Assembly (NCBI GenBank): GCA_032718475.1
Contig: JAUCBJ010002695.1
Coordinates: 17,905 to 81,904 of the forward strand
Length of the DNA stretch: 64,000 nucleotides
Source: Nemertoderma westbladi
Taxonomy: Eukaryota > Animalia > Xenacoelomorpha
Direction of reading: 5' to 3'
Below are positions 1 through 64,000 of this stretch, in pieces. The notes beneath the pieces were generated by a model. The model did not search any database and was not told where the DNA came from. It saw nothing but the letters and a program-made list of their open reading frames with translations. Position numbers and translations under genes: made by a program. Positions within the stretch are counted from its first letter, which is position 1; every line of letters starts with the position of its first letter.

Positions 1-692
1 TATCTAGTATAGTATGTATAACCGGTACTAGTATAGTATGTATAACCGGTACTAGTATAGTATGTATAACCGGTACTAGTATAGTATGTATAACCGGTAC
101 TAGTATAGTATGTATAACCGGTACTAGTATAGTATGTATAACCGGTACTAGTATAGTATGTATAACCGGTACTAGTATAGTATGTATAACCGGTACTAGT
201 ATAGTATGTATAACCGGTACTAGTATAGTATGTATAACCGGTACTAGTATAGTATGTATAACCGGTACTAGTATAGTATGTATAACCGGTACTAGTATAG
301 TATGTATAACCGGTACTAGTATAGTATGTATAACCGGTACTAGTATAGTATGTATAACCGGTACTAGTATAGTATGTATAACCGGTACTAGTATAGTATG
401 TATAACCGGTACTAGTATAGTATGTATAACCGGTACTAGTATAGTATGTATAACCGCCGGTACTAGTATAGTATGTATAACCGGTACTAGTATAGTATGT
501 ATAACCGGTACTAGTATAGTATGTATAACCGGTACTAGTATAGTATGTATAACCGGTACTAGTATAGTATGTATAACCGGTACTAGTATAGTATGTATAA
601 CCGGTACTAGTATAGTATGTATAACCGCCGGTACTAGTATAGTATGTATAACCGGCAATAGTATAGTATGTATAAGTATAACCGGTACTAGT
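1..692. repeat. 24-bp tandem array (GGTACTAGTATAGTATGTATAACC)n, about 28 near-identical units, truncated by the window start
   Basis: The sequence repeats every 120 bp (5 x 24). Two units carry a CCG insertion. There are no unique spacers. Confidence 0.97.
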
Positions 693-1326
693 TTTGTATG
701 TATACAGCAAATTTTGAGGATTCTTTGTCTTTTTTTATATTGGTGAATGTTCTGCAACATTAGTCTCAGATATTTTTATATCTTATCTTATTTTTATATT
801 TTAATGGTAGCTAGTATATTTTTAAATATCAAGCTAGTATTTTTTTTATTACCTAGCTAGTATTATTTCAAATTAAAATATTTTTTTTTTAATTTTGGGA
901 ACAGTTCCGTATGCAGTCGCATTTTTATAACATAAATCATTGTTACCATGGCAACATTGTAGATTTCTAGAACAAAATATAATTACCCTACACTGTTCTA
1001 GAACATAAATAACATAAAAAATATAATGTTCTAGAACATAGCGGTGGTTTGCATGTCTATTTATTGCCGTTTTTTCTATTGGATGTTGTTCCCCAACACT
1101 TCATGAATCCATTGGGAAAAAATTTTGTTCTACAGTAGAACACTAACTATTATTGCTATTTAGGCATAGTTCTGAAATATCAATGTTCTCACATTTTGTT
1201 TTTATAATTTAAAAAAATACTTAGCTACAGTAGTAAAAAAAACCACTATTAGCTACCTTATCAATAATATCTTGTAAGTGTTGTAGGCCTAACAAAAATA
1301 AAAAAAATACCGTATTTTTAAAATTT

Positions 1327-2529
1327 GTGGCTGGCCACGAGAAAAGGGACCTTATGTCGCAAAACCTGATTCTGAGATAATCGCGTTTAAAGTTTCCCTC
1401 TATTTTTGAACAAATTTAATTGGATTATCAATTTAGAAATGTATAAAACGATGCGGGAAATTCAAATTGGTTCTGATATTCAAGATACCTAGGAAAGAAC
1501 TAATTACAGGAAGCAATATAAGATGTTGCAGTGTTGTATATAACACTGTTTTAGTGTTTTCATGTCTGAATTTAGGACTTTAATAAATGGTACTAATACG
1601 GTTAGGTTAGGTATAGGCCTACAGTTATTTTTTAAATGCAATATGGCTGTCATTTTGTTAATTTCTGTTCGTTAGTTCTGCAATTTTGTAAGCACCTACT
1701 GCGGTATTAAGTGACACTGAAGAATGAATCCCAGAATGTAATATTCAATAGTCTACCGCTAGGGGGCGATAATGTTCTAGAATGTAAATTGCTTGTCATT
1801 TTGTTAATTCCTGTCCGTTTGTTTTGAAATTCTGTAGACACCTTCTACAATATAACATGATACTGGAGAATGAATCCTAGACTGTAATATTCAATTTTCT
1901 ACCGCTACAAGGCGATAATGTTCTAGAATGTAAATTAATTGTCATTTTGGTAATTCCTGTCCGTTTGTTTTGAAATTTTGTAGACACCTACAATATAAAG
2001 TGACACTGGAGAATGAATTCTAGCCTGTAATATTCAATAGTCTACCGCTAGGGGGCGATAATGTTCTAGAATGTACAATTTTTTTGAAAAAAAATTTATT
2101 GTTTTAAAAAAAAAATAATTTTTCACTCTCAAAATTTTAAATTTACAAAAAAATATTTTTTTTTGGTTAGGGGCCTACATGTTTTTTTGAAAATTTTGCA
2201 AAATATTTTTTTAATAGTTCATTAACAATATTAATAGTTTCAAAGTGTTAAAAGTTTGATAAAAAGCCGAATAACATTGACCTGCCTAACTATATAGCAA
2301 GAATTGCTATGATATTATTAACCTTTTCAAATTGTTTTTAAAAACAAAATTATTTTGAAAAGAGCTACCCGAATCACCTTCACATAAATCGCTATAACTT
2401 TTTTTTGGAAATAGATATTGAGACACAGTTTTTTTTGTTAAAATCTCTGTAAAATTCTGCTTCTCATAGCCCTAATAACTCAAAATCGACCTCCGGTAAC
2501 ATAAGGTCCCTTTTCTCGTGGCCAGCCAC
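1327..2529. mobile_element. Non-autonomous DNA transposon with ~30-bp TIRs and an ATTT TSD (Sola1-like)
   Basis: GTGGCTGGCCACGAGAAAAGGGACCTTATGT at 1327 and its exact inverse ending at 2529. ATTT flanks both sides, matching the AWWT TSD known for Sola1. Confidence 0.8.
1645..2078. repeat. ~146-bp tandem repeat, 3 copies, inside the Sola1-like element
   Basis: GTCATTTTG(T/G)TAATT…CTACCGCTA…GGCGATAATGTTCTAGAATGTA starts near 1649, 1795 and 1941. Confidence 0.85.
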
Positions 2530-2779
2530 ATTTATAAAAATACTAGCTATTAAAAATAACACTGGTGCCGGTACTAGTGTGTTTTGTGCACACGCCCGCC
2601 CCACCACCAAATTTTTTATACTAGCTAGTTTTTATTACTTTTTTTTAATGTTCTAGAACATATTGTCTATTCATTTTCTTATTAATTTTGTTCTCGAACA
2701 AATAATTGTTGTTCTAGAACAAAATTAATTAATTAGGTAATTTTTGAAGTTATCAAAGCTAGTTTTACTTACTTTTTTT

Positions 2780-3818
2780 GGTACTTCTACAGTATACCCC
2801 CACACCTTGATATATGTTTTATCACTTTCCTTTACTACCGCTATGGTGACTAGATTCTAGAACACAATTATTGTGGCAAAATGTCTTTAGGCAAGTTAAA
2901 TTTGCGTGAATTGGTGCTACGTACAAGTACTGTAGCTGATTCATTACAGCTATGCTGAGACAATTTTCTGTTGACAACCAGCAGTACTTGTTTGTGTGGT
3001 AGTGATATGAAACTTAGGGCGACGAAGCGCTGCAAGGATGGAGAAATTTGGCGTTGCCCACGTCCCTGCATGAAGGAGAGCACAATAAGGAAGGGTTCTT
3101 TTTTCGCTGGAAGTAATTTACCAATAAGTACACTTCTTGAATTCTCGTACTATTGGGCCTATGAAGAAGTGTCCATGGAAAAGGCGAGGCGGGAATTCGG
3201 AATGAGCGACCACACCACTGTTGATTGGAAGAACTTTCATCGAGATATTTGTGCACAGTCGTTATTAAACAATTCAGCAAAAATTGGTGGTAGTGGGCAC
3301 ATTGTGGAGGTGGATGAGAGCCTTTTTGTTCGCAGGAAACACAATGTTGGACGCGAAGTGGGCCAGGAATGGGTGTTCGGAGGCATTGATGTGAGTACAA
3401 GGGCATGTTTTTTGGTACAAGTTGCCTGCCGTAATGCTGACACTTTGCTCCCTATTATACAAGAGTACATTCTCCCAGATACATTAATCAGGTCCGATCT
3501 CTGGAAGGCATACAATGGGATTGAAAATCTTCCTGAGGGCTATTCACACGAAACCGTGAATCATAGTAAGAACTTTGTTGACCCAGAGAGTTGAGCCCAC
3601 ACGCAGAATATCGACAACTTGTGGATGCGTGCCAAACGCAGGAACAAGAGAGAGTGTGTAACTCATAGGTCCTTGTTACGCACATATTTCATTGAATTCA
3701 TGTGGCGAGAATCAAAGAGAAAGGAAGAAAACAAATTTGAACATTTAATAAATGACATAGTACAATTGTATAAATGTTAAGAAATTGAGAGGGTGTGGGG
3801 GTATACTGCAGAAGTACC
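2780..3818 (+). mobile_element. Merlin (IS1595/ISXO2-like) DNA transposon, complete ends
   Basis: 27-bp TIRs GGTACTTCTACAGTATACCCCCACACC with one mismatch, and an 8-bp TSD CTTTTTTT (2772-2779 and 3819-3826). Confidence 0.95.
2881..3780 (+). pseudogene. Merlin/ISXO2-like DDE transposase, 299 codons, two in-frame TGA stops (2956, 3592)
   Basis: N-terminal Zn-ribbon Cys pairs, then VEVDES, WVFGG, IRSDLWKAY, VNHSKNFVDP, HTQNIDNLW and EFMWR, all in one frame. Confidence 0.93.
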
Positions 3819-4530
3819 CTTTTTTTTAAGTGTTCTAGAACATATCGCGTATTTATTTTTGTAAAAAGTAATGTTCTAGAACAAATATTTTTTGTTCTAG
3901 AACATTCGAAATAAATGTTATTTTGTGGTGTATTTTTATTTGATTAGTAAGTGTTAAAAACAATTACAGTACTAACAACTACAAATTTCATTGTAGCTAG
4001 TGATTTTTATTAAAAATGTGATACAAAGATAACAGAATAAAAAATTTCCAAATTTAACAAATTAGCTAGTTTTTTGTTTTTTTTTTGTTCTGGAACAAAT
4101 AATATTTATTCTAGAACATTTTTTTAAAAAAAGGAAACAAAAACTTGCTGGTTTAAAAATTTTATATAACTTACAATAAAAAATTAAAAAGATAAGCAAA
4201 TTAGCTAGTTTTTTTCTATTTTATGTTCTAGAACAAAAAATATTTGTTCTAGAACTATATTTTTATATTATATGAATAGCTTATATGTTTAAGAACATTT
4301 TTTTTTTAAGTAACAACAACTAGCTAGTACAGTATAAAAAATTTGATGGGGAGGGGGGTGTACGCTAGTACAGTATAAAAAATTTGATGGGGGGGTGGGG
4401 GGGTGTACACAAAACACAATAACATAAATCATTGTTACCATGTAAAAAATGGAAACAAAAAATATTTTTGTTCATAATGGTATGCATCAGTTTAAACCTG
4501 AAATATCAATGTTTTCACATTTATTTATAA

Positions 4531-4791
4531 CTAGCAGGCAATACCCGAGGCATGTTACCCGGTATTTCCCGCTACCGGCATAGGCCTACTGGCGTACTGG
4601 TACCGGTATAGGCCTACTGACGTACCGGTACCCAGTACCGGTATTGAACGTGAATTAAACTTTTCGAAAAGTGGCCTATAACGACCGCTGGTTAAAGTTA
4701 TACACACATGCCAAGTTCCAGCGCAATCCCTCCGCCCGTTTTGGAGGAGTTCGAACACAGAGAGAGAGAATTTGATATTTATAGGTATAGA
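4531..4791 (-). mobile_element. Short non-autonomous Helitron-like element
   Basis: On the minus strand it starts A|TCTATACC and ends with a GC hairpin (ATACCGGG…CTCGGGTAT) followed by CTAG|T, an A/T insertion site with no TSD. Confidence 0.75.
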
Positions 4792-5536
4792 TTACAAAAA
4801 ATACTAGCTAGTAAAAACAACTAGCTACCATAAAAAACATATCTACTAATATTCTAGAACACAAAAAATTGCAGAATTTTTAGAAATTAAAAAAAAATGC
4901 TTATATAAAATAAATAATGTTTTGAAAAATTACTAGATAATGTTCTAGAACACAATATATTTTTGAAAAATGTTGCAATGAAGTCAGTGTGAAATTACTA
5001 TGCAGAAAGTACATAATTTCATTAATTAATATCAAAATATCAAATGCGACTGCTTACGGAACTCAATTTTATATACTATTTATTAAGGTACAACTAATGT
5101 ACTACCGGTATCTACTAAAAGGTACTACAGTATATAGTGTTTTTTTTACTAGCTAGCTAGTACGGTACCGGTATATTTAGAAATTGTAAAAACATCCTGT
5201 TAACCAACCAAAAAAAAAAAACGAAAAAACACTAGCTACCTTAATAAATAATATCTACTAATGTTCTAGAGCACCTACGAATAACAAAAATCCCCAAAAA
5301 AATAAATATTTTGAAAATCTCAAAAAATACTAGCTAATAAAGAAAACACTAGCTACCATAAAAAAAAAATATCAAGTATTGTTCCAGAACATTCACCAAT
5401 GTCAATAAAGACAACAATAACCACAATAAAATCACAAAGGTTCTTACAAATTATTGCTGTTTACATACTTTACTAATACCGGTTATAGGCCTACAGTACA
5501 TACTATACTAGTACCCAGTGAGCTCTAGCCATAAAA

Positions 5537-7958
5537 ATGCATTCTTTGATTTTCATATGTTTCTTTCTCAGCAACGGCGTTTTGGGCACTGTGATTGGTG
5601 AAAAACGAGTCTGTGACTCATTAGAAAGTAAATCAACTTGCGATGATGGATTGTACTGCTCTACAGATCTAAGTCACTTCGAAAATGAACCTTTTTGCAT
5701 CTGCTATGAATCCAAAGTGAAGACTGACGATGGTGACTGCATTGAATGCTCTACCGATGTACGATGTGGTAACGGAGCACTCTGTATTAAAGGAAGTTGT
5801 CATTGTAAAGATGGTTTAGTGATAAATAAATCATCCTTGCGCAGAGGTCGTTTAGGCTGCCAACTACCGAAATATGTTTCTGAATGTGGAGATGTGAGTC
5901 AGTTAACAAAGAAAGGAAAATTAAGGAGAAAATTTTGTAAGTGCAAGGATGCAACTTTGACTATGGTCTGGAACAATTACACATTATTTTGGGAATGCAA
6001 GGGACACTCGCCCTATCCAGTTGTGAGTACTACTGGAAGTAACGGTGATAAATACCTGCAACATGGCGAGGGCGGTTGTAATCAAGTTACCAGACACAAA
6101 GATGATCCAATATGTGACGTTGCCAAAGGCTTAAAGTGTTTAGAAGGCATACGGTTTGAAGATACGGATTTGTTTAAGAAAATGTGCATTTGTTCTGATT
6201 CCAAAGTGACGAATGACGACGGCCAATGTGTTAAATGCTCCGAAGATGACCTTTGTGGGAACGGAGCAGACTGTATTAATGGAAGTTGTCAATGTAAAGA
6301 TGGTCTAGTGCTCGATGAAATATCTTTAGGCATTGGTACACCTTGGGTACCCATAGTTTGACCAATTTTTTTCATAGGAAAACGGCTGTTATCATGAGGT
6401 TTTTTCTATAACAAATATTTGATCTTCTGACAGTAGGATGATAGCTAATAATTTTGATTTTGTGTTAGCTAGTACTTTTTTTAGCTAGTGAAAAAATTTA
6501 ACTATAATTTTTCTTGTGAAAATGGCTATTATCATGAGTTTTCTTGTTCTGGAATAAATATTTTACCTTCTGTCCGTAAGATGGTAGCTACTAGCTAGTA
6601 ATTTTGATTTTGTGTTAGCTAGTAGGCCTACTTTTTATAAGATATTAAAAAAGTAAAACTTATTTAGAACATCAAACACAGCTATGTTTTGTGTGTTATA
6701 AGTTCTAGATTCAAAATACTGCAGTTTATAAGAGGTCAAATAATTTAAAATGAAGATTTTTTTATAAGGGTTGTACAATTTAACTTTTTTTCCAAAAAAA
6801 ATGTTCTAGAATAAAGTGTTCTAGAACAAAAATATTTATCAAAATTGATATCTAACACGTCTTCTATAACATTTATAAAAAAAGGTTGAAAAAACAAGCT
6901 AGTATAAAAAATTTAAAAATACCGTTTGCCATGATTGGGGGCGTATCTATAATTATATAAATAATTAAAAATGTGTTCTAGAACAAAACTATTTAACAAA
7001 ATTGAAAGCCATCTTCTATAAAATTTATATAAAAAAATAACAAAAACTAGCTAGTATAAAAAATCTGGTCAATGGGTACCCAAGGTGTACCAACGCCCAT
7101 CGTTTAGTTGGAAAAGGAATAGGGTGTAAACAAGCCAATAACAGTGGTGAGTGTGGAGCAGATGAAAAAGAGTTCAGTATGACTACCAAAGCCCCAAAAA
7201 AGTGCGAATGCAAAGTCCAAAGTAAAATCATGACGTGGAATATGGACAAATTATTTTGGGAATGTAAATTGAACTTGACAGCAATTGGAACAACAGAAGG
7301 CACTGATGTTGGAACAGTTCCAGGTGACCTGTATCCCAGGCAATATGGTGAAACATGTGATGAATTGTCAAATATATGCGATTTTGATAAAGGCTTAATT
7401 TGCTACAAAGATGAAAGAGACAGATTTATTGGGGAAGAAAAGTCAATGTGTATATGTAATAAACCGATGATTTGGACCGGATTTAAATGCAAAAAATGTA
7501 ATAGTGATACAGATTGCGGAAATCATGCAACATGCATTGGTAACACAACTTGTCACTGTAAAAAGGGAAAAGTATTTCATAAAGCTTCTATTCACATTCA
7601 GCATCGAAGTTTCGGATGCAAGAATGCTGAAGATGTTTCTGAATGCGGTGATGAAAATCAATTCACATTAAGATCACAGCCATCAATGTGTGAGTGCTCA
7701 AATCCATCCATGAATATGTCCTGGAACAAGTACGCATTAACTTGGCAATGCCAAGAGCCAGCTGCCTATCAAACAACCACTGTTAATGAAGAAGTAGAAG
7801 AAGAAGAAGAAGATGATGATATGGGTGACAATGATTATTCAGAAAATGAATTACAGGATCCTCTTGAGAAAAATCCAGCAGATGATGCATTTACCGTTAC
7901 CAAGTTATCGGACTGCATAATTATTATTCTAGCAAACATTGTCTCCAAATACATTTAG
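5537..7958 (+). CDS. Secreted or GPI-anchored Cys-rich protein with three ~150-aa EGF/EB-like repeat modules; two segments 5537-6329 and 7108-7958, ~547 aa if joined
   Basis: Signal peptide MHSLIFICFFLSNGVLG; three repeats of C..D..CGN.A.CI.G.C.CK.G…ECG…C.C…M.WN…L.W.C; acidic stretch; hydrophobic C-terminus. Module 2 is split by an insertion. Confidence 0.8.
6329..7097. mobile_element. MITE inserted in the Cys-rich gene; possible transposon-derived intron
   Basis: GGCATTGGTACACCTTGGGTACCCAT at 6329 is inverted at 7072-7097 with one mismatch. The flanks TATCTTTA and CATCGTTTA resemble a diverged TSD. Confidence 0.85.
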
Positions 7959-8247
7959 ATAAAGTTCAATGACTATATTTTGCAACGTAATGATTAATTT
8001 TTACCGGTGCCAGTAGTGATTATTCTAAAGTAACAAAGTTTCATTAATCCATTTAATGTTGTGTAATCATTATTAAAATATTTTAAAATTATCTATAAAT
8101 TACATCATACAGCTTTCTACATACAGCACTACACCTTATCCTTGAGCTGGACGCTACATAACCTCAGTTGTAAATTTCACAAAATAATGCTAATGTAGAC
8201 CTACTGTACTTTATACTATATCATAATACTTCGAATACGTAAGGGAA

Positions 8248-8548
8248 AGGCATGGGCAGCCTTGAATAGGCTTTCCAGGATTTGGAAGTCACCGAGAATT
8301 AAACGGAAACTTAAGGTCCGATTATTTAGAGCACCAGTAGTTCCAGTACTCCTCTGTGGGAGTTCATGCAGGGCTCTAACTGCTAAGGACACCAAATCTC
8401 TGGATGAAGATGGCCTTGAAGATGCGGATGATCTAGCAAATGCCATGGGCGTTAGGGAGTTGTGGTGGTGCAATTTTGTCGACAAGACGGCAAAGCATTC
8501 TTAAAAATGCAGCTGCAATGCAGCATGCCGATCCAAGTAGTAGTAGTA
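8248..8548 (+). mobile_element. RTE-type LINE 3' fragment with an internal deletion
   Basis: LNRLSRIWKS…LKVRLFRA…PVLL.G; the same family recurs at 23079 and 40800; (TAG)n tail. Confidence 0.85.
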
Positions 8549-8945
8549 TATTATAATATTGTAATCATACTAGAATATAAATTGCGTTGCAATTTGTATA
8601 TATTTTATTTAAAATATCCACTATACCAGAAAAATGCAGACAATAAAGAATACAATGTCCACTTCTGCTGAAAATAAAGTGATCCAATCAATTTTCCAAT
8701 AATGCGGATAACAAAATATTTATCCAATCAATGATCTAGAAATGTAATCTGTTGAATTCGCATTATTTATTTGTATACAGTTTGTAGTAATAAAGACATA
8801 CTTTCAGATTGTGCTTGTGTAATTGCCATTGCGAGCTTACGAATAAAATCCTGCCACACATACATAATCGTAATGCATTCTCAATAAATTACATGACTTG
8901 AATACTATAAATATAATTAAATTTGTTGCGAGATTATAACAGCAT

Positions 8946-8990
8946 TATAATATATTTCGTACCGACTGGCGGTGCTTCATCAGATATAGG
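8946..8990 (-). ncRNA. Minimal hammerhead-ribozyme-like motif, possibly a Penelope-like element remnant
   Basis: Minus strand: TAT-CTGATGA-A-GCACCG-CCAGT-CGGTAC-GAAA-TATA-TT-ATA. Stem II has one mismatch and stem I is only about 3 bp. Confidence 0.45.
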
Positions 8991-9282
8991 TAGGTTAACA
9001 AAATACTAATGATAAGGGTACAATATAATAGAAAGGGAAACACATAAGTATGATTAATGACATTCAGATGTAAATACAGTAATTGTAATATTAACATAGC
9101 GATACTTCAGTACTTAGGCATTCTGAATTCTGACTACGAGTACAGTGTAGGTATATAGCAGTAATGACACGGTAACTGTATGATAAATCTAATATGATTA
9201 GGTCTGTTATAATTGTATTGTATGTACAGTATAAAGCTGATGAAGCATGAAGCTTGAATACTCTTCTTCACAAAAACATTCA

Positions 9283-9349
9283 TGGCCAATATGGGGCTCG
9301 AACCCATGACATTCGCGATATTAGCACGACGCTCTAACCAACTGAGCTA
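9283..9349 (-). pseudogene. tRNA-Ile(AAT) lacking its 5' acceptor strand
   Basis: TAGCTCAGTTGGTTAGAGCG-TCGTG-CTAATAT-CGCGA-ATGTC-ATGGGTTCGAGCCCCAT-ATTGGCCA, with a T5 run downstream. The 7 nt upstream (CCAGCCC) cannot pair with ATTGGCC. Confidence 0.85.
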
Positions 9350-9479
9350 GGGCTGGGGTAAGATAGCCTGATCGGGGGGGGGGGGGGGAAATTAACAACA
9401 AATGAGGAAAATGAGGGGTAAGAGAGAAGGGGAAAGAAACGGAAGGAAAAAAAGGAAAATAAGGGAAAGGAAGGAAAGA

Positions 9480-9710
9480 AAAAGCAACGAAAGTATCACT
9501 ATCTCAACCTCGTGTATGTCGGTCTGTTTGTCTGACGGTCTGTCGTCGGTCGGTCTAATCTTTGGTCTCAAATAAATGAGGCAGTTTCTGGCGTCGCACA
9601 ATTTCCTGGTCCGCCGCTAGGTGGTGCTAAATATATTGTCATCTAGGCTTACTAACTCACTCTCGTGCGGCGCGAAGGCACACCCCACGCCCACGTGTTG
9701 CGTTAAAAAA
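9480..9710. mobile_element. Possible Helentron/DINE-like non-autonomous element
   Basis: Degenerate GTCT/GTCG microsatellite, a CCGCTAGGTGGTGCT motif and a GC-rich terminal segment. Boundaries are uncertain. Confidence 0.35.
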
Positions 9711-9949
9711 GAGAACAAGGACGAAAGGGAAGGAAAATAAAAAAAGAGGGTTTGACATTAAGGGAAAATATAAATTTGAATATTACATATTTCTTAGCTA
9801 TTAGTTATTAGTAGATAAATATTTATTGATTAAATTAATCATTACACATTACACAAATGAACTGCAGTGAAACGTTTATGTAATTAAAATAACGTACCAA
9901 AATGGCACAAATATAGATACCGTTATACACAACATTATATTGAAATTAG

Positions 9950-11137
9950 ATTCGTGGGGCCATCGCACAGGACGAGGCTCAGTTATCAGATACAGATTAA
10001 AATTGAGCGACTGTATCACAAAATCAGGTTTTGAGAAATTTACCCACACCACCAATCAATCAAAGAAAGGGGGACAGTACGGTGTTCACCGCTTTTAATC
10101 TGCACCCCCCCCCCCCCCCCCCCCTGTTTTGGAAATATAGAGCCCCTCATATACAGTACGTTATTTCATAAATGAAACATATACTGCTTGGGGTTCGTGT
10201 ATGTTGTATATGTCGTCTTCACACGGTACCCAAAGGGATCAGACTGTATTATGATACCACGATCACTCATTCTGACCTTTGTCACCATCAGATATAGAGA
10301 TAGGGACTATGGTCTACCGGAAATCAATTTAGCCTATACATACCTACCGGTACCAAGGCCCATTATAGGGTCTTTTTAGTTAATCGTTATGGGAATATAA
10401 TGGGAAACGATCATAGTACGGACTTATGTCGTCTTCACACGCTACTATAAGCGGTCTCAAAGGATAGTTTGTAAGTAAACTAAGTATTAGAATTATAGTA
10501 TATACAGTATTAGTATTTCTGTTTTATGCATTTACTCAACAATGATTTATGTGTTTCTATCCTTTATGTTTCAGTTTACCGGCTTTATTCAACAAGGATA
10601 ATAATATTATTAGTGGAAACAGAAATGTTTATCTTAAATGTTTGGGTGGGGCCGCGTTATACATTGAAACTCGTGCTGCTACAGGGTAGGGTTCAGGGCT
10701 CATCACAACCCCCCCCCCCCCCCCCACCCTTCCCACCCACCAGTAATTTATAACTACCAATGCCTTCAACGCAGTAGGCAGTACTCGTCTTCATTATTAT
10801 AAACGTCATTGTGCACGTCTGTTTTGTATTTAAACATATTTCCTAAACGCAGGCTGACGGACGATCTTTATAACTACCGATGCCTTCAATAGGCGAAGCC
10901 AGGTATGGTTTATAGGAATATAGTCTACGCAGTACTGGTCTTCATTATATGCCTCGTTGCGCTCGTCGCTCATCCTGTTTTGCATTAAAATATTTATCCT
11001 AAACCAAGACTGACGATCTTTATACAGTTATAACTATGCGAAGTTTCGAAACTGTGCGAGTAACTGCTGATACATCTATGTGGAGATGTGTGATACAATC
11101 CCCAACGCATCGTATGCCGATGTAGTAATATGGGTAT
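9950..11137 (+). repeat. Copy 1 of a ~2.2-kb duplicated host segment; continues at 16303-16478 and 33431-~34310
   Basis: TTCGTGGGGCCATCGC… at 9951 recurs at 34312, and 10760-11137 aligns with about 35000-35427. Confidence 0.9.
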
Positions 11138-11447
11138 TGTAATGACATACATACGTATTATTATATGGCTCACCCCATATACATGCTGGACAGTAGTTCC
11201 ATGGTGATTGGATAGATATATATACGTTCCATTCTGTTGGGGCTTTTTATATAAAAGCAGGTGCAACGACAGTAATACCATTGTGTACTGAAGTCACTAG
11301 GCATATTATTATTATATATTGGTCTATTCTGTTCTATACGTTTCTGTACGTTATATCTTATTATACAGTTATATCAAGAACTAAGAACATCACATGGCGC
11401 TGCGAGTGGCCTTCAGTACTGAACTTCAGAACTAAGCTCCCAATACG

Positions 11448-12770
11448 ATGGCGGATTCCGATGCTTCTTCCGCTGAGGAACCTTGCTTGTCGGACCTCTC
11501 ACCCGCCGAGGTCGCGTCGTTGGATCGTTCAAAACTGATTCAGTATTGCGCTGATGCCAGTATCCCAACGACATCGAAAACATCTGATGCAACGCTTCGC
11601 AAGAAACTCAACACTCGGATCGCCGATACACCCGCCCGCTTCGAGGAAACCGATGCGGCTACCGGTGGCCAACCCAGCATGGCGCAACTCCTGGAACTCG
11701 TGGCGCAGCAACAGGAAAACGCGAACCGCCGTTTGGAAGAGCAGAAACGCGAACATCGGGAAGAACAAGCGGCTGCTAACCGCCGTTTAGCGGACATTCT
11801 CGCCCACCTCGGCCGTCCGCACTTCGCCGATAATCCCATAGGACAACCCGATCCCCCACAGGCGGCCCCCACGCATCGCCTCACCATAGATATCGGAAAT
11901 CTAGACCGCATTGATACTTAGGTCGAACTGCCCGCCTTCCGCCATTGGCGGGACAGTTGGGACAGCAATCTCCGCCGCCAGAGCACAGAAACATTCCCAC
12001 GCAGCGAACAAGTATACACACTCCTCACCGCCCTGGGATCAGGCCTACACGACGTTGTCCGCTACACCCTGGAACTGGATCCGGACAATGGCGAGGTGGA
12101 CTCGGCGACGATTCTCGATGGGTTGCAGCAACACCTCCGCGGTAAACGCAGCATCGCTCTCGACTGCATGCAATTCCACAGACGCCGCCAGGGTGCTACC
12201 GATCTTTCGATGACTTCTATCGGTCATTAAAACACCTCGCCGAACTCGCAGAACTGTGCACGGAGTGCAGGGACAACCAGATAGTCACTCAGATTCTCGT
12301 TGGGCTTTACTGTACCGAGATTCAACAAGAACTCCTGAAATTACTACCCCGACCCTCACTAGAAGAAACTCGCACTATCTGCCAGAACTGGGAGTCCAGC
12401 TCTAAAAACACCCAAGTACTAGGGAGTTCGCGCTCGGTTTCTAAAATCTCCCAATACAAACAACGCGGCGGCTGTTCTACAACGCGACAGGGTGCTCCGA
12501 CGCCCCCATCGACCGGTTCCCAGCATCCCTGGAGATCCTCCTCCACTGGGCCAGGGAACAAACGCGCCCACACTTGCGGAAACTGTGGGCAAGTAAAGCA
12601 CTCCGACAAATCTGCATGCCCTGCCCGCGAAGTTAACTGCAGCGGCTGCGCCAAAAAGGGGCACTTCCGAAAGGTGTGCCGATCTAGCGGATCCTCAAAG
12701 AAACCCTCTTCTACAAACACGGTGCTTTACCGCGACTCAATCAACCGCTTAGAATACTGCGCGGCGGTAT
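11448..12770 (+). pseudogene. gag of the Mag-like element, with stops and frameshifts
   Basis: Coiled coil, TAG at 11919, then the paired knuckles CGNCGQVKHSDKSAC-PAREVN-CSGCAKKGHFRKVC near 12575-12680. Confidence 0.85.
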
Positions 12771-12839
12771 GAAAACTGGATTACCTTGCTGTAACCCTCA
12801 CTAACTCCAATACCGGTATTCGACTCGGCACGATAAAAC

Positions 12840-15763
12840 GCCCGCTTCCGGACAGTGGCGCGGCAGCTACACTCCTCAACGAGAACTTGTTCCACCAACT
12901 TGGGGGAGTCGGGAGGGATCTGCTACCTTCCTCCAGCATGGATCTCGTCGCGGCCGACGGACCATCGATACAAACTCGCGGTCGCCTACCCGCCGTCATC
13001 TCCTCCGGCCAAAATTCCGCTACAACGGAAATCGTTATCTCTCCGGAGACGCAGGGACTGATCCTTAGCAAATCGGTTTGCATGGATCTGGGGATACTCC
13101 CGTCAAGTTTCCCCCAGCCCGCTGCGGTTCTCCCGATTTCTTCGGCTACGGTTCGCGAGACGAAGTCGGCAACACCCATAGGCGCAGACAGCGCGCCCTC
13201 AGCCAGGGACCTCCTCAACTCATTCGGGGACATTTTCGACGACGAAGCAACCCCCTTACCAACCATCCCTGGTACCGCGATGCATATCGTACTCAAGGAG
13301 GGTGCGACGCCTTACCATGTCAAAGGCGCTCGACCCATCGCCATCGCACTTCGCGATGAAGTAAAAACTCTTCTTGACGATCTAGAACGCCGCGATATTA
13401 TCGAGCGCGTGGAAGAACCCACCGACTGGGCCCACCCGCTTACCGTAACACGCAAGCCAAGCGGAAAACTGCGCCTCTGCGTGGACTTGCGCGGCCTGAA
13501 CTCCCAAGTAAAGAGGCCATACTACCCGACACCAAACCCCCATCTAAAAATCGCCGAAATCTTGCGGACTGCAAAGTACTTTTCAGTCTTCGACGCTGCC
13601 CATGGATACGGGCAGGTCCCCCTTGACCCTGAGTCCCAGCTGCTGACGACGTTCGTCACGCCATGGGGGCGGTATAAACACACCCGGAGTGTGATGGGCC
13701 TTATCTCTTCCGGAGATGAGTTTAACAGACGGGGCGACGCGGCGCTCGAGGGACTTCCTCGGATGATAAAGATCGTCGACGACGTCTTACTCTACGACGA
13801 CACACTAGAGGAACATCTGGTGTCCATCCACCGTTTCCTCGAACGCTGCAGGGAAAAAGGTATTTGCCTGCACCCCGGTAAAGTGAAGCTCGCCCAATCC
13901 CAGGTAAAATTCGGCGGCTACCTGGTCGGAACGGACGGCATCCACACCGACCCCGCAAAACTCCCCGCTATAGCATCCTTCCCTCGTCCAGAAACTCTAA
14001 CCGATCTCCGAAGTTTCATCGGGCTCGTAGAACAACTCGCTCCTTTCTCCTCAGAGATATCCGAGATGCTCCTACCACTACGCCCGCTCCTATCGGTGAA
14101 ATCGCCATACATCTGGACAACCGACCACAATCGCGCATTCGACGCCGCCAAGGCGGCCTTAACTACACCCCCGGTTCTGGCCCCATTCGACGTCTCCGCC
14201 GACACTAAGCTCGTAACTGACGCTTCTCGGCTCAATGGGCTCGGCTACGCCCTTCTCCAGCGCCACGGGACAGAGTGGCGCCTTATAGAATGCGGATCTC
14301 GGTTTATAACACCCACAGAGTCTCGATACGCCACTATTGAGTTGGAACTTCTAGCGGTAGTATGGGCCATCCAAAAATGCCGCAACTTCCTCCTCGGGCT
14401 CCCCACCTTCTCTCTGGTCAATGACCATCAACCGCTGGTCACCATCTTAGACCGCAAATCGTTCTCGGAAGTGGAAAACGCCCGTATACAACGACTAAAA
14501 TCCAAGCTGGCGCCATACCAGTTCACTACCTCCTGGTGCAAGTGTAAATCTCACGCCATTCCCGACGCCCTGTCCCGGTCACCCGTAGACCAGCCGACAC
14601 CCGATGACCTCGTAGACGACGGAGAGACAGCGTACTGTCTCCATTCCGTCACCATCGCCACGATTTCGGCCATCTCTGGGGACGACCACCTTGCGGACCC
14701 TATTCTACAGGACCTTGCCGCTGTTGCTCGCGCTGACCCCGCCTACATGTCTCTTCACACAGCAGTCCTCGCCGGTTTTCCCCCCAGTACCTGCAGCGAT
14801 CCCGCTGTCGGTGCATACTGGGCCCTGCGAGACTCCCTCTCCACCGACGGCGGCCTCATCCTCTATGGGGAGCGGCTCGTCATTCCCCTAGCGTCCCGCA
14901 CTAACACCTTGGAGCGGCTCCATACCCCTCACCAGGGTGTCGATAAGTCCCTCCGTCGGGCCCGGCAGTGTGTCTATTGGCCGGGGTTGACTAACGATGT
15001 ACGGACCTCCATCGCCAACTGTCCTTCGTGCCTACGCCACCGCGCTACGCTACCAAAGGAACCCTTCCTTGAAGAACCCCTACCAACCCGCATATTCGAG
15101 GAGATTTCGGCCGACTTCTTCCAGTTGAACGGCCGCCACCATCTCGCCCTCGTCGACAGGTATAGCGGGTGGCCAGACCTACACACCTTCTCAGGTCACC
15201 CATCCACCCTCCCAACCATCGCCGCCCTGCGACAATGGTTTACCCGCTATGGAATCCCAACCCGTCTACGGCCGGACGGCGGTACCCCCCTGACCGCCGG
15301 CGCTACAACCACCTTCCTCAACGAGTGGGGCGTCACCCCGGTTACTTCATCCGCGGAATACCCACAGGGTAATGTACACGCGGAAGCGGCCGTGAAGGCA
15401 CTCAAAGGACTTCTAGATAAAACAGGAGGCTGCCCTGACTCACCCGCATTCGCCGAGGATCTACTAGCCCTCCGGAATAGCCCTCGGGAGACCGGCCTTT
15501 CTCCCGCGCAGGTGGTGTACGGTCACCCCCTGCGGACCCGTATTCCCGCCCATCACAGTGCTTTCGCGGCGGGTCACCAGGCCACGCGTCGCCGGCTAGA
15601 CAAAATCGCAACCCTGCTCCATGCTGCCCAAATTGCCGACTACAACAAGTCGGCCCGCAATCTCCCACCCCTTGCTGTCCATGACCCCGTAGTCATCCAG
15701 GACCCCCACTCACATCGCTGGGACCCCAAGGGAACCGTGGTAGAGGTTGGACCCAATCGGTGA
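12840..15763 (+). CDS. pol (protease, RT, RNase H, integrase) of the Mag-like element
   Basis: PDSGA; [11 protein letters not shown]; VFDAAHGY; KIVDDVL; VTDAS; IELELLA; H…HQG…CPSC; ADFF…VDRYSG; RPDGG; NVHAEAAVK. Confidence 0.93.
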
Positions 15764-17101
15764 TACACAGTGCGAACCCCCTCCGGCCGTACTGTGACGA
15801 GAAACCGACGCTTGTCGACACCTCCAAACCACTCTCCAGTGCGGCTGAACCACCCACTTTGGGTCCGGACACCTCTACGTCCTCTAGTCCCATGGCCGCG
15901 GCGGACGTCGACCCCACCTGGTCACACAAAACTGTACATTGGGACCCCAAACTAAACCACAGCCCCCAAACTCGCCGATACCCCTCACGTCATCGTCAAC
16001 CACCTATGCGGTTATAAACTCCTACGGAGCTCGAAGGGGGGTGTAATGACATACATACGTATTATTATATGGCTCGCCCCATATTCATGCTGGACAGTAG
16101 TTCATGGTGATTGGATAGATATATATACGTTCCATTCTGTTGGGGCTTTTTATATAAAAGCAGGTGCAACGGCAGTAATACCATTGTGTACTGAAGTCAC
16201 TAGGCATATTATTATTATATATCGGTCTATTCTGTTCTATACATTTCTGTACGTTATATCTTATTATACAGTTATATCAAGAACTAAGAACATCACAGGT
16301 ATTGAAATAATATTAAATCAATGTACACTCGTAAAGCTGCAGCGAAAATATGTAGCTAATATCCTAGGTTACATATAAATTAATAATATTATTTTTAAGA
16401 ACATTAATTTTACTACTTTGCAAAAATTCAATTAAAAAATATCCAGACAAATATATTGCGGAATAAACTATTTCAGATTGTTAGCGGATTCAATTCCGCT
16501 AACCACCCCATAAAAGCCGGGAAACGGCGCCTTTAAGCAATATTGGGAAGCACGAGGTTGATTACCAATCAACCTCGTATCACCCCCAATAAACGGGGAC
16601 GACAAAGCCCAAAGGGCCGTATACAATAGGGGTCAGAGTTTAAGCCTCCGGGAAAGGGAAAGTGACAGTAGCAAAGGGGGAAACACTCCCACAGAGGTGG
16701 GAGCCGAGAATTAGGTTGTTGGCCAATGGGGGGCAAGCATCGACTGAGTAGTAAGGCCACAAAGTAGGTAATCAATATATATTACGGGTTGGTGTCATAT
16801 CACAGTTAGTTTACTCAGTCAGTTAGGGCAGTACGGTAACAGCGTAACTGCCGTCACCAACTATTCTATATCACCGTTTGTCTGCCATTTATTCAATATC
16901 TATCAACTGTGTTATCTGTTCTTTAATCATATACTATATTTTATATTCACCAATAATATCGGAACGACAATAAACCCATTTTCACTCACACGGCGGGGAC
17001 GCGTAAATAAACTAAAACCGGTCGGATCCTGTGATCCCGTCACAGTAATAAAATTACCAACTACCCAAAACTGTGACTGCCAGCCACCAGAGGAAGTTAA
17101 A

Positions 17102-20100
17102 GATGAGTCTAGAGGGAGAAAGAACACCGCCGCGGACCCCGGACGATGCAAACAAAACGATCCGCGAGGCCGCGACGTGACGGTATCGACCCAGGACGCC
17201 GGACTCGTCAACCCCGAACGATCCGGTAGCCCAAGCGGAGGGCGGCCGTCTACCACAAGGAGGGACGATCAAGTCAAGGGAAAGGAGAGACGAGTCGACG
17301 CACGACGGCGGTAGATGTACCGATGTCGCTGGCCAGCCACAGGCCGAGGGCGACGGACGGCCCACCGGAACGGCAATGGTGGGGCCGCCGGTACGACGCC
17401 GAACACGGAGATAAAGAGGGGATGTCGGCAACGGGGACGTCGGAGTCAGCGACCGGCTCCGACGAGCCTACAACGCAACCAGAAAGCAGCTGAGGGAAGC
17501 CAAAGAAGGGGCGAAGATGGACCAGGTGAAGTTAGAGAAGCGGCTAGGTGAGTCGAATAAACATTTTGATTATCTAGTGCGCTTTGGGCAGGGAGAACTA
17601 GCCAATGAGAGAGCGAGAGGGGTCACCACCGAACTGTTCGAACTGTGGGAATGTAGGGGTATGGAGCCTGGTGTAGTGTACATAGGGCCATACTTAGTCG
17701 ATACCCGGGGAATTAAGTTAGTGTGGTGGAGGGGACCGCAGGAGGGCGAATCCGAGATTAACCCCGAGGATTCGGCCTCGTCGGTCGGCGAGGATTCCAG
17801 AAAGCGGGGGAAAGTTAGTAGGACAGGAAGGCGGCGGGAGTCCGTCGCGACCGACAAGTCTGCTACATCCTCCGCAAAAGTAAGACGGGTGCTAGAAATA
17901 GATCTGGCGTGTCAGCTCGATCTGGTAGCGCTGGACCAGAGAGAATTAGAGAGGCAGTTGGAAGAAGGTAGTGCGTTACTAGAGAAAGAGAGAGAGCTGG
18001 CCAGAGAGAATAAAGAGAGGGCCGAGAGGGTCGCGAGAAAATTTAGGGAGTGTGAAGAAATAGGAATGAGGGAAAGGAAGGAACAAGAAGAGCGAGAGGC
18101 GGCAGAGGCGAGCGAACGTAAACAGCGTGAGGCGGCAGAGGCGAGCGAACGTAAAGAGCGTGAGGCGGCGAGAGAGGCGAGAGGGGCGAGAGCGGAGAGT
18201 GAACGTAAAGAGCGTGAGGCGAGAGAGGAGAATGAACGTAAAGAGCATGAGGCGAGAGAGGAGAATGAACGTAAAGAGCGTGGGGCGAGAGAGGAGAATG
18301 AACGTAAAGAGCGTCGACTAGAACTGGCGCAGATGGGGCTGTCAGAGAGCGAGGCTGGCTCGGGTAGTGTTTACGAGGAGCCAGAAGTTATGGAAACATT
18401 TATTAATACCCCACTTACAGGGACCGGACGACAGACCCAAGACTGGTGTGACCGTACAGGCGTGGGGGGGGGGGGGTAATAATAATACTGTAGAAAACGT
18501 TAATATTAATAGTACCGTAGTGGATAACCCTAATCAAACTTTCGTTGCAGGAAATAATATTTTGCCCGATACTAGTAATTTAAATCCGAACGATTATAAT
18601 TTAAACGTACATAGTAATCCTAGTAATTTAAATAATAATTTAAATCCGAATATACAAAATAATTCAAATAAAATAATTACGCAAAATAATTTAAATAATA
18701 ATCTTAATTCGAACGAACAAAATAATCCCGTTTCTAATTTAGGTGTGCAAAATAGTTTAATTGATTTAGAAGATAATATATAATAATGGTGCTATTAATA
18801 TAAACGTGGCGGACGCGGATGGCCCGGCAAATGAGAGCCTGGTAGGCCACACAGTTAGTAGGCAGGGAGCAACGGGGGTGAGAAACCCCAATGAGAGCCT
18901 GGTAGGCCACGTAATCAGTAGGCAGAAGGTGGCGGGGGTGAGAGAGCGCGACGGGGGCCTGATAGGCCACATAGTTAGTATGCAGGGAGTGGCGGGGTTG
19001 AGTCAACCTGAGGGGGGCATGGTAGGCCACACAGTAGTAGAGGGAGAGGCGGGGGTGAATAGACCCAGCCGCAGTGGAGTTAGTGCGTCGACTAGAGAGG
19101 GGTGTAGAGACGAAGTGAGAGGTAGCGAAGAGATAGGTGGCGAGTGGGGGGGGGGGGCTGCAGGAGCCCCACGACGATAGATTAGCGGCGAGAGGGGGGG
19201 GGGGGGGGCAGAGAGTGTCCCACAGGTGTCGGCGGATGATGCGTGGGGCGAATTACGTGAACCGCAGCACCCGGCGATGGAGAATAGTAGGGGGATTATG
19301 AGTATCCCCAGTGGCATGCGACCGAGTAGAGAGAGAGAGGTAAACGTCACGAGAGGGCGAGCGACGAGACGTCGAGCCCAATCAGAAGAGGGAAGAAGAA
19401 CAGAGGAGTTTAACTGGGAGGTCGACGAGAGATCTCACGAGCGGGGATACCTTCACTGCGGATAGAAGAAGGGAAGAGAGTAGAAGAAGTGTCGTCGCGA
19501 ACGACAGGAGAGCGAGGATGGATAGCGAGCCGTCGGTAGTAGAGATGGAGACGGAGAGTCAGTGGGGTCGAACTCCGGGAGATTGCCATCGTCCCGGGGA
19601 GACGCGACCTGACGAAGCGTACTACGCGCCGAGAGAGGGGTACAGGGTGTACCAGTACGAGGACGAGAGCAGTAGAGGGGATCGAAGAGAAACTTCCCGA
19701 CGGGATATACCTGCCGATCGAGAATACGGTAGCCGCGGGGAGGATTATTTGAGAAGGTTAAACTTCGATCCCGAGCGACACATACAGACTGCAGGAAATA
19801 CTGTAGGCCTTACTGCACATACTATAGGCCATGCTGGAAGAGATAATGTAGGCGATAGGGTAGCGTGGACGACGGGATTAAACCCGGAAGTCGCGGAGTA
19901 TATACCGGTAGGTAGGCTAGAAGTGGATAGGCCTATACCGGTACCAGCACAGCAGTATGACTACAGCATGCAAGGGCATAACATATGTCCAGGGGAGGGG
20001 AGATCGGATAGGTGCATGGGCCCCAATATATTAACATCAACCCCAGTATCAACAGGGTGACATTCCCCCATCGCAATATCAACAATATACTCCAATAGGA

Positions 20101-21340
20101 ACAAGAACATCGAACCACCCCCTGGACGAGAACATGTCATGCGACACCGAAATATGGAGGGGGCCGCTACCCCCTATGACATATCCATCCCAGAGAAAGG
20201 CAGCAGATAGGACGAACGGACCGCACCCAACAGGGGAATCTGTACAGCATCCATCGAACCCATTGGAAGCACAAGCAATGGGAATGGCTACATTAATCGA
20301 TGCATTAAAGACCAGGATCGAGTTACTGCCCGTGGAGCCGTTTAAATTCGATGGAAGTAGGCCGGAAGAATACCTGCAGTTTCGGCGCATGTATAGCAAT
20401 GAGATATTGACGAAGAACTTGACGCAGGCGGAGTGCCTAAAATATTTACAGGTGTATACAGGAGGCCTAGCATACGACATTGTGAGGCAGTACCAGGGCA
20501 TCGAGGGTGGCTTCACGACAGCATGGCAGGCGCTAGACAGGGAGTACGGGCACCCGGCCAAGATCATCCGGCAAACCCTGAGAGGTATAACATCGGGTGG
20601 CCTACAGGATAACCCCGTTAGCATAAAGACATTTGCGAACAAAGTCGAGAAGGCGCTAATCGTGTTAAAGACGCTAGACGCGCCATACGAACTCAACGCG
20701 TCTAATAACATCACCATTATAGCGCAGGCACTTCCGATTTGGCTGCGCAATAAATAGAGGAAAATCGCTTTCTCCACTCGAGAGAGGAAGGGTGCTGAAC
20801 CGGGCCTAGAAGAAATGTCGAGCTTCCTTAACTACGAAGCCGAACTCATAACAGACCCAGTCTATAGCGAGGATAGCCTGGGAAAGGGACCAAAGACCGA
20901 ATACAATAGGCCGAAACCAGAACATAACACGGCGAACGCATTGCCAAAGCTCAGGCAATCGCTGCCATATGCGGCGACGCAGGGGACTGCTAGTCCACAT
21001 GTAGCTGGGGGTAGGCTGCACCATGGAGCGGACAGGGGAAAAATAACAACACAAACAAACACAACACTAACACGCCCGGTAGGCTGAACCCAAGTAATAA
21101 AAACAGTAGGGACTTAGGTACAAATGCAAGTGCGATATGCAGCGCACTATACAAGGATGGCTACAACCCAAACAATAAATGCCAATTGCACACGAACGCA
21201 CTTCATCAGACAATGAACTGCAGATATTGGCAAGCACTACCCAGAGAAGATCAGACAGAATACGCAAGGAGGAACGAAGTTTGTTCTCGATGTGTGACGG
21301 GTGGACATAGAGCCAACCAATGCAAAGAAACGCCAATCAA
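17102..21340 (+). pseudogene. BEL/Pao gag with a very long low-complexity N-terminal extension
   Basis: E/R coiled-coil repeats, an Asn-rich tract and 60-bp repeats, then the Pao gag core (KFDGSRPEEYLQF…LKYLQVYTGG…AWQALDREYG) and the knuckle CSRCVTGGHRANQC. Several stops and frameshifts. Confidence 0.8.
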
Positions 21341-23055
21341 GTTCGGTCAAGGCAAAGGACAGACGATGGCAACAAGCACCGTAGGGGCCAAGAAGAGAGG
21401 AACGGTACTACTCGGGGTAATACCAGTGTGGGTGATTGGGGAAGGCAATCGATCAGTACCCACACTGATGCTGGTCGACAGTGGAGCAGCCTTCACGTTG
21501 GTTGAGAATTGGGTGGCCGAAGAGATAGGATTGAGGACGAGGCCAAGTAGAATGGCGGTAACAACCATCTCCAGTAAAGATGTGGTCCTGGAGATGAGGA
21601 CTGGACGGTGCGGGATAGCAGCGATAGCACTGGGATACGACTATGGGGCGACCATCGACCCCATCCAGGTGATAGAGTCGATAAATATCAATGCCAGGCG
21701 ACCAACCAACATCGAGGTAGAACAATACAAATTCCTGGACAGTATCGACTTCTCAATACCAGACGTGGACGTTAGGAAAGTATCCATTATTGTAGGAATG
21801 GACTGCCCGACGGCCCACGAGAGAATGCAGACGGTCTTCGGCGAAGACAGGCAGTGTGACCCGGTGGCGATTTAAACACCATTCGGGTGGACGCTGAGCG
21901 GCCCAATCAGAAGCAAAATACCGTTTAGGATGTTGGAGACATCAGGGTGCACGTTCGCGGGAACTATGCGGGAGATGGAAGATGGAGGAGCGGAAGAGCA
22001 GCTCAGAAGACTGCTTAGGCAGGATTTTGAGGGATTGAAAGAGACCGGGGTCGGAACCTCGGTAGAAGATAAGCAGGCTTTACAAAGCGTAAAGGAGTCG
22101 ATGAGGTGCGACGAGTGGCGGTATACCATAGGGATGGTATGGAAACTACCAAATCTACCGCTACCCGACAACAAAGGAATGGTACTCACGAGGCTTCGTA
22201 AGTTGAAGCAAACGCTAAGACGGAGCCCCGAAAAGAATGAGTACATTCATAAGACGATTAGGAAGTATGTCGAGAAGGGATGGGCCGTAGAGTTACCGGT
22301 CGATGACCCGAACACGGACAGGACCTATTACCTGCCACTCCACGTGGCTCTAGATCCGAAGAAAGGTAAACTGCGGATGGTAGTTGACGCATCGGCCAAG
22401 ACCGACGTCAAATGCCTAAACGATTATCTGCTGGAGGGTCCCAATATCTATAACTCAGGGATCGAGGTCCTACTTAGATTCATGAACGGGAAGCACGCCT
22501 TCACCTGCGACATCGAAGGCATGTTCAACCAAGTCCGTGTAATGGAAGAGGATAGCGACAGTCAGCGACGAGGAACCGTCGACAATACCAATGTACAAGA
22601 TGGTGGTGCAGAACATGGGGGCCAAGTTGTCCTCATTCACGACGACTGTGGCCGTGAGAAATACGGTACAGGGTAAAGAAGAGAGATACAGCGCCAAAGC
22701 CGTCGATATGATTCGACGCGGCTTCTATGTAGATGACGGGATTGAGTCTGGAAACACGGTTAAAGAACTACTGGATACAGGGCGCGAGGTTCGCGACATC
22801 CTGAAAGGATCTGGGTTTAACCTGACCAAGTTCCAGTCCAGCTCGGAAGAGTTTATGAGAGCCATAGAGGACAGGAGGCCAGAGTCGACCATGGATAATC
22901 CCATGACAGCCAAGGGACAGAACATGGCGAACAAAAGTCCCAGCAGAAGGCATTAGGGATCGTGTGGAACCGAGAGACAGACAAGTTGAAGTACCAGTTG
23001 AGCCAGGAGGGCGCGGACATCCACACAAAGAGGGGCTATGTATCATACATAGCGT
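21340..23055 (+). pseudogene. BEL/Pao protease and reverse transcriptase
   Basis: LVDSGA; TPFGW; YYLPLH…KLRMVVDAS…LNDYLLEGP; CDIEGMFNQV; FYVDD; GFNLTKF; LGIVWN. Confidence 0.92.
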
Positions 23056-23078
23056 GGGCATGCATGGGCAAGCGTGGG

Positions 23079-23634
23079 CATACATGGGCAGCCTTGAATA
23101 GGCTTTCCAGGATTTGGAAGTCACCGAGAATTGATCTGAAACTTAAGGTCCGATTATTTAGAGCAGCAGTAGTTCCAGTACTCCTCTACGGGTGTCCATG
23201 CTGGGCTCTAACTGCTGAGGACACCAAATCTCTGGATGGCACATTCACTAGAATGCTACGCCGGGTTCATTGTGTCAAGTACAATGCACACATCTCCAAC
23301 CAGACACTATATAACATTGGAGGTGTCTCATTGGTTCCCCCAAGCTTGACACTAGAAGAAAATCGCCTCCGCTTTGCAGGACATTGCTTTCGCCGTGAGG
23401 ACCAGCCAGTGCATAATCATGTACTTTGGCAGCCTCATGGAGTGAATAAGCATGGTAGACAGCCCATGACTTTCTTGAGATGCATCTTAAAGCACACTGG
23501 CCTTGAAGATGCGGATGATCTAGCAAATTTCATTGGTGATAGGGAGTTGTGGCGGCGCAATTTTGTCAACAAGCCGGCCCAGCATTCTTAATAATGCAGC
23601 TGCAATGCAGCATGTCGATCCTAGTAGTAATAGT
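23079..23634 (+). mobile_element. RTE-type LINE 3' portion nested in BEL pol
   Basis: PVLLYGCPCWALT…LDGTFTRMLR…RLRFAGHCFR…DRELW; TAG tail. Confidence 0.9.
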
Positions 23635-24125
23635 TTGTACAGAACGGGCAGTAAAATCTTGGGTCTTTGTTTTGTACAGAACGGGCAGTAAAGTCTTGGG
23701 TCTTTGTTTGTACATAACAGGCAGTAAAGTCTTGGGGCTTTGTTTTGTACAGAACGGGCAGTAAAGTCTTGGGTCTTTGTTTTGTACAGAACGGGTAGTA
23801 AAGTCTTGGGTCTTTGTTTTGTACAGAACGGACAGTAAAGTCTTGGGTCTTTGTTTTGTACAGAACCGACATTAAAATCTTGGGTCTTTGTTTTGTACAG
23901 AACGGGCAGTAAAGTCTTGGGTCTTTGTTTTGTCAGAACGGGCAGTGAAGTTTTTGGTCGTTGTTTTGTACATAACGGACATTAAAGTCTTGATCTTTGT
24001 TTTGTACAGAACGGGTAGTAAAGTCTTTGGTCTTTGTTTTGTACATAACGGACAGTAAAGTCTTGGTCTTTGTTTTGTACAGAACGGGCAGTAAAGTATT
24101 GGGTCTTTGTTTTGTAATCACCCTG
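23634..24125. repeat. 37-bp minisatellite (~13 units) ending in a Tc1/mariner-like terminus
   Basis: Unit TTGTACAGAACGGGCAGTAAAGTCTTGGGTCTTTGTT. The end reads TA|CAGGGTGATT on the minus strand. Confidence 0.9.
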
Positions 24126-24175
24126 TAGGCGCTTTTGATTCATGCCTTTGACTCACTATTAACTATCATTTCACC

Positions 24176-25312
24176 GACAGGACAATTGCCCCCCGGACAA
24201 TCCCCCCCCCCCCCGGTCTATTTCCCCCTGGGCAATTGCCATCGGACAATTGCCCCCCAGATAATTGCCCCCAGGACAATGACCCCCTCGAACTATTGCC
24301 CCCAGGTAAGGTTTTTTCGGCCATTAGTCAAGGGATTACTACAAAGTCTGATAACTTGTTTCCAGTGCGGTCCCCCCTAGAACTATACTCCCAAGAGAAA
24401 TGTAAATTTAATGCAACCACTACTCCAAGGTGGGAGGGAACCTCACATTTAGTAAATATTATTTTTTAAATATAGGTCTGACAAACATACCTTTTACGCG
24501 AATTTGCTCCAACTTATTTCAAATTAAATATTAAATATTAATACAATTATTATTCACTACTTTCTTAAGGTAGCAATTTGTAAAATTTAACAAACACACC
24601 TGAGATTTTGTAGATATTATATTTTTGATAGTAAGATACATATAAATATATATTTTGTAATACTTATATTAATTTATTTAAATAGATTTTATTTTCATAT
24701 TCTTGCAGATGCCTTTTTCAAAATAATTATATGCCTATTTTTTATAGCATTTTTAGGTTTATTAACATTTACTATGTTTAAAAAAATAAGTTTTTGTTAA
24801 TTTCATGAATAGCATATTTGACTAACCAACAACACAGTTTGAATTCCTTGTGAGTCGAAAAAATTCGGCAAAAGCATCCACAATATCCACATATTCATAC
24901 TGTTTCAATTTCCCTCCCATTTTCTAACATATTTTATATCATTGAAAATAATATGAATTAGGTTCTGTTTTAATTGAAATAATCAAATTGTAACAAAAAT
25001 GTCTTATTATTGATTATGAGTACGAGTGTTCTATCCTATATAGCATCGAATACATCGTTTTTATTAGAATTGCCATACCATTTCTTAATAAAGAAGAGAA
25101 TACCAATGCAGTAATTCAAAATATGAAAACTACAGTATAATAATTAAATGTATTTTTTTGGTTAATTGTAAATTTTCTAGCTCATGGTGCAGGGGGTATT
25201 TTTCATTTTTTCACACTTAAAGTAATTTTTATGTTGATTTCGGATGGAAAAGCAACTTTTTAATTGGTAGACAAATAAAAATTCAACAAAAACTAAAAAT
25301 CGGCCCACCCTA
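24176..25312. mobile_element. DNA-transposon debris: GGACAATTGCCCCC subterminal-type repeats (24180-24305), AT-rich filler and a …CGGCCCACCCTA end
   Basis: About 7 short direct repeats. Non-coding AT-rich DNA replaces part of the BEL RNase H region. Confidence 0.5.
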
Positions 25313-25318
25313 GCTCAT

Positions 25319-27332
25319 AAGCCCAGACTTGCATTCAGCAAAGCAAAGTCGACACCGCCAGATTCAGCATCGGTCCCGAAACTCGAGTTGACAGCAGCGA
25401 GGTTAGGATTAAGGGCCACGGCCTACCTGATGGATGCTATTCCCAACATAGTGGAAACACACTACTGGACGGACTCCATGGTAGTGCTCGATTGGCTACA
25501 CAATGAAAGGACGAGATACCCTATATTCGTCGCGAATAGGGTGGACGAAATAAGGGCGATGACGAAGTTGGAAAGGTGGCACTACTGCCCAACGGACGAG
25601 AACCCAGCGGACTTGTTATTGTGGGGCATGGCACGCCACACTTTCTTGAAGAAGGAAGTATTGTGGCAGCACGGGCCACAATTCCTGAACGACAGAACAG
25701 CCTGGCCACCGATGAAGAAGGTGGACCCGGGCTCAGAGGAAGTAGCACTAGAGGAGGAGGGAGGAGACTCAGAAGGCGAGGAGATATATAGCCAGATGGT
25801 GAGGGAGATAAGGGACGTGCAACCAAAACCGGAAGAACTGTGCGATAACCCGACAGACAAACTCCTTAGATACAGCTCAAGTTGGTACAAGACCAAGAAG
25901 TTAGTGGCGTACTGGAGAGCCTTCGGGAACTTCCTAAAAGGGGTCGGCCAAGACACCAAGAACAAACCAAACGTCGATCTGGAGGGAGCGGCCAAGGCCG
26001 TAATCCTTTACGAACAAAGAAAGAGCTACGGCGACGAGGTGGAGCGAATCGGTAAACAGCAACATCTCCGACGGGACAGCGAGCTGATCGCGGTGTCGCC
26101 ACAACTCAATGATGATGGAATCTTAGTAATGAATTCTAGAGTGCTAAATAATAACAGCCTCATTATACCACCAAAACCCATCATCATCCCTAATAAATCG
26201 CCGATAGTGCACCAGATCATTTGGGACTCCCGCAAGTCGATATTGCACGGGGGCACCAACCGGACCCTCACGGAGATACGGAGGACCTTTTGGATCACAC
26301 AGTTGAGGAAGAAGGTAAAGGCGGTGGTGGAGCAGTGCCAGATCTGCCAATGGACGAGAAAGGAGCAGGCCTTACAGGAGATGGCGCCACTACTGGCCAG
26401 TAGGGTGAGACAGCACGACCCGCAATTCACACACTGCGGTGTAGATATGTTCGGGCCGATAAAGATTAAGGTGATGCGGCACACGGAGAAGCGCTACGGC
26501 ATTATCTTCGTATGTAATAACACGCCGGCGGTAGGGATAGAACTCGCCCAAGACGCAACCGCATCGGCATTCATCAATTCCCTAGAGAGGTTCAGAGACC
26601 GCAAAGGTGGGACGATCGCAGTAATGTACTCGGATAATGGAACCAACTTTGTGGGGGCAGAGAACGAGCTGGCAGAGGCCTTGGACATCCTGGAAGGGGA
26701 GGAAGTCAGGGCAGACGACGACAGGTGAAGTGGGAGAGGAGGACGCCGTATGCTCCGCATACTCTAGGATGCGTCGAGAGACTCGTGGGTAGTTCTAACC
26801 GTCTGATGACGAAGTTGATGAACACCCACATGGTAACAGAGGACGTACTAAGGACGGTACTAGCAAAGTGCGAGGGTATCATTAATAGCAGACCGCTATA
26901 CCCAGAAAATGATGACCCAGAATCATTAGATGTGCTGACGCCAGTCACTTTCTAATGGAGAGGCCGGCGAACATCGACATGTGGGGTGTAGACCCAGACG
27001 ATATACACTCCCGACAGAGTTGGAAAGTTGCTAAGGCGATAAGCGCGGAGCACTGGAGGAGGTGGGTCGAGGAATATCTACCCACGCTTCATAGGAGGAG
27101 CAAGTGGAGAAATACAAATAGGGAGTTGAAAGAGGGTGATCTGGTGATCGTCATGGACGATACCATCATCAACAACCAATGGAGATTGGCGAGAGTTGTG
27201 GGCACTTACTCCGATGAGGACGGAAGAGTCCGATCGGTAGAAGTGCGGATAGGTGGAAAGATAGGAGCGAAAGATAGGAAGACCTACAGGAGGGCTGTAG
27301 GGAAGTGTTGCCTTCTAGAGGGCGCACCATAG
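25319..27332 (+). pseudogene. BEL/Pao RNase H C-terminal half and integrase
   Basis: SKAK…VPKLELTAA; WTDSMVVL; FVANRV; NPAD; HGG…CQIC; GVDMFGP; SDNGTNF; ERLVG; INSRPL; WRRWVEEYL; WRLARV…DGRVRSV. Two frameshifts. Confidence 0.95.
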
Positions 27333-27439
27333 AGTTTAGTCGTCCAAGTGTTGGACTGAGGGGGGTGGGATTGAGGGCGAGATGCCCTTCCTACACACAA
27401 AATATAAAAAAAAATAATAAATAAAGAAAGAGAAAGTAA

Positions 27440-29225
27440 TAGTACGTAGTAAGTAAGTAGGCAGATAGAAGTTAGTTAGTAAGAGGGTACGTAGTACCGT
27501 TAGTAAATTTAGTTAGTAAGAGGGTACGTAGTACCGTTAGTAAAGTTAGTTAGTAAGAGGGTACGTAGTACCGTTAGTAAAGTTAGTTAGTAAGAGGGTA
27601 CGTAGTACCGTTAGTAAAGTTAGTAAGAGGGTACGTAGTACCGTTAGTAAAGTTAGTTAGTAAGAGGGTATGTAGTACCGTCAGTAAAGTTAGTTAGCAA
27701 GAGGGTACGTAGTACTGTTAGTAGAGTTAGTTAGTAAGAGGGTACATAGTACCAGTCTCAGTCACGGCCCAATCTCCTCCAATGAACGCAGTCTGTTCGC
27801 CCTTTCCCCACGGATGGCAGGAATGGGACTGCGGAATCCCGCAACCGAGGCCCCACATTCATATGCCGTATCACGGGCGGGAACCAGATCCCTTGCCGAG
27901 GCCATTTTGGGACACCGCGAGTTCTCCAACGCGCAACACCTCGGTTGTCTACAGAGTGCAAGGAAGGAAGGACGGGAGCAGCAGCTTGGGAGAGAGAAAT
28001 CCAACTTGGAAGCTGTGCTGGAGGAACTGCAACTGGACCGCCGGCGGACTGTACAACGTACCGCCGACTTCCGTTCGAGTGGGTGGATCTCCTTCCTGCC
28101 CATGGCCGACCACCAGATGGACTTGTCCCCCCTGGAGTTCCGGGATGCGCTGGCGATCCGATACGGCCGCCCCCTGGCGGCAGTGCCAAGCCAGTGTGAT
28201 GGGTGCGGGGCCGCCTTCAATTTAAACCACGGTTTAAATTGTAAAAATGGCGGCCTCGTTATACAGCGCCATAACGAACTACGGGACGTGGTTGGAGACC
28301 TCTCGGCTATGGCTTTCGGACCTCGAAACGTAGTCTGTGAGCCGGTTGTCCGCGAGCAGCAGGGAGTGGAGGGTGCCGCAGGTCTTCGGTGCGATGTGGG
28401 GATACGGGGTGCGCTAAACCCACAGACCCAGGCGTTGATAGACATTCGGGTTATCAACCTTGACGCCGGGTCCTATGAGGGTCCCAATGTCTATCCTCAA
28501 GTCGGCCGAAGACCAAAAGAAGCGGCTGTACGCGGAAGCAGTGACGGTACGACGGGGCGACTTCTCCCCATTTGTTGCGTCCTGTGACGGCGTACTCGCT
28601 CCGCAGGCAAACCACCTCCTCCGTATCTTGGCTGATAGGCTGCACCGTTCCTGGGGGCGACCTTTCAGCACCATGATGGGCTGGGTCCGAACTCGCGTCC
28701 AGTTCGCGATAATACGCGGGGCCTCCCATTGTCTACGGGGCTCACGGGTGAAGTGGAGAAGTGGGCAGGGGTTTGAGGATGGTGCTGGGCTGCCAAGCAG
28801 TATTTAGAACAGCTTTGGAGCCTTGGCTGTACTGCTATCTTTAGACAATCAATATTAATGCTAATATCTCTTTTACTTAACGTTTGTATCTCTTTGCGTT
28901 AATGTGACTTGATTTCTTAACTAAATGCTTGTAATGTGCAGCTTCAAAATGTCTAATATTATTAATATACTGAGTGAGTTAGTACGTAGTACCAGTTAGT
29001 AAGAGTTAGTTGGAGAGTTAGTTAGTAAGAGGGTACGTAGTACCGGTTAGTAAGAGTTAGTTGGAGAGTTAGTTAGTAAGAGGGTACGTAGTACTGGTTA
29101 GTAAGAGTTAGTTGCAGAGTTAGTTAGTAGTAGGAGGGTACGTAGTACCGGTTAGTAAGAGTTAGTTGGAGAGTTAGTTAGTGAGAGGGTACGTATAGTA
29201 CCGTTAGTAGTAAGAGTTAGTGGTA
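27440..29225. repeat. 37- to 47-bp tandem array (AAGAGGGTACGTAGTACCGTTAGTAAAGTTAGTTAGT), split by an insertion at 27757-28975
   Basis: Units start at 27481, 27518, 27555 and onward, and resume near 28976 with longer units. Confidence 0.92.
27757..28975 (+). mobile_element. 5'-truncated CRE-like non-LTR retrotransposon (Zn knuckle and restriction-like endonuclease)
   Basis: SSGWISFLP…FRDALAIRYG; CDGCG…HGLNC; RHNELRD; RCDV…IDIRV; E.QKKRLY; FSPFV. One frameshift near 28480; AT-rich 3' UTR. Confidence 0.88.
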
Positions 29226-29735
29226 GGAGGATATTTATAATATAGTATATGGTAAGAATTAGTAGAAATCAGTTGGGAAGTCAGTAGAGTTAGTGGTAGG
29301 TAGCGAGAGGGGGGCACATGGGTACAGCTGGATAAATCGTGTAGGCCACACGATACATACTGCTGTACTGCACAGACCCATAGAGTAGTCTAGAAGATGG
29401 ATTACAAAGTAGAATAATCCATTACCAGACATTGTGTTATCAATGTTGTAGGATAAAATAAAATATTTGAATTAAATAAAACAGAAAATTAGACAAATTA
29501 TGGTAACAGTAGGAGAAATATTCTGGAACATAATTAAAGTAACGGACAGAATTACGAAATTTAGTAGAATTTGGCACTTTTAGAAAATTAGGGTAGGAAA
29601 ATTAGGCGATAACCTAACGTACAGTGAGAAATAGGCCATTATCGGACAGTACAGACCATCGAAACCACATCACTCATTTATTATTGTGCCTTGGCAAGGC
29701 CCCACCTTATAGGTGAGCGATCGGAAGAGTTGGAA

Positions 29736-32053
29736 ATGGCAGAGAAACTGGTCAGAAAGAGAAAGGCGGAGTTGGGAGGGAAGGAGATACTGGTGGATTT
29801 CACCGAGAGGCATCCGGAAGAAAATATGAGGGGATACTATGAGCGGTTAGAGAGGGGTAACAAAACGAGAGCGCTGCAGGACCATTTCAGGGAGGTGCAC
29901 AAACAGCGACTGGTCGGGACCTACGGGACACCGTCACTAGACAATGCGATCTTCGAGCATTTCCACTACGTGGTGAAGGGAGACGAGGCGAAGTTCGGGA
30001 TACCGAAGTACGCAAAGGAGCCACCGAGAAAGGATTGGAAGAGGTTCGTAGAGTCCGTCAGCAGGGGAGGATACATGGTCCTAGACGATGAGGGGACCGT
30101 GGAAGTGGAGGAAGGTTCGAGAAGAGGGTCGACAGGGTCGGCCAGAACCATACTCCTGCATTTGGCCGCACCAAATGGGGATATATTCCTGTTCGATCTA
30201 GGGACGTATGGAAAGAAGAACGGACCGAAGTTGAACCGACTGCCAAAAGCGGTGCAGAGTCTAGTAAGGGAGAAGTCGACGATAAAGGTGGGATCGGCGA
30301 TCCGCGACGATGCGGAGAGGATCATCGGTCCGGAGACCCCCAACCTCCTGGATACGCAAACAGTCTACATGGCTATGACGGCGCCAGACGGGTTGGGACT
30401 AGTGGAGAACGCAGGCCATTGTGGAGCGGTGGCGATGGGCCAGCTAATGGAGCTCGTATGCCACAAACCAATGGACTGGGGTAAATTCAGGGAGGAGTAT
30501 GGAGCGGAGTTGGCAAACTCGCTGAAGTGGGGAGCGAGGCCGGGGAAGCAAGAGGTGTATCAATTCCAGAGAGGCGCGATAAAGGTATATCAGAAGCAAT
30601 ATATCCTGCAGGAGAACTGGATTATGATAGGTTTGCTAAACCTATTCATCAGAGAGAACCAACAGCATTCCTGCTATCGAGATCACCCCTGAACTACAGA
30701 AGAGCCTTCAGAGTGGCTTTCGAGGGTCTGGTAGACCACCCGGGGCTGAAGGGCGAGTCGGTGTATTATAACTGCCGACATCTAGTAGACAGGGATGTGG
30801 ATATGCCATATCAGAGGTGGGAGCAGCTAGAGGCGGATAGACGAGAAGCGAAGCGATTGGAAGAAATCGCTAGACGAGAAAGGAGAGAGGCAGAAGAAAG
30901 GGAGGAGGCAGATAGGGCAGAGAGCTACGGGTTCGAGGAACAGGCGGCCTTAGACGAACTTCATTGGACATCATCAGCGAGTTCAGGTGAGTCTCTAGGG
31001 CGAGAGTTGGGGTGGACGGTAGGGTCACCGAAACAGTCAACATCGGGACTGCATGCGACGCCCATACCAGCGGGCGCCGAGGGCGATTTCGCGCAGAGGA
31101 GACCGGGGGAGCTGGAAGGATGGAAGATCACGGGCGAGAGCCAAGGTGGGAAAGGACACGGTGGATCCACCGGGATACCGGGATTGGAGCCACTCCCATA
31201 GGAGGACGAGGATGACGACGAGTTCGGAGAGATGCCGCCCATCGGGAGGATCGGCCACTCTGACATGGACTGGGTTGGCGGGAGGGTGGTGACGGCCAGT
31301 GGGGCGAGAGCCTTCTAGGATAGACCCGTCAAGCGGGCCTGGGTGCATGAGGAGCCGGTGATGGATTTCGCGGGGAGCACCATCAGGTTGGGCGAGCAAC
31401 CGGGAATGGCACCACGAGTAATATTCGGAGAGACGATGCCCAGGAGGGGCGAGGAGATAGACGTGGACAGGGACGCTAACGTCCAAAAGTTCGCTTACCA
31501 GCGACTCCACAGACCGAGGAGATCGCTTGGGACGAAAGACGATGTGGGGCGGGAGACATTGGTGCTCGGCTGCAATTACTGCGGGAGGCAAACTCACCAG
31601 GAAAGGAGCTGTTTGTACCGATTCCAGAAAGGGACTAGTTGTCTCTACTGCCGCGAGTCGAGCCACAGGATGGGGGCGTGTCCAAGGTTGCACAACCGGT
31701 GTTCCAAGTGGAACTTCCAGGGGCACTACTGACGCCAGTGCAACTGGATGGACGATGAGGAGAAGTTTAGGATCTTCGAGGAATGGGCCGATGTCGGCGC
31801 CATGACGCGGCAGCGTATGAAGGCCCAGGAATTCTGGTGGGGCTTCTTTAATATCAACCGGGAGGCCCACCTGGAGATTATTAAACGGAGACTTCCGTTT
31901 ACCTACCAGGAGGTGTCAACGGCGGTGTCGTATGCCAGGGTGATAAATACGCCAAAGGGGGAAGCAACAGGGCCATTCGTAGGGGCCACCCGCGAAGCGA
32001 TACCGGGAGCTGATAACACCAGCGCCCAAGGAGTCGACAATGGGAATAAGTAG
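29736..32053 (+). pseudogene. Accessory ORF of the BEL/Pao element: DEDDy 3'-5' exonuclease-like domain, coiled coil and three CCHC zinc knuckles
   Basis: VLDDEG (ExoI), LLHLA…IFLFDL, LPKAVQSLV…KVGSAIRDD (ExoII), LLDTQ, QKQYILQE (ExoIII-like); CNYCGRQTHQERSC, CLYCRESSHRMGAC, CSKWNFQGHY*RQC. One frameshift near 30680 and three stops. Confidence 0.75.
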
Positions 32054-34309
32054 AGAGCTAACGGCGAAGGTCAGAAACTTAAAAGGGGATAAGAACAAGG
32101 GAGCGGCAACGACCAGGAAACAACCAAGAGAGGAGGACGATAGAGGGAAGGAGTTGAGATGGTTCCCAAAGTCAGGTGGAACGAACTAAGACTTGGCTAA
32201 TACCAGAACCTAAGTGATACGAACTCCTAAGTGCAAATTTAATTAAAAGTGCAATTAGTATGTACGTATGTAATAATCATCAGCATAGTCGCATAGCAAA
32301 TTTATAATCAAAGTAAGTACTATAGTCTTATAACCTTTTCCAATTAGCTACTGGGATTGGGGACCAATTGACTATGACAGGCCAAAGACATTAGATGACT
32401 TCACACTTCTTGAGTGCGACGGCACAGGAGGGGAGGGTGAGGCCCGTCAGGAGTGAGTAGGTGAGATAAATGTTGAGTACAGGACGCGCGGAGAGAGTGC
32501 GGGTCCAATTCAAGTAATTCAAGTATGGGGGGGGGAGGAGTAAGAGTTAGAGTGGAGTTAGAGTGGAAGAGAAGTTAGAGTGGAGTTAGAGTGGAGAGAG
32601 TGTTGTTGAAACAAAATTCTGTGAGAGAAACCACAATTGGCTCGACACCGAGACGCCAGATGTCTTGGTGCAACATAGGTGAAGTTGCACCAAGAGAGGG
32701 TAGAAATATCATACCCATAGGGAGCGGCCTGGAAAGCCGACTCCAAGAAAATAACTCCACCCCACACACGGTAGTAGACCGGATTCCAGCGGAATTGAAG
32801 CGCACTCGAGGTTGATGCTATCTTCTCACCGGGAAGATAGCATGGGGGGAGTGTTAGCGGATTCAATTCCGCTAACCACCCCATAAAAGCCGGGAAACGG
32901 CGCCTTTAAGCAATACTGGGAAGCACGAGGTTGATTACCAATCAACCTCGTATCACCCCCAATAAACGGGGACGACAAACCCCAAAGGGCCGTATACAAT
33001 AGGGGTCAGAGGTTAAGCCTCCGGGAAAGGGAAAGTACAGTAGCAAAGGGGGAAACACTACCACAGAGGTGTGAGCCCAGAATTAGGTTGTTGGCCAATG
33101 GGGGGCAAGCATCGACTGAGTAGTAAGGCCACAAAGTAGGTAATCAATATATTTTACCGGTTGGTGTCATATCACAGTTAGTTTACTCAGTCAGTTAGGG
33201 CAGTACGGTAACATTTTATTACCGTAACCGCCGTCACCAACTATTCTATATCACCAGTTGTCTGCCATTTATTCAATATCTATCAACTGTGTTATCTGTT
33301 CTTTAATCATATACTATATTTTATATTCACCAATAATATCGGAATGACAATAAACCCATTTTCACTCACACGGCAGGGACCCGTAAATAAACTAAAACCG
33401 GTCGGGATCCTGTGACCCCGTCACACAGATATAAGCCTACAACAGCTATGAGTATTTATGTCATTATATCTTCTGTCACCTGAGATAATAAGTAATACAA
33501 CATTTATAGTATAGAGTCAATAGGAATTGAAATACAGGCAGTGTGGTTGGAGTTATGTCTGTGTTGCTATAGCAATACTACTGGCTGCCTATTACAGTAC
33601 AATTCCCCTCTGCCCTGGTAAGGCTACACCAACATCTCCCAGACAGCTAGCAGCTCTACAGTACACTCCCGCAGAGACTATGTTGACCAATAATGGGAAG
33701 TATTATATTTTACTCAATAATTGTGCCGCTTTAATAACGTTTAGATCAATTAAAGATCCATTTATTAAAGCAAATCATTTGAACTAATAATGGAATGTAT
33801 AACTTTTATAGAACTATAATGGAATGTTGTATGGGGATTACAGCTGTATAACTTTTAAGTGTAATTATTTAAATCTTATACTAGAAAATAATTAATATCC
33901 TTTAAGGAGGCAGGTTGAAATTTATGTTGTTACCCTAATCAACTTAATTAACTAATTAACTGCTATTATCTTAGCTTCTCGAAGGCCGAAAATTCAACTT
34001 GGAAAATTTCTAAACTTTGGCCAGACTATATGTGTACCAAGTTTGGTTAAATTTCGTTAACATTTGGCTGAGTTATTAACGTTTAAAATTGGACACGACA
34101 GAACGACAGAACGACAGAACAACAGATCAACAGAACAACAGACACACCAATTGAGTTAGTGGTACCTGTATGCTAAGCTCGCGTACTTTCGTCGCTCGCC
34201 CCACAGGCCACCAGAAAACGCAGATTTGTACAATTGTGAACACATTTTATCAAATGTGTACCAGTGTAATGTAATGTTGTTGAACGGGACAATTGAACAT
34301 AATTGAAGA

Positions 34310-35797
34310 CGTTCGTGGGGCCATCGCGCAGGACGAGGCTCAGTTATCAGATACAGATTAAAATTAAGCGATTGTATCACAAAATCAGGTTTTGAGAAAT
34401 TTACCCACACCACCAATCAATCAAAGAAAGGGGGACAGTACGTGTTCACCCCTTTTAATTCCCCCCCCCCCCCCCCCCCCACCCTTCCCACCCACCAATA
34501 CATAACCGCGACATCTACCACCCACGGAATGGTAGCACGAACTTATTTCCAATCGCACGTTCAATATGCAAAGCCAGGTGGTTTATAGGAATATAATAAA
34601 CGCAGTACTCGTCTTCATTATAAGCCTCGTTGCGTTCGTCCTGTTTTGTATTTAAATATATTTCTTAAACGCAGGCTGACGATCTTTATAATAATAATAA
34701 CTAGGGATGCGTTCAATATGTGAAGCCAGGAGGTTTATATAATAATAATAGTCAACGCATTACTCGTCTTCATTATAAGTCTCGTTGTGCTCGTCCTGTT
34801 TTGTATTTAAATATATTTCTTAAACGCAGGCTGACAATCTTTATAATAATAATAACTAGGGATGCGTTCAATATGTGAAGCCAGGTGGTTTATATAATAA
34901 TAATAGTCAACGCAGTACTCGTCTTCATTATAAGCCTCGTTGTGCTTGTCCTGTTTTGTATTTAAATATATTTCTTAAACGCAGGCTGACGACCAGTACT
35001 TTATAACTACCGATGCCTTCAATAGGCGAAGCCAGGTATGGTTTATAGGAATATAAAAAACGCACTAGGCAGTACTCGTATGAATTATTATAAACGTCGT
35101 TGTGCTCGTCCTATTTTGTGTTTAAACATATTTCCTAAACGCAGACTGACGGACGATCTCTATAACTACTGATGCCTTCAATAGGCGAAGCCAGGTATGG
35201 TTAATAGGAATATAGTCTACACAGTACTCGTCTTCATTATATGCCTCGTTGCGGTCGTCGCTCGTCCTGTTTTGCATTAAAATATTTTTCCTAAACCAAG
35301 ACTGACGATCTTTATACAGTTATAACTATGCGAAGTTTTGAAACTGTGCGAGTAACTGCTGATACATCTATGTGGAGATGTGTGATACAACGCCAACGCA
35401 TCGTATGCCGATGGAGTAATATGGGTATTGAAATAATATTAAATCAATGTACATTGTACACTCTTAAAGCTGCAGCGAAAAAATTTAGATAATTTCCTTG
35501 GTTACATATCAAATAATAATATTATTTTTAAGAACATTAATTTTACTACTTTGCAAAAATTCAATTAAAAAATAACCAGACAAATATATTGCGGAATAAA
35601 CTATTTCAGATATAAGCCTACAACAGTAATTATATCTTCTGTCACCTGAGATAGTAAGTAATACAACATTTATAGTATAGAGTCAATAGGAATTGAAATA
35701 CAGGCAGTGTATGGTTGGAGTTATGTCTGGGTTGGCATAGCAATAATACTGGCTGCCTATTACAGTACAATTCGCCTCTGGTAAGGCTACACCAACA
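34310..35797 (+). repeat. Copy 2 of the duplicated host segment, with ~155-bp subrepeats (~5 copies, 34560-35320); resumes at 40564-40660
   Basis: Collinear with copy 1 and lacks both LTR elements. Confidence 0.9.
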
Positions 35798-35916
35798 ATT
35801 GATTAATGAAAGACTGTGTAGCCATAGGTTGTAACAGTAATCCTGTACTGATAACCTGTGTACTGTACTGACTTTGATTTATCTGTATATGATATACCTG
35901 ACTTTGGATCCGGAGG

Positions 35917-37326
35917 ATGGTTACACCTCAAACAAGCGATTCTTCCGGCGAAGAATCAGATTCTATAGCATTAATATCGGATCGCGATACCGGTACGGGT
36001 ACGGCAGATACAACGGCCTCGGCGACGAACACATCCGATATCGAATTACTGCGCGCAGTGTCGAGAGGCAAGCAGAAAACTAAATCCCCAAAGAAACGAC
36101 CTATAACCAAGGCGATTCGGAATGACACCAAAGCCGCAACTGGCACCGGACGGGGGCCTACACTGGCACTGACGGATAAACGGAAATTATCCCGAGTTAT
36201 CAAGAAACCGAATGAATCCCCAACAATCCGCAACAGTTCCCAGAGGCCTACTACTACCGTGACCGGATGCATGCCGTTGGCTTCACCTAAAACTCACACT
36301 CCGACCTCGGAGCTTGAGCAGTCTGGAGCAACGGCCAACGATACAGGGAACGATTCGAGTAGTATTTGCCCTCACTGTAATAAGAAAGTTGGGTCAACAA
36401 ACCCATTACGCTGTGATATTTGCGTAAAACTGATTCATTGTTCTTGTTTGAATATAACCGAGATTGAAGCTACTCTGATATCAAAGTGCAAAAACTGCAA
36501 AATAATGTGCAACCTGTGCGACTCCGACGGGAAATCGTTCAGTCGTCACTCAACAAGTTTGGCGGAAGAGGTTAAACAGGTGGTTGTTTCACAGATGACA
36601 GGGTTTAGAGACAGTCTGGATACATTGCGAAAGGAGGTCCGCGAGCTAAAAACTGGTGGACGGGCCGACAATCCCGAGTTCGAGGAGGTCTCGGACTTGG
36701 ACACGGACGAGGAGGATGGAGTCGAGTGGATTATCCCGAAGGATAAACGGCGCTCAAAAACAAAAAGGAAGAAAGCCCCAACACCATTCGCACAAGTAGT
36801 GCAGGATTCGGTACGAGAGGCTTTAGAAATACAGACGAAACATGATCAAGTTAAGAGAGAAGTTATAGTCTCCTGATTGGAGGAATCTAAATCCCCGAAG
36901 GATGAAAGGAAGACTATCTCAGATATCTGTACCGTGGCAGGTGTAAGCCCAAATACAGTTACAGACATAGTTCGCCTTGGTCGACCGGTGGATAAAAGGA
37001 ACAGGTTGTTAAAATTGACCTTCACTACGGAACAAGATGCCAGAGACTTTCGGGTAGGTTTCAATGATTCGAAAAGCTCGGAGACTCCATCCATATACGA
37101 TAAACTTACGGTACGCCCGAGCCGGACAGAGGAAACCGAACGCCATATCCGTTCTCAACGGAAGATAGTGAGTCGAATGAACAAAGAGATAAAAGATAGC
37201 AATGAGGACAATACTACTTCCAGCTACAGCATCCGCCCCGATGGTACGATATGGAAGTTCGTAAAGCAGGACGATGGTTACTGGAGACGTGATCGCTCTT
37301 GGAAACAGGAGCGGGAAAACGAGTAA
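35917..37326 (+). pseudogene. LINE ORF1 with a PHD finger, coiled coil and RRM-like region; TGA at 36874
   Basis: CPHC…CDIC…IHCSC…CNLC; VIVS*LEES; IVRLGR…RLLKLTF. Confidence 0.88.
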
Positions 37327-37449
37327 GGGGAGAAACGCGCCAGATTTATCAGCGCAAACAGTCGAACGCAACCAAATCCGACTCACGGCGAAATGAACAA
37401 CCCAAATCTGGTAATCGCTACCACAAGCGAAATAATCAATCTGCCCCTA

Positions 37450-40272
37450 AGGCGCTACTTAACTGCTGCTTGATAAATGCGCGTTCAGTTTGTAACAAAC
37501 TGAGCGATCTAGAATCGCTGCTATGTCCACCAAATTATGATAGTGGATTATGATAGAGGAGTGACAGAATCATGGCTACGTGATTCTGTGACGGACCAAA
37601 TGATAAACGGTGAAAATAAATATGATGTTTTTAGAAATGACAGAATTGGTAAAATTGGTGGCGGGGCAGCGCTGCTAATTCGAAACAGCATTAAATGTCG
37701 CCAAGTGGAAAGTTTCGATACTGAATGTCTGGCTACAGAGGCCGATGTAGTGGCTGTTGATCTTTTAGGTAAAAACCCGTCTCGTATAATCAGTGTCTAT
37801 CGTCCCCGACCTAATTTACCTTCTGATTCTATATTGTGCAATATGTTAGCGAAATTATGCGACATTGAAACGCCGTGTACTATTATTGGCGATTTTAATT
37901 TACCTTTAGTTAAATGGGAAGAATCTAAATTTCCCGACACAGATATATATAAAGTGTTTTCAACGATTGTTTTGGAAGCTGGTTTATCTCAGCTCCAGTT
38001 CAACCCTACACGTGGCAATAACGTTTTAGATTTAGTGTTTACAACAGATCAATTCTATATTTCTAACATTGCAGTTACGGTACCATTCGCAACTAGCGAC
38101 CATAGTACAGTTACTTTTAATCTTTTAGGACCTAATCCAGTTTCCACCGAGAACCGGGAATGCCACGGATTTTACGATTTTAAACATGCTGATTACGCAG
38201 ATTTTACTAACTACATCGACAGTTGCGATTGGTCTAATTTATATCTAACGTGTAATACAGTAGATGATTTTTGGAATGCTTTTTCTTGTAAACTAAAAAC
38301 GGGTATTGATCAGTTTGTGCCTTTTAAACAATTTAAATCAATCATCAAACCCCACCCCGAACATATTCGTGTTCTACAGCACAAAAAGAAACAGCTGTGG
38401 CGTCGCCGGCACACAACCGGGGGCAAAATAGCATATGATCAATGTGCTAAAGAAGTTTCTAAGGAAATCTTCCGTGTGGCTTGCATAAAGGAGAATAAAA
38501 TTTTATCTTCCGAAAATAAGAGTACCCTTTTCAATTACGTTAATTCCAAGCGTAAAGGAAAGTCGGGAATTGCCCCTCTGAAACATAAGGGGGATATAGT
38601 GGTCGATGATTTGATAAAAGCCCATATTTTCGCTGAAGTATTAAGCGAAAATTTTAATTTAGATAATGATAATATACCTAGTTTTAAACGTAGGATTGAT
38701 TCTAGAACCAATTTATCAAAAGTTGATTTCTGTCCCGTTACAGTATATGCTATGCTTAGTAAACTTAAAAAAAAGACCAGCCGTACACCTGACGGATTAC
38801 CGAACATTCTCTTCGCAAATTTGTCTCGCTGCATTGCGGCACCATTATCGGCACTTTTCAAAATTTCTTTTGAATATCACGCTTTACTGACGATATGGCT
38901 TACAGCCAATGTCATTCCGCTATACAAAAAGGGAAATCCGTCAGACCCGTACAATTACAGGCCAGTCTCATTAACATGTGTAGCGTGCAAATTAATGGAA
39001 TCGTGTATAAAGATTGAAATAGTAAATTATTTGTTTAAACATGGTTTAATATGTAAGGCACAACATGGCTTTTTAAAAAAACGCTCTACTTGTTCTCAAC
39101 TTATTGAATGTGTAAAAGATTGGTGTAATTTTCTAGACCGTAAGAAATCCTTTGATGTAATATACATAGACTATGCCAAGGCTTTTGATTCTATTATACA
39201 TTCAAAGCTATTGATTAAATTGTCAAGTTATGGGATTTTGGGCGACCTATTATCTTGGCTATCGGCATTTCTCAGTAACAGAACCCAAAGAATAGTTGTT
39301 GGAGATAAATATTCCGACTACTGTCGGGTCGTATCCGGAACAATACAGGGCAGTGTCCTCGGACCGGTTTTGTTCCTGATATACATAAACGACTTACCAC
39401 CGCTTTTGGACAGGGATAACGTGTCCTGCCGTTTATTTGCCGATGATGTCAAGCTATGGTCCGTCCAATGAAAGTCATAGTCTGAACGCTAGCCTCTCTA
39501 GGTTAGAGACCTGGGCCAACCTCTGGCAGCTAAATATAGCCCCGGATAAATGTATGGTTCTACATATAGGTGCAAATAATAATAATTACAATTATGTGCT
39601 AGGCAATAAAGTGATAAAGAAGGTGACGAAATGTAAAGATTTAGGTATTATTATATCTGCGGATTTGAAGTTTGATAAATACTGTAAACAACAGTGTACA
39701 AAGGCTTTTAACATAACTAATATGATATTTCGTTGCTTTAAGACTAGCAATAAAGGTGCAATATTAACAGCCTATAAATCATACGTTAGACCGATTCTAG
39801 AATACTGTACACCAGTATGGTCGCCTTTTTCATTAGGCAGTATTGATCTTGTGGAGAGTGTCCAGCGATATTTTACACGTAGATTGTATAGCCGTTGCAA
39901 TATTAGTGGTACAAACCGTACATACATAGAATACAACACCTTAATTTACAACCGCTGGAAGTCCGACGATATATTTTTGATCTAAAGTTACTTTTCAGCA
40001 TAGAGAGAAATTTAGTTGATTTAGATTTTGGTGCGCTATTTAGCTATACTAACCGTCCGGGTCTGCGTGGCCACTCTCACAAGTTAAATGTACCTAGATG
40101 TAGATTAATTATATCTAAAAACTCATTTACCAGCCGTGTTGTGCCAGTCTGGAATGATTTGCCAGAAGATATAGTAGATTCCAGAACACTTGTCAGTTTT
40201 GCGACCAAGCTCAAGAACCACGATTTCCTACCAATTTGCAAATTTAATCGACCACTTATCGGTCGCTCGTAA
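37450..40272 (+). pseudogene. LINE ORF2: APE endonuclease and RT, frameshifted
   Basis: INARSV; VTESW; GDFNLP; LDLVF; SDH; YRPVSLT; QHGF; IDYAKAFD; QGSVLGP; FADD; KDLG; RPILEY; VQRYFTR. Confidence 0.95.
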
Positions 40273-40799
40273 TAAATGTTTCTGGGTTCTACGGTATGTA
40301 CAGTTAATTTTATTCGTATTTCTTTTTAAATATTTTTTTTATTTAAGCTGATGTAAATTTTAATGTTTAGTGATTTTAAATTTTGTTTTTTTTTTATTAA
40401 CCCCCGTAAGCGCTGATACGCCTGGCTGGTTTTTCTCCCTCCACTAATTATGTTTTATCTTACTTCACGTGCAACAAATAGTTATAATATGATGTAATAA
40501 AGGAGTGTTGACTAATAACTAACAGTGAGTTGTTAGTCTTTCTGAAAAAAAAAAAAAAAAAAATCTCCGAGCCAGCTAGCAGCTCTACACCCCAACAGAG
40601 ACTATGTTGACCAATAATGGGCAGGATTAAATTTGTACTCAATAATTATGCTGCTTTAATTAGGGGTAGGCTATAAGGCAGAGAAACAAGTGACTGTCTT
40701 CAAATTGAGAAGAGTCGTGGCTCATTTGAACCAGTTCATTGAGCTGGTCATTATGACATATTTCATGCTGAATTGAGGAATTGCTAGCATCTTGAATAT

Positions 40800-41249
40800 A
40801 TGCTGGGCTCTAACTGCTGAAGACACCAAATCTCTGGATGGCACATTCACAAGAATGCTACGCCGGGTTCATTGTGTCAAGTACAATGCACACATCTCCA
40901 ACCAGACACTATATAACATTGGAGGTGTCTCATTGGTTCCCCCAAGCTTGACACTAGAACAAAATCGCCTCCGCTTTGCAGGACATTGCTTTCGCCGTGA
41001 GGACCAGCCAGTGCATAATCTTGTACTTTGGCAGCCTCATGGAGTGAATAAGCATGGTGGACAGCCCATGACTTTCTTGAGACGCATCTTAAAGGACACT
41101 GGCCTTAAAGATGCAGATGATCTAGCAAATGTCATGGGTGATAGGGAGTTGTGGCGGTGCAATTTTGTTGACAAGCCGGCACAGCATTCTTAAAAATGCA
41201 GCTGCAATGCAGCATGCCGATCCTAGTTGTAGTAGTAGTAGTACTAGTA
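40800..41249 (+). mobile_element. RTE-type LINE 3' fragment, same family as 23079-23634
   Basis: Near-identical sequence and a (TAG)n tail. Confidence 0.92.
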
Positions 41250-41519
41250 GCATCTTGAAGTTTTCGTTCCACCGATGTTTTTTTCTAAAAATTCTTATCT
41301 ACTGCTATCCAATTGAAATTTCTTTGTACTGTATTTAAAATATATAGATAAATAATGAAGATTATTGTTTGCACCCTATATATCATATCATGGTGCTGCT
41401 CTAATTTATATTAATTCAAATTAATAAAATGACAAAAACAATGCACTGATCACAGGCCAGTTGCTAAGTTCAAATATATTGGAGCGGCCCTTAATATTCC
41501 AGTTACCGACAACATTACA

Positions 41520-44500
41520 AGGGAGAATTATTGTACATGTTGAACAGTTTGTATATCCACTTTATTTGGGTGTTTCCATCTGAAAGAGTCTGAAGGTTCT
41601 GCAGAACATCTGCATAAGTGTTCCATGTCAATCTTTCAAATTTTCATCTCATTATTTAAACCCAGACAAATTGCAACAAACCAATTGCGTCCAATTGGCT
41701 CATCCCAAATAACAATCTTTATGTTATTTATCTGTACTTCTCCCTGTGGATCAGCATCAGGCACAGGTTGAGGAACTGCTGCATCCGAATGTAAGTCTGT
41801 ATCAAGCTGGTTGATGACACTGAACAAGGCTATCAAATCTTCTTCATAGAGAATTGGGTATTATTCATCTTTGGGTTCTACTGGGTCATTTGCGATGATT
41901 ATTGCTAAGTGCGCTTTCATTTCAGTGATGGATATCTGGTTCAACTTGTAGAATCTTGGCCTTCGTTGATAATCATTAGGGGAGGAATGTCTTCGGTATG
42001 AGATCTCAGTCCTCAATACAGTTTTTAATTGTTCATCATTGTTCTTATATTTCAATATACAATTCTCGAGTTCCTCAATATAGGTAAAAGGACCACCCCA
42101 AGATTTACATCGACGTAACTGGTTGGTAGCATATTCAATAGCAGTTCTCTCTTTATTTTTTGCTTCCAGAAGTTTTTCTTTACGAACATAATCTTGATCC
42201 TTTATCCAAGCCTTTTCACGATCATCGAGAACCTGTAATTGAACAAAAAATAGAAGAATATTGGAAATGTTTTTAAGGTATAATGTACTTCATGGACATA
42301 AGATACCGGTGCTGTAGACAAGTTGGATCACACATGCATATATATATATATATGTATTTCCAATGGCTAATGCAAGAAGTAATCTTAATAATAATAACAC
42401 TCACCCTTGTAATATGTTTAGTGGCTCTTTCAACTCCGGTTATTGAAGATGCCTTGAATAAAGTCATTTCATATTTTATTCCCTTTGCAGTGAAGTGTCG
42501 TGAGGAGCAACTAGCAGATCTTTTGCAGAGTCAATCAAACTGAGAAAGGTCCCGCTCTGCCTCTAAGTTGTTTACTGAAAGTCCATCTAACTCTGATGGA
42601 GATAAATCACTAAGCACTGTTGCTCTCGGCTGTCGATATGGTTCTGAGAAACCATATTCTCTACCACGTTGAGTTTGCAGATCTTTTGCTGCTTGTTGGC
42701 AAAACAGGTTTATAAAGAGTAGAACCAGATCATTAGGCTTCTTGATGATGAATGAATAGTCAACCATATAGTTTATGAGAGTGTCCATAAACGAGTGTAC
42801 ATTAACAAACGACTAATCAAATCTACTGGAAGCATATTACCACAACTCAACCGCCCACATGAGAACAGGCATAAGGGTGTACACTGAACCTATCAAACTC
42901 GGCAAAGGAATACGGCAAGGAGGCATACTATCTGCCTGGCTCTTAAATTTCTACTTACAAGACCTCTTCGAGACCCTAGGAGAATCTGGGCTAGGACTAC
43001 ATCTCGGCACAGAATCTTACCCGGCCCTTGGTTACGCCGACGACCTATTGTTGCTAGCAAACCTTAAGGATGATCTCCAACAACAAATCGACATATGCAC
43101 CACGTTCTTTGCCAGAAATGGCCTCATTATAAACACTAAAAAATCGCATTACGTAAGATGTACCGGTACACAACCAAAAACAACACCAATTGAAGGTACG
43201 CAACCAAAAACAACACCAATTGAAGGCTACACCATACAAGTAGGATCAGTTTTCCTACGCGAGGAGGCCAGCTGTAAATACCTAGGTTTACCACTTCCAG
43301 GTGCACCGCAAACGATCAGAGACCACATAACCAAGCGCTGCTGGTGGATCGTATCAAGGACGCGATCACGGGGCCTAACAGCCCACGACGTACCTCTACA
43401 AATCACCAAAAATATCTGGAACACAATCTGCCTCCCGTCTATCGCATATGGTATTGCAAATATGGATGATGCCTCTGTGACCCAACTATCAATAGTAATG
43501 CGAAAGGCGATGAGATCGATCATTGGCGTGGGGAACTACGTCTCAAACAACACCCTACATAATCTGTTGCGATGCGACGACCTGGAATCAATCATCGCAC
43601 ACAGCAGATGTAGACTCCTGTACAGCGCCGTAAACTCAGGAAACATAAAAATTGCACATCTCTACACAACACTGCTTAGCCAACACCTATGCTATACCTG
43701 CACAGAACCAACTTTTGTCGAATACTCCATTGCGAGTTGGAGGAGTAACCTACCCACCCTACGCAGCATCGTAACAGCCTCCTACAACATAAAACTGGTG
43801 ATCAAGGGCTCACGAAAACACTGCAAGCCCATCCTGAGCACCAAGGACTGCTTCAACACGTGGTATCTCGAAAGTAACCTAAATATTCCAAACGCAAACT
43901 ACTCCATAAAGAACCAATGCATACGAGACTACTACAAGCTGCCGACACTCGACGCAAACAACCAAACAGGTTTCACACGGACTCACGTTCAACTCCACCA
44001 CATAACAAGCACACAAATCACACGCATTTCCGATCATGACAAATACTATTTGATTTCCTAATTCCCACCTCCCTATAGTCTATAATTATATTCATTTGTT
44101 TTGGTGCATACAAACAACACTTGTGCCTTCAACAACCCTGTGTGTAATAGTTACACCCGTACACCTTATAGACACTACCATCAGACATCGTATACCCACT
44201 AATTATACAGGTAACATGTGACTACAATGTAATGTAACCAATAGCATTGTTAATTTTGATTTTGTCGATTGTGTTCTGTTCCGTTTTTACTTGACCGACC
44301 ATTTTATACAATAATAGCCGCCGGGGCCTCAAGCCGGTAGGTAATATAATTAAAAAAATAGTTGCAAGCTTTTAAATCTTTATACAGTTTGGGCAGGAAC
44401 TGCACCAAGTCGTTCTGTGTTGACTTTTCAACCATATTCAAAAAGGGCATTGTCACCTTCATTGTGAACAATGCCAAGCTTAGCAATTCTGCTTCAATCA

Positions 44501-46200
44501 ATGGGTGCTCTACATAAAGCTTACAAGTCTGAACCAGGAAATTCTTTCGTGTAGTATTATTCAACAACTCACGGATATCATCAAGATGGTAAATAATTGC
44601 AGCTGCTGTATATCCTAGCTTTGCAAATCTTCTTTCAGTATAGATACTGAACTTCTTTGAACGATTACTTTGGATAACCTGAAGATCAAATTCCTCCCAC
44701 AAAGATGATTGTTGACCATCATTTGTCACAAGTTTCTGGATGGCTACTATGACAGCTAATGCAACACTTTTTTTTTCTGGGATGAAGGATTTTAGTACTG
44801 GAAGCCGAGATAACAAAGCCTGCTTCAGATTCGCCTTGTTTTCGAGCTCTAAAATAACTTTTAAGTTTCCTCGATCAAAAACCTCACATGTATGTGAAAC
44901 ACACAGCAATTGTAATGGTATATGATGTGTAAGCAATGTTTGTGCAACCATCTCTGCAACATTCAATTTTTTGGAGACACTGTCTGTCATTAGGGCATTC
45001 ATTTTTTTCCATAGAGCTACTGCAGTTGACTCTCCTGCAATTGCCAAGCGATTAAGAACTTCAACAAGCAGTGTTGTAATTGATTCTCTTGTTTCCCGAC
45101 CCAGAGTATGCGGACGAACTCTAAATGATTTCCCATTAGATAGTTTCATTATGACTGCGGGCCAGTCTCCTTCAATTCGTCTCCTTTTTGTTGTATCAAA
45201 GTGTAGTGTGATTTTGTCACCCTCTGAAGCATCAAGAATTCCAAGAGCTGCATTTCTCTCCTCCTGAATTGCCAACAAGTGTTTTTGGTTATCAATTACT
45301 CTTATACTGGGTAGCACATTGGCATACCGCAAATAATCAGATGCTTTGCGTGGAAGCGACTTTTCGGGCTCAAGTCCAGGCTCATGATCACCTTCATTTG
45401 ATCCATCATCTGCAGTCAGCTGGTATCTATGGCCAAATATAATTTCTGTTGTAGCTTGAAAAGCACGGCAACTTTGTTCAATAGTAATGGCTGCCCTAGC
45501 ACATGCAGCAGCCAAACCTGTCTTTACACTGGGAAGGAAGTTTCGAAACCCCGATCTCAACTGGAACATGGATGGGTTTAGTACATAATCAGTTTGTGTA
45601 TAGGCATTTATGGTAGGTTTACTATCACGTACTAAACCAGAACGATTGAGTGATTGGTCAAGTCTGACATTGCTCAATATGGGACTACTCAAAACTAAAT
45701 CCTCTTCATCGAATTCTTCAGCTTCCATTTCAGCTGCTGCCTGCTTAGCAATAGCTTCTGCTGCACGTTTCTCTTCATATTCTTTGTCTAACTTGTCACA
45801 CAATGCCATTCGACGGGGCCCCATCTGATCAAAATAAAATTCTCGTTCTGGTCCATTTTTCAGGATCTACATTTTTACCTAGCAGATCTAAGAGCTTTTT
45901 GTGGTCCCCTTTCCAAATTGTAAGATTTTGCCTCCTTGAACCAGTTTTCTTGCACTGAACCTGAGTTCGATATGTTTTCAAAAATCCATCCAACTTGTAT
46001 CTGATGTTCCGGATAGTCATGACTGTCCCTTCACCAAAGGCCTTTTGCCACTGGAAATTCAGAGCCTTTGCACAGTTCATAATCATGCTGCTTTTGACTC
46101 CCATACGTTGGGGCATGTTCTATAATAGCCATAACACAATCTGACACCATTGGTAAATAGTCACCAAAGACAAAGAGAATCACATCTGGCATGGTTAGAA
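41520..46200 (-). pseudogene. hAT-superfamily (hATx-like) transposase, split by a LINE fragment; coding pieces ~46200-44360 and ~42790-41520
   Basis: LHFDTT…MTDS…LLCVSH (CxxH)…RRFAKLG…PFLNMVE, then RGREYGF…NNLEAER after the insertion. Candidate GGGGTAG termini near 40663 and 46545. Confidence 0.75.
42790..44358 (+). mobile_element. 5'-truncated non-LTR retrotransposon (RT C-terminal half, ORF 42859-44061; clade uncertain, RTE-X-like)
   Basis: GIRQGGILS; LGYADDL; KYLG; 3' UTR ending in a CCGG…CCGG hairpin and an A-rich tail. Confidence 0.85.
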
Positions 46201-46619
46201 TTATAAAGCAATTGATACATCCGGTTCGAGCCGGTATTCCTGTTTTAATCTTTACGGGTATATTAGCTTTTAATATTTAATATGTAAAAATTACAAAGAT
46301 AGGCCTACCTAAAGCAGTACACTAGCTATATACTTCTGTTCTACTAAACAGAAACAGCTGAAAAGAAACAGCTGTTGAAACCGTACCATCTACACCGGGA
46401 GCCACAATGGGTTCTTAGAAATGTTACCTACACAAAGAAATTACTTAAATTACCAGCCAAGGTGGGATCTTAACAATTTCAGCTATAAAACATGATCCAG
46501 CTTTAAAAGTACTGAGAATTGGAGCCTGGGACCCGTCTCTACCCCCATTAAGTCGATAATTGCTGATCGAATGAGACGAAAATGAGGTGCATAGTGTTAC
46601 TGGAAGTTTGCATTATCTC

Positions 46620-49600
46620 TTTCGTGGAAAAGGCATTAGTCGCAATGAGTGTGAAAGTTAGCGGAGCGGTCTCCGGAACGGTATCCCGCTGCCTGTGCTA
46701 CCCTATTGCCTACACTATCTCTCCCAGCATGGCCTATAGTATGTGCAGTAATGCCTACAGTATGTTCTGCAGTCTGCCTGTGTCCTTCCGGACCGAAGTT
46801 TAATCTTCTCGAGTATTCCAAGAAGTCCTCCCCGTGACTACCATATTCTCGATCGGCAGCTACGTTCCGACGGGAAGTTTCTCTTCGATCCCCTCTTCTG
46901 TCTTCATCCTCGTACCGGTACATTCTGTACCCCTCTCCCGGTGTGTGGTATATCTCACCAGGTTGTGTTTCTCCGGGGCGATGGCAATCTCCCGGAGTAT
47001 GACCGCACCAGTTCCCTGTCTCCATCTCGATTACTGACGGTTCACTGTCCGTCCTTCCCCTCCGGTTGCTCGTAGCAACGCTCCCTCGATTCTTCTCACC
47101 TCGTCCGATTCCAGTGCAGTGTTCCTCCTCGTGAGATCTCGCTTCGACCTCCCGTATAAACTCCACTGTTCTCCTTCCATCTTCCGACTGGGCTCGACGT
47201 TTTCTCGCTCGCCCGCTCACGGCGCCAACGTCTCTCTCTCTCTGCCCGGTTGGACGGCCCTGGGGATATTCGTATTCCCCCTACTATTCTCTATCGTCGG
47301 GTGCCGCGGTTCACTTAGCTCACCGCGCGCATTATCCGCCGATGCTTGTGGGACATTCTCTGCCCCCCCCCCTCTCGCCCGCCATCGGGTGCCACGGTTC
47401 ACTCAACTCACCACGCAGACTACCTGTCGACGCTCATGGGACATTCTCTGCCCCCCCCCCCCTTCCTCTCTCCGCTAATCGCTTGTGGTGGGGTACCCAT
47501 AGCCCCCCCACCCCCCCGGCTGTCACATCTTACTTCGCCCCTACGCCCCCCTCTAGTCGATGCATTATCTCTACCCTCACTGGATTTATTCACACCCTCT
47601 CCTCCCTGCGCAACTGCATGGCCTTGCAGGCTCTCATTGCTGGGTTTATTCGCCCCCGCTCCCCCCTGCGCAACTGCATGGCCTTGCAGGCTCTCATTCG
47701 CCGGCTCGATTGTTCCCCCTACATTTGTATTAATTGCACTGTTAGAAATTTCGCTCTGGTTTGTTACACCGTTATTAATGATATTACTTTGATTAATTAC
47801 TTCGGGGTTATTTATTATATTATTATTACCTAAATTATTATTTAAATTATTTTGTTCGGCATTATTTATATTATTATTTAAATTATTTTGCACATTTAAA
47901 TTAGGATTATTATTACCGGGTAAAATATTATTTCCTGCAAAAAAGGTTTGGTTAGTGTTATATATTATGGTACTATTAATATTAACTCCCTCTAGCATAT
48001 TATTATTACCCCCCCCCCCCCCCCCCCCCCCCGCCCGTACAGTCACACCAGTCTTGGGTCTTGCATCCGGTACCTGTAAGTGGGGTATTAACAAAGGTTT
48101 CCATCGCCTCTGGTTCTTTGTAAATACTACCCGAACCAGCCTCGCTCTCTGATAAACCCATTTTTGCCAGCTCTAACCGGCGCTTTTGTTTCGCTTGATA
48201 TGGCATTAACCCCCTCAGCGAGGTATGCATACCATGCCGCAACCGTTTACCCACCCTTTCTCTCTCTCTATCCTCCCTCAAACGCTGGTTGGCTAATTAT
48301 GCCTTCCTCGCCTCCCGCTCTCTACGCTCGTTCACTTCTCTCTCAATCCTCTCAGCCCTCCTCGCTTCCCGCTCTTTGCGCTCGTTCACCTCCTGCTCTT
48401 TGCGCTCGCTTTCCACTCTCTCCTCCCACTCTTTGCGCTCGCTTTCCATTCTCTGCTCCCGTTCTTCACGCTTGTTTATCTCTATCTCCTCCCGCTCCCT
48501 ATAGTTTCTTGCCACCCTCTCTGCCCTCTCCTTACACTCTCTCGCTAATTCTCTCTCCCTCTCTAGCAACGCAGTTCCCTCATCCAACTGCCTTTCCAGT
48601 TCCTTTTGATCCAGCGCAACAGTGTCTAGTTGACACGCCAGATCTATCTCTAACACCCATCTTGCTTTCGCGGCGGATGTAGCAGACTTATCGGTCGCGA
48701 CAGACTCCCGTCGCCTCTCTGTCCTACTAATTTTCCCTCATTTGCTGGGGTTCCTACTAACCGACGACACCGAATCTTCGGGGTTAACTTGCCGTTGTAC
48801 GGGTCCGCCCATCACACTAATTTAATTCCCCTGGCATCCACTAAGTAAGGCTCTACATACACCACATCCGGCTCCATCACCTCGGACCGCCACAATTCAA
48901 ATAGTTCTGTGGCGACCCCATCGCCCTCTCACTCACCAGTTCTCCCTGACCAAAACGGACTAAATAACGAAAATGTTTATTGGACTCACCTAGCCTCTGA
49001 TATAGTTTAGGCTGGTCTACCTTTCTCCCCTCCTTAGCGTCCTTTAAGTATCTTCTAAGATAAGGTAAGCCCGTCGCAGGCGATCACTCATCCCGACATC
49101 CTCCTTGTTGACTCTACCTTCCCTCCTCATCCGGCGTCGTACCGTCGGCCCCACCGTCGCCGTTCCGGTGGGCCATTCGTCGCCCTCGGCTTGTGGTTGG
49201 CCGGCAACTTCGGTACTCCAAGCGCTGTCGTCACCTCGTGTCGACTCCTTGTTAACCTTCCCTCCTCGTTGTCAGCCACCCTCGTTGGCGAATCCAGGGT
49301 GGCGGGCCGGTATCGTCTCGTCACGGCTTCTCGGATAGTTTGGTTGGTGTCGTCCGGGGTCCGCGTCGGCATTCTTTTTCCCTCTGATTCTCGGGGCGTC
49401 TGTTCACTCATCTTTGGGCCTTCTGTCTTCTAACTGTTCTCCTCGGGTTGTGGTCACAGCTGTTCAGTTGTTGGTAGTTTTGACTAGTTTTGACTGTGAC
49501 GGGATCGAGTCTGAGATCCCGACTGGGTAAGATTGTACGCGTCACTTGGCTGCTGGGCTGCTGAGCTAATATCTTTGGCCGAAGGCCGTTGAGGAAAATA

Positions 49601-50136
49601 ACAGAGTTTGTTTCTCAGTGTTAATAATCTCAGAAATAATAGCACAGTCAGATGTATACAGGTATAGTAACAATAATCAATATAGCATAAATGACGACAG
49701 CAACATATGAAATGACGGTCAAAACTATGCCGGTCCGCAACTGTGTGATTAATGAACTGACCGGTAAATCAGTAATCAGAGTAACTATATGGTTGATACA
49801 TATTGGTTTCACCTCAATGCTACTGTGGCCTTTGGTACCCAATGGATGCCCTTATATCCTTCCCCACATGCTTCCCTGCCCGCTATTGGCTTATATACTA
49901 ATTGTCACTTCGCCACTCCCTGTAGGTGTTACTCCCTGGTGCTAGTCCCGCTAGCTGGGTTGTCCCTCTGAGGTGGTTTAACCTCGCACCTCTCTCTGTG
50001 GCTTAGGGCGTGTGTCGCCCTCCGAGTTGGTTGTGAGGCGAGATTATTATTGGTAGTCTCGCATCGCCAACTATATTGGTAAAATGACACTGGTCCCATT
50101 TTCGGTGGGTGGTGTAGGGAATTGAATCCGCTTACA
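46620..50136 (-). mobile_element. Second, diverged member of the same BEL/Pao family: 5' LTR (49495-50136) and gag N-terminal extension only
   Basis: The LTR starts TGTAAGCGGATTCAATTCC and ends CCCGTCACA. LEIDLACQLD, MGLSESEAGSGS and the Asn-rich segment are homologous to 17100-19870. Confidence 0.92.
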
Positions 50137-50341
50137 ATAATTATACTTTAACAATAGCGCTAAAGTGAGTTAAAATTTAAATTGGTTAATAAAGCGTACT
50201 ATTATTTAAATAATAAAACGTATGTACATTTATTATTAAATCTAATACTACAACTAATACCTGCAACTAATTATTTGAATTAACCAATACCCGTTCCCAC
50301 GATCGAGAACCTACATAGAACTCAATCGTTTTACAGTTAGT

Positions 50342-53300
50342 TTATTCGGTAATTAGGTAGTTCAAATCCTCAGGTCTCACTTCCTGTTTGCCATAGTTTC
50401 CAGACTCCTCCCGTGTCATTTCTAATAAGCATAGCCGGCCAATAGGACGATGAAGAGTCTGTGGCTCAAATTTGATTCCCTTTGCTTTGGTTTTGCGACG
50501 CATGACAATAATGTCAACTGCTCGCACAAGACCATTGTCGGAAATGTGGATTTTGCTGATCCGACCTGTTTGCCATTTCTTACGTGGCAAATCCTTATCC
50601 ATGAGGAGTATCATTTCATTGACTTTGACATTTTCCTTCTCGGCAAACCATTTGGTGCACACAACTGTATGGTTGGAAGGTAATATCTCTCGAAGTGAAT
50701 GGTAAATCTTTCCGACAGTAGCTGCATCAGTTGTCACTTGGTGCGCAAATACTCATCACCCTGCTCTGGTTTAGACGCTGGCAACATTACTACTGGCTTT
50801 TTCAGTAAAAAATGTGCAGGTGTCAGTGCTTCTAAGGATTTCGGCTCCGAAGAAATGGGCATGAGTGGTCTGTCGTTAAGATATGCTGCTATTTCTTCTA
50901 ATAGGGTGCGGAGCAATTCATCATTTAGCGGTATCTGACAGGGTACTACATGGTGGAAGGCAGTCTTGACACTCCGGATCAGTCTCTCCCAACTGCCTCC
51001 CCACCATGGAGCATCAGCTGCATTAAATCTCCAGGAGGAAGCAGTCACCTTGAGTTGTTCCTTGAGTTGTGCCAAAGTGTGCAATCTTCAAGTAGGTTAA
51101 TGCCTTACACAGGCGATGCCAAGAACTGTAGTGGTTCAGAGCATTAATTATTAGAGGCGATAAACCTGGTTTTAGATTTGGACGGTCATTATTGACCCAG
51201 GGTAGGGCTGAGTCACTCACCGTATTACTTTCATTTAGTAACCATCGAAGATCATTTCCTGATTCTTTAACTGAGGTACTTACTGGTAGACCTATAATCA
51301 GATTGATCCAGAGGTTCATCCACATCTGCGAGCTCCCCATCTGTTAACAAGACTGACATGTCCAATGGACGGAATAATTTGCACTTTATGGCATTTTTTC
51401 GAGGTCTTACAATTTCTGCACCCTTAGCAGCTCTAATTTCTGCAGTAGAGAGTTTACGGGGCCACTCAGACTCTGGTTTCTATAAAAATTCAGGCCCGCC
51501 CAACCAACAAGAGGTCGATATAAGTTCTTGGGGAGTTGCTCCTCGAGATGCGATATCGGCCGGGTTTAAGATTCCTGGGCAATGCCGCCATTGTTCTACA
51601 GTACTTCGGCTCAAGATCTTTTTCACTCGGTTGGTTATAAACACGCTAAATTGACAGACATGATTGGTCAAATACTCGAGTACAAGTACAGCATCAGTCC
51701 AATAGTAGGTTTTCTCAATTTCATATGTGGTTTGCTCTAGATTGTTCCTAGCAATTTGGGAGGAATAAAGCGCTGCATTCAACTCAGCTCGAGGGGGTGT
51801 CAACTTATTGGAAATTAGTGCTTTCGATGCGACTAGGGAGACACGGACATCTGTAGGTGTTTGGACCCGAAAATATGCCACAATGCCAAGGCCTATATCG
51901 CTTGCATCTCCGAATGCATGAAGTTGGTAGGAGTAGTCGGGGAGTACGTGTCCAAAGTAAGTACGGGGAATCCTCATTCTCTCGATGTCAGGCAATGCAT
52001 CTTCCCACTTATACCAACGTGCTAACAAGTCGCCGCACAAGGGGTAATCCCAGGAGTTGTTCCAAATCCACATTTCCTGAACGAGTCCTCTTGCTGGAAA
52101 AATGACAGGGCTAATGAACCCAATCGGATCGAAGTAACTACTGAGAATACTTAGGCAGATGCGCTTTGTCTGCACACGTTCAGGTCTTATTTTCAACTTG
52201 AAACACATCTCATCTGTTTCTGTTAACCATTTATGACCCAATGTTTTAGTATCAGGTAACTCGTCCCTAACTAGGTCTAGTTCCTTATTTCCTCTCTCAG
52301 CAGGGTGAATAGATTCAAGGAACTCTCGGCTATTGCTGGTAAACTTCGGTAAATGAAATCCGCCTCTCTTCAGACAGTCAACAGTGCCATGTGCAACACT
52401 GATGGCCTCTGCAACAGTTGGGACCGACTTAAGATTATCATCCATATAAATGTCCCTTTCTATGTTCTCAATGACAGCTGGGAAGAAGTCCTTTCGATTA
52501 TGATGGGCAGTGGTTTGTATAATGGAGCACGCATTTCAGGGACTCGATATAATACCAAATGCTTGTATTGCCATGGGATATTCCAGTGGCTCCTTAGACA
52601 GATCCCCATCAGGCCACCATAAGAACCGGAGGCTATCACGATCCTCAACTAAGGATTTCACCTGCAAAAACATCCCTTCTATATCAGAAGCGAAAGCAAT
52701 TGAATATTGGCGCAATCTGATTAAAATACCTAACAGTTGTCGCAAGAGGTTTGGGCCAGGCATCAATTCGGTATTGAGTGATTGACCTCGGAATAGTGCT
52801 GACCCATCAAAGACAACACGTACTTGGCCGGGTTTGTCTGTTCTCTCCACATAGTGATGTGTCAATTAATATGTTCGGTCCGTGGTTTCCAGAACATTAG
52901 GGACTCTTTCAGCATAACCATTGTCGATATATTTATTCCTCTGTGTATTATACATCTGATGAGCCATTGGGTTGGCTTGTAGGCGTTTCTTCAGTTGGAC
53001 TGCTTGCTTTACTGCTAACGTCCTATTATTATGAAACACTGGTTTACCATTCTTCCACAGGAGGCCTATATCATACCGTCCTTCTTTTGGAAGAAATTTA
53101 GTTGTGGATTTTTGAATATGGATGGCGCGCTCCTCTTGCACAGACAGTGCATTATCGAATGAGTTGGGTTCCATAGCATCTTGTGACATCCATGATCTGA
53201 CATGTTCATCAAGCATATTCTGACGTCACTTCTCTGCAGCTTCACTTAAGTCATCGTAAGTGTCTGGTGAAGGGGTCCATTTAGTGAAATCACATGTTGA

Positions 53301-53560
53301 TGTAGTAACATGTCGCCATCATCCATCAATCGACTAGCTTCTTCACAATCATAGAAGACTCGTTCATCATCATTGTTTGATGAAGGCTCACTGAGTGAAT
53401 CAGACTGGAGGTCAGATTCATCTGTTTCCTCAAAATTTGAACACTTGGTAGTCATGTTACATTGAATGGTTTCAGATCGGCTCTCTCGTTCAGCCAAAGT
53501 CTTAGCTGATGGTCCAGTACAAAACCAGCTAATCCTTGTCCTGCCGGCATAAGTCGTCAA
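50342..53560 (-). pseudogene. Third BEL/Pao pol relic (RT, RNase H, integrase C-terminus; integrase core largely deleted)
   Basis: RVVFDGS…LMPGPNL; SDIEGMF; MDD; FDPIG; FGDAS; RAELNAA; NPAD; PWWGGSWERLI; LNDRPL. Confidence 0.92.
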
Positions 53561-53938
53561 AGGCGGAGAATAGGGGACCTATTGTACAAATAAAATTCAC
53601 CACAGTCAATACAAAGAATCACATTTCCTAATGATATGCCTAAAGAATGTAAGTTAAACCCTGAAATAAATGTTGCAATGTTCCAGCGGTGGCCCTCAGC
53701 AACGCGTCTTACAATTTCCGCGCGGCACAATATTTTTATACGAGGGAGTCTATAGGCCCTTCAACGTTGGGGCACCACTGCCCTTTATTTATAATCGTAA
53801 CTTCAAGTTAAAGAAATCCAAAATAAAACAATAGTCGTTTACTATACCGCAACGCATGCGATAAACACACATGTACAACTTTCAGTTCTATACTAACGGA
53901 CAGAGTTGTTGTAATAAGTTAAAAGACAGCAGACTTAA

Positions 53939-54965
53939 CCCTATTACCACTGGGGGGGGGGGGGCGAATCGGCCCCTTCCTAGTTTATAGTTGCTGTAAC
54001 TATGGAACCACATTACGTAAAGGCCCAATTTTTATTGAGAATTAGCCAAATTTAATGCCGCATCTTTTGCAAAAAACGACGTTGCAATTGGATTTCTACT
54101 TTTCGATGTGGGTGCCACCTCAAAATTTGGTCTCCAGCACCAAATTTTTTGAAATTTTCGAATTTTACAAATTCATTCGTGATTTAGTAATTATTTATGT
54201 TTGGGCAATTTTTATTTATTTTTATTGGTTTGGATCACTCTAATGCTCTATACAAGTATGTAAGTGTAGTGGTACGTCATTTTTGAGCACCAAAGTTAGG
54301 GCGTGGCACTTTAAAATTTCAAAATTACTTTATTCGGAAAATTTACTAAAGTTTTGATTTCGAAGCATTTTTATTGGTTTTCTGGAGCGCTGAATTGATT
54401 GAAAGTAATATAGAAGCCTGAAGACGTAGTGGTTCGCCATTTTTGGTGCCCCAAAATTAGGGCGTGGCACTTCAAATTTTGAAAAATACGAGATTCGGAA
54501 AATACACTAAAGTTTTGATTTCAAATTATTTTTATAGGTTTTCTGTAGCGCTGAATCGATTGAAAGTAATATAGATGCCTCAAATCCGTGGTATACGTAA
54601 TTTTCGGTGCACCAAAATTAGGGCGTGGCACTTCAAATTTTCAAAATTACTTTATTCGGAAAAAACACTAAAGTTTTGATTACAAAAAATGGCTAACCTC
54701 TAAGTCTTTAGAAAACGAAAAATTTTGTAATTTTGTCCTGGACTACTTTTATTTTTCATCAAAATTATGAGTCACTGCTTATGAAATTTTAACTTTTTAA
54801 GGTTTGGTAGTGTTCATCTATAGTTGTTTCACCAACAGCTCAAATTTTGTAGGATTTCATTGGACGATTACAAAAATATAGTGGGTGGGCCGAATCGCCC
54901 CCCCCCCCCCCCCCCCCCCCCCAGTGGTGCTAATGGTCAAAACACCCCAGTGGTAATAAATAGGG
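53939..54965. mobile_element. piggyBac-type MITE with a TTAA TSD and three ~161-bp internal repeats
   Basis: TTAA|CCCTATTACCACTGGGG … CCCCAGTGGTAAT(AAAT)AGGG|TTAA. AGGGCGTGGCAC occurs at about 54298, 54459 and 54620. Confidence 0.88.
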
Positions 54966-55819
54966 TTAAAGTAGAAAATTGGCCAAATAATCCACTTACG
55001 TCAACTGTTGTGTGCATCCAAAGAGGAAATTATTACAGTTGCTGCATTTGATTCGGTAATTTGTAATTTTAAAAGGGTCAAACAAATCACAATGGTCTTG
55101 CTTTCAATTTATAGATAACACTTTAACCCTGAATCATGTATTGTAGAGATACATATAGTACGTGCAGCAGGGTATCCGGCGTAATGCAAACCTGGCAATC
55201 AGTTATACAAACTTGTTATTACAAAATTTCTTTATCTGACCCCGGTGATATAAATGAAATATGTAAATTAAACAACATCAAGGTGGTTGCGATAAAGAAC
55301 TTTACCGATAGTCAAGCACCTGTGTATAACTGGGACAACGATGACTTTGTGAAACGTAATAACATCCCGCGATATAAACTCGATCGACCCGGAGTTCGAT
55401 TATTAATCTGCTAGAACGCGCCAAAGGCCCTGGAAATTTTACAAAAACTCCGTAGTTCGCCTCTGCCTTTAACCACATACGCTGGCAGAACCAGAATCGG
55501 TCGGTTCTACACTGGCCCATCGACAAAGACTTTAAACGAAAGAATGTCTAGTGAGAATATATTAACCAATCACATTCATTCAGAACACATATCGACCAAT
55601 TACATCCATTCTCCTAAACCCGGTGGTTATAATGTGGAAGCGGAGAAATTCACGGTGGGAGGACCCGATTTTGGGACAAAGTTTTCAAAATTTTGCGGTG
55701 AATCCAGTAAACCCAGCGACAACAATCAACCGACATCCCGACTTAATACGGACGAATCGAATATGGAGAACCCATTGATTATGTAAACAAATCGGACAGC
55801 CCAAACTCAGACCCACCTT

Positions 55820-57211
55820 TGAGTATTCACTCCCGGACTGAAGCTGTCCCAGACACCCCCCAATTATTTCAAAGTCAATCAGACTTACCTATTATTAAAG
55901 TAGGTCTATCCCCACTGATAGCCCGCGCCATGAACCATTATAGCTCATGGGATAAATTATGTATATTATTATGTAAATTATGCTATCTGACAGTCACGAC
56001 AAAATATGTGGTTTTCAAAACTCTTGCAGAATGCTGGATTGTTGTTGGTGTATGGGTTAGGCCTAGGCCTAGGCTGTGACTTCTCTCTGTCAGTCTGGCT
56101 CTCCTAGTCCCATCATAGGGAAATGACCACCATGGGCCACCTGCAAAAATCAGTTTTAAGTTTCTCTTCGAAAATCGATGGCTGTACTGGGCTGGGCCGC
56201 CTTGCATGGCCCATTGGAGCCACAGCCTGCAATTGATTGTAAGGGTAAAAGGTGGCGGCCGTAGTCCTTGGCTAATAGGGTGACTGTAATGGGCCGTGTG
56301 CAAAAATCGAAAATGAAATGAAAACGAAAGTTAAAGTAAAACTAAAATGAAATCGAAAGTGAATGTAAAACTAAAACTAATATTAAAACTAAAGAGAAAG
56401 TAAAACTAAAATTAAAATTAAAACGAAAGTAAAAGTAAAACTAAAAATAAAACGAAAGTTAAAGTAAAACTAATTGGAAACGAATTTGACAGTAAATTTA
56501 ATGTTTTTTTAATTGTACTAAGAAACTTTTTGGATTGTTTTATTAACTTCATTATCCAATTATAAATAAATACAATTTTTAATTTTAATTTCCACCACCA
56601 CCAAAATTAAATTTAGTAAGAATTTGTTTTTTGTTTTTGCCATTGTTTTTTAATTGTACTTGATTTAAAAATTAACATTAAATTTTTAATTCACGACAAA
56701 ATTAATAAATAAAATGTAGTGGCTCTAATGGGCCACCATACACTTGTCTCACTCTGAAGTTGATAAATCTAATTTACAACTTTCAGAGAAACTTGAGAGA
56801 CCTGAGGAATATCATCAACTCAGTATCGATCCTTTGACTCCATTGTCGGGTAAATTCTCAAGTACTATGATTAATGGATTAATTAGTGTCGGAGGGCATC
56901 TTACCAACGCTCCTATTTCTAGAGACACTACGTTCCCAATATTAATATTCGATCCCGAGATTCAAACACAGTTGATCCACGACATCCACTATGGACTATA
57001 TCACGCCGGGAGAGAACATATATTAAGTGAGATAGGGATGCGTTACTGTTTTGTCGTCCCTCGTGCGGCTCTGGGCCGGACATTGCGGAGTTGTATACCT
57101 TGCCGGGGGATTTGTGGCGGAGCAGTGACGCAGTCAGAAGCGGTACCTCCAAAGAAAAGAATTGATTACTATCACCCACCGTTCAAGCCAAAGGTACACT
57201 ATTTCAATTGA
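55820..57211 (+). pseudogene. BEL/Pao pol fragments (pre-integrase region and HHCC finger), interrupted by other debris
   Basis: GLSPLIARAMNHYSSW is homologous to about 51100-51170 on the minus strand; GLISVGGHL…IHYGLYHAG…CIPC. Confidence 0.75.
56290..56485. repeat. Degenerate AAACTA/AAACGA hexamer repeats, typical of hAT subterminal regions
   Basis: Visible 6-bp periodicity after GGGCCGTGTGC. Confidence 0.55.
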
Positions 57212-58339
57212 CCAACCAACCGCCATTGTTTATTAGAACTGGCAAGGGAACGTTCTGGTAACTACGGGCAACAACGAGTTAGGCCAAGTAGTCTGACCTA
57301 CAAACTAGAATAACGTCTTATAGAAGGTTACGATTGAGTATGTAATTATTTATTAGCCATTTAATACAACGTAGGTATTAGTATTAGACTACACTGCAGG
57401 TAGCAACGAAACCTACTTATGTTAATTGTACATTGTATATTCTGGACGCAGATACAGCAATTTAAATTAACGACAAATTATTTGACTTAAACTTAAAAAA
57501 TTCAAAATAAATGACTAATTACTAATGACAATACTCAATCGTGGAAGCGGATTTGTGTGACGTTACCAGCATAGAAATATGCGAAAAATTTTCAAAAATT
57601 TTGTGTTTAATACAAATTAATAATAGTAACCAAAATTAAAACATCCCAAATTAAATATCGATATAAATGATCAAATAACTATTACAGTAGTTACTAGTGT
57701 GAAATAAGTGTGAGAGCTGAGCGTTCTAATTTCTACATTTACCAACATGTCACCGAACAATTTGGATTAATTAAAACCAAAACAACGTGTTTCTCTGAAA
57801 ACACAAATGGTGTCCGTACAACTGTGAATGCAACCTTTAAGTACAGTTTGCATTACAGAAACTCAACCTGTTATCATTGATACACAAAACAAATATTAAA
57901 TATGTCTTTTGAACCGTATTTTGACTTTAAATGAAATTAAAATAGGCAAGTGACTTTTCAATTAAGCTAAATTGTGTGAATAAATAAATATATCGTGTGA
58001 GTTCGTGTGAAGCGTATACAATTGTCCAACCTTTCATTGATGCGAGAATTGTAGCAGACACATCTGGCTCCGGACCAATCCCCCGTCTCCCTGGCTTGAT
58101 GAGAGTTTAGCATATAGCCACGATAATTCGGTACCGCTGGTAGTTGCGAATTCGAGTCTCGCCGCTAAGGGATCGATCGGGGACTGTGTTGCGGCGTGTG
58201 GCTGTCTGGTTGGGGTGGTGACGTCCGCCTATACCCGTTGGAGTCATATATTCAAACTCGCACCTCGATATGTTGAAACACCCTCTTCCGATAAACGAGG
58301 TTCTTGGGACAGCATGCGGAGATGATGGATACGATGACG

Positions 58340-59485
58340 GCTGATTTCACTGGTGAATCTACCGAACTCACTCTCAGAGTATGTCGCCCCACCCCGTATG
58401 GACGTATGGATGAAGAGCGGACGTAGCGTGGACGATTGAACGATGAACGCGAATCAGCTTCTTTGGTCCAACCCGCGGTCCAGACTTTAATGGAAGGGTT
58501 CCAAAGTAAAGCACGTATTCACGCGTCTGGGTCTGTAAAGCGTTTTCGGTGTCGCTTACAGTCAAACCTGACTGATACCTCTCAACGCCGACATCTCTAA
58601 CCCCAATTTAGATGTGAATGCTCCGATTTTGTAAACTCACGTCGTAGAGCCTATATGCGACAATACTAATGAATGGATTATCGCTCCCCCTGGTCGAGCT
58701 GATCAAACGAAGATTTTAATTCGGGATAATTACCTCGAAAGACGTCCTCTCCATCCCCCGTGCTATGGGACTCAGGACCACCCAGATTTCGTCTTGCTCG
58801 GTCAACATTGTGTAACGAAACCCGAGAATCTCGCCTGCAGCGTGGAATTCCTATCCCTGGTTAATCCCCTCGACGACACCGAAGTCGAGCCCCTGCAGAA
58901 ATATCTTGACCATATAACAAAGTCAAATATCTTTCGACTCGACCCAAAGGGACGACGAAATATCCCTTCTGAAATATTATTAATATTACTACGCGAATTT
59001 ACAGCGGATTGCGCCTATGTGAAGTTATTGCGCAATTCTGTTCCCACATCAATCGTGGTTAGCGAACCTTAACCGGGAACATCTACTGGTGGATCGACCG
59101 TACGAACTGTCGCACCCCCTTCTGACTCATTGGAACTTCATCCTTCCGCCACTGAGGGGCCACAAGTGCAAGGTTCTCCACCTCCGCTACCTGGTAATGG
59201 CTCCCGGCCACCGAAACGTCGCAAGCGACCCCCCAGAAAGAAAAAGAACCTGAAAATAAACGTTATTATTTCCGGTTACTTTTTATTATGGCTATTCTAC
59301 TTTATAGGCTGATCTTTACTGGCTGATCTCACTGGTGAATCTACCGAACTCACTCTCAGAGTATGTCGCCCCGCCCCGTATGGATGTGTGGACGAAGAGC
59401 GGACGTAGCGTGGACGATTGAACGACGAACGCGAATCAGCTTCTTTGGTCCAACCCGCGGTCCAGACTTTATTGGAAGGGTTCGA
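58340..59485 (+). repeat. ~165-bp direct repeats (58340-58505 and 59321-59485) flanking a decayed ORF
   Basis: GGCTGATYTCACTGGTGAATCTACCG…GGAAGGGTTC occurs twice. Confidence 0.85.
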
Positions 59486-60919
59486 AAATGTAAAAGCTTT
59501 TGCGTCATTAACCGGTTATTTTCCCTTAAAGTACTCTGTAGTTGGTTTACCAGGCATAAAAAGGCCGCGTCCTTACTGTACTGGTGTTTTAGAGGACATA
59601 AAAGTCATTTCTTCTGTATTCGTACTTTAGAGGACATAATCCGCAATCTCGTGACGCGATAAGCTAGATACTCTTGAACACAGTGTCGCTACCATGACGA
59701 CGGCTAACAGCTGATATTGCCACGTCGACATTTCTTTGTTTCTTTGTTCTCTCGTGGTTCGGTTGACCAATCAGAGCGTTTTTTGTCTCTGTGTTGGAGG
59801 TGTATACAGAACTCAGTAGTTCAGTGTTATGTTTTTGCCCAGAGCCTAAGAACATCGGCTTTTGGCACCTACGTATATCAACATTCTTTAGCTTTACATT
59901 AGTAGGCTTAATTATAGAACGTATATCTGTTATCTTAACTAATCATACAAATCAAACCAATTATATGCAATTCATATCTTACATTACTGCTTTTACTGTT
60001 GGTTATTCGTTATATTTGTTGATGAAATATTATATCGGAATACTGATCAATAGTCAGACACCCCACCTTCTTGATATACTAAAGGTTAGAGAGACCGGTT
60101 ACAGATAAACGATTGCGACCTATGTTGAGTGGTTTGAAGTGAATCTAATGCTATTTCATATGCCCGACATAAATTGTCTGTTGCTCTCTTTATACGTGAC
60201 TAAATTTAGTGAAGGTCGGCAGCTTAGTGTGCAGTATTGTGCAGCATTGTGTATGATTGTAACTGATAACAAAGCATCTCCTAAAGAATGTGCCATATAC
60301 GTAAATCTATAGCCTTTTCGTTGTGTCTAGTTTAAGTCATAACTCTGTTTATATATTTAGAGCGCCACGTCCTAAAGGAACTGTTAATATTTCCCGAAAG
60401 TGAATAATATTTGTCAGAGATTATATATTACGATCAGTCGAATAAAACAGTAGGCTTACACCATCAATCATTAAGCTCCGAACTCAGTCTCCCGGGTATA
60501 TCCAACGGGTGAATGATTACGCATAGACTGGCTTCGGCTAATGTAGTGTATCAAATACTCGTCATAAGCTAAAGAATATATATCATCCAAAAGACATCCT
60601 AATTTGGCAGGTTAAACTGTCAAAGGTCTTAAAAGCGCAAACAATAACAGATATTGCTTCTGGATTGCGGTGTAAGCAATCCAGTCTAAAGTACCGGTCG
60701 ACCGGAAACCTGTAGGCCTGACTGCCTGATCATCCGAACCGGTACTTACAGCAGGTACAGCAGTATTATTCGATTTGATTATTATATGCCGGTAGGTCTT
60801 AATAATTAATCGGGGACGCCTGGTTTTTATTGGGATTTTTACTTAGGCCTATTTCTGTCAGTTTTATTTATTTGTAGGCCAGTATTGAGCAGAAGGCGTG
60901 TAAGCCTGCTCAGATTGTA

Positions 60920-61495
60920 CAGATAATTTGTAGGCTTGACTGTTGGCTAACTGTTGATTAGGTCTGAACGGATTGCAGTGCATGTAGAGTGTATGTCCGA
61001 TAAAGAACGGTTAGGAAGTAGGGGCAGCCATAGCTGTAAGGTAAACCCCCATCTAAAGAATAAGTCGTACTACTGGGTTAGAACGCATACTACTTAACCA
61101 TTTCGGAGTCTGCATGTCCTGTGGTTTATTTAGGCTTGATAGTAGTCTGCCATCGTTTGGTCTGTACTTTGTTTATGTAGTCTGTACGGGTAGCGTATAA
61201 TTTTATTTAGATAATTTGTAGGCTGGATAGTTGTCTGGCTGCTGTTGGGTTTGAGGAAATTTCGGTGTGTGTAAAGCATCTGTCCGATAAAGAACGGTTA
61301 GGAAGTAGGGGCAGCCATAGCTGTAAGGTAAACCCCCATCTAAAGAATAAGTCGTACTACTGGGTTAGAACGCATACTACTTAACCATTTCGGAGTCTGC
61401 ATATACCGTAGTTTGTTTAGGCTTGATAGTAGTCTGTCAGTATTTGGTCTGCATTTTGTTTGAATGGTTTGTACGCGTAGCGTAATATTTATTAT
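60920..61495 (+). repeat. ~286-bp tandem duplication with an identical ~120-bp core
   Basis: TGTCCGATAAAGAACGG…GGAGTCTGCAT at 60995-61115 and 61281-61401. Confidence 0.9.
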
Positions 61496-62906
61496 TCAGA
61501 GTTTATGCGATTATTCGCAACATTCATATCCCCAAGTTTATTCCTACAGTAATTGTGTTTGTTATACATACCGTTATAGTTAAACTAACCCCGGTACTAC
61601 ATCAGGGCTGCTCGGCGTAGGTAAAGACTGGTGATTTTGTGCACCGGTCACTCCGGCAGATACCGTGGTTCTTTTAGCTGTTCAAGTATTTTTAACTACT
61701 AATTATTTGTTATACAAGTACTTGTACCTAATTTAGGGTTTAGTGTACAGTGCTTTCCGAAAGCAATTAGTGTGTAGGCAGTATATTTGTGTTGTAAAGT
61801 GGTTAATCATAGCCCTCCACCCACTCCTCCCTAGCCTGGGCTACGGGCCACATCTCGGAGGCAATTAAAAAATGCCAAATTCCGGTGCTAAATCGTGGTG
61901 TTTAATGACCATCTGTCACCATCAATATTGATTCGCCTCGTTACCTTCAACCAATCGCTGCCTATCACCTACGCGTAGCCTAACCTCACGATGCCCTCCT
62001 TACTCCTACAGCTGTTACCACCCGCGCGTATTGGTTCGTGTCGTTGCATCAACCAACCATAGCATATTCATCTTCGCGCGTACCCAAACCTCTCATCGTG
62101 TGGCTAGCCCCACACTACCCTATTATATCGATTCGATCGCCAACTCTTCGACTGCTGTCGCCAATCCATTCAACCGAGCAACCTACCAATCCAGCAGTAG
62201 GATACGTGTTGAAATTCCGCCACGTTTCCAGCTACACGTATACAAACATTTCCATAGTTATTTCCTATCCAACCAACCAACCACTGTATACTGTATATGC
62301 TGACAACGTGGCCACCAACTACATCAGATATTATATTGATTGCCAACTCCAGCACGGCTGTCACCAATCCACGTCCCGGCTACACGTATACAAACAACAT
62401 TTGCATAGTAGTTACTCAACCTAACCAATCCCGCAGCATCTGTGTCATATTGAAAGGCTACCACCACTAACATTATATACTGCACGTTTTTATTATAATA
62501 ATTATTGATTATTACACACACACACAACCCTATGATTCATATTCTTTCACGTATTTCCTATTCAGGCAACCAACCATTCATCCACGTTGCACTCCATCTC
62601 TTTTCTTATTCGTCGATGATTATGACACGTACCATCTCTTCTTCGTTGACTATGCCACATCACAAATTTATATATATATAAGTGAATGTTTTTAATAAAA
62701 TTCATCACTTCTAGTAATCTTCATGGTAATATATTGATACCATATCTAATTTTTTTTTGTTCTCACTCTGACATTGTGTTATTTCCTTAATAATTTCTAC
62801 ATTATCTTACTCGTTGTATATTCGTTGGTCGGAAAACGACGCCACATAAAATGATACTGATTCCAGCATTGGGTATCGACCTAAAAACAAACTCGATACT
62901 GATAAT

Positions 62907-62985
62907 TAAAATCTATATTGAAAATATGACGCTCTTCCTTGCTTGGATCATAATGAAGAGCGTCATATTTTCAATATAGATTTTA
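62907..62985. other. Perfect 31-bp inverted repeat with a 17-nt loop
   Basis: TAAAATCTATATTGAAAATATGACGCTCTTC pairs with GAAGAGCGTCATATTTTCAATATAGATTTTA. Confidence 0.95.
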
Positions 62986-63081
62986 CACAATTTTAGAGTG
63001 AGAACTATGGTGTCAATTTATTACAGCGATACGGTTTAAAATTTATCACTTGTAATATTTTTCGTATTTATTATTATTATT

Positions 63082-64000
63082 ATGGCCTTAACGCAAAAAA
63101 CCGGAGCAACAAATAGCTGGAAATTCACTTACAATAAATATACTTGTACCGTTGTTTACAGCAAGTATTTTATTGTGGAATCTCAGGGAGACAACGAATC
63201 AATTTGTTTTTCTCATCAAGATACCCGCTATTTGCTAGACATTCTAGAAACAACAACCGACAACCAACATCAATCCAGACCAGCAATTATACCAGGTAGG
63301 ATATATCCAACTCCTCGTTTTGCGCGGGGAAATTTGAATATTTCCATCAACCCCGCGTCGGGTGATGTTTACGTTCAGAAACAGGGCAAATGCAAAGTCC
63401 TCAACAAAGCTTTTACTGAAGTTCTAATACAATACAGAGGGAAATTATTGCAATTTCTCTCTCCACCGCTAGAGATTATTAGCGATCAATTCTACATTGA
63501 ATTATCAAATCCAGAGTTTATTGGATTTGTAACAGCTTTTAAAGGAACCAACTATGTTGGCTTATGGAAAATCAGCGTCAGATACGTTGACAGTGTTGGT
63601 TTTAACTATTATACAGGTTTCAATTTGTCAAAACAGGAACTAACTGTTTTGTTGCGAGAGTGGGACAACCAAGTCGTTGAAACAGACAAACATCTTTTTG
63701 ATAAAAATATCATTCAATTATCAGACCGTCTCAAAATGATTAAAACCAATAATAAAAAAATTATTATCACCAACACCGATAATTCTACTGAAGTAGGTGC
63801 CGGTGGAAATTCTATCGAGTTGCATTACTTGAATGATAAAGCTCATATTAGTTTTCTCAATGAATCGATGGATGGCGTCTCTCTTACTGAAGCCCGCGTT
63901 GATGGTTTTGTCCTTTTGGATAAACCTAAAGCGTTCGTAGAGATCCCATCACCTAATCCAGATGTTGAAGAGAGTTGCTCTCAACCACTGCAGCAGCAGG
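63082..64000 (+). CDS. Uninterrupted ORF of at least 306 aa that runs off the window; unknown protein with a possible PC4-like ssDNA-binding segment
   Basis: Manual translation MALTQKTGATNSWKF…SQPLQQQ has no stop; it is absent from the ORF track. The segment FVTAFKGTNYVGLWK…TGFNLSKQELTVL resembles the PC4 pattern. Confidence 0.7.
   Translation, partial: MALTQKTGATNSWKFTYNKYTCTVVYSKYFIVESQGDNESICFSHQDTRYLLDILETTTDNQHQSRPAIIPGRIYPTPRFARGNLNISINPASGDVYVQKQGKCKVLNKAFTEVLIQYRGKLLQFLSPPLEIISDQFYIELSNPEFIGFVTAFKGTNYVGLWKISVRYVDSVGFNYYTGFNLSKQELTVLLREWDNQVVETDKHLFDKNIIQLSDRLKMIKTNNKKIIITNTDNSTEVGAGGNSIELHYLNDKAHISFLNESMDGVSLTEARVDGFVLLDKPKAFVEIPSPNPDVEESCSQPLQQQ

Follow-up and report, generated by a model that had tools for sequence, protein, structure and literature searches.

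The 64,000-nucleotide stretch of Nemertoderma westbladi DNA analysed here (the window) contains a cysteine-rich animal gene whose coding sequence is interrupted by an ordinary high-copy MITE, and the insert is likely to be a single transposon-derived candidate spliceosomal intron. We put the probability of this reading at about 0.52. These odds are a judgement: the prior for such an event in animals is low, it is raised by the rarity of the insertion geometry and by the absence of disabling changes, and it is lowered by a weak donor and by a repeat adjoining the start codon.

According to the mechanism which we propose, the MITE would have inserted into the coding sequence of this gene. Its TIR begins GGC; the first G (6329) would stay in the mRNA and stand in for the displaced host G7107, the GC which follows it would serve as the donor, and the acceptor AG would be formed where the TSD ends in A and the host sequence resumes with G, the resulting mRNA regaining its pre-insertion length. 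Alternative donors might be the in-phase GT6336, which would add two residues, or GT6294, which would remove 12 residues with the loss of one cysteine. The insertion would have survived through landing at a rare site from which it could be removed exactly, and not through any intron-making specialisation of its family. A preliminary description of this DNA had proposed that the TIR gives the donor and the TSD the acceptor; that geometry is real, except that only half of the AG comes from the TSD, the other half being a host base. The features are collected in Table 1.

Table 1. The insert, its target site and the interrupted gene (positions in the window)
Feature	Position	Strand	Basis or remark
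Non-autonomous TIR DNA transposon (MITE), 769 bp	6329..7097	.	TIRs, contig depth, termini of other copies
Left TIR; carries GC 6330 (candidate donor) and GT 6336 (alternative donor)	6329..6354	+	
Right TIR	7072..7097	-	
Left copy of inferred 8-bp TSD (coding)	6321..6328	+	aligns best, with a gap, to 7098-7106
Right copy of the TSD, one base longer, with host G7107	7098..7107	+	supplies candidate acceptor AG 7106-7107
Candidate (predicted) GC-AG intron, 778 nt, phase 1	6330..7107	+	
Host gene, 5' coding segment	5537..6328	+	open frame; Pfam EB module; hydrophobic N-terminus
Host gene, 3' coding segment	7108..7958	+	open frame, module alignment, hydropathy

The element and its target site

Contigs were taken from three public DNA runs belonging to two studies, X1 and X3 from one sample and X2 from another study. 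The X1 contigs are identical to the window, and X1 is possibly its source. Runs X4 and X6 provided no contigs on 5480-6371 and X5 only pieces of repeats; these were not counted as absence.

The preliminary description had placed a TIR element in a host-like gene, and it does lie there, with its ends now redrawn: other copies depart from the window sequence just before 6329 (at least 19 contigs in X1 and at least 16 in X3) and since they stop at this position the element comprises 6329-7097, has GG termini and counts G6329 as the first base of its TIR. The arms of the TIR are 26 bp long and match at 25 of 26 bases, a single mismatch which hardly warrants the earlier term "diverged". An 18-nt core of the TIR occurs twice in the window as against 0.02 times expected from shuffles. 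The G+C content of the element is 27%, compared with 38% in the coding segments; its interior contains subterminal direct repeats spaced 140-157 bp, and no ORF of 100 aa was found within its 769 bp. Only one copy of this MITE is present in the window, and the summed contig depth over the insert is hundreds of times that of the single-copy flanks in X1, X2 and X3. By its TIRs, its short non-coding length and its many copies with a common terminus the element is a MITE. Set against the majority of other copies, the window copy deviates at 7 or more interior positions, and it is therefore not brand new. A search of metagenomes with the TIR (two scans, giving 0 and 1 match) produced one sequence, L001, which has neither the terminus nor the interior and was judged to be a chance match.

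The TTTAG repeat noticed earlier at the two boundaries does not in itself make up the TSD. An eroded TSD of 8 bp, 6321-6328 against 7098-7106, fits best; it scores 6.5 and requires an extra right-hand base as well as the base which the second allele carries at 6321. The runner-up, a TSD of 7 bp combined with a GGG terminus, scores 5.5; the GGG terminus is disfavoured in that it requires an extra change and most right ends among the contigs listed stop at GCC. A tandem duplication as the origin of the intron was rejected on the basis of the TIRs and the other copies.

The host gene

Two reading frames, 5522-6361 and 7041-7958, bracket an AT-rich stretch. The 5' coding segment specifies a predicted signal peptide, module 1 and the first half of module 2, and together with the retained G6329 would constitute exon 1; the 3' segment specifies the remainder of module 2, module 3, an acidic stalk, a hydrophobic tail and the stop codon. 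In the restored frame the three modules contain 16 cysteines each and are 39-43% identical to one another. Hydropathy analysis reveals a hydrophobic start and, at the other end, an acidic stretch followed by the hydrophobic tail, which suggests that the product is a membrane- or GPI-anchored surface protein. The gene is cysteine-rich and would be of an animal cell-surface type.

By Pfam, the 5' part contains an EB module (E=1.8e-05; score 25.2 bits, cut-off 24.3), and the best match in the Atlas is a cluster of EB-domain proteins (0.88), which we regard as a lead only. No homologue was recovered for the 3' segment at E≤0.001 among 577 candidates, nor for the module alignment at E≤0.01 among 1117 candidates. 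The sole match among 1.84 billion representatives was rejected since it does not have the cysteine pattern. With no homologue recovered from these protein collections, the three-module protein is a candidate for a lineage-specific surface protein. Contig depth is flat across both coding segments and each run gives a single contig, so that no close paralogue was detected among these contigs at 80-85% likeness. Pfam analysis of 46 frames revealed no other host gene in the window. Two long open frames of 520 (44304-45866) and 324 codons (35902-36876), without a Pfam match, lie amid transposon debris.

Splice geometry

The removal of 6330-7107 from the host gene leaves an unbroken frame of 547 codons and a module 2 with 17 residues between the flanking cysteines, exactly the number found in module 1. 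With GT6336 as the donor the frame has 549 codons and the spacing becomes 19 residues, which is the number in module 3. The preliminary description had predicted both outcomes, the agreement in length with module 1 and the in-phase GT costing only two additional amino acids, and had reported that the flanking coding segments are free of stops; all of this is borne out. It had also cautioned that restoration of the frame is partly expected from the geometry of the TSD, which is correct: an in-frame outcome of one kind or another is available at 17-31% of CDS sites. Exact restoration, which requires an AG straddling the insertion point, is possible at 105 of 1635 CDS positions (6.4%), and at 34 (2.1%) where a pyrimidine must precede the AG (YAG). 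The element is nearly coextensive with the candidate intron, as is expected of an Introner.

Of the 16 AGs in 6990-7200, the one preceded by the stretch richest in pyrimidines ends at 7107, and X2's second allele has the same candidate acceptor. What speaks against an intron is the donor, which is weak, is without a +5G and would lie within a predicted hairpin. GC 6330 matches five of 11 U1 positions (this and the following donors being scored against the consensus), and of GC sites taken at random from the window 18% do as well or better; natural GC donors are described in PMC3167603 as having, on average, a stronger surrounding consensus. GT6336 likewise scores 5 and the in-phase exonic GT6294 scores 7. 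The GT at 6347 was rejected as a donor because none of the AGs at 7050-7134 is in frame with it. In the predicted RNA fold the two TIRs are paired with each other (z=-7.8; 20 shuffles), an arrangement which would place the donor within a stem but bring the two intron ends close to one another.

A weak donor located in a hairpin speaks at the same time for a young pseudogene, the most serious competing explanation, although a distinctly less probable one. Here the insertion would have knocked the gene out, translation ending at the stop codon at 6359-6361, and the null allele would have spread too recently for decay to set in; the exact geometry would then be a 2-6% coincidence singled out by the scan. 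That such geometry is rare by chance argues against a pseudogene, and that exon insertions inactivate genes far oftener than they form introns, as stated in PMC11282704, argues for one, as do the transposon-packed surroundings of the gene and the repeat adjoining its ATG.

Alleles and coding differences

In X1, X2 and X3 the contigs reach the TIRs from the 5' as well as from the 3' coding segment without a break. A second allele, which also carries the insertion, is seen in X2 and X3. A comparison with alleles lacking the insert had been recommended; neither an empty nor a joined form of the insertion site occurs among the contigs listed from these three runs. The alleles differ at 6321 and 6326, both within the left copy of the TSD, and the insertion would therefore be older than the local divergence of the alleles. 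The contigs are bubble-collapsed, which makes the phase of the alleles uncertain, and differences located at a distance may be older than the insertion and have been brought in by recombination.

Within the coding sequence the alleles differ at 27 positions (8 synonymous, 19 non-synonymous). The second allele has no gaps in its CDS, although indels are present in both flanks, and there are no stops, frameshifts or losses of cysteine among the 27 differences, one cysteine codon having been hit silently. A neutral simulation with a matched mutation spectrum gives a probability of about 0.03 for the absence of stops and cysteine losses (0.018 with a uniform spectrum), the criterion having been chosen post hoc; for the 3' segment alone the probability is 0.33. 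This record argues against a pseudogene. The preponderance of non-synonymous differences, on the other hand, suits one: the preliminary description had offered a silent gene with neutral dN/dS as a refutation of its idea, and pN/pS is 0.57, a synonymous excess which is not significant (p=0.14, or p=0.28 with the matched mutation spectrum). Divergence is also lower in the 3' coding segment (7 differences in 851 positions) than in the adjacent 225-bp 3' flank (11 and a gap; Fisher p=0.0002), which again argues against a pseudogene; synonymous sites in this segment are low as well (2/158, p=0.08), and therefore the genealogy may explain part of the contrast. A recently gained intron and a knockout, the two alternatives originally offered, were the right ones to consider, and the allele evidence leans towards a host gene that is still functional.

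A third explanation, which we consider improbable, is that the gene is used in a leaky or truncated manner. The insert would mostly be retained in the transcript, or polyadenylation would take place inside it, giving a secreted product of 274 residues, and an anchored full-length form would arise through minor splicing. The 5' frame does have its signal peptide and continues to the stop at 6359-6361, AATAAA is present at 6553 and 6810, and the weak donor also fits; such a product would, however, be cut in the middle of the cysteine pattern of module 2, and the 3' segment is apparently at least as conserved as the 5' segment.

Other copies of the element

The term Introner-like had been applied to this insert. 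It fits the single insertion; among the element's other copies the corresponding geometry was not enriched. Among the contig ends listed, an A precedes the TIR in about 5 of 24 (X1) and about 5 of 21 (X3). These values are compatible with the background share of A, 0.30 (p=0.38 for X1 and 0.64 for X3), and incompatible with the share of approximately 0.65 which would be expected if all copies had the intron geometry (p=1e-5 and 1e-4, respectively). The count, which sets contigs starting at 6329 against those reaching 6328 or beyond, is a crude one taken within one sample; it excludes four contigs of X3 with loose ends at 6330-6331 and another 11, with a variant TIR, whose loose ends are at 6337-6338. 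Several contigs seem to share one repeated flank, which would place the true share of A nearer to the background. The family looks like an ordinary MITE family and not an Introner family, which by the definition in 10.1101/2022.06.06.494994 needs four or more similar introns located in unrelated genes; a small intron-forming subset could escape the count.

That the TIR family makes introns repeatedly, the window copy being one of many, is consequently very unlikely in the face of this background level of A, even though a G|GC donor and an in-phase GT are available in either orientation of the TIR, the geometry equals that of Micromonas IE1 as described in PMC11282704, and the copy number is high. 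Just as doubtful is the more specific proposal of a Merlin-type, GGC-ended MITE family which makes GC-AG introns, some of its exon insertions being tracelessly spliced; this superfamily would be new to intron gain.

Superfamily

The sequence of the element accommodates assignment to either Merlin or Mutator. It agrees with Merlin in its terminal GG, TIR length and best-fit TSD length, as these are defined in PMC8101967 (terminal GG, TIR of 24-462 bp, TSD of 8-9 bp), and this profile is also shared by some Mutator elements. The supplement of PMC12130899 assigns to Mutator an introner family of Amoebophrya whose termini are GG/CC and whose TSD is 8-9 bp. The insert has no transposase. The main text of PMC12130899 does not name Merlin; the word occurs three times in the family table, two of these in one row which is finally classed as unknown. 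A literature search returned nothing linking Merlin with introners, and the matches to Merlin together with intron gain were titled on other topics.

The window's one Merlin element (2780-3818) differs from the MITE in its TIR, the common part being the terminal GG alone, and was for that reason rejected as the mobilising partner of the MITE. It possesses 27-bp TIRs starting with GG, identical 8-bp TSDs and an ISXO2-like transposase frame containing two stops. The repeat which hosts this Merlin shares the subterminal motifs of the MITE, and the similarity of the MITE interior to 2606-2703 and 3816-4345 was set aside as a similarity to this repeat.

Surroundings of the gene

The rest of the window consists of pieces of Merlin, LTR and LINE elements, BEL/Pao elements among them. 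The presence of BEL/Pao and of the EB module suggests an invertebrate animal. Long inverted arms at 658-890 and 5300-5530 belong to a larger, foldback-like repeat around nested elements. Repeat sequence extends to approximately 22 nt from the ATG of the host gene; other copies of the larger repeat match to about 5515, and a putative GCC terminus is located at 5530, 6 nt before the ATG and with a TAG just inside. The larger repeat may sit in an intron of the 5' UTR or may have cut off the promoter. Nested within it is a second MITE (1327-2529) of about 1.2 kb, with TIRs of approximately 30 bp and a 4-bp TSD. Positions 1-655 are occupied by a tandem array of a 24-bp unit which resembles the reverse complement of 5462-5487, and the array probably represents a subterminal repeat that has expanded in the larger element. 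A tRNA-like fragment was noticed by eye on the minus strand at 9290-9355; ARAGORN finds no tRNA in the window.

Relation to known introners and significance

The closest parallel is Introner IE1 of Micromonas pusilla, in the accounts given in PMC11282704 and 10.1101/2022.06.06.494994: the donor, GC or GT, is provided by the TIR, the duplicated target is co-opted for the acceptor AG and the length of the mRNA is unchanged, all as would be the case here. IE1 has a 3-bp TSD and thousands of intron copies, compared with approximately 8 bp and one candidate in the present instance, and, unlike in IE1, the acceptor AG here would be half TSD and half host flank, in a candidate known from DNA alone. 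Among animals, introners have been described in copepods and in a sea urchin (PMC12130899; 10.1101/2022.06.06.494994). Family 1 of the latter, Strongylocentrotus purpuratus, resembles our case in its animal host and in elements of about 900-950 bp, and includes RNA-supported examples; it differs in comprising four introns, in being classed as non-LTR/unknown and in co-opting both splice sites (supplement of PMC12130899; the comparison is by description). Single transposon-derived introns are described from numerous eukaryotes (PMC11282704). These are of the same kind, an ordinary element having become an intron, whereas ours is a candidate read from the genome.

To our knowledge, clean intron gains by DNA transposons are scarce in animals. 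Should the gene prove silent, the insertion would be an ordinary knockout. If the intron is real, it would show whether an animal can use a weak GC donor enclosed in the hairpin of a TIR, and it would mean that an ordinary MITE can give rise to an intron when its target happens to be a permissive site, the step which is thought to precede true Introner families.

Follow-up and report, generated by a model that had tools for sequence, protein, structure and literature searches.

A predicted DEDDy-type exonuclease with zinc knuckles in the env position of a BEL/Pao retrotransposon from Nemertoderma westbladi

A BEL/Pao retrotransposon of the animal Nemertoderma westbladi carries, downstream of pol and at the position of an env gene, a third gene whose residues at 30072–30647 place it in the DEDDy 3'-5' exonuclease family (PF01612 type). 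We refer to this gene as “ORF3”. The exonuclease region is under purifying selection among copies, and we are highly confident that ORF3 is the selected DEDDy cargo of a multi-copy family. The ORF3 product is somewhat likely to be an active RNA exonuclease. The fuller reading, that ORF3 is under selection and encodes a predicted 3'-5' exoribonuclease which binds RNA and likely acts by trimming or destroying silencing small RNAs, stands in our view evenly balanced between right and wrong. All coordinates refer to “the window”, i.e., the whole 64,000-nt stretch of contig JAUCBJ010002695.1 that was analyzed.

The host element spans positions 16479–33425. Its 5' LTR (16479–17044; 566 nt with TG...CA ends) and 3' LTR (32852–33425; 574 nt), both on the plus strand, are identical at 549 of 565 aligned bases. 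TG...CA LTRs that share a target-site duplication are a feature of LTR retrotransposons; here the duplication is CAGAT (plus strand, left copy 16474–16478, right copy 33426–33430). A polypurine tract (32844–32851, plus strand), which is also heavily covered by contigs of other copies, adjoins the 3' LTR. Between the LTRs lies a broken gag-pol region (17103–27332, plus strand), interrupted in this copy by many stops and frame changes, in which DUF1759, aspartic protease, reverse transcriptase (RT), a Peptidase_A17/RNase H part, an integrase zinc finger and DUF5641 can be recognized. The Pfam matches over the cut-off are DUF1759 (E 2e-10), DUF5641 (E 6e-25) and Peptidase_A17 (E 1.5e-5), and the RT motif YVDD is found at 22726. 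PF05380 is named as the Bel/Pao RNase H in the available text of PMC3985635. Because of the Pfam gag-pol domains and the YVDD motif, we assign the element to BEL/Pao; within its pol, protease is followed by RT, RNase H and integrase, and the domains are of the BEL/Pao type. The integrase-end ORF stops at 27332.

The pol region holds one or more later insertions (23055–25310, edges approximate), consisting of a LINE fragment, a 37-nt tandem array and AT-rich DNA, with a weak Pfam match to DUF6451. One LINE family has left its 3' end at three places in the window: 23083–23634 (inside the element's pol), 8251–8547 and 40800–41236. Once two later insertions are subtracted, the element is ~13.5 kb long, compared to the 4.2–10 kb given for Belpaoviridae (PMC8742986). 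By sequence inspection, each LTR starts with two 9-bp inverted arms separated by a 6-base loop (16480–16503 and 32853–32876). There is no TGG-starting primer-binding site next to the 5' LTR (17045–17070).

Several other mobile elements are found in the window. On the minus strand at ~50136–46697, a sister family is represented by its 5' LTR and the beginning of its gag, cut off at 46697 and hence without pol or ORF3; its gag region is 69–78% identical to that of the present element. The sister LTR shares only its ends with the LTR described here: both have the same last 12 bases, followed by GT. The sister (at ~49495) likewise has no TGG-starting primer-binding site after its 5' LTR, and these sequences suggest that the priming of both elements may be unusual. 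A different BEL/Pao pol (~53580–50345, minus strand; Peptidase_A17 E 4e-33, DUF5641), with ~30% protein identity, ends ~200 bases before the sister LTR. Directly 5' of the element is an uninterrupted, 996-codon gypsy-type RT–RNase H–integrase frame (12773–15760). Elsewhere, there is an open frame of 520 codons with no Pfam match (44307–45866, minus strand), an ISXO2-like transposase fragment (2959–3591) and an EB-module-like frame (5522–6358) whose best stretch (E 2e-5) is under the Pfam cut-off.

The gap between pol and ORF3 is 2.4 kb and holds a later, LINE-like insertion within a tandem array. The left part of the array follows pol and has a 37-nt unit (27469–27753); the right part has a 51-nt unit (28982–29221) and is ~70% like the left part. 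Between them is the 3' end of a 5'-truncated LINE-like element (~27755–28980), which differs in composition and has zinc-finger and restriction-like endonuclease motifs, with no significant Pfam match; all three features are on the plus strand. We presume that this fragment resembles CRE-type restriction-like-endonuclease elements. Since related arrays lie on both sides of the insertion, the pol end is tied to the ORF3 leader. Further downstream is a candidate splice-acceptor region (29671–29713, plus strand), with one AG (29697–29698) after a pyrimidine-rich run and a second AG at 29711–29712.

ORF3 itself occupies 29736–32053 on the plus strand (2318 nt, ~772 codons, beginning with ATG at 29736), broken in this copy. 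An initial annotation, made from the sequence alone, had described a sense-strand ORF of about 770 codons between the integrase stop at 27332 and the 3' LTR at 32852, within LTRs flanked by CAGAT, and this placement stands. It had also described one frameshift and three stops. The frameshift is located at ~30650, and only two in-frame premature stops are present (31199 and 31730); because the frame breaks at ~30650, the stop at 30690 is a mere run-on of the shifted frame. The absence of an env-like transmembrane segment was likewise borne out: the most hydrophobic 19-residue windows in the two pieces of ORF3 reach only 1.07 and 0.27, and on the strength of this low maximum we consider ORF3 to have no transmembrane segment. 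As the annotation had stated, ORF3 has no terminal inverted repeats, target-site duplication or tail of its own; all direct or inverted matches between its flanks (29241–29760 and 32041–32851) are ≤9 nt, and there are no A-runs of at least 6 in 29250–32850. The codon style that the gene was said to share with gag and pol is shared with pol, with trinucleotide distances of 0.25–0.29 to the element's RT, RNase H–integrase and integrase end, compared to 0.39–0.66 for five other coding stretches. For the gag and protease pieces, the distances are intermediate (0.36–0.43).

None of the protein searches identified a relative of ORF3. Pfam returned no family for its N-terminal piece or the core of that piece, three word-based protein searches gave 0 matches, and no relatives were found in PDB sequences, plasmids or phages. 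Four matches among 1.84 billion representatives were all bacterial repeat proteins, matching over one short stretch only, and the single metagenome locus recovered encodes a bacterial protein that is unrelated and shares 8 residues by chance; all were rejected.

Four lines of evidence (the ESM Atlas, profiles, hhalign and an alignment) nevertheless identify a DEDDy-type 3'-5' exonuclease domain at 30072–30647 on the plus strand, in agreement with the initial annotation. First, 24 of 30 feature matches in the ESM Atlas are clusters carrying PF01612, the remaining six having no common family. The best named cluster, annotated as a WRN-like exonuclease, shares 178 features with the query at a score of 0.93, and PF01612 is found on 38% of its members. 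Second, we fetched 40 bacterial PF01612 regions, dropped one that was DnaQ-type (L104) and one in the wrong frame (L116), and built one pooled profile from the remaining 38 proteins and four subgroup profiles. The pooled profile scores ORF3 at 14.4 bits, with E 9.3e-7 for a single, targeted comparison; the same score across 24,736 families would correspond to E ~0.02. Neither the 2000 global nor the 2000 local shuffles include one that reaches this score (the highest values are 3.6 and 4.1, respectively), and tiles of the window that lie outside ORF3 score ≤2.3. The subgroup profiles are weak, with the query score reached by global shuffles in 1/2000 cases for WRN-like, 38/2000 for RNase D, 194/2000 for NrnC and 774/2000 for PolA. 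Third, hhalign matches motifs I and II to 29 bacterial PF01612 proteins with a probability of 88.7 (E 2.6e-6). A hand-made motif pattern, by contrast, was discarded: it matched 0 of 100,000 shuffles, yet it had been fitted to the query, and only 3 of the 40 bacterial proteins matched it.

Fourth, a 33-sequence alignment places the catalytic motifs, all on the plus strand. Motif I contributes Asp 30084 and Glu 30090, motif II contributes Asp 30309, and the motif III region contains Trp 30528, Gln 30591, Tyr 30600 and Glu 30612, the last in the column usually occupied by Asp. The motif order proposed earlier (VLDDEG at 30078, KVGSAIRDD at 30285, LLDTQ at 30345 and YILQE at 30600) is confirmed throughout, and the fourth acidic column holds Glu, the replacement of the last Asp that had been noted. 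The motif I Asp-x-Glu and the motif II Asp fall in columns D19, E21 and D94. Six columns are invariant when the query is included (D, E, D, W, Q and Y). ORF3 keeps six of the ten columns that are invariant in the bacterial set and differs at four, including the fourth acidic residue; in one column where the others all have Gln, ORF3 carries His. With respect to the Tyr-x3-Asp of motif III, the Tyr and the upstream Gln and Trp align, with Glu in the Asp column. The codon immediately after this Glu (30615) is altered only in this copy, and the family's full motif III therefore cannot be read from the window alone. Identity between the ORF3 exonuclease and the bacterial groups tested is 16–19%, and ORF3 has two insertions before motif III. 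We accordingly assign the domain at the level of the DEDDy family and to none of its subfamilies. An HRDC domain, which follows the exonuclease in Rrp6/RNase D proper, had no Pfam match in 30689–31198, although Pfam misses the exonuclease as well.

Structure prediction adds compatibility with this assignment. A single-sequence AlphaFold model of the exonuclease had a pLDDT of 31 and no usable fold. A model folded with the DEDDy alignment reached a pLDDT of 75.8, and its top Foldseek matches were only DEDD-type exonucleases (Egalitarian, trypanosome RND and EXD2), with eight tied structural rows (Z 12.0–12.8, rmsd ~3). Because this model was built from a DEDDy alignment, its fold matches are circular and show compatibility only.

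The C-terminal part of ORF3 has two further features on the plus strand. A Glu/Arg-rich charged helix (30809–30919) may be a coiled coil or a single-helix spacer; the charged stretch underlying the earlier coiled-coil call is real, with 65% of its 37 residues charged, but fits either structure. It is followed by three zinc knuckles (31571–31741), two of them complete Cx2Cx4Hx4C motifs (31571 and 31640). The third (31700) is degenerate, as had been noted, with W in place of the second Cys and a stop. The knuckle region has 10 basic and 2 acidic residues among 58, lies ~300 residues downstream of the exonuclease, and matches Pfam zf-CCHC_4 with E 0.052, under the cut-off.

Copies of ORF3 elsewhere were surveyed with contigs from four DNA runs (from at most three samples, one of which is possibly the window's source) aligned to 29250–33430. 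Sampled words of this stretch are present at 24–34% in three of the six DNA runs listed. The four runs yielded 8099, 5590, 5248 and 88 contigs, mostly 80–99% alike, covering 30 of 30 bins from ORF3 through to the 3' LTR. Continuation into unlike DNA is seen for 1% of the contigs from the three deep runs, against 30% for the shallow run, and 92 contigs have a length variant in the purine tract beside the LTR start. None of the contigs in the four runs spans pol to ORF3, the whole of ORF3 or the whole stretch. For most of the LTR, summed contig depth falls below that of ORF3. Depth is not equivalent to copy number, and the lower LTR depth fits diverged subfamily LTRs but also other carriers of ORF3.

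The damage to ORF3 is specific to the copy in the window. The stop at 31199 is different in 99–100% of the depth in the three deep runs; the fourth run has one covering contig, in which this variant is absent. At 31730, the stop is different in all of the depth in all four runs. At ~30650, contig depth collapses, and the one contig spanning this point keeps a single frame. Since the stops differ elsewhere and the frame break coincides with this collapse and with a single frame in the spanning contig, we conclude that the breaks arose in this copy.

Variation among copies indicates that the exonuclease region is under purifying selection. We considered the 40 best-supported of 106 variant rows in 30040–30720, and dropped one beyond the frame break. 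Among the 39 rows listed, 32 vary among copies and 7 are private to this copy. Three trends emerged: (i) 28 of the 32 listed among-copy sites are at codon position 3 (p 3e-10 versus one third); (ii) 26 of these 32 are synonymous (p 5e-8, with 34% expected even for transitions only); (iii) six of the seven listed private changes are non-synonymous (Fisher p 0.0017 versus among-copy sites). The listed rows form two clusters rather than independent events, and the comparison is not a formal dN/dS. In addition, only 1 of the 12 indels listed is in ORF3, even though ORF3 makes up 55% of the stretch. The knuckle half has only 3 segregating sites among the variants listed. Given the many covering contigs, the copy-private breaks and the mostly synonymous variation, ORF3 is best regarded as family cargo rather than a private insertion; the survey did not reveal a family of copies lacking the ORF, an independent insertion or a host gene. 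Selection among transposing copies, in turn, implies that the gene helps the element.

Exonuclease ORFs have been described in other retroelements. As the initial annotation had mentioned, DEDDy ORF3s are published for the Juno and Vesta LTR elements and the Terminons of bdelloid rotifers (PMC5408684), and these rotifer elements are also covered in the available parts of PMC5718144, PMC6338049 and PMC6431247. Like the gene described here, the ORF3 of Juno and Vesta is a non-env gene downstream of pol in an LTR element, encodes an RNase D-like DEDDy exonuclease with one acidic position changed to Glu, and has a function that is predicted only. There are also clear differences. The carrier is BEL/Pao here and Juno/Vesta or Penelope-like in rotifers, the active-site motif is D-E-D-E here and DEED in rotifers, and the rotifer ORFs have no coiled-coil domains and no described CCHC array. 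In the same study, the env-like and GDSL ORF3s of rotifers showed mostly neutral variation (PMC5408684).

A second parallel is the Trypanosoma brucei RND enzyme, which, like ORF3, has a DEDDy exonuclease followed by C-terminal CCHC knuckles. According to the available text of PMC7797062, the knuckles raise RNA binding and cleavage, and RND trims small guide RNAs. As described there, RND is encoded by the host, works in mitochondria and has four knuckles joined by a short linker, whereas ORF3 has three knuckles, ~300 residues downstream, and belongs to a mobile element. RND is among the tied top structural rows of the alignment-driven, and hence circular, model (Z 12.2, rmsd 3.0, 162 aligned), and the likeness seen is one of architecture. 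With the other PF01612 proteins (WRN, EXD2, Nibbler/Mut-7, EXD1, Egalitarian and NrnC), ORF3 has in common the motif order and invariant residues, the nearest named Atlas cluster being WRN-like; it differs from the bacterial groups of the family in its low identity, its two extra insertions and the Glu at the fourth acidic site.

Bel/Pao elements encode gag and pol, and some of them an env-like gene as well (PMC8742986; available part of PMC3118150). The present element resembles Belpaoviridae in its LTRs, its polypurine tract, its protease–RT–RNase H–integrase order and the presence of a third gene after pol. It differs in that this gene is predicted to encode a soluble, nuclease-type protein rather than an env-like one, in its length and in the canonical primer-binding site, which was not seen here. 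We found no report of a DEDDy exonuclease in BEL/Pao, although such cases may exist in Repbase, in subscription journals or in the supplements of PMC3118150. The newness for BEL/Pao that the annotation had suggested met no contrary report, but it is narrowed by two precedents, the DEDDy ORF3s of rotifers (PMC5408684) and the combination of an exonuclease with CCHC knuckles (available text of PMC7797062). What is new is the carrier class, the orphan sequence, the active-site variant, the triple knuckle and the evidence of selection.

How might ORF3 act? ORF3s are typically expressed from a spliced subgenomic RNA (PMC5408684), and since acceptor-like sites are present at 29698 and 29712, we infer that the same may be true here. 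The predicted enzyme would use its Asp-Glu-Asp-Glu residues and the Tyr for two-metal 3'-5' trimming. By analogy with trypanosome RND, the basic knuckles could hold single-stranded RNA and pass its 3' end to the active site, and the substrate would be the small RNAs that silence the element. Such a counter-silencing role is a tentative proposal, to which we give appreciable but less than even credence.

An alternative that we consider unlikely is that ORF3 is a weak or dead nuclease that, in the manner of Egalitarian or EXD1, serves as an adaptor by binding the element's RNA and localizing, protecting or packaging it, with the charged helix as a spacer or partner-binding arm. The Glu in the motif III Asp column and the His in the otherwise invariant Gln column would be in keeping with lost activity. 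In the available text of 10.1101/2025.08.03.668247, Egalitarian has a full DEDDy signature but functions independently of it, its catalytic residues being dispensable, and EXD1 is inactive. Egalitarian is also the first Foldseek row of the alignment-driven model, but only rank 15 by Z (Z 10.8, rmsd 3.1, 155 aligned). Against a dead nuclease, all four acidic positions of ORF3 are acidic, the motif III Tyr, Gln and Trp are kept, and no active-site codon is among the variants listed.

The product could instead be an active enzyme that takes part in replication within the particle, either by trimming primers or the 3' ends of RNA or cDNA, or by proofreading for RT; we regard this as improbable. 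Neither the element nor its sister has a TGG primer-binding site, and because a canonical site is missing, priming may need processing. The knuckles are nucleocapsid-like and could, by analogy, bring the protein into particles, and 3'-end processing was proposed for the rotifer DEDDy ORFs (PMC5408684). Other BEL/Pao elements, however, lack a gene of this kind and still replicate (PMC8742986), and ORF3 lies apart from gag-pol, 2.4 kb downstream. Diversity among copies is high, which counts only against strong proofreading.

It is very improbable that the main vehicle of ORF3 is a different or non-autonomous element, or that ORF3 is a captured host gene, and that recombination joined it to the present pol in this copy only. 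The lack of contigs joining pol to ORF3, an LTR depth mostly below that of ORF3 and the occurrence of rotifer DEDDy ORFs in unrelated retroelements (PMC5408684) would allow it. On the other side, related tandem arrays connect the leader of ORF3 with the end of pol, ORF3 matches pol in composition, and it shows neither terminal repeats nor a duplication or tail of its own. Many contigs run from the 3' UTR through the polypurine tract into the LTR start with 1% (deep runs) entering unlike DNA, none of the joints listed skips ORF3 cleanly at its edges, and protein searches gave no host-like relative.

Returning to the proposal that ORF3 acts on silencing small RNAs, its most specific form is that a BEL/Pao lineage swapped env for a fast-evolving, orphan D-E-D-E exoribonuclease with a triple knuckle, arrived at by convergence with trypanosome RND, that degrades or mis-trims host piRNAs or siRNAs. 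We offer this speculatively and consider it doubtful. If true, an animal retrotransposon would encode an enzymatic suppressor of small-RNA silencing, which would help to explain the high copy number of the family.

The presence of ORF3 in this element extends exonuclease cargo from the rotifer Juno/Vesta and Penelope-like elements to BEL/Pao. Because the BEL/Pao case has a different active-site variant and has knuckles, the repeated capture of DEDDy exonucleases by LTR elements looks general. The signal of purifying selection among copies is an addition to what was learned from the rotifer ORF3s, and ORF3 offers a compact domain with which to ask if retrotransposons of animals make enzymes directed against the small-RNA pathway.
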